Source: a virus (lineage: Duplodnaviria; Caudoviricetes). From it: a stretch of DNA of 27,309 bases. The stretch's first letter is position 1; every line of letters starts with the position of its first letter. Where the stretch lies: IMG/VR virus record IMGVR_UViG_3300020045_004931, positions 1 through 27,309 of that record. One strand, given 5' to 3'. Shown in pieces: positions 1-27,309 of this stretch. Position numbers and translations under genes: made by a program. The notes under the pieces are model-generated. The model worked only from the letters and a program-made list of their open reading frames with translations. It ran no database searches and had not been told where the DNA came from.

Positions 1-100
1 GAACATTTGCACGTCTAATCAACTCGCAAGATGCTTGTGTCATTAATTCCGCTACTCTTTTGATGTGCAGTAGAGTATCTGCTTTGCTGTCGTATTTCAT
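1..100 (-). CDS. DUF5662-like (HD-related) phage protein, 5' part; runs off the window edge
   Basis: Manual translation from ATG at 100: MKYDSKADTLLHIKRVAELMTQASCELIRRANV... The T-x-x-H-x-x-x-V and R-A-x-x-(H-D) pattern matches the family start as I recall it. The HD itself would lie just outside the window. Confidence 0.55.
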   Translation of the reverse strand, partial: MKYDSKADTLLHIKRVAELMTQASCELIRRANV

Positions 101-101
101 T

Positions 102-266
102 TTATTGTTTTTTACTAATTACTTTCTCTTCCAACAATTTTTTCACCACATCAGCCTTAACCCAAGCATATATTTGCCCGAAGTTATTTTCTGCCATTTT
201 CAAGGCTTCTTCCATTGTTACGGGATAGCCTTTAATTTCTGATACTATTTGTTGTAGGTTTTTCAT
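102..266 (-). CDS. hypothetical protein, 54 aa (not in ORF track)
   Basis: MKNLQQIVSEIKGYPVTMEEALKMAENNFGQIYAWVKADVVKKLLEEKVISKKQ*. It fills the gap between neighbours with 1-nt spacing on each side. Confidence 0.7.
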   Translation of the reverse strand: MKNLQQIVSEIKGYPVTMEEALKMAENNFGQIYAWVKADVVKKLLEEKVISKKQ

Positions 267-267
267 A

Positions 268-1029
268 CTATACAATTTTTACATTAACCCCCTGCTCTGC
301 CATACGCTTCTCGGCTTCTTGGATTGTGATAGTTTCGATGATGGTAGCCCAGATTCCATTTTCAAAAACAACATTGTTTTTATCCTGTGGACTTCTGCCT
401 TGAAAAAGTTGATTAGTTATCATATTGAAATGATAGTTATTTTTGACTTTGTGAGTTCTTTCTGGAAGTAGCAAACAACTGTAGTTTCCGTTATTGTACC
501 CTATCTTCTTCGCCTCCCCAATCAAAGCAGATTCAACTTCTTGCGGGGTGGCTTCCTGAATGTTTTCTGGGTCTGCTCCAAATGCGATATTACCTAACCA
601 TTCTTCTTCAAAAAATCCAACATATTTGTTTTCTAATTTTAACACCAAATACTTACATCCCGTTAAGTTTTGTTTATACCACTTCCCAACAACCAACTCC
701 TTTTTAAAAACCTCTGGAAACCAATCTTCTAATTGTGTTTTTGTCAAATCGTGCCCGTGATGATGTAATGACAAAACCTGCTCCTTTGTAATCTCGTATT
801 TAGGCGTTTTGTAGGTTAGGATTTTTGCGTAGCCTTGCTCCTTACCCCATAAACACACGCTTTCTCCGTTGTAAAAATCAGGATGTAAGTCAATCCATAC
901 GCAATTTGCAAACCAATGAAAATCCCTTACTATGTGCTCTGTAATTTTTAGAGATTTATTCGTTTCTAAACACTCCACAATTTCCGCATCCTTAAATTTT
1001 TCCTTAACCTCTTCTAATGTTGGTTTCAT
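268..1029 (-). CDS. hypothetical phage protein, 253 aa
   Basis: Long ORF with AATTATG start context and an ATGA overlap with the upstream small ORF. No recognised motif. Confidence 0.8.
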   Translation of the reverse strand: MKPTLEEVKEKFKDAEIVECLETNKSLKITEHIVRDFHWFANCVWIDLHPDFYNGESVCLWGKEQGYAKILTYKTPKYEITKEQVLSLHHHGHDLTKTQLEDWFPEVFKKELVVGKWYKQNLTGCKYLVLKLENKYVGFFEEEWLGNIAFGADPENIQEATPQEVESALIGEAKKIGYNNGNYSCLLLPERTHKVKNNYHFNMITNQLFQGRSPQDKNNVVFENGIWATIIETITIQEAEKRMAEQGVNVKIV

Positions 1030-1151
1030 AATTTCTCTTCTTTTTTTAGTTGTTCAATTGTTCTTTGTTTTGCGTATTCCCTGACTTCTTTTACAAGCGA
1101 TGGGTGTAAAGACACGGTTACTTTTATTGTATTTACTTTTTTTCTTCCCAT
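1026..1151 (-). CDS. small basic protein, possible ribbon-helix-helix DNA-binding protein, 41 aa (not in ORF track)
   Basis: MGRKKVNTIKVTVSLHPSLVKEVREYAKQRTIEQLKKEEKL*. An alternating beta-strand (IKVTVSL) is followed by an amphipathic helix. TGA overlaps the next ATG. Confidence 0.6.
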   Translation of the reverse strand: MGRKKVNTIKVTVSLHPSLVKEVREYAKQRTIEQLKKEEKL

Positions 1152-1153
1152 TG

Positions 1154-1645
1154 TTATTTAATTTTTTGACGTAAATCAGAAATATTCAAAGCGATTGCCG
1201 TTGTAGTTTTATTCGGCAATAATAAAAATGCTTCTGGGAAATTTTCTTCAACTCTTTTATAAGTTCTTAAACCGAATAGTGCTATTTCAAGTTCAGAAAA
1301 CAGCTTGTTATATCCTGCTTTTTTGTCGTTTATTTTGTTCAAATAAGTCATTAGTATTTTGGCATCTTTTTCATTTGGAGAAAAACAACTTCTTTTTGAA
1401 GGCATTGGGAATTGTAAATTAATGTATTGATAACTAAAACCATTTCCCGTAACCTGCATTTGCCTTCTTGCTTCGAAATAATCAGGATGTTTTGAAAATA
1501 AATCCAATACTTCTTTTGGCAATTCTTTTGAGTATATTTCTGTAAATTTTACAGTCAATTCATCTTTCAAAGATTTAATTTCTAAAGATTGTTTCTTAAG
1601 TAATTTTGCGGCTACTTCTGTTGCAATTGCTTTTGTAATGTTCAT
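1154..1645 (-). CDS. Nmad5-like (nucleotide modification associated domain 5) protein
   Basis: The N-terminus MNITKAIA and the C-terminal LRTYKRVEENFPEAFLLLP resemble the T-x-K-x-L-x-E-x-(W/F)PEA signature of Nmad5 proteins. Confidence 0.65.
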   Translation of the reverse strand: MNITKAIATEVAAKLLKKQSLEIKSLKDELTVKFTEIYSKELPKEVLDLFSKHPDYFEARRQMQVTGNGFSYQYINLQFPMPSKRSCFSPNEKDAKILMTYLNKINDKKAGYNKLFSELEIALFGLRTYKRVEENFPEAFLLLPNKTTTAIALNISDLRQKIK

Positions 1646-1676
1646 AATTTCTATATTTTTTTAAAGTTTATAATGG

Positions 1677-1684
1677 CAAATATA
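1677..1684 (-). promoter_or_regulatory. Bacteroidota sigma -7 box (TATATTTG) for the Nmad5 operon
   Basis: Matches TAnnTTTG. Lies in the intergenic gap just downstream of a terminator and 31 nt upstream of the ATG at 1645. Confidence 0.6.
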
Positions 1685-1717
1685 AGCATTCTTTTTAATA
1701 TAATAATACTTTTAAAC

Positions 1718-1747
1718 AAAAAAAACACCCCCGATTATGAGAGTGTT
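1718..1747 (-). terminator. intrinsic terminator ending the tail operon
   Basis: Minus strand reads AACACTCTC-ATAATC-GGGGGTGTT followed by a T run. The G:U pairs make it strand-specific. Confidence 0.75.
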
Positions 1748-1770
1748 GCTTATTTGGAATTGGAATGAAT

Positions 1771-2496
1771 CTACGGAAGTATGTATTCGATGTAAATATA
1801 ATTGTTTAATGCAGGTACTTTTGTAATTGACAAGGTAGTTCCTGTTTGCGACCATAAATTAACTAATGATGAGTTATTTGCAGTTGCTTTATATTGCTTT
1901 GTATGTGTTAAAATAACATCCGTAACCACACCGTTTACTGGTATTTGAAAATCCTGTTGACCAACTACAAAACCAGCAGTTACACCAATTACACCATCTA
2001 TGATATAGGGTGCGGTTATTGGCGGTATGCTAGGAATCAGATTAATTATATCCTGTAACGCTCTAAATACAGCATCTTCACTAGGAACGGTTTGCGTATA
2101 ATTTGAACGAATATTTTGAGTTATTCCAGCTAAAGCCACGTCGATAGGTATTTCAACTACTAAACTCCAATAAGTACCGTTAGAAGTAAGTGCATTCAAT
2201 TCTTCTGTAGTAGTAATATTTAAGCCACCGCCAACATTCTGAAACGTTCCTTTACCTACTAAAATCCATTCATTGGTAGTGGTTGCGGGTAACGTAGAAC
2301 CACTTGCAACTGTAGTGGGATTAAATGCCAAACTAGAAGAAGTGCCTATGTAATTAGCGATTAAATCGGCTAATTGCTGTATAGTGCCTTGCTTTAATTC
2401 TGTACCTATTTCATGAGGAATATTATCGGTTAAATTAAAATCAGCCGATGGTAAATCGCCTACTTTTACTGTTGTGATTGTATTTGGATCTATCAT
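1771..2496 (-). CDS. tail fibre/baseplate-associated structural protein (paralogue A)
   Basis: Last gene of the tail module. T/G/N/V-rich composition. Its N-terminal ~46 aa are shared with 2493..3077. Confidence 0.6.
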   Translation of the reverse strand: MIDPNTITTVKVGDLPSADFNLTDNIPHEIGTELKQGTIQQLADLIANYIGTSSSLAFNPTTVASGSTLPATTTNEWILVGKGTFQNVGGGLNITTTEELNALTSNGTYWSLVVEIPIDVALAGITQNIRSNYTQTVPSEDAVFRALQDIINLIPSIPPITAPYIIDGVIGVTAGFVVGQQDFQIPVNGVVTDVILTHTKQYKATANNSSLVNLWSQTGTTLSITKVPALNNYIYIEYILP

Positions 2497-3077
2497 GGTA
2501 ATTTCATAATCATTAGTATAACCATCGATGGTTGTATGTTTTTTCCAACTCCTGATACACCAGAATTGTCTGTATATGGAACTCCTAAAGAGTCGGTTTC
2601 TATTTCCTTACCGATATATCGTGCGTTTGTTGTTCCGCTTCCTGAACTTCCTGACTGATCGCCGATTTTGTGGCTATGCTCAACGACTACTGCATCTGCA
2701 CTTCCGACAAATTGACCTACTGTTGCGTAATTTGCACCAAAACCTATTAAAGTTTGACCGTCTAGATTGTCAGTTCCGTTGTTTCCGTTAAATATCGCCC
2801 ATCCTTCCCATAGACCACCTACAATGCCAAGTCCTTGTGTTGCGCCTGGCGTCATGTCAAAATTATCAGTAATATATTGAGCATCTGGAGCGCGAATATA
2901 TTTGACTTCATAAGGATAGCTTACCGACTGACTTCTTATAAAATCAACCAATTCCTGAATAGTCGACCTTGATAAAGTGTTACCTACTTCGTGAGGAAAG
3001 TTGTCGGTTAATGAAATCGGATTAGGTGGTAAATCTTTTACCTGTACCGTATTTATTAAAGCTGGATTTATAGACAT
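2493..3077 (-). CDS. short tail fibre with tail-collar-like domain (paralogue B)
   Basis: GWAIFNGNNGTDNLDG (collar-like GW..(C)NG.NGT.nL.G), an HSH metal-binding motif, and a C-terminal NIQPSMVILMIMK typical of collar/short-fibre proteins. Confidence 0.65.
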   Translation of the reverse strand: MSINPALINTVQVKDLPPNPISLTDNFPHEVGNTLSRSTIQELVDFIRSQSVSYPYEVKYIRAPDAQYITDNFDMTPGATQGLGIVGGLWEGWAIFNGNNGTDNLDGQTLIGFGANYATVGQFVGSADAVVVEHSHKIGDQSGSSGSGTTNARYIGKEIETDSLGVPYTDNSGVSGVGKNIQPSMVILMIMKLP

Positions 3078-3080
3078 ATT

Positions 3081-3596
3081 TTAAATTTTTCCTGTTCTTA
3101 ATAATTCATTTCCACTTGCATTTGTTTGAATGACTGTATTAGGGTCTCCGTTGTTTAATAAAACCGTACCTAAACTAGTTGTAAAAGGTATTCCATAGCC
3201 TTGTAAACTTCCCGAAAAACTCATAAATTCCCCAACATTTTCAGCTGATTCTATAGTGGTAATATGAGCAAAACCATAGTCAACAACTGGATATTTAGAA
3301 CCTTGTAACTTCCATTCTAAAAGCAATTTATTTCTTTTTAAAGTAACTAATTTGTCATAGCTAGCTATTCCAAAATTACCACCTACAACGGTCGTATTTA
3401 GTTGTAAACCAGAAAAAGAAACGGAATAGCTTTGAACTAAAGGCTTTTGAGTTTTCCAACCCTTATTATCTCTAGTTGTCGTGTCAATCATTTCTACATC
3501 TTCGGTAATACCGTTTCCAGTCAAACATCCAACAGGCATGTAAACACCGTTGTATTTTATGTATAAAATCCGATCTTCTCCGTTTATGAAATCCAT
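3081..3596 (-). CDS. second (minor) tail tube-like protein
   Basis: Aligns by eye with 8628..9068: I.GE..ILYI, Y.PV.CLT.N, SYS, AS.D.L, WK, YG...IT, EF.SFS....G.G. It has an extra ~35-aa C-terminal extension. Confidence 0.75.
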   Translation of the reverse strand: MDFINGEDRILYIKYNGVYMPVGCLTGNGITEDVEMIDTTTRDNKGWKTQKPLVQSYSVSFSGLQLNTTVVGGNFGIASYDKLVTLKRNKLLLEWKLQGSKYPVVDYGFAHITTIESAENVGEFMSFSGSLQGYGIPFTTSLGTVLLNNGDPNTVIQTNASGNELLRTGKI

Positions 3597-3600
3597 ATTT

Positions 3601-3608
3601 CAAAGGTA
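3601..3608 (-). promoter_or_regulatory. -7 box TACCTTTG, 4 nt before the ATG at 3596
   Basis: Matches TAnnTTTG in a 20-nt intergenic gap. Confidence 0.5.
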
Positions 3609-3616
3609 ATAAAAAA

Positions 3617-5608
3617 TTATGAAGTAATTGTTGGTTTTACCGTTTTGCCATAATCGAAAGTCAACAGATATTTTAAATCTGGCAACTCATTGGTAAAAAA
3701 CTGTTGAAGTTTTCCTGTTGTGATATTATTTTCAGTGTCATAAAAATATTCAGTAAACATAAATTTTCCAACAATATTATTTATTTCTATCACAGATAAA
3801 TAAGGAATGTATCCGTAAAAATCTCCTGAAAATACTTTAGCCGTCTTTTGCTGAATTCGCATATCATCTTCGGCTGAAATTCGCAACAGTAATTTTTCTT
3901 CCACAAAATTTTTACGCTTCCAAAGTGTTGTCAATGTTGTCTTATCGCTTTTGTAAATAGCACCTTCAAAAACATCTCCGATAGAATCTCCATTATAAAC
4001 TTCTTGATTTTCTTTTACAATTGAACTTGGTGCAACCTCTCTCGATACGGTGTGAAATTCGCCTATTTTTCCACTTTCAGTATTAGTAATATCAACAACG
4101 TCAATAAATGTTATTTCAGATTCCGCAAAAAGTTCTTGTGGAGTTCCAAAACTTCTACCTCCTCCGTAGTAATAATCATTGAAAGGCTGACCGATTATAA
4201 CTTCAATAGTCGAATCATCAGGCATCGGAGCTGCCTTAAATTCGAAATCTAGATTAGATACTATATTATTTTGATTCAAATTTAATCCTAATTTTTCTCC
4301 ACAAAAAGTACCGAAATAATTATCTAAATTTTGCCAAGTACCATCTGGTTGCAAAAATAAACCACTATTTGTTTTTATTTTAAAAGGAAAAAAGCAATGA
4401 CCGTTAAAACTAGTTAATTTTGTTCTTAATGAAAAAACAACATTCTTTGCTATATTTATAGGATTTGAACGTAAAACTTCTAAAAAATCGTAATCAAAAG
4501 TAGTTGTTGTTACATTTGTAGAAAAAGGAATGTACCATATTTTGTATAAATGATTTCTCATTGTCAATCCTGACAAATCTCCATTTCTGTTTATTACTAT
4601 ATTTTGAGGTAGTAAAAGTGAATAATCGTAAAAATATTCATTGGTTTGCGAACCAGTTCTAACTCCTGTAAATCTTTTGTTAGGTAGAACAGGATTTTTA
4701 ATCCAATCTTCAAATAAAAGATTTACATCGTGGTTTAGGTTTGGATTAGCAAATAAACCAGCTTTAAAACCATATTTGTAATTCAAACGATAAGCCGAAA
4801 CAGCTCCTTTGGTTGTTATTTGTTGATTTCCGCTACTGTGATGAGGGTAGAAATTATCAATTTCAGAGCCTACTTTTAAGTACAAATTTTTTACAAAAGA
4901 CGTATTTAGCGTGTTATTTATAAACTCTACAGTTTTTTCAACAAAATTATTCGGTCTATAGATCCACCAGTAGCCGTCTTGTTGAGTAATGCAAGCCGAA
5001 AGTAAGTTTAAAACCGAATTTAAAACCTCTTCACAACTCATAATTGTATCATCGTCAATTTTAAAAAATCTATCTGAATTTACATAGGTGTCTTTTAAAA
5101 TATTGTTGCCTGTATAGTCTAAATAATAAACATCAATTGACGAATTTATATCTAATAAAACTCCTGTTCTATTTAAACACGCTTCAATCACTTCGTACAT
5201 CGACATTTTGCCAGTAAAATTGAATCCGTTGCTTCGAACGAAAGACAAATCTTTCAAAGCTCCTAGACCGTCTATAAAATCCAAATTAACCAACCAAACA
5301 TCACGCACAAATGATTGTGTTATTCCGTCAGGTTTTAAAAATCCGTTAAAAAATACTTTACCGTTTTTATAAGCAATAGCCGTGAATGTTTTTTCGTCTG
5401 CATCTGAAAACTCTTCAAAAGTCAACAAAGGATTAGCTTCTAATTGCAAACTCAATCCTGTACCTCTAATTGTATCTAAAATATTGTCAACGCTTCCTTT
5501 TTCAAAGCCGATTTCTCCTCTAATTTCAGTAGATATTCCAGTGAAATTAACATCAAATATCCTAACGATGTAGCCCGTAGCGTCATTTTGTATAAAATAC
5601 TTTTCCAT
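3617..5608 (-). CDS. tail tip/hub (baseplate) protein, 663 aa
   Basis: Immediately follows the tape measure gene. The F.GFL.PD, DGLGAL and Q..G.WWI.R pattern is typical of Bacteroidota siphophage hub proteins. Confidence 0.65.
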   Translation of the reverse strand: MEKYFIQNDATGYIVRIFDVNFTGISTEIRGEIGFEKGSVDNILDTIRGTGLSLQLEANPLLTFEEFSDADEKTFTAIAYKNGKVFFNGFLKPDGITQSFVRDVWLVNLDFIDGLGALKDLSFVRSNGFNFTGKMSMYEVIEACLNRTGVLLDINSSIDVYYLDYTGNNILKDTYVNSDRFFKIDDDTIMSCEEVLNSVLNLLSACITQQDGYWWIYRPNNFVEKTVEFINNTLNTSFVKNLYLKVGSEIDNFYPHHSSGNQQITTKGAVSAYRLNYKYGFKAGLFANPNLNHDVNLLFEDWIKNPVLPNKRFTGVRTGSQTNEYFYDYSLLLPQNIVINRNGDLSGLTMRNHLYKIWYIPFSTNVTTTTFDYDFLEVLRSNPINIAKNVVFSLRTKLTSFNGHCFFPFKIKTNSGLFLQPDGTWQNLDNYFGTFCGEKLGLNLNQNNIVSNLDFEFKAAPMPDDSTIEVIIGQPFNDYYYGGGRSFGTPQELFAESEITFIDVVDITNTESGKIGEFHTVSREVAPSSIVKENQEVYNGDSIGDVFEGAIYKSDKTTLTTLWKRKNFVEEKLLLRISAEDDMRIQQKTAKVFSGDFYGYIPYLSVIEINNIVGKFMFTEYFYDTENNITTGKLQQFFTNELPDLKYLLTFDYGKTVKPTITS

Positions 5609-7401
5609 TAGCTTCTCCCTCCTATTCTTAAATTTCTAGCTGTTGTGTTGTTCAAAACGCCTATTAATGAAGTTCCTGCTATTTCAAATACTACAGTTCC
5701 TCCTGTAGTTGATGATCCAGAACCGAAACCTGCGGATACTGATGGAGAAGAGTAAGATGCGCCTGTAGAAGTAGAGCCGCCTCCAGCTCCTTTACTCGCT
5801 CTTGAAGAAATTGCTGCTCCTGCTGCAGATAATAAAACACCTACTGCTATAGCTGCTACCCCTGCGCCTATAGCAACGGGACCACCTGCTAATATTGCTA
5901 AATCTAATTTTCCCTTAACAACCGCTAGTGTTCCGTATTGAATTAGTAATTTACCCATATCAGATAAAAACGCGCCTAAAGAACCTAATAAAGCGTTTCC
6001 GATAGCCCCTATAACGCTAGTTCCGTTTGCTAAAGCATTACCTATTGCGTCTCCAAGTCCAGAAAATGTAGAAGCTATTGAATTAGTTATAATCGCATTT
6101 GCATCTTCATTGAATTTCATTAAAGCAGCTAAAGCACCTTGTCCGCTAGTATCGAATGCTACTCTAATTTCGCCCATACTGGCTGTTATAACACCAGGCA
6201 AAGACTTCATTTTATTTCCAAACTGGTCAACTTGACCATTTACCACAGCTAATTGACTTAAATCAGCTAGTCCAGTAGATTGAATCTCGCTAGTAGCTTG
6301 TAAGTTTTTAGGCTGAAATTCAGCAGCTTTTACCGCTTTTACTGCTTTTGCTTTTTCTTTTAAAAGCAAAATGCTGTCTTTGGTCGCTTGTGCTTCTCGG
6401 TCTGAGTATTTTTTAGAAGAAGCGTCTAGTTCTTTTATTTCTTTTACTATATTCTTATACTCATCTGTAGCAGCTTTTAAGTCAAAAACTGCTCCTGCAT
6501 TATAAATTGACTTGTCTTTTGCAGTATCAGATTGAGCTTTTTGAATATTCAAAATAGCCAACTGTCTTTTTTCTTCTAACTCCAACCGCTTCGCAGCTAA
6601 CTCGCCTAATTTACCAGCTATCGCAGTAGCTCTAGCACGTGCAATTAATGCCTTTGAAACCTCTTCAACGGCTGTTTTTACATTTCCGTTAAGTATTTGC
6701 TCTTTGGTTAAATTACCAAAATAAGCGGGATATTCATCTTGTAGTTTCTTAACTGCCAAAAGCCGTTTTTCCATTGACAAATTATTGTCTTTGGCTGTTT
6801 CAGTTAATGCTTTTAATCCTGCTATTTCGCTTCCTGCTGATTTTGCAACTTCTTGGTTTATGTCCGACAAGGCTTTTGCGGTTTCGTCGAACCGACCTGT
6901 TAATTTAGCAAAAACATCGCCAACAGTAATACCGTTCTGACTCATATAAGTAAGCCCAGTCGTAACTAATGAAACGGCTAATAAAATACCTCCAGAGCCA
7001 ACCAAAGAACCTGCTAAAGCTTTTAAAGCGCCCCCTGTTGATCCAGTAGAGTTTTTTAAATGACCAAATGCCTCAACGGTTGCTGTAATATTGTTACCAA
7101 TACCCATGATTCCAAAAGGAGCATCTTGAGCAATTCTTGAGAATTGCATCAAAGCATTAGAACCGTTAGCTACTTTAGGAGCCATCCCGCCAATAGCATT
7201 GCCAGTATCTTTAGAAACTGTTTTAAGTTCGGTAAGAGATTTTTTTACAGAAGCTATATTTCCGTTAATTTCTTTAGTATCTAAACCAAGCTTGATTTTT
7301 TCAAGCTTTATTTTAGATAGTTCTTTTAGGTTTAATTCAGCCTCTTGAATCTTTTTGTTCAAATCTGAAATATCCCCGTCTATTTGTATTTCTAAAGCCA
7401 T
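5608..7401 (-). CDS. tail tape measure protein, 597 aa
   Basis: Follows the tail chaperones. Ala/Gly/Leu/Lys-rich and helical, with hydrophobic segments and a QDAPFG.MGIGNNI motif. Confidence 0.8.
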   Translation of the reverse strand: MALEIQIDGDISDLNKKIQEAELNLKELSKIKLEKIKLGLDTKEINGNIASVKKSLTELKTVSKDTGNAIGGMAPKVANGSNALMQFSRIAQDAPFGIMGIGNNITATVEAFGHLKNSTGSTGGALKALAGSLVGSGGILLAVSLVTTGLTYMSQNGITVGDVFAKLTGRFDETAKALSDINQEVAKSAGSEIAGLKALTETAKDNNLSMEKRLLAVKKLQDEYPAYFGNLTKEQILNGNVKTAVEEVSKALIARARATAIAGKLGELAAKRLELEEKRQLAILNIQKAQSDTAKDKSIYNAGAVFDLKAATDEYKNIVKEIKELDASSKKYSDREAQATKDSILLLKEKAKAVKAVKAAEFQPKNLQATSEIQSTGLADLSQLAVVNGQVDQFGNKMKSLPGVITASMGEIRVAFDTSGQGALAALMKFNEDANAIITNSIASTFSGLGDAIGNALANGTSVIGAIGNALLGSLGAFLSDMGKLLIQYGTLAVVKGKLDLAILAGGPVAIGAGVAAIAVGVLLSAAGAAISSRASKGAGGGSTSTGASYSSPSVSAGFGSGSSTTGGTVVFEIAGTSLIGVLNNTTARNLRIGGRS

Positions 7402-7646
7402 TATTTGATTTGTTTTTGATATTCAGCCACTGCTTCTAAAAATCTTTGTTTGTGAGCTTCTGAAATTCCTCCAGTATGTTTTTTGTCAATACTCAAAGGC
7501 ATAAATTGTTCTAACGAAGGCATTTTTGTCTTTCTATGAAAAGATGCCTTTTCTATATGCCAAGCCAAAACTCTAATTTTTTCCCACTCCCTATCTTGGC
7601 ATCTTTTCCAAGCGAAAAGGCGAATTTGAAACTCTGCAAAACTCAT
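7401..7646 (-). CDS. tail assembly chaperone, C-terminal (gpT-like) frame; open upstream to ~7745
   Basis: In the -1 frame relative to 7718..8059 and stop-free back to the A9 run (…KSDSNEKIDFHKDVISFAIGELGISSLKRVYD-MSFAEF…). Confidence 0.75.
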   Translation of the reverse strand: MSFAEFQIRLFAWKRCQDREWEKIRVLAWHIEKASFHRKTKMPSLEQFMPLSIDKKHTGGISEAHKQRFLEAVAEYQKQIK

Positions 7647-7717
7647 GTCATAAACACGTTTTAAGCTAGAAATTCCAAGTTCGCCAATTGCAAAAGAAAT
7701 TACGTCTTTATGAAAAT

Positions 7718-8059
7718 CTATTTTTTCGTTGCTGTCACTTTTTTTTTATTTTCCTCAATAGGCACTCCTTGGAAGATTGAGTTATGAAAAGCTAATTGAA
7801 AATCATTCCAAAATTCTCCACCAATACCCCCATTTTCATCTACTAAATCATAAATGTCGTCTAACGTGAAGTCGACTACATTTCCTTTTCTTTCGCACGC
7901 ATATTTACGGGCGTGAAACATTAACAAAGGAACTTCTTTGTAAGCTAAAGACGGGTCTTTTCCTATTTCGTTAAAATTCATTACTTCGCTGATACTCATT
8001 AAAAAAGCCAATCCTAAATGGAATTCAATACCTACTAAAGTTATTTTTACTTGCGCCAT
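7718..8059 (-). CDS. tail assembly chaperone (gpG-like)
   Basis: Lies between the tail tube and tape measure genes. Ends in ENKKKVTATKK over a slippery A run. Confidence 0.75.
   Translation of the reverse strand: MAQVKITLVGIEFHLGLAFLMSISEVMNFNEIGKDPSLAYKEVPLLMFHARKYACERKGNVVDFTLDDIYDLVDENGGIGGEFWNDFQLAFHNSIFQGVPIEENKKKVTATKK
7739..7747 (-). other. putative -1 programmed ribosomal frameshift site (A9)
   Basis: AAT AAA AAA AAA GTG contains the heptamer A AAA AAA. A -1 shift joins the 7401..7646 frame, and that frame has a TAA immediately before the run. Confidence 0.75.
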
Positions 8060-8063
8060 ATTT

Positions 8064-8579
8064 TTATTCTAAAATTTCAAAATAAGTTAAATACACAACA
8101 GCTGTTGTGTTTGGATTTACTGGACTTGTTGGATTTGCTGAACTGGTAAACGAAACGTTTTTGTTAAAAAAACTCGTTGCAGTGTTGCTCGGATTTCCAA
8201 GCAATAAATAAGTTGCTTGCTCTTTATTCGTTGTTCCTCCCATTTGAGACGCGAAATTAGTCAACTGGGTTGTATCTAAAAGAACTCTCCAAGTACCTGC
8301 CGATCCCCATCCATCATTGTCAACGTATTTTATGACAATGTCTTTTGGGATAAAAGCTTTTCCAGAAGTGGCTGGAAGTAAGATAATAGGTGTTGTAAAT
8401 ATATCCAACAACTCGTTATGAGTAAGAACTCTACTTAACACCTTGAATTTTACTTCTTGATCGGTATAATCAACAACCGATTTTAAATTACCGCCCACGT
8501 CTGCAGGGGAAATACTATTCGGCAAAGTTTCGTTTGTGATTTGGCTATCTATTTGAGCCTTAAGTGTGGTATTTGTCAT
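8064..8579 (-). CDS. structural protein of unknown function, possible tail decoration, 171 aa
   Basis: Sits between the major tail tube and the chaperone. T/N/S-rich, with a helical N-terminus and a beta-rich C-terminus. Confidence 0.6.
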   Translation of the reverse strand: MTNTTLKAQIDSQITNETLPNSISPADVGGNLKSVVDYTDQEVKFKVLSRVLTHNELLDIFTTPIILLPATSGKAFIPKDIVIKYVDNDGWGSAGTWRVLLDTTQLTNFASQMGGTTNKEQATYLLLGNPSNTATSFFNKNVSFTSSANPTSPVNPNTTAVVYLTYFEILE

Positions 8580-8627
8580 AATTTAAAGTCCAAATTGATT
8601 AGTAAAAACGCTTGAAAAAACTGATCC

Positions 8628-9068
8628 TCAAGCTAAAGGATCGGTTTTTACGATTGCACCAGAGCCATCAATAGTAAGTGAAAAACTTGCGAATTCGTCT
8701 CCAGAAGGAGCTTCAAATCCTAAAGATGTGATGATTCCAGACCCGTAATAAGCTAGTGTTCCCGATCCTGAATTCATTTTCCAATTAGTTGTATTCCCTC
8801 CTTGGATAACGTCAAAAAGAAAATCGTGAGAAGCTTTTGTATCATCTCCAGTCAATGCTGTGGTATCCATTGCAATTGCATCTGCATCAATAGAATAACT
8901 GAACACCCCTGATTGTTTCTCGACAACTCCAGGGTTACATTTTGTTTGAGATTCGATGACCCCTCTTTCCATATTCATGGAGTTAGAAGTCAAACACGCT
9001 ACAGGACGGTAAATTGTCCCGTCGTGAATGTAAAGGATAAGGTTCTCCCCTTTTATTTTATCTGCCAT
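8628..9068 (-). CDS. major tail tube protein
   Basis: 146 aa, located after the tail terminator gene. The KG....LY and YYGSGIITSL…ASFSLTIDGSG motifs are typical of TP901-1/Phage_tail_2-type tubes. Confidence 0.85.
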   Translation of the reverse strand: MADKIKGENLILYIHDGTIYRPVACLTSNSMNMERGVIESQTKCNPGVVEKQSGVFSYSIDADAIAMDTTALTGDDTKASHDFLFDVIQGGNTTNWKMNSGSGTLAYYGSGIITSLGFEAPSGDEFASFSLTIDGSGAIVKTDPLA

Positions 9069-9075
9069 TTTATTT

Positions 9076-9504
9076 TTATTTTAAAGTTAAATTTAGTCTT
9101 AAAAAACTACGAAATATATTTTCTGTATCCGTAACTGTTTCTAATTGCGATTCGTATGTTATATTTTGCGTAATGTTTGTAAATCCTGCAATTGTTAATT
9201 TAGGATTCAAAGCATCACTAACAGCTTGTTCAATATCGTTTAATAATAATCTACTTCCTGAATTGCCCGCACTAGTTGTTTTTGTATAAATTTCAATTAA
9301 CAACGATACTTCCCATTCGTACTCACATTTAGTATTTTTAACAACATCTTTGCTTTGTGCTGTCATTAAAATATACTCATTCAAATTAGCATTACCAGTT
9401 ACACGGCTATCAAAGCATTTTATCGTTTTTCCTGAAACTACAAGATTATTTATAGCGTCAGAAACTGCTTTTCGAATATGTTTATCTGGATTTACATTTA
9501 CCAT
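9076..9504 (-). CDS. tail terminator/completion protein
   Basis: Synteny (between the HK97-gp10-like gene and the tube), size, and an alpha/beta pattern. Confidence 0.65.
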   Translation of the reverse strand: MVNVNPDKHIRKAVSDAINNLVVSGKTIKCFDSRVTGNANLNEYILMTAQSKDVVKNTKCEYEWEVSLLIEIYTKTTSAGNSGSRLLLNDIEQAVSDALNPKLTIAGFTNITQNITYESQLETVTDTENIFRSFLRLNLTLK

Positions 9505-9508
9505 AGAA

Positions 9509-9516
9509 CAAATATA
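9509..9516 (-). promoter_or_regulatory. -7 box TATATTTG, 4 nt before the ATG at 9504
   Basis: The whole 12-nt intergenic gap is TATATTTG-TTCT. Confidence 0.55.
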
Positions 9517-10035
9517 CTAAATTTTCTTTTTAACCGACTTTAAAAGTTTTTCTAAATTCATTTTCAAACTCTTTTCTCCTTTTTTAAATGCTGGATACAA
9601 AAAAGGTTGTGGGTTCACACCTGCGCCTAATATTTTAGCTAATATTGGATAAGCTGCCTTTTCGTCTATCCCTTTTGATTTACACCAAACTTTAATAGCT
9701 TCTAACGCGTCTTTCCAAGTGCCTTTACCTTTTTTACCTTGGAATGTTTTTGCCATTTCTGAAAATTCAGCGGGAACTTTTACCTTTGTTCCCGTTCCAA
9801 ATTCCATATAAGCACCGTAAATTTCATTTACTGTCACTTTCCAATTTAAAGCTTTTACTTTTGACCTAGATATTGATTGTGCTAATTTACCAAAGTTTTT
9901 AGGTGCTAATTTCTTTGCATCTGCTTCAATATCAATTGCTGTAGCTTCAATTTCAGCCTCTATAAGTTTTTCAATATCTTTACCAAAAGACTTTAATTCA
10001 GATATTGTTTTGCTTAATCCTCTAACCCTTGCCAT
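9517..10035 (-). CDS. HK97 gp10-like neck/tail component
   Basis: AKKLAP..FGKLAQSI, YGAYMEFGTG and PQPFLYPAF motifs. Confidence 0.85.
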   Translation of the reverse strand: MARVRGLSKTISELKSFGKDIEKLIEAEIEATAIDIEADAKKLAPKNFGKLAQSISRSKVKALNWKVTVNEIYGAYMEFGTGTKVKVPAEFSEMAKTFQGKKGKGTWKDALEAIKVWCKSKGIDEKAAYPILAKILGAGVNPQPFLYPAFKKGEKSLKMNLEKLLKSVKKKI

Positions 10036-10351
10036 TGGCTGTAATGTTTAATTCTCGAAATAATTCATCATTATAACGAATATCATTTACCACACGTTTA
10101 ACACCACGATATTCAATAGTCAGATTATCTTTGTTTTCTGGTGTGATTTTAGGCGTAGCACGAATATTAAAACTCCAATTATCTTTAATGTCTGATTTCC
10201 CAATACTGTTATCACGAAAAGCAGAATTTTGCTTTAATTCAGCCCAAAATGAACCGATTAAAACATCATTTACAGTATTTCCACCAAATCCATCGGGAAC
10301 AGGTTCGGTACTGTAAATTTTAATTCTCTTGTCGTATTTTCTTGCTAGCAT
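10022..10351 (-). CDS. head closure / head-tail adaptor (SPP1 gp16-like)
   Basis: RIKI…PDGFGG…FWAEL…FNIR pattern and synteny. Confidence 0.8.
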   Translation of the reverse strand: MLARKYDKRIKIYSTEPVPDGFGGNTVNDVLIGSFWAELKQNSAFRDNSIGKSDIKDNWSFNIRATPKITPENKDNLTIEYRGVKRVVNDIRYNDELFRELNITANGKG

Positions 10352-10800
10352 TATATAAATCTTTTTTCCACATCCAAAGCTTCGGTTACACTAATAGGTA
10401 TCATTTGACTATTTACTTGTTTTTCGCTTTCATAATACCAAACTTTAATCATTTGTAAAGCCGATTGAATAAAAATATCAGGCACTAAATCAATTGTCGC
10501 ATAACCAACATTCAGCTCAACTGTTTTGACATCTGGAAATATCGTGTACATTGTTCTTTCTAAACTCCAAGGTGCTGGATCGGTTATTACCGAATTTATC
10601 GGAAAATCATAAACTTTTACTTGACAACTACCTTTGTAAATAATATCACGGGCAAACATTAAATGATTGGTGCGTTTTTCAACATAACGCAAAGCAGCAT
10701 TAATCATAGAAGTAATTTCTGCATCATCTTCCGTTAAATCAGAATCGATTCGAAGATAATTCTTTGCTCTTTCAAGTGTAATTACGTCAATATAAGCCAT
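10351..10800 (-). CDS. head-tail connector (HK97 gp6 / SPP1 gp15-like); start corrected to 10800
   Basis: ITLERAKNYLRID…DDAEITSMINAA…VE and P..FIQSAL…WY motifs. The ORF track's first 29 codons overlap a promoter box and look non-coding. Confidence 0.85.
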   Translation of the reverse strand: MAYIDVITLERAKNYLRIDSDLTEDDAEITSMINAALRYVEKRTNHLMFARDIIYKGSCQVKVYDFPINSVITDPAPWSLERTMYTIFPDVKTVELNVGYATIDLVPDIFIQSALQMIKVWYYESEKQVNSQMIPISVTEALDVEKRFI

Positions 10801-10822
10801 TATTTTTTTGTTAAAAGTTTTA

Positions 10823-10830
10823 CAAACATA
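10823..10830 (-). promoter_or_regulatory. -7 box TATGTTTG upstream of the head-tail connector
   Basis: Matches TAnnTTTG, 22 nt upstream of the ATG at 10800. Confidence 0.5.
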
Positions 10831-10900
10831 ACAATTCCTACAATAGTATTTATAACTAATATATAAAAAATAGGGTTGGTTAAACAATCTGGATAATCCA

Positions 10901-11149
10901 TTACAAGTTTTTATTTAGTTCTTTTATTCGTGAATCGTGTTCTTCTGGTGTAAAAACGGTAGAAACACCGTCTTTTCTTTGTTTTGATAACTTATTGCTT
11001 ACAGGCTCTTTTAGTTCCTTGGTTTGTTTCTTTGATTCTCCAGCAACACCAACACGAACCAAATAACCGCCTCTCTCCTCTGTTACTTCAATACTATCTC
11101 CTGCTGTGTGGTCTAAATGGTCTTTTAAAAATGTGATTTTCATAATCAT
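10901..11149 (-). CDS. small head-module protein of the type often found after major capsid genes
   Basis: MKITFLKD…AGDSIEVTEERGGYLVRVGVA followed by a Lys/Glu-rich tail. The start may be 11143. Confidence 0.65.
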   Translation of the reverse strand: MIMKITFLKDHLDHTAGDSIEVTEERGGYLVRVGVAGESKKQTKELKEPVSNKLSKQRKDGVSTVFTPEEHDSRIKELNKNL

Positions 11150-11163
11150 AGGTTTTATAATTT

Positions 11164-11171
11164 CAAAGATA
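11164..11171 (-). promoter_or_regulatory. -7 box TATCTTTG restarting the neck/tail operon
   Basis: Matches TAnnTTTG, back-to-back with the plus-strand promoter at 11184-11214. Confidence 0.6.
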
Positions 11172-11183
11172 GTAAAAATATTG

Positions 11184-11214
11184 TTTGTGTATTAAAAAAG
11201 TTTTTATACATTTG
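11184..11214 (+). promoter_or_regulatory. Bacteroidota promoter (TTTG-N19-TACATTTG) for the plus-strand cassette
   Basis: TTTG at 11184-11187 and TACATTTG at 11207-11214 with a 19-nt spacer, consistent with the -33/-7 consensus. Confidence 0.7.
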
Positions 11215-11219
11215 CTTTA

Positions 11220-11311
11220 TAGTTACGGTCTGAAACTTGGTAACTGAAAAACATTAGCCTTTTTATTAAAGTAAAGCATCAGACCCTTTGCGATAATTTA
11301 AAGGCATTTTT
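11220..11311 (+). ncRNA. candidate structured 5' leader RNA A (two hairpins, kissing loops)
   Basis: The AGTTAC/GTAACT stem has loop GGTCTGAAACTTG. The GCCTTT..GTAAAG/CTTTGC..AAAGGC stem has loop CATCAGACC. GGTCTGA is the reverse complement of TCAGACC. Confidence 0.65.
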
Positions 11312-11325
11312 AATTTATATAATAT

Positions 11326-11556
11326 ATGGGAACATTTTTATTAGATTCAACAAGTGTAAATAAAAAAGAGAAAGGCTTTTACTTCAAAGATGTTATTTTA
11401 GATAACGGAGTAATTGGAGAAAAAAAAGTTTTTAACGGCATTGAATCTGTGAAAGTTGAATTAACTTTTACAAGTAGCGGTGATACCTCTGATTTTACAG
11501 AAGAGGATATTTTGTTTTTGCTTATGGATAAATTAAAAGAACTTAAAAAAGAATAG
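11326..11556 (+). CDS. hypothetical protein (accessory cassette gene 1)
   Basis: Follows the promoter and leader; no long minus-strand ORF competes here. Confidence 0.7.
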   Translation: MGTFLLDSTSVNKKEKGFYFKDVILDNGVIGEKKVFNGIESVKVELTFTSSGDTSDFTEEDILFLLMDKLKELKKE

Positions 11557-11558
11557 TT

Positions 11559-11678
11559 ATGAGAGAAATATTCGAAGCCATTAATGATTATCCTTGGACT
11601 ACTTTTTTTTGTTTCCTTATGTTTATAATTACATTATGCACAATTGACGAAATTATCAAAACATTTAAAAATAAATAA
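11559..11678 (+). CDS. small single-pass membrane protein, 39 aa (cassette gene 2; not in ORF track)
   Basis: MREIFEAINDYPWTTFFCFLMFIITLCTIDEIIKTFKNK*. It has a hydrophobic core and 2-nt spacing to both neighbours. Confidence 0.65.
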   Translation: MREIFEAINDYPWTTFFCFLMFIITLCTIDEIIKTFKNK

Positions 11679-11680
11679 TT

Positions 11681-11965
11681 ATGGAACCAGAAATTATTGG
11701 CTGTACATCAGCAGGATTTGAAGAAAAAGACGGTAAATTTACCGCATTTGAAACGTTACAGAAGCACGTTTACTTCGTTAACGACATTAGTATTGAACGA
11801 ACTAAAAGAAAGTTTATAGAGCGTTTTGTTCGGAAGTTACCCATTGAGCAATTGGAGGTTTTGTTTAATTTCAAAATGAAAGATGTAGAACTCGAAGGAC
11901 AATATACTGAAGGGAGTAAGTTTAGTTGTGAATTGGATAAAAATACAATCAATGAAAAACAATAG
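11681..11965 (+). CDS. hypothetical protein (cassette gene 3)
   Basis: AATTATG start context and tight operon packing. Confidence 0.7.
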   Translation: MEPEIIGCTSAGFEEKDGKFTAFETLQKHVYFVNDISIERTKRKFIERFVRKLPIEQLEVLFNFKMKDVELEGQYTEGSKFSCELDKNTINEKQ

Positions 11966-12227
11966 AAAAAACAGGAAAAAGGAGTTTATATATCATAAAA
12001 ATAGGCTTAGACTTGGTATAACTAAATTCTATTGTTACGAAAAAGTAAGCAATCAAATACAAGAGGATAAAAAATACACTGAAAGACTTATTAATATAGC
12101 AATTAAATCTCTTTGGAGTCAATGGAAGCTTAAATTAAGAAGATGTGAAATTCTTTTTAGAGTGCAAGATGGTAATGATTTTATAAAAAATATTCACACA
12201 AACAAAATAACACTTAGTAATAAATAA
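11952..12227 (+). CDS. basic hypothetical protein (cassette gene 4); start likely 11952
   Basis: In-frame ATG (MKNNRKNRKKEF…) overlapping the end of gene 3. The ORF ends at the bidirectional terminator. Confidence 0.6.
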   Translation: MKNNRKNRKKEFIYHKNRLRLGITKFYCYEKVSNQIQEDKKYTERLINIAIKSLWSQWKLKLRRCEILFRVQDGNDFIKNIHTNKITLSNK

Positions 12228-12257
12228 AAAAAGCCACTCAATTAAGAGTGGCTTTTT
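12226..12257. terminator. bidirectional intrinsic terminator between the capsid gene and the cassette
   Basis: A7-GCCACTC-AATTAA-GAGTGGC-T5 between convergent genes. Confidence 0.85.
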
Positions 12258-12279
12258 AACTATCAACTAAAAACCAAAT

Positions 12280-13512
12280 TTATGCTTGTGCAGTAGTTCC
12301 TTTAATAAAGTAATCACTTCCGTAAACTGGCAACGCAAAGTTACCCTCGATACGAACAGTTACTTTATTTTCACGAACGTTAGTTCCATCTTGCTCAAAG
12401 AACTCAATTCTCATTGATTCTTGTGTCAACAATTGCGCACCTTCCAAGTCAGCTACTACATAGTCTGGAGAAGTCAAAGCGGTTGTTGCATAAGCAGGAA
12501 TCCCCATAAAGAATAAACGACCGTTTACGATTGTAACTCCTTGTGGTAAGTCGTACTCTCCAGATCCTGCAGCTTTATTCAAGAAAAATGAATAGTAAGC
12601 AGACGGACGCAAAAGAATTGCATTTGCTTCTCTTTCGTAAGTATCTTCTAAAACAGCCACGTCAGTAATGATTTTTTCAATCAAAGGAAGTGTAATTGTT
12701 GCAGTAGAAGCGGTAAAATTTCCACTTGTCAAAATACCTTTCAACTGCGGAGAAGTTCCATTTCCGTATAGGATTTGTTGGTCTAACACGTTTCTGAATT
12801 TCTGTGGCAATCTTCTTTGTAAATAAGAAATGAATCCTGGAATGTTGGACATTGCTTTTCTTGTTACACGAATCCAACCAGCGATAGTTTCGATTTGAAC
12901 AGTTGCTTCAACTAAATCTAAATCAAATTGCGCTTTGGTCGCTCCCTCTGCTGTTGGTGCGATTTCTCCCTCTCCTACACCGTTTTCACGCATAAAAGTA
13001 AATGAGTTGCCTGCTCCAATTGAACCACCCGGCAATATTTCGTCCATGTGAACTTTACGAGAAGGACGCATAATTATTTCAGGGGCAAATAGCTGTCCGT
13101 AACGGCTTCCTCCAGTAACGTTAGCTGTTGTGAAATCTCCAACGGCTTTTACCTCTAATTCAACTCTTTGACTTTTCTTGTCACGAAAAGCTTCAATATC
13201 CGCTGTTTTTTCAATAATTGCTTTGGCTAATTCATCGTTGAAGTTACCCGCTTTAGTTTCGATTTGTCTAGCTTGTAGCTTTAAATCCAATTTATCAGCG
13301 TGATCTTGAACAGTTTTTATATCTGCAATGAATTTTAACTCCATTGCTTCTTTAACCTCTTTCAATTGGGTTTCGAACGCTGTTTTTTGAGTTTCAGAAG
13401 TTTTTTCGAATTTTACTTCAAACGCATCGAATGCGGTTTTTACTTCCATTGCTGATTTTGTTTCCAATCCAGCTTTAATGTTTTCTAATTCTTTTTTTAA
13501 TAATTCGTCCAT
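12280..13512 (-). CDS. HK97-fold major capsid protein with N-terminal coiled-coil (delta/scaffold) domain
   Basis: AEGATK, IAGWIRVT, QILYGNGT..QLKGIL and G.P motifs. The first ~120 aa are K/E-rich and helical. Confidence 0.93.
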   Translation of the reverse strand: MDELLKKELENIKAGLETKSAMEVKTAFDAFEVKFEKTSETQKTAFETQLKEVKEAMELKFIADIKTVQDHADKLDLKLQARQIETKAGNFNDELAKAIIEKTADIEAFRDKKSQRVELEVKAVGDFTTANVTGGSRYGQLFAPEIIMRPSRKVHMDEILPGGSIGAGNSFTFMRENGVGEGEIAPTAEGATKAQFDLDLVEATVQIETIAGWIRVTRKAMSNIPGFISYLQRRLPQKFRNVLDQQILYGNGTSPQLKGILTSGNFTASTATITLPLIEKIITDVAVLEDTYEREANAILLRPSAYYSFFLNKAAGSGEYDLPQGVTIVNGRLFFMGIPAYATTALTSPDYVVADLEGAQLLTQESMRIEFFEQDGTNVRENKVTVRIEGNFALPVYGSDYFIKGTTAQA

Positions 13513-13513
13513 T

Positions 13514-14173
13514 TTATTTAAGGATTAATGATTGTGAAAATGATTTTAATGTGTCTAAAATAATCGGCTGTTCATTCAAAGTGTCAGTTTCTGACGGCTC
13601 ATTAGAAAGTGATTTTAATATTGTTTCAATTCGCATCAAACGACTGTCTGAATAAGGCAAATTATATGCTTTTGTTAGTAATTCCATAAAACCATAGTGT
13701 GATTTTATTGATTTTATTCCTTGCACTGTGCTTAATTCGTTTGCGCCCCAACTAGATAAGAAAGAGTACTCCATCAACTTATATTCGTTGATGATTGACT
13801 TGTTTCTCGAATCACGACCAAGTACTTTATACCCTATAGATAACTCAGCATTAAGATTGTTTTCGTGCATCAATTTCACGTCTGTAAACATATCTTTTCC
13901 TAATGGTTTGTTCATATTAAACTGGGTAGTAGTCAACAAACCATAAGTGTCTTTGGTATCTATAAACAAAGGCACACCTATCATCATTGTTGGGTTATGG
14001 TCTTTTAATACACGAATACGTTTAAAGTTTTCGCTTACTGTTTTGTCAAAAGACCCGTAAGCCGAAACATCCCCGTCAGAATCTTTATAATTATACGCAT
14101 TGGCGTAAGCTGTAACAACTCCTTTTGCCTCGTCAAGTTCTTTTAAATCGTATGATAATTGCTTGAAATCCAT
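13514..14173 (-). CDS. HK97-family prohead protease
   Basis: AYA…DSDGD…GSF, His in DHNPTMMIG, Ser in ELSIGY, and L.EYS…AN motifs. Confidence 0.92.
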   Translation of the reverse strand: MDFKQLSYDLKELDEAKGVVTAYANAYNYKDSDGDVSAYGSFDKTVSENFKRIRVLKDHNPTMMIGVPLFIDTKDTYGLLTTTQFNMNKPLGKDMFTDVKLMHENNLNAELSIGYKVLGRDSRNKSIINEYKLMEYSFLSSWGANELSTVQGIKSIKSHYGFMELLTKAYNLPYSDSRLMRIETILKSLSNEPSETDTLNEQPIILDTLKSFSQSLILK

Positions 14174-14947
14174 TTAATTAGTTTTTAATATTAACATTCC
14201 ATCAGCATCACGCTTTGGAACAAATGCAATCGTACAACGGCAATTTATTACGTTTCCTGCGCTCGCTTTAGTATCGCCTGGATATTGAATATTTTCTCCT
14301 CCAACAAAGAAAGGTTTTTCCAATTCTTGTTTTTGATTATTCATATCAAAATGATCGTAAGGCGTTACTCTTGTTCGATTATCCTGTACGCTTATCCAAA
14401 CTTTATCCAAAACTAAATCGCTTTGTTCAGCTGTTTTAATAGCTGCGAAATTCGATGCGCTTGTGGTTTCAGTTCTTGCAATTCTTAAAGCTTGCCATTT
14501 GTAAAATGTTTGGCTTTTTTCTATTATTGACTGAATTGCATTTCTCAAATCAATTACAGTTCCGTTTTCGCCTATTGATATTTGAATAGTTTTAATTATA
14601 TCATTTATCAATGTATCGTGAACAGAAGTAATCTTTACACCTCCTTCATTAGACAAAAATAGTAAAATTTCCTTTAATAATGTTTCGTTGAACAAAACAT
14701 TTGCCTTTTTTGCCTTTTCTAACGAATTATTTACTTTATTACCGTAATTAATCCCAATAGTTGTATAAATTTCACGGAACATTTTAAATATTTGTTCTTC
14801 TGAAATATTTGACTTTATTAATATTTCGTAATTTGATAATGTGACATTGTTGTACGGGATATTTTTCAAAATCTTTGATATGTGATTCTGAACTATTCTA
14901 TAGGCTTTGCGCTCATAGATATTTCGTTGTTTTTCCCATGCTATCAT
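14174..14947 (-). CDS. minor head protein (SPP1 gp7 / Mu gpF-like)
   Basis: RIARTET, KVWIS..D.RTR…H and YPGD…AGNVINCRC motifs. Confidence 0.9.
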   Translation of the reverse strand: MIAWEKQRNIYERKAYRIVQNHISKILKNIPYNNVTLSNYEILIKSNISEEQIFKMFREIYTTIGINYGNKVNNSLEKAKKANVLFNETLLKEILLFLSNEGGVKITSVHDTLINDIIKTIQISIGENGTVIDLRNAIQSIIEKSQTFYKWQALRIARTETTSASNFAAIKTAEQSDLVLDKVWISVQDNRTRVTPYDHFDMNNQKQELEKPFFVGGENIQYPGDTKASAGNVINCRCTIAFVPKRDADGMLILKTN

Positions 14948-15117
14948 ATTTTTTTACCGTATATATTGAAACCGCATTTTACACATTGGTTTAAATGATA
15001 TTGATATGTTGCATAATTATCTTTATAACGTACCAACCAACCGTATTCGCATAATATTTTATGCAACCACCACTTAAACGGCTTTTTATGTTCTTTATCT
15101 ACTTTTGACCAACTCAT
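14944..15117 (-). CDS. small Cys/His-containing protein, 57 aa (not in ORF track)
   Basis: MSWSKVDKEHKKPFKWWLHKILCEYGWLVRYKDNYATYQYHLNQCVKCGFNIYGKKI*. It has ATGA overlaps with both the portal stop and the minor-head start. Confidence 0.7.
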   Translation of the reverse strand: MSWSKVDKEHKKPFKWWLHKILCEYGWLVRYKDNYATYQYHLNQCVKCGFNIYGKKI

Positions 15118-16493
15118 AAATTAGACTCATTCATTACTCCATCACTAACATCATCAATTCTTTTGCCGTTAATCCAAACAATATCCATACCATCATCTGT
15201 CAAGGTTTCATATTTGAAAACTGTTCTTTTTTCATTTGGTGTCAAAGGAATAAGATTTAATGCTTCGGCTTGTTTCTTCATATCCTCCTGCATTTCTGGC
15301 AACTCTGTAACATCCCATTCAATAACGCTATTCTCATAGCCTTTAAATTTAGGAATAAACGATTTATTCCAAGCCGACTGCAATAATACTAAATCTGGCT
15401 GAATATCATCAGTAATCAATTGCTTTCTTGCATCGTTGTTAGTACTGCCTGCCATTGCTCCAGAAGTATCAGCGTTTAATAATTCGTCAGGAAAATTCAA
15501 CACGTTGCAAATAGTTTTTTGATCCCAGTTAAGATAATCAAACGGTTTCAACTCATCTGTTGTGAGTGATATTCTTTGAAACCCAACTTCAGCACTACTT
15601 GCTCCAATTTTACCCAATCTTTGAGGGTCTTTATCCATTTCAACCAAACGCTCTTTTAAAGATGTTGCTTGCTCCTCTGTTAATGGCTCGCCCTTTCCAT
15701 ATAAAAAACCATAAGCTCCAGCTGACTGGAGCATTTTAATATTTGTATCAATTGCCGAGTTTTGACTGTTTACATTTCTTAATCCTGCTCTTAAAGGAGA
15801 TTGACCGTACAAATGAGAGCCGTTCATGTCATAGTTTGGATTTACATATTTCACATGTAAAATTTCTTCAACTCCAAATTTTATGTATTGATTGCCTTCG
15901 ACCAACATATAGTAATCAATTGGATTTTCATCGATCAATAAATTAGCATTTGGTTTTAAAACTATTTGCATTAAATGGCTAGGCAAAACATAAACCATTT
16001 TAGGAATTCCTTTGTTTGCGCCTTCCGTTGCCGATACGTGGTATTGATAGTAATTACCAGTAATTTTCATATAGGTCTTAAATAAGCCTATAACATCACT
16101 CCAAGTTTGATTAGGATTTGGTTGCTCTAATGGAAAAGCTTTTTCTTGGTCTTTGTAGGCTTTTGTTTGAAGTGAATTTCTTTTAATTTGTTGTTGCAAA
16201 GAAAATAAGCCTTTAGTGGCTAAATCTAATTGATTTAATTTTGAATAAGATTGCTTGTTTTCGATTTCTTTAATAGTGTAAGGTACAGAAACAGTCTTTA
16301 CTGTTTGCTTATTGATAATAGCAAAAACAGTGGGATTTTCGTTGTATCCTTTTTCTAAATAGGTTTTATTGCTTTGGTCATATTTGGCATAACCATTACC
16401 CATAAATTGAAAGAAAGCCTGATTAAAAGCATTTCTTTCTTGTTTATTACCCGTAAGCGCACTCCACGCCAATTGAAACTTATTTTTTGCCAT
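15114..16493 (-). CDS. portal protein (HK97 family)
   Basis: NPTVFAII, PNPNQT, GNYY, EILHVK..NP, YGQSPL and TPNEKR motifs, plus synteny after TerL. Confidence 0.92.
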   Translation of the reverse strand: MAKNKFQLAWSALTGNKQERNAFNQAFFQFMGNGYAKYDQSNKTYLEKGYNENPTVFAIINKQTVKTVSVPYTIKEIENKQSYSKLNQLDLATKGLFSLQQQIKRNSLQTKAYKDQEKAFPLEQPNPNQTWSDVIGLFKTYMKITGNYYQYHVSATEGANKGIPKMVYVLPSHLMQIVLKPNANLLIDENPIDYYMLVEGNQYIKFGVEEILHVKYVNPNYDMNGSHLYGQSPLRAGLRNVNSQNSAIDTNIKMLQSAGAYGFLYGKGEPLTEEQATSLKERLVEMDKDPQRLGKIGASSAEVGFQRISLTTDELKPFDYLNWDQKTICNVLNFPDELLNADTSGAMAGSTNNDARKQLITDDIQPDLVLLQSAWNKSFIPKFKGYENSVIEWDVTELPEMQEDMKKQAEALNLIPLTPNEKRTVFKYETLTDDGMDIVWINGKRIDDVSDGVMNESNL

Positions 16494-16497
16494 AGAA

Positions 16498-16505
16498 CAA
16501 AGATA
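16498..16505 (-). promoter_or_regulatory. -7 box TATCTTTG, 4 nt before the portal ATG
   Basis: TATCTTTG-TTCT-ATGG, nearly identical to the site at 9501-9516. Confidence 0.55.
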
Positions 16506-16517
16506 TATAAAAATTTA

Positions 16518-17816
16518 TTACATAATGAAAAAAGCGGGTTTAAAGCAAAAATACATGCGCATCATCAAAGCATCCGAATAATCAGGAGATCGCCCTATTG
16601 ATTCCTTAACTTTTTCTTTTGATAATAATTGCAATTTACCATCACTGTCTATTTTATCCCTTTTAACTTGCTCCAACTCTTTTGACATTTCATCAATTAT
16701 ATTACCATCTTTGCAATTTACAAATATTTCTCCATTCTGTATCATTTCTGCTAACTTAAAATAACATTGTGTTTTTAAGTTTTGATATTGAACTATTTGG
16801 TTTTCAACTAACATAGGTTTTGAATTATTTACAAATCCTTTGCAACCTAAAATATCTACAACACCGCCACCTACTCCATCTTCATCAGCAATAATATTAG
16901 TTAAAGGAACTTTGTATTTTGTCGCTAAATCTTTGATAGCTTTTGCGGTTTCGGTAACGCTTGACTTTGCCAATGTGTAAATTTCAACAACCCTAAAACC
17001 AGACCAAACATTAATAACCATTTTATCACTACCAAAACGGGCAATATCAGCACTTATAAAATAATCTCCAAACGGGACGAAATCATTAGTGAATATGTTC
17101 TGTATCTTTTCGTAGTCTATCAGTTTTGCAGGATCATTATCATATTCCCAGTTTCCAAAATACAACCGTTGCTTTGAGTTTTCATCAAGTGATAATAATG
17201 ATTCTAAATAAGACTTTGGTAAGTGCGGATTATCTTTTGGTAAAGCTTGAATAAACTTCTTATCCTTGTCAATTGATTTATTTTTGTCTTTTAAATAAAA
17301 TTGTGCATAAACCCAATTTTTAGACGGGTTGCAAGTACCTAACATTTTAGGCATTATCCCAAGTTCTTTTATTTTATAACGAATACGTGATTTTACAATT
17401 TGCCAAGCTTTATAGGTAACTTGGTTGCATTCATCGATAAAAGCTCCTGTAATTTCCAAAGATCCCAAGCTGTCAAAATTTGGATCAGAAGGAAACGCAT
17501 ACAGATCTTTTAAAAGTATTTCAGATCCGTTTTTCCAGTAAATAATACCAGCCTGTCCGTTGTAGTTAAATTGGTCGGTTATTTTTAATTGTGATGCTAA
17601 TTCAAAGAAAGTGTTTAATGTTGTTTCTTTTAACGCTTTTAGTTTTGACCTACCCATCAGCCAACGAGTGCCTGGGTATTTTTGACATTGTTCAATTAAC
17701 CAAAGATTACCAAGTGCTGATTTACCACCTCCAGCTGCACCACCGTAAATCAACTCTTTTGTTTCGCTATCTTTTAAATAATAGACAGCATGTTCTTGTT
17801 TAGGTATTAGTCTCAT
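16518..17816 (-). CDS. terL: terminase large subunit
   Basis: Walker A YGGAAGGGKS, Walker B AFIDE, coupling motif TCNP, and RNase H-like nuclease motifs SADIARFGSD and SPDYSDALM. Confidence 0.95.
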   Translation of the reverse strand: MRLIPKQEHAVYYLKDSETKELIYGGAAGGGKSALGNLWLIEQCQKYPGTRWLMGRSKLKALKETTLNTFFELASQLKITDQFNYNGQAGIIYWKNGSEILLKDLYAFPSDPNFDSLGSLEITGAFIDECNQVTYKAWQIVKSRIRYKIKELGIMPKMLGTCNPSKNWVYAQFYLKDKNKSIDKDKKFIQALPKDNPHLPKSYLESLLSLDENSKQRLYFGNWEYDNDPAKLIDYEKIQNIFTNDFVPFGDYFISADIARFGSDKMVINVWSGFRVVEIYTLAKSSVTETAKAIKDLATKYKVPLTNIIADEDGVGGGVVDILGCKGFVNNSKPMLVENQIVQYQNLKTQCYFKLAEMIQNGEIFVNCKDGNIIDEMSKELEQVKRDKIDSDGKLQLLSKEKVKESIGRSPDYSDALMMRMYFCFKPAFFIM

Positions 17817-18252
17817 TTGGGTCAGTTCCGTTACCTAGTGAAATAATCGTAGTTTTTATTTCTCCTGAATGTTCGTTTTGAATCCTTTCTCCGTATTTTT
17901 TAGGATTGAGTTTAGATAGCGACCACTTTAAAGCGTCAATCTTTAATCTTCTGTGCCCCAACATATCGCCTGTAGTAATTTCTATTCCTCTTTCGGTTTC
18001 TTTTGTAGTCGTTCCTTCTTCAGTATTATAAGCAATATCAATTATTTCATCGAACAAAATATCTGTTCTTAAATCCGTTGCAAGTTCGTATCGTTTCGAT
18101 TTTAACTCATCTTCTTTTAGCCAAATAAAAAAAGTTGAACTACTTGGCATATTTTCATCCTCTTTCAAAATAGAACGTAAAGACCTTCCTGTTTCAATTT
18201 CTTCACAGATTTTGGTAAAAGTTATTTCTATTTCTTCTTGTGAGTAAGCCAT
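17800..18252 (-). CDS. terS: terminase small subunit (Sf6 gp1-like); start corrected to 18252
   Basis: GRSLRSIL…MPSSSTFFIWL HTH and RLKIDALKW.LSKLNPKKYG motifs. The track's first 26 codons coincide with a promoter and terminator hairpin. Confidence 0.88.
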   Translation of the reverse strand: MAYSQEEIEITFTKICEEIETGRSLRSILKEDENMPSSSTFFIWLKEDELKSKRYELATDLRTDILFDEIIDIAYNTEEGTTTKETERGIEITTGDMLGHRRLKIDALKWSLSKLNPKKYGERIQNEHSGEIKTTIISLGNGTDPNETNT

Positions 18253-18259
18253 ATAATTC

Positions 18260-18302
18260 AAAAAAACCGCTTTCAACCAAGGACACCCCAACCAAAAGCG
18301 GT
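18260..18302 (-). terminator. terminator-like hairpin in the terS leader
   Basis: ACCGCTTTT-GGTTGGGG-TGT-CCTTGGTT-GAAAGCGGT followed by T6, ending 7 nt before the ATG. Confidence 0.7.
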
Positions 18303-18327
18303 AAAAATTATTAGTAATTATGAATAG

Positions 18328-18335
18328 CAAATATA
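18328..18335 (-). promoter_or_regulatory. -7 box TATATTTG, candidate late promoter
   Basis: Matches TAnnTTTG in the intergenic region upstream of terS. Confidence 0.6.
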
Positions 18336-18362
18336 ATTGATTGGATTGGATTGTGCAAATAT

Positions 18363-18680
18363 TTATTCAATGATATAAATTTGACAGCTTCTACTTGTAG
18401 GCTTAAATGTTCCATCGTTTATTCTGTTTTCAATAACATCTCCATCGTGAGGTTTTATTTTGCATTTGACCGCATAATGTATTTGACAGCCAGCAACAAC
18501 AATAAAGTTTTCTTCCCTGCCAACTTTAGCAAACCAATTAGAGCTTCTAACGTTTGTTTTAATTCCTAAAATAGCATCGCTTACTATTTCTACATTCCCC
18601 CATACGGCATTATATTGCTTTCCATCTGGAGCATAAAACCAGTTGTCTGTTGTTATTAGGTAATTTCCTGTCATAATCAT
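18363..18680 (-). CDS. hypothetical phage protein
   Basis: 105-aa ORF with YLITTDNWFYAPDGKQY.AVWG and AGCQIHYAV. Function unknown. Confidence 0.75.
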   Translation of the reverse strand: MIMTGNYLITTDNWFYAPDGKQYNAVWGNVEIVSDAILGIKTNVRSSNWFAKVGREENFIVVAGCQIHYAVKCKIKPHDGDVIENRINDGTFKPTSRSCQIYIIE

Positions 18681-18687
18681 TTATTAT

Positions 18688-18774
18688 TTAAGTTAAAAAT
18701 TTCGTTTGCTTTTCAGCACCTCTACGCCATTCATTGTGACGCTTCAATATCTTTATTGCTTCTTTTAGTTTCAT
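18688..18774 (-). CDS. very short ORF, 28 aa; possibly a truncated remnant
   Basis: MKLKEAIKILKRHNEWRRGAEKQTKFLT*, with an ATGA overlap with the upstream ORF. Confidence 0.45.
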   Translation of the reverse strand: MKLKEAIKILKRHNEWRRGAEKQTKFLT

Positions 18775-18905
18775 AGTTTTATTTGTTTGGTGTTATTGAA
18801 AAATTCAATCAACTCTCTCATTGCTTGTAATTGCTTTTTATTATAAGGCTTTGAATATTTGGCTTTTTTTGGCTTTTTGTTCTTGTGAATTTTAAAGTAG
18901 TTCAT
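18771..18905 (-). CDS. small basic hypothetical protein, 44 aa
   Basis: MNYFKIHKNKKPKKAKYSKPYNKKQLQAMRELIEFFNNTKQIKL*. It fills the gap and its stop overlaps the next ATG. Confidence 0.5.
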   Translation of the reverse strand: MNYFKIHKNKKPKKAKYSKPYNKKQLQAMRELIEFFNNTKQIKL

Positions 18906-18946
18906 AAATTTATTTTTTAGTGATTAATGTTTTGTTGGTTTTTTGG

Positions 18947-20587
18947 TTATATTTTAAGTTTTGTCCTTAATTCATTTTGTCTTTCTGGTAATTCATAAAT
19001 TCTATTTTTAATAAAATACCCCTCATCTGAAAAATCAATGTTATTTTCAACGTGTTCAATCGATTTATAAACATCATAAACACTTTCACAAATAAAGAAT
19101 AAAACATTATTTCGCATCATTTCTGGAAGAGTTTCTTGTTGGTGTTTGGTTAATTTTCCATACTTCATTTTTAATTCAAGTCCAAAGTAAAATGATGTTT
19201 TTTTATAATAAACCGCATTGTCTGGTAGTCCGTTTTTAGATGCAAAATGTACCCATCTATTTTCAATGTAAGCTTTTCCGCTGTTTTGCCTCCAGTAAAA
19301 ATAACCTGTTTTTTCTAAAAAATTATTTACATCTTCTTGAAGTTCGGCTTCCTTTTGATAAATTTTGCCATCATACAAATCCAATAAAGAACCGATTCTT
19401 TTAAGAAATATTTGTTTTTCTTCTGTAATCATATTTGACAAATTTTGTCTAATATCATTTGAAACATCTAAATTCATTTCTCGATCAATAACACGTGAAA
19501 TCTTTTTGCCAAATACTAATTCTTTTCTATCTGTTGGTAATCCGTGCTCTTCAACGCATCCACAACAATCTAATAAGATACAATCTGATTTTCCGTTTGA
19601 AATTGATTCTTCAATAGTCTTACCAAGCAATCTAATACCTCTTCCGCATATCTGAATGTATTTTTTCCAAGATTTAGTTGGACACGCAATAATAACACAT
19701 TTTACCGTCGGGTCATCAAAACCTGCAGTTAGTATTTCAATCGAAATTAATCCTTTTGAAATTCCTTTAGCGTATCTTTCGTAAATTAAATCACGATTTT
19801 TTTTAGAAGTGTCTGCGGTTATAACATCTGTTATAATTCCTTTTAATTCAAATTCTTTTTGTAACTCAAAACAGTGTAATTTATTCACTCCAAAACAAAT
19901 AAACTTTCTTTGTTCTCCAAGTTCAATATATTTTTCAATTATTGATTTATTTATATCCTGTTTTACTATTTCTTCATTTACACTTTTTTCTTGATAGTCT
20001 TTTGTGTTTGAAGATATTTTAACATTCGACAAATCAAAATTAACTGGAGAATAAATTTTAAAAGGAGTTAACCAGCCTAAATTAATTAAGTCAATTGTCT
20101 GATAGTCATCAATTATAGAATCAAATCCATCTAACAAAAAATCTTTATTATCAACTGGAGTTGCCGAAAGTCCTAAAAAAATTGCCTTTGGAAATCTTGT
20201 AAATAAGTTTTGAATAAATCCGCTTTCGAATCCAAAATGAACTTCATCTATAATTATTATTTTTGGTTCTGCAATATCAGTATTTGTAAGTGTTTGAATA
20301 GTAGCTACCAGTAATTCGTAGTCTTCAAAATAACCCTCACTATTTCCTTGTAAAAAACTCGGTTTTAAGCTTTCGAATTTATCCCTTGATTGTTCGGCTA
20401 GTCCAATACGATGTGAAGTAAACAAAACCCTATTTTTTTTAACTATTGCATCTTTGCAAATCTGATAAGACAAAATAGTTTTTCCGTAACCAGTTGGAGC
20501 ATTTATTAAAATTCGTTTATGTCCTTTTCTTAATTCGTCTTTTATTTTATTATAGACATTTGTTTGTGGCTCTCTTAATTGGTACAT
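18947..20587 (-). CDS. SF2 (DExH) helicase with C-terminal VRR-NUC-like PD-(D/E)xK nuclease domain
   Basis: APTGYGKT, IIIDEVH, LSATP, LTAGFD and QICGRGIR motifs. The C-terminal region has E..LQ…GLPD…LELKMKYGKLTKHQ. Confidence 0.85.
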   Translation of the reverse strand: MYQLREPQTNVYNKIKDELRKGHKRILINAPTGYGKTILSYQICKDAIVKKNRVLFTSHRIGLAEQSRDKFESLKPSFLQGNSEGYFEDYELLVATIQTLTNTDIAEPKIIIIDEVHFGFESGFIQNLFTRFPKAIFLGLSATPVDNKDFLLDGFDSIIDDYQTIDLINLGWLTPFKIYSPVNFDLSNVKISSNTKDYQEKSVNEEIVKQDINKSIIEKYIELGEQRKFICFGVNKLHCFELQKEFELKGIITDVITADTSKKNRDLIYERYAKGISKGLISIEILTAGFDDPTVKCVIIACPTKSWKKYIQICGRGIRLLGKTIEESISNGKSDCILLDCCGCVEEHGLPTDRKELVFGKKISRVIDREMNLDVSNDIRQNLSNMITEEKQIFLKRIGSLLDLYDGKIYQKEAELQEDVNNFLEKTGYFYWRQNSGKAYIENRWVHFASKNGLPDNAVYYKKTSFYFGLELKMKYGKLTKHQQETLPEMMRNNVLFFICESVYDVYKSIEHVENNIDFSDEGYFIKNRIYELPERQNELRTKLKI

Positions 20588-20589
20588 TT

Positions 20590-20730
20590 TTAATTTAGAT
20601 TTATTATGAATAATTTGTATCGTTTAATATATTCCATTTCTATTTCAAGAAACATTTGTAATGAAATTTTACCGTCAATGAATAAGTTACAATGATTGTC
20701 GTAGGTTCTTAAAAGTAAATTGTATTCCAT
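20590..20730 (-). CDS. hypothetical protein, 46 aa (not in ORF track)
   Basis: MEYNLLLRTYDNHCNLFIDGKISLQMFLEIEMEYIKRYKLFIINLN*, ending 2 nt before the helicase start. Confidence 0.55.
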   Translation of the reverse strand: MEYNLLLRTYDNHCNLFIDGKISLQMFLEIEMEYIKRYKLFIINLN

Positions 20731-20742
20731 TTTTAAATTTTA

Positions 20743-20985
20743 TTACTGTGCACCGTGCACACCTCGTGCACACCTATTTTGCGCACCTAAATCCTAATGT
20801 TTTCAATACTTAACAAGCTTTTTTACTGTGCATGCACACCTAAACATGTAAAACGATATTTTTTTTAAAATATTTTTTTTATTTCTATTTTAGTCGTGCA
20901 CATGTGCATGCACACCTAAAATCATTGTAAAGCATTGTCTTTATTGGTTTTTTACTGTGAATCCGACTGCGCAATTGGGTGTGCA
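20743..20985. repeat. iteron-like repeat cluster, candidate replication origin
   Basis: TGCACACCT at 20756, 20767, 20833 and 20909; variant TGCGCACCT at 20780; inverted GGGTGTGCA at 20977. TTACTGTG at 20743, 20823 and 20952. A nearly pure A/T tract spans ~20856-20892. Confidence 0.7.
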
Positions 20986-23297
20986 TTTTCGAACTCTTTA
21001 CACCAATTTTGCACACTTCGACGTGAAATTCCTAAAAGTTCTGCTGTTTCGCTTCTATTAAAGTCTTTTTTGCTTTTCCATATTTCGTGAAGCTTTTCTT
21101 TTTCGGATTTTCCTTTGTGTTGACCTAAAGTGTTTTTTAATTTTCCAACCTCAACTGCATTTATTTTTATTTTCTTTGCAGTAGCAACAAAGTACTTGCT
21201 TAATTTTTCGGCTTTTAATACGCTTTCTTTTGAAATCAATAAACTGTTTCGTTTTTCATCCTCTGGTCTGAAAAATTCGTCAAACGTATGAATCAGACAA
21301 GAAAATCTAGGAATGTAAGATTTTTGTTTTGGAAGCATTGACTTAAGATATTCATTTTCGTTTTCATCATTTTGAACTACTGATAATTCATTGAAAATCC
21401 TAATCCATTCAACTTTTGCTTCATCAGTAAATTTAGCCGTTAACGATATGATTTCATCATCTGAATTTCTTTTTATGATTGACTTCAAAGTATCATAAAA
21501 CATAATGATTGATTCTTTATACCATTTTAAAGTGTCCTCGTTCATTTCTTGCTCGTTGTATGAATCAATTTTTAAATCAGGAAAAGATAAAAGCATCCTA
21601 TCCATAAATCCATTGTCTTTATTTTCGTCTGTATAAAATGAATTAAAAATACTCGGTTGAATTCCTCCAAGGACTGGGATCAAAGGTTTTTCAACAAAAG
21701 AGCCTTTACGGGTTAAACGGTTAAGGTTAACAGATTTTCCGCTCCAAGTCGATAGCCAAAACTCTAAATCAGAACCCTCTCGATATTTATTCATATCTTT
21801 TAACCATCCTGCCAATTCGTCTTTAAAAACCCCTACTGCGTTGTCGTTTTCTTGGTGCAAATCTACCAAGGCTTCTAATGTAATATCGTTAGCTATGAAC
21901 TGCGATTTTCGAGGTTCTTTTACCTCTGGATAATCCTCTTTTTCTTTTTTAGATAACTTTTCGTAGAACTCGAATTTTTCACGCTCTTTGATATATGTCT
22001 TGATTTCCTTGGCATTTATTTTAGCAAGTGGAAAAATGACGTTTGAAATACTTGGAGTTTTTCCAAGTCCAGCCTTCCCAACGATTGAAATCCAAACCGT
22101 TAAATTTTCAATCCAGCCTTTTTTTACCTCAACATTTATAGAGTTACCAACGCATACAGAAATAAGCCAAAGTAACGAACAACCCATATAATCAATAGAA
22201 CTATCCAAAGTTTTATTACATTCAATTAAATAAGCTTGAATGTCTTTTGGAAACACATCAATTGGAAAAACCAAATCTTGTTTATTTATAATCGTAATCG
22301 GTTCTTCATTTGCAACTGGGATATTTTTCTTGAGTTCGTTTACGATTCTTTTTAAACGGCTGCCATATCCTTTTTCATAAAGTTCTTTGGTGCTTTCCTT
22401 GAAATCTGAATTATGATTTTTTATTGTATAAGCAGAAAAAGGAGTTATCAATTTTTCGTGTGGATAAATAGTACCCGTTGAAAATAAATACATAAATCCA
22501 GTATCTTTAAAAACATATCCAGAATGTGGAGAAGTTGCCCCGTGTCTTTTAATTACGTATTTTTTTGAAAGATTACCAACAATTGAAAAATCATCATTTA
22601 TGGTTTCGAAAATGTCGTGTTTAGAATTGTAATCATCCCAAGGCGTTATTTCTCCTTCTGAATATTCAACTTTTTTCTTTACTGGATCAATTGTTTTTTC
22701 TTCAATGTGATTGTACATTTTAGAAAAACTCATTATTACAAATCTGTCTTCGTCTGAAATAAAGTCAATTTGATGGTAACTTTTTTTAGAAACCTGATTG
22801 TCGGGATAAACAAAAATATAACCGCCAATACCACGGGTTTCAATAATAGCTTCTTTATGTCCTTTAAGTTTAGCTAATTTTAAATTACCTTCAATTCGTT
22901 TCGATTTATAAAGCAAGTGATACCCTGCATTTCGTGTTTTATAGATTACAATCTTGTCTTCAAAATCTAAAATGTTATCCGATAAATAACCAATGTATTC
23001 ATCCCAAAATTCCTTTTGTTCTTTTGCGGTTGAGAAAACTTTTAAATCAACGTCAACACACTCTAAATAATCAAATCCTGTAACTATTCCGAAACGGTCT
23101 GTCTTTGGTATTTCGTGAATTACTCCATCCTTATCTGCCCAAGTTTTACCACCTTTATAATTATATTTTTCTATAAAAGAATTCCAAGACTGTTTTTCAG
23201 TTTGGCATTTTTTCCAAGTAAAGTTCGGTATTTTATTATCTGAAACGGTAATTAAAGAAAAATTGTCGTAGAATAATTTTAGCTTATTTTCTTCCAT
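20952..23297 (-). CDS. replication protein: Prim-Pol (AEP) domain + DUF3987/YfjI-like P-loop domain + C-terminal HTH
   Basis: VDVD, KTRNAGYHL and ETRGIGGY (Prim-Pol); VGKAGLGKT, DITLEAL, DELAGW and GFMDR (DUF3987); RSETAELLGISRRSVQNW (HTH). Confidence 0.85.
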   Translation of the reverse strand: MEENKLKLFYDNFSLITVSDNKIPNFTWKKCQTEKQSWNSFIEKYNYKGGKTWADKDGVIHEIPKTDRFGIVTGFDYLECVDVDLKVFSTAKEQKEFWDEYIGYLSDNILDFEDKIVIYKTRNAGYHLLYKSKRIEGNLKLAKLKGHKEAIIETRGIGGYIFVYPDNQVSKKSYHQIDFISDEDRFVIMSFSKMYNHIEEKTIDPVKKKVEYSEGEITPWDDYNSKHDIFETINDDFSIVGNLSKKYVIKRHGATSPHSGYVFKDTGFMYLFSTGTIYPHEKLITPFSAYTIKNHNSDFKESTKELYEKGYGSRLKRIVNELKKNIPVANEEPITIINKQDLVFPIDVFPKDIQAYLIECNKTLDSSIDYMGCSLLWLISVCVGNSINVEVKKGWIENLTVWISIVGKAGLGKTPSISNVIFPLAKINAKEIKTYIKEREKFEFYEKLSKKEKEDYPEVKEPRKSQFIANDITLEALVDLHQENDNAVGVFKDELAGWLKDMNKYREGSDLEFWLSTWSGKSVNLNRLTRKGSFVEKPLIPVLGGIQPSIFNSFYTDENKDNGFMDRMLLSFPDLKIDSYNEQEMNEDTLKWYKESIIMFYDTLKSIIKRNSDDEIISLTAKFTDEAKVEWIRIFNELSVVQNDENENEYLKSMLPKQKSYIPRFSCLIHTFDEFFRPEDEKRNSLLISKESVLKAEKLSKYFVATAKKIKINAVEVGKLKNTLGQHKGKSEKEKLHEIWKSKKDFNRSETAELLGISRRSVQNWCKEFENAHPIAQSDSQ

Positions 23298-23345
23298 AGT
23301 ATTGTTTAAAATTTTAATTTCTTACTAATTAATTCAAATAAAAAA

Positions 23346-23510
23346 TTACTTAAGTTTTTCTATTAAGAAAATTTCCGAAACTTTCCAATTGTGATTTGAA
23401 ATTCTAACGTACAAAGTCGGCTTTGTTATGCCTATTTTTTTTACCAATTCTTCATCAGTAAAAGATAGTCGAAGCCTTTGTACTTTTGATGTTGCCTCTA
23501 ATTTTGTCAT
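23346..23510 (-). CDS. small HTH (Cro-like) DNA-binding protein, 54 aa (not in ORF track)
   Basis: MTKLEATSKVQRLRLSFTDEELVKKIGITKPTLYVRISNHNWKVSEIFLIEKLK*. The EL.KKIGITKPTLY segment forms an HTH. Confidence 0.75.
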   Translation of the reverse strand: MTKLEATSKVQRLRLSFTDEELVKKIGITKPTLYVRISNHNWKVSEIFLIEKLK

Positions 23511-23542
23511 AATTTATTATTTATTTTTTTACTAAATTTTTC

Positions 23543-23571
23543 AAAACAAAAGCCAATAATTAAACTGGCTT
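23543..23571 (-). terminator. terminator-like hairpin between the promoter box and the HTH gene
   Basis: AAGCCAGT-TTAATT-ATTGGCTT followed by TTGTTTT. Confidence 0.45.
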
Positions 23572-23582
23572 ATTTTGTTCTA

Positions 23583-23590
23583 CAAATATA
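23583..23590 (-). promoter_or_regulatory. -7 box TATATTTG upstream of the HTH/primase genes
   Basis: Matches TAnnTTTG in the intergenic gap. Confidence 0.55.
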
Positions 23591-23596
23591 GTTAAT

Positions 23597-23731
23597 TTAT
23601 TCAATCCCAAACCATATATAATCAATTTTCTTTTTAATTTCTCTAGCTTTTTCTTTGTCGATTTGCATTAATCTACGGTATTCTTTTTCGAGGTCTTCGA
23701 TGGTTGGTTGTTTTGTTTTTTGTTTCGCCAT
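23597..23731 (-). CDS. hypothetical protein, 44 aa (not in ORF track)
   Basis: MAKQKTKQPTIEDLEKEYRRLMQIDKEKAREIKKKIDYIWFGIE*, with a TAATG overlap with the MTase stop. Confidence 0.6.
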   Translation of the reverse strand: MAKQKTKQPTIEDLEKEYRRLMQIDKEKAREIKKKIDYIWFGIE

Positions 23732-25914
23732 TAGAATAGTGTTAAAGTGCTATTTTTTTCTGCAACAAAAGCCTTATGATTGCTTTCATTGATTTTAAAG
23801 TAACTTTCTTTTAACTCAATACTAATTGATTTTCGATTCATTTTAATCGCACAACAACCCTCTGAACCAATACCTCCAAACGGACTTAATACCGTTTCTC
23901 CCTCGTTTGAATATAAATGCAATATTCTTTCAATCGTATCTAATTGTAATGGACAAATATGTTTCTCATCATTACCATCACGACATGAACGATATTGCAA
24001 AGTTCTTGAATAATCAATATCATACCATACTGGAGAAGCATATTTTTGCCATAAATCAACTGGCAAATAATCCAGTCTTGTATGGTCTTTGTCTTGGTGC
24101 GTTATTGGTGTTTCATTTTCTCCCTCATTTCTAAAAAACAAAACGTAATCAGGAATGCCAACCCTCGACATAATAGAATCTTTTTTTATTGTTTTATGGA
24201 GCAATCCTAATGCTTTTGTACGTTGCATTTCGGTAACAGGGTTTTTCCACAAAGTAACTTTTGAATGATAAATAAACCCCTCTTTTTGAAACCAATCAAT
24301 TAACATTCCTGAAAAATCACGAAGTCCAATATATCCCTCTTTTCCTTTTTGAATAGGCAAATCCATACAATGAATAGCACACATACGACCGCTTTTAAGA
24401 GTTCGTTTCAATTCTGGAATCAGGAACTTAAAATGCTTTTCAAACTCTTGGTAATTTGATACGTTACCCATATCCTCTTCTTTATCTGAATATACATATA
24501 ATTCAGCAAATGGAGGCGAAAACACAACTATATCGGCACAATTATCTGGAAGTTTAGCAGTTTCTTGAACGCAATCACCATTTATCAAATGGTATTGATC
24601 TGTTTTAATTTCTTTGTTCATAATTTTTACTTTTGATTTTGCAAGTTTATAATTGGTTTCCGCACTGTATCTCGACATTTCTTTAATACGCTCGAAGTGC
24701 TGTTTTTCTTTTGTTAAAATAGTACTTCTCACATTCGTTTGACTTTCTGGAATCAAGATATGAACCGTTACTTTGTTTTGTTGTCCAAAACGATAGCAAC
24801 GTCTTACAGCCTGATAAAACGATTCAAACTTAAAATCATAAGACATAAAAACCATTTCATTACATTGTTGGTAATTCATACCAAACGAAGCAATAGAAGT
24901 CTTTGTAATCAATGTTTTAAATTCGTTATTTGCAAATCCGTTTAAATGTTTTGCTTTATATTCTGGACTATCCGAACCTTGCACATTTACACTATTTGTA
25001 AGCAATTTTGATAAAGTATCAGTTTCCTGATTTTTCAATCCCCAAACAATACATTGATTTTCATTTGCATTTACTATTTCCAAAGTTTTTTCAATCCTTG
25101 CATCGAATGAACGACTCAAGTCTTTATGTAAGTATGTTGCACTTACAGCAACATCACCAAATAGATTTTCACTTAAATTTTCAACCTTAATAATATGCTC
25201 GATATATTCAATTTCTGGCAAATTATATCCCTCGTTGCAAAATCCTAAACTACTTGGATTATCAATAGCCATAGACCAACCAGATACATATTTCCAAAAG
25301 TTATCTTGAGCGTGTTTTCTTAAACGCCATTTTGAAGTTTCTCCTCCATCGTGAACAAAGAACATTGCCAACATTTCTAAATAAGACATGCCTCCTAAAA
25401 ATTCAGAATGTTGCCCTAATTCCATATGGTCGTTTGGACTTGGTGTTGCAGTACAACAAAGTTTATAAGGTGTTGTTTTAAACGTTTCAATTATCAATGA
25501 TGATAGTTTACCGTCACGACCTTTTAAAATGCTCGATTCATCCAATACAACACCTGAATAAATAGAAGTATCTGTGTTTTTCAATTGATCGTAATTTGTA
25601 ATATCAAAAACATCAATATCGATTCCAAATTTTATAGATTCATTTTTTGTTTGTTCAACAATTGCCAAAGGAGCAAGTATTAAAACTTTCTTTTTTGTTT
25701 TTATTGACACTTGTTTTGCCCATTCTAATTGACAAAATGTTTTTCCTAATCCACAATCAAAGAAAAACGCAAACTTTCCTTTAAATAAAGCCGTTTTAAC
25801 TCCAAACTTTTGAAAGTCTTTTAATAATGGATTTAATTTATTTTCAGAAATAGTAAATCCACTTTCTAAAAATGTTTTTCGTTTTGTTTCTAAAAACTTT
25901 TGATAATCACTCAT
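23731..25914 (-). CDS. SNF2-like helicase fused to an amino (N4-C/N6-A) DNA methyltransferase; start corrected to 25914
   Basis: N-half: DCGLGKT, VLDESS, TATPSPND, GMNYQ and QAVRRCYRFGQ. C-half: GDC, catalytic SPPF, HICPLQ and SAM-binding SPFGGIGS in beta-class order. Confidence 0.88.
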   Translation of the reverse strand: MSDYQKFLETKRKTFLESGFTISENKLNPLLKDFQKFGVKTALFKGKFAFFFDCGLGKTFCQLEWAKQVSIKTKKKVLILAPLAIVEQTKNESIKFGIDIDVFDITNYDQLKNTDTSIYSGVVLDESSILKGRDGKLSSLIIETFKTTPYKLCCTATPSPNDHMELGQHSEFLGGMSYLEMLAMFFVHDGGETSKWRLRKHAQDNFWKYVSGWSMAIDNPSSLGFCNEGYNLPEIEYIEHIIKVENLSENLFGDVAVSATYLHKDLSRSFDARIEKTLEIVNANENQCIVWGLKNQETDTLSKLLTNSVNVQGSDSPEYKAKHLNGFANNEFKTLITKTSIASFGMNYQQCNEMVFMSYDFKFESFYQAVRRCYRFGQQNKVTVHILIPESQTNVRSTILTKEKQHFERIKEMSRYSAETNYKLAKSKVKIMNKEIKTDQYHLINGDCVQETAKLPDNCADIVVFSPPFAELYVYSDKEEDMGNVSNYQEFEKHFKFLIPELKRTLKSGRMCAIHCMDLPIQKGKEGYIGLRDFSGMLIDWFQKEGFIYHSKVTLWKNPVTEMQRTKALGLLHKTIKKDSIMSRVGIPDYVLFFRNEGENETPITHQDKDHTRLDYLPVDLWQKYASPVWYDIDYSRTLQYRSCRDGNDEKHICPLQLDTIERILHLYSNEGETVLSPFGGIGSEGCCAIKMNRKSISIELKESYFKINESNHKAFVAEKNSTLTLF

Positions 25915-25929
25915 AATTATTAATTTTTT

Positions 25930-26021
25930 AAAATTAGAAACCCCTAAACAATGCACTACTACTGTTTAGGGGTTCTTGTTAGTATTTCTACTAAATATTT
26001 TCCTGTCGGTAGTGCTTCGAC
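25930..26021 (-). ncRNA. candidate structured 5' leader RNA B (kissing hairpins plus a GAAA-tetraloop hairpin)
   Basis: GTCG-AAGCACTAC-CGAC; TTAGTA-GAAA-TACTAA; AACCCCTAAACAGT-AGTAGTGC-ATTGTTTAGGGGTT. GCACTAC is the reverse complement of GTAGTGC. Confidence 0.65.
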
Positions 26022-26025
26022 TTCG

Positions 26026-26033
26026 CAAAGATA
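26026..26033 (-). promoter_or_regulatory. -7 box TATCTTTG upstream of leader B
   Basis: Matches TAnnTTTG. A 4-nt spacer puts +1 on the first base of hairpin 1. Confidence 0.65.
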
Positions 26034-26039
26034 ATGTAT

Positions 26040-26249
26040 TTATTTTATTCCATCAAATATTCGTCTAACAAAATAACCTCTTACAATTGATACGGCAAAA
26101 AACACCGATGTAATGATTATATTTTGAAAGAAAGTTACAGGAATACCCATTATTGGATATAAAATTACCTGAATTAATATCGATGTTCCAAGTCCTATAA
26201 TGGTTTGGATTATGCTTTCGACAAAGCTTTTTCGTTTAGATTGTTTCAT
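26040..26249 (-). CDS. small two-helix membrane protein of the type often adjacent to phage DNA methylases (DUF7220-like)
   Basis: QSKRKSFVES…G…P..G…N…F..VSIVRGYFVRRIF pattern with two hydrophobic segments. Confidence 0.7.
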   Translation of the reverse strand: MKQSKRKSFVESIIQTIIGLGTSILIQVILYPIMGIPVTFFQNIIITSVFFAVSIVRGYFVRRIFDGIK

Positions 26250-26365
26250 ATCAACTCATTCATAGGATTAATAACCGAATTACAATAAATCGGTTCTGTT
26301 TTTTCTGGAATCAATTTGCTTTTTAGCCGGTGATTGTGTTTTTGGAATGTTTCGTGTGTTGTCAT
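26246..26365 (-). CDS. hypothetical protein, 39 aa (not in ORF track)
   Basis: MTTHETFQKHNHRLKSKLIPEKTEPIYCNSVINPMNELI*, with ATGA overlaps at both ends. Confidence 0.55.
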   Translation of the reverse strand: MTTHETFQKHNHRLKSKLIPEKTEPIYCNSVINPMNELI

Positions 26366-26982
26366 TTTGTCCATTGTAGTGCCATTGCTTTTGCTATTCC
26401 TGGAAATGTTTTAGAGCGTAAAGTTGAGCGTTCTTCTTTTGGCAACTTCCAAGCTTCAGCATACCAAGTAGGCATACTCTTTCCGCTTTCAAAAACTGTT
26501 CTTGGAGCAGGTGCTACAATATTTGTAGGTATTAAATTAGGTAATCCTTTAATCCAAAGGCAAGTTTTCTTTTCAAACGGATCGCCAAATTGAAAGGGAT
26601 TAATTATTTGATTTGGTTTTCTCCATTCACTAGACATAATTCCTACAGGGTTTTCAATTACAATTTTTTCACAATCTGCATTAGCAAACATCATAAAAAA
26701 ATCTATTGCATCTTTTCTGTCTTTATAGCGTTGTATTGCTTTTTCTCCGTAACGCTCTACATTAAACCATCTATTTCCTGTTACGGTTAAAAATGTGCAC
26801 GTAGGGAATGCAATAATCATATCCCACTTATCTTTTAAAAGCTCGGTTACATCTTGCTGCAAGTGCCATTCCGGATAACCTCCTGAACACGGCAATAAAT
26901 CACAACTATAAGCCTCGTGACCTAGTAATCTTAATTCTTTAGTCACTGCCTGACTTTCTTCACATGCCACTAATATTTTCAT
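26362..26982 (-). CDS. compact phage DNA (cytosine-5) methyltransferase-like protein
   Basis: MKILVACEES, SCDL, WDMIIAFPTCT (motif IV Cys), IENP (motif VI), K.TCLW and RSKTFPGIAKAMA.QW. Confidence 0.75.
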   Translation of the reverse strand: MKILVACEESQAVTKELRLLGHEAYSCDLLPCSGGYPEWHLQQDVTELLKDKWDMIIAFPTCTFLTVTGNRWFNVERYGEKAIQRYKDRKDAIDFFMMFANADCEKIVIENPVGIMSSEWRKPNQIINPFQFGDPFEKKTCLWIKGLPNLIPTNIVAPAPRTVFESGKSMPTWYAEAWKLPKEERSTLRSKTFPGIAKAMALQWTK

Positions 26983-27194
26983 AAAAATAATTTTATAAGT
27001 TGTTTTAAATCGTCAATTGTGTTGCAGTTTGGCAATTCAATCCAATTATTATCGATAGCAAATTCAACTGAATCAAGACCGTTCACTTGTATTTTTACCA
27101 AATTCTTTTCTATTAAAAACTCTCTGAAAAATACACCATCATACGTATTTGAAGTGTCTTTAAATCCTAAATCTAAAAGTTCTTTATCTGTCAT
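26979..27194 (-). CDS. hypothetical phage protein
   Basis: T.KELLDLGF start and IDDLKQLI end, with ATGA overlaps on both sides. Confidence 0.7.
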   Translation of the reverse strand: MTDKELLDLGFKDTSNTYDGVFFREFLIEKNLVKIQVNGLDSVEFAIDNNWIELPNCNTIDDLKQLIKLFL

Positions 27195-27307
27195 AATTTT
27201 ACTATTTTAATTTCAAATTTACATTCATAACACAACCATCTTTTTAAAGAAGAATCAATTCCAATTTTACGGTACATTTCTCGATATTTACGATTAAACT
27301 TAATCAA
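27191..27307 (-). CDS. 3' end of a hypothetical protein entering from the window edge
   Basis: Open frame …LIKFNRKYREMYRKIGIDSSLKRWLCYECKFEIKIVKL*, whose TGA overlaps the ATG at 27194. Confidence 0.5.
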   Translation of the reverse strand: MIKFNRKYREMYRKIGIDSSLKRWLCYECKFEIKIVKL

Positions 27308-27309
27308 TT

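Follow-up and report, generated by a model that had tools for sequence, protein, structure and literature searches.

Two leaders in the window, that is, in the whole analysed stretch of 27,309 nucleotides of phage DNA, are members of a widespread class of cis-acting RNAs in Bacteroidota phages. In both leaders, as in the families of the class, the loop of a 5' hairpin (P1) is complementary to the loop of a predicted intrinsic terminator (P2), the outline known from the guanidine-IV riboswitch. The anatomy, the covariation of the loops, the near-obligate promoter-like box and the gene contexts are established. With regard to function, we lean towards the reading, drawn from sequence, that leaders A and B are cis-acting transcription attenuators, in which the kiss would oppose closure of the terminator base as in guanidine-IV but without a sequence-specific ligand site. 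A preliminary description had proposed either termination and antitermination or translational control. The former is favoured because the GC base of the stem and the U tract are conserved, with at least 5 U within 8 nt after the hairpin in 108 of 126 elements, while the latter found no positive support, and neither did self-cleavage.

Leader A (11207..11313, +) and the genes behind it consist of the following features.

11207-11214, +, -7-like box TACATTTG, a predicted Bacteroidota promoter box
11220-11246, +, P1 hairpin of 7 bp with a 13-nt loop
11227-11233, +, P1 loop code GGTCTGA at the 5' loop edge
11247-11256, +, A-rich linker of 10 nt containing the RAYATT motif
11257..11313, +, P2 terminator-like hairpin (hairpin proper 11257-11305) and U tract
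11279-11285, +, anticode TCAGACC at the 3' edge of the P2 loop
11326..12227, +, four small ORFs of unassigned function, headed by leader A

Leader B (26033..25927, -) is built in the same way.

26033-26026, -, -7 box TATCTTTG, a predicted promoter
26021-26005, -, P1 hairpin of 4 bp
26015-26009, -, P1 code GCACTAC, placed at the 3' loop edge in class I geometry
25994-25979, -, linker hairpin a few nucleotides ahead of the P2 base
25975..25927, -, P2 terminator-like hairpin (hairpin proper 25975-25937) and U tract
25959-25953, -, anticode GTAGTGC at the 3' edge of the P2 loop
25914..23731, -, fusion of an SNF2-like helicase and an N6-N4 DNA methylase, 727 aa, headed by leader B

The shared layout of promoter, two hairpins and U tract, with loop codes of 7 nt and an ATG behind (11326, + and 25914, -), is thus confirmed at the positions given in the preliminary description; the linker hairpin of leader B is an addition to it. 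With its code at the 5' loop edge and a 6-nt 3' overhang, the P1 of leader A has the class II geometry, and the P2 of this leader contains two 2x2 internal loops. After P2, 5 of 8 nt are U in both leaders, and the fold z-scores are -2.6 for leader A and -4.8 for leader B. The four-ORF block behind leader A is an insertion oriented against the virion operon, and the -7 box of leader B begins 7 nt past the stop of a DUF7220 gene. Hairpins ahead of a homologue of the leader-A gene at another locus (L081) are doubtful, with a weak P1 and no strict promoter.

The window was searched with a descriptor of promoter, hairpin, hairpin and kiss, against dinucleotide shuffles; the Bacteroidota consensus of the -7 box is TAnnTTTG. 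With the strict promoter, the window yields 2 matches, against a single one over 30 shuffles. A third match at 9448, with a relaxed promoter, falls in coding sequence and does not rise above background, the 30 shuffles giving 22 relaxed matches. The -7 box by itself is not enriched in the window (51 versus 47.5), and a tRNA scan found none. Two further promoters had been said to be followed by terminator-like hairpins, which holds true, though neither a 5' hairpin nor a kiss is found at either of them.

18335..18259, -, predicted promoter (18335-18328) and plain terminator-like hairpin of 17 bp (z -2.9), before the small terminase gene at the head of the late operon
23590..23543, -, predicted promoter (23590-23583) and short plain terminator-like hairpin (z -3.0), before a 54-aa ORF and then the primase gene

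In most relatives, the place of the second of these is taken by a kissing leader. That this place is occupied by plain terminators, both here (23583) and in another 6 primase loci, counts against the attenuator.

In 3.31 Mb of related phage DNA, the descriptor finds 162 matches, against 4, 3 and 2 in shuffles. The 126 non-redundant elements, which are related and not independent, carry 89 different loop codes. P1 starts 1-11 nt past the -7 box in 121 of them, the anticode is flush with the 3' arm of P2 in 103, and the linker between P1 and P2 is 10-35 nt long and free in sequence. The tail has 89-91% T at the three positions following its first base. The association of these parts does not depend on the descriptor as a whole. 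When the kiss criterion is dropped, 98 of 133 leaders made up of promoter, terminator and ORF still pair over at least 6 nt (6.8 when permuted), and when the promoter criterion is dropped, a -7-like box precedes 81 of 84 kissing terminators. In the sampled phage DNA, no kind of promoter-proximal terminator is commoner, about three in four belonging to the class.

The loop codes covary. Both sides of 5 of the 7 kiss pairs have changed in family B (21 sequences) and of 4 of the 7 in family A, for which a closer subset of 10 sequences was taken instead of the broader 19. Family B retains some bases (AC/GT), and FCV-1 has the code of this family reversed, a swap of polarity. With 89 codes and such swaps, no loop base is invariant across the class. 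It had also been suggested that locus-specific codes prevent cross-pairing, a view that finds no backing: cross-pairing over at least 5 nt occurs in 0 of 29 same-locus pairs where 2.3 are expected by chance, which is not significant, and the codes do not outpace the P2 stem in their rate of change; fast code evolution is not significant either. Same-locus elements are 27-57% identical and have different codes, and no conserved unit is repeated within a genome.

These codes bear on an improbable reading in which the terminated and released RNA of about 90 nt acts in trans, its free loop capturing loop 1 of newly made transcripts, blocking the cis kiss and enforcing termination, so that each element counts its own transcripts for immunity or copy control. 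Kissing loops control replication or antirepressor genes by means of a second RNA in pT181/pIP501, ColE1 RNA I-Rop, P4 CI and phage P1 C4, and P4 CI, phage P1 C4 and the plasmid kissing RNAs are models for such counting. With P1 at +1, there is an interval in which the anticode does not yet exist; the genes downstream encode replication initiators, antirepressors and nucleases, related prophages bear differing codes, and the same-locus pairs do not cross-pair. The last point is weakened by its lack of significance, and close relatives conserve their codes. Furthermore, as the kiss is strong (median -9.4 kcal/mol) and the linker can span the full rod, the released RNA probably keeps its loops masked. 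In contrast to the antisense attenuators and the immunity RNAs, a single leader contains both loops; antisense promoters are at background (18 of 117 elements versus 13.5%, or 421 of 3121 control starts), and the loci contain no separate complementary partner, matches elsewhere being no longer than in shuffles.

Among the closest known systems is guanidine-IV (GGAM-1/mepA), an RNA of about 95-105 nt in which the loop of a 5' hairpin pairs with that of a long intrinsic terminator, and in which the kiss has been proposed to block completion of the terminator by linker strain rather than by shared sequence (PMC7736828, PMC11611296). It is ligand-dependent, 97% conserved in its loop bases and found mostly in Firmicutes (PMC7736828, PMC11611296). 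The leaders share with it the kiss between P1 and terminator loops and a similar length, but here the kiss is a free Watson-Crick code of 6-10 bp, the ligand-pocket bases are not conserved, and the element is tied to the promoter start, in phages, heading replication, nuclease and lytic genes. That the class is itself a small-molecule riboswitch related to guanidine-IV, or a self-cleaving ribozyme, is therefore very improbable, in spite of the identical outline and size and of the bases that single families keep: class-wide invariant loop bases are absent, the genes downstream are non-metabolic, and a match in Rfam is lacking. A scan with the Rfam 15 covariance models (window, 10 loci and 3 loci) gave no family at the gathering threshold, the best overlap of an element being TEG147 with 32 bits against a gathering value of 56. 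The class is thus uncatalogued there, in line with the expectation of the preliminary description.

On the attenuator reading, P1 would fold at +1, and the anticode, once it emerges, would kiss the P1 loop before the 3' arm of P2 exits the RNA polymerase. The top 3-6 bp of P2 could then stack beneath the kiss, and further zipping of P2 would shorten the linker, so that the ring would be almost taut as the last pairs form in the exit channel. In this way, the kiss would hinder closure of the GC base and part of the polymerases would read into the downstream gene. An internal loop of P2, or a linker hairpin beside the stem base, would weaken closure further, and in the gut prophage variants the 5' strand of P1 may also invade the 3' arm of the terminator. 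Since any letters can serve in the code, folding kinetics and the state of the polymerase (speed, pausing, Mg2+) most likely set the balance, rather than a metabolite. Replication, nuclease and early lytic genes would then be supplied in a metered or delayed dose. Some read-through must occur, as essential genes lie downstream: in 54 of 69 loci, the class stands at the head of the primase operon.

The linker appears to be length-limited. Its length follows loop geometry (median 18 versus 14 nt, p=1e-5), and of 35 long linkers 27 contain an additional hairpin, where shuffles give 6.5. Fine tuning of tension would predict a linker that rises with stem length; in class I it does not increase (rho -0.32), which counts against such tuning. 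In a coaxial model with full P2, about 4.2 A are required per linker nucleotide, which is within the reach of single-stranded RNA, so that the kiss and the complete terminator could coexist. This steric possibility, together with an ATG 9-28 nt past the stem in 109 of 126 elements, might suggest that the kiss, coexisting with the complete hairpin, serves mainly to stabilise the mRNA or the short RNA at its 5' end, or to tune how the next gene is translated, termination being simply leaky. Such a role is doubtful in view of the conserved GC base and U tract (89-91% T), of the long non-coding stretch after the element in gut prophages, and of the concentration of the kiss in terminators with long arms of 14-23 nt (90 of 103, against 5 of 22 with short arms).

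Returning to attenuation, a hint of its direction comes from six gut-prophage leaders, in which the kiss can be extended into the 3' arm of the terminator (ranks 6-24 of 117 swapped controls). The minimum-energy fold is the antiterminator in 2 of the 6, and when the leaders are cut at the U tract it is the terminator in 4 of them. In the set of 117 elements, most of them flavobacterial, the kiss reaches into the stems less than in swapped controls (-2.28 versus -2.74 kcal/mol, a gap that is partly descriptor bias), and the hint therefore rests on three gut families. A strong kiss of 7-10 bp might also always form, no switching input having been found. The idea of an insulator, by which upstream sequence melts P1 in read-through transcripts, was rejected, as real and shuffled upstream sequences behave alike (p=0.84).

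Structure near the terminator base recalls the tug-of-war riboswitches, in which termination is suppressed by a structure, whatever its sequence, that lies at most about 5 nt ahead of the terminator (bioRxiv 10.64898/2026.06.17.733018). Linker hairpins of family B end 0-8 nt (median 4) before P2, and 19 of 27 linker hairpins end at most 4 nt from it, most elements being without one. The tug-of-war riboswitches differ in having no loop-loop contact and in needing an aptamer to switch; the text of that paper does not mention kissing, phage or Bacteroid- (bioRxiv 10.64898/2026.06.17.733018). Linker hairpins and P2 internal loops are nearly mutually exclusive, a pattern that rests largely on one family.

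A further possibility, to which we assign a minor share of probability, is that a phage or host protein, or RNA polymerase itself, lands on the kissed structure and recognises it by shape (put-like, N/nut-like or Rop-like). Only polymerases carrying it would then be allowed through this terminator and those further on, and the U tract would serve as a checkpoint. In temperate phages of gut Bacteroidales, including LoVEphage, the class stands at the lytic promoter opposite a CI-like repressor, and lambdoid antitermination sites occupy the matching position. The free code letters and swappable polarity (FCV-1 versus family B) would fit recognition of shape, and so would purine-rich P2 internal loops recurring 3-6 bp beneath the apical loop and the RAYATT linker motif (40 of 117 elements versus 9 in shuffles), which is anchored to the P1 end. 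RAYATT is not a sigma-pause mimic of the -7 box, as generic nAnnTTT is unenriched (35 versus 32) and the motif tracks P1 instead of the promoter. The plain promoter-proximal terminators in the same window also suggest that an antiterminator may exist. Against a landing site stand the patchy 0-2 copies per genome, the free exchange of elements of many families before one gene (17 of 77 helicase-methylase loci) and the small downstream proteins, which share no family and no common regulator; nor did a candidate for the landing protein emerge.

A known example of such a site, HK022 putL/putR, is a cis-acting, two-hairpin nascent RNA near early phage promoters that needs no phage protein; its two stems are adjacent and contact the beta' zinc-binding domain through specific bases (PMC9378689). 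The leaders resemble put in their two hairpins and their place by early promoters, but their stems are 10-35 nt apart and free in sequence, whereas put requires specific bases and adjacent stems and, in the passages of the source considered, has no kiss and a second stem that is not a terminator (PMC9378689). The PeSL cassettes of T4-like phages likewise combine promoter and terminator into modules at the starts of genes and are associated with the shuffling of genes; they differ in having a single stem-loop with repeated conserved sequence and, in the passages considered, no kiss (PMC4122927). A wider formulation, offered tentatively, is that of a ligand-free, sequence-agnostic gate, in which the 5' end is tethered to the terminator loop by an arbitrary code of 6-10 bases, and the shape, read by RNA polymerase or a phage factor or titrated by its own released RNA, licenses replication and lytic operons. 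If this were true, the class would do in Bacteroidota what N/nut does in lambda and put in HK022, and would add a second layer of control on prophage induction in gut Bacteroides.

The class touches the largely open question of how phages of Bacteroidota get beyond early terminators and control the timing of their replication and lytic genes. It is positioned at the replication operon in lytic phages and at the lysis switch in gut prophages. It constitutes a natural library for tests of steric antitermination and possibly a source of programmable attenuators for Bacteroides. As conservation is limited to the pairing, RNA searches that rely on sequence would overlook it as a class. A description of the class is absent from the literature searched, most subscription papers being outside its coverage; single families may stand unannotated in the supplement of a paper with 10,006 candidate phage RNAs.

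In 1.2 Mb from three host chromosomes, 13 strict matches compare with 5-14 in shuffles and none has the leader anatomy, while the family-B pattern has matches in 13 of 401 host genomes, equalled by 13 control matches. Searches within one order with the LoVE leader DNA (301 genomes) and the repressor profile (401 genomes) gave nothing convincing, and an HNH query matched only itself. Among the phages, the term "phage-wide system" was an overstatement, as the class was undetected in phi38:1, phi4:1, P12002L and 3 of 10 environmental records. Lifestyle does not account for presence, an integrase being found in 2 of the 10 records, one with the element and one without. Cultured carriers do exist, namely 11b, FCV-1, phi10:1 and LoVEphage, and the class is therefore directly testable.

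The window covers its entire record, a tailed-phage contig of 27,309 bases with the virion genes and a replication block on the minus strand; its terminase shares 80% identity with the Flavobacterium phage 11b protein. Both leaders claimed in the preliminary description, A and B, are found in it as described. Each has a 5' hairpin (P1) and a terminator-like hairpin (P2), the loops of which can pair as code and anticode (the kiss):

11220-11246, plus strand: P1 of leader A, code GGTCTGA
10 nt between P1 and P2, plus strand: linker of leader A
11257-11305, plus strand: P2 of leader A, anticode TCAGACC; the U tract is next, with an ATG at 11326
26021-26005, minus strand: P1 of leader B, code GCACTAC
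Minus strand: linker of leader B, with a third hairpin within it
Minus strand: P2 of leader B, anticode GTAGTGC, followed by a U tract and then the ATG at 25914

A descriptor of this architecture matched both leaders in the window, against one strict match in 30 shuffles. By itself, TAnnTTTG, which we take to be the -7 promoter box of Bacteroidota, occurs in the window at chance level. The terminator-like hairpins reported after the promoters at 18328 and 23583 are also present, as plain hairpins without a kiss.

Evidence for a wider class comes from four cultured phages and from the genomic neighbourhoods of relatives of four genes in the window, together 257 related and partly redundant sequences (3.31 Mb). 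High-confidence strict matches numbered 162, against 4, 3 and 2 in shuffled sequences. Once redundancy is removed, 126 elements remain, among which there are 89 different codes, each 6-10 nt long. P1 starts 1-11 nt past the -7 box in 121 of the 126, the anticode lies flush against the P2 3' arm in 103, a tail with at least 5 U per 8 bases follows in 108, and an ATG is found 9-28 nt further on in 109. Relatives of leader B (21 sequences) have both-side changes in 5 of 7 kiss pairs, with 95-97% of cells pairing, and relatives of leader A (10 sequences) in 4 of 7, with 83% paired, counts that are inflated by kinship among the sequences.

Two tests avoid circularity. Among 133 promoter-terminator-ORF leaders picked without a kiss criterion, 95 passed the descriptor, and in 98 the 5' end pairs over at least 6 nt with the terminator tip, compared to 6.8 (maximum 15) after permutation. 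Long-arm terminators picked regardless of any promoter numbered 309; a kiss is present in 84, in 81 of which a -7-like box lies no more than 24 nt ahead of P1. A strict box lies within 75 nt in 40 of the 225 non-kissing terminators. Rfam gave no matching family, in agreement with the original impression, and literature searches found no description of the class, nor did PMC5737381 and PMC10690425 in the parts covered, which include some of the supplements of the latter. The elements would work like guanidine-IV riboswitches, but they lack the conserved ligand bases that membership of that family requires; they also differ from HK022 put and from PeSLs, as far as these are described in the parts of PMC9378689 and PMC4122927 covered. 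The kissing-leader class is real and uncatalogued in the sources searched. At two compared loci, L249:3149 (plus strand) and L191:2189 (minus strand), there are P1-less variants in which a single-stranded 5' end can pair with the tip of the terminator over about 9-11 nt.

In 63 of 117 elements both codes lie at the 3' loop edges, and in 18, of the leader A type, the loop-1 code is at the 5' edge; the others have a mirror arrangement (11), symmetric loops (16) or fit none of these (9). The effective linker is 18 nt when both codes are 3', against 14 nt with a 5'-edge loop 1, and 27 of 35 long linkers fold back, against 6.5 when shuffled. P2 has an internal loop, usually 3-6 bp below the tip, without a linker hairpin in 83 of the 117 elements; 18 have only the linker hairpin, and few have both features (10) or neither (6). 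Modelled with known helix dimensions, a coaxial P1-kiss-P2 rod requires about 4.2 Å per linker base, so that the ring would be near taut at P2 completion. Longer stems do not come with longer linkers, so the tuning is loose. The motif RAYATT occurs about 5 nt past P1 in the linkers of 40 of the 117 elements, in all four geometric classes and including the linker at 11247-11256 of the window.

We lean towards a cis-acting attenuator whose kiss would promote read-through; both the direction of this effect and its input are inferred. Two precedents speak for it. In guanidine-IV, a P1-to-terminator kiss is proposed to oppose termination via linker strain, according to parts of PMC11611296 and PMC7736828, and in the tug-of-war riboswitches a structure close upstream of the terminator suppresses termination, according to part of a preprint (bioRxiv 10.64898/2026.06.17.733018). 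Orthogonality of the loop codes, as initially proposed, was not borne out: none of 29 pairs showed cross-pairing, where chance would give 2.3. In the closest 20 pairs the codes are 0.94 conserved, compared to 0.78 for the P2 arm. Antisense promoters are not in excess, and a search for a trans partner found none.

In a locus sampling that favours replication genes, a primase gene directly follows the element in 34 of 69 loci and, via one small gene, in 20 more, while a helicase-methylase gene is headed in 17 of 77. The same gene is preceded by many different element families. Other downstream genes, judged from a scan of 79 of the 117 proteins that mostly omitted the large primase and helicase-methylase repeats, encode replisome organisers, helicases, HNH and GIY-YIG endonucleases, antirepressors and small proteins unrelated to one another. 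Rather than the phage-wide system that had been suggested, the distribution is patchy, and plain terminators can replace the element. Genomes carry 0-2 copies: one in 11b, two in FCV-1, one in phi10:1 (50 of 54 kb, relaxed promoter), two descriptor matches, one of them convincing, in LoVEphage, and one or two in 7 of 10 environmental records. BS-TP1 has two doubtful matches. The phages phi38:1, phi4:1, P12002L and Versailles (the last over 50 of 58 kb) yielded no element, and neither did 1.2 Mb sampled from three chromosomes of hosts; one code pattern was not above background in 401 genomes of one host genus. L094, a contig assigned to a MAG of Saccharibacteria, has Bacteroidota-type promoters and three kissing leaders, and is probably a mis-binned phage.

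In the window, at 18259-18335 (minus strand), a predicted promoter, a 17-bp hairpin and U7 immediately precede the small terminase gene, as would be expected of a late promoter dependent on antitermination; L102 and L105 have similar plain leaders. Predicted promoters lie back-to-back at 11164-11214, where that at 11171-11164 (minus strand) would restart the head-tail genes and that at 11207 (plus strand) would drive four small ORFs, an insertion that runs opposite to the late operon. At 23346-23590 (minus strand), and in L097, L104, L110, L112, L121 and L131, another primase-operon head replaces the kissing leader: a promoter, a short plain terminator and a small gene that by eye looks like an HTH gene, the window copy of which gave no match in a family search.

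In LoVEphage, the promoter that carries the element diverges from an S24-type repressor. Related repressors mark 42 gut loci, which make up six lineages in about three families; 38 of these loci pass the descriptor, in 3 more the element is recognised from the fold, and in the remaining one P2 is scrambled. The P1 5' strand of the six gut leaders is able to prolong the kiss into the terminator 3' arm, this fold being the minimum in 2 of the 6 when cut at the U tract; in the flavobacterial set such extension is weaker than in controls. In L431, L432 and L434, a second, weaker promoter-hairpin-kiss-like unit (AGTGGG/CCCACT) lies downstream of the kissing leader, in L431 directly before an antirepressor gene. 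Short inverted repeats, seen by eye, overlap the -7 box in L394, L428 and L431 and are likely repressor operators. Finally, LoVEphage MW660583 matches 5S rRNA at about 36336-36446 (L352:16536-16646, minus strand; 76 bits, E 1.7e-14, exceeding the gathering score), which would represent a 5S-like RNA or assembly carry-over.
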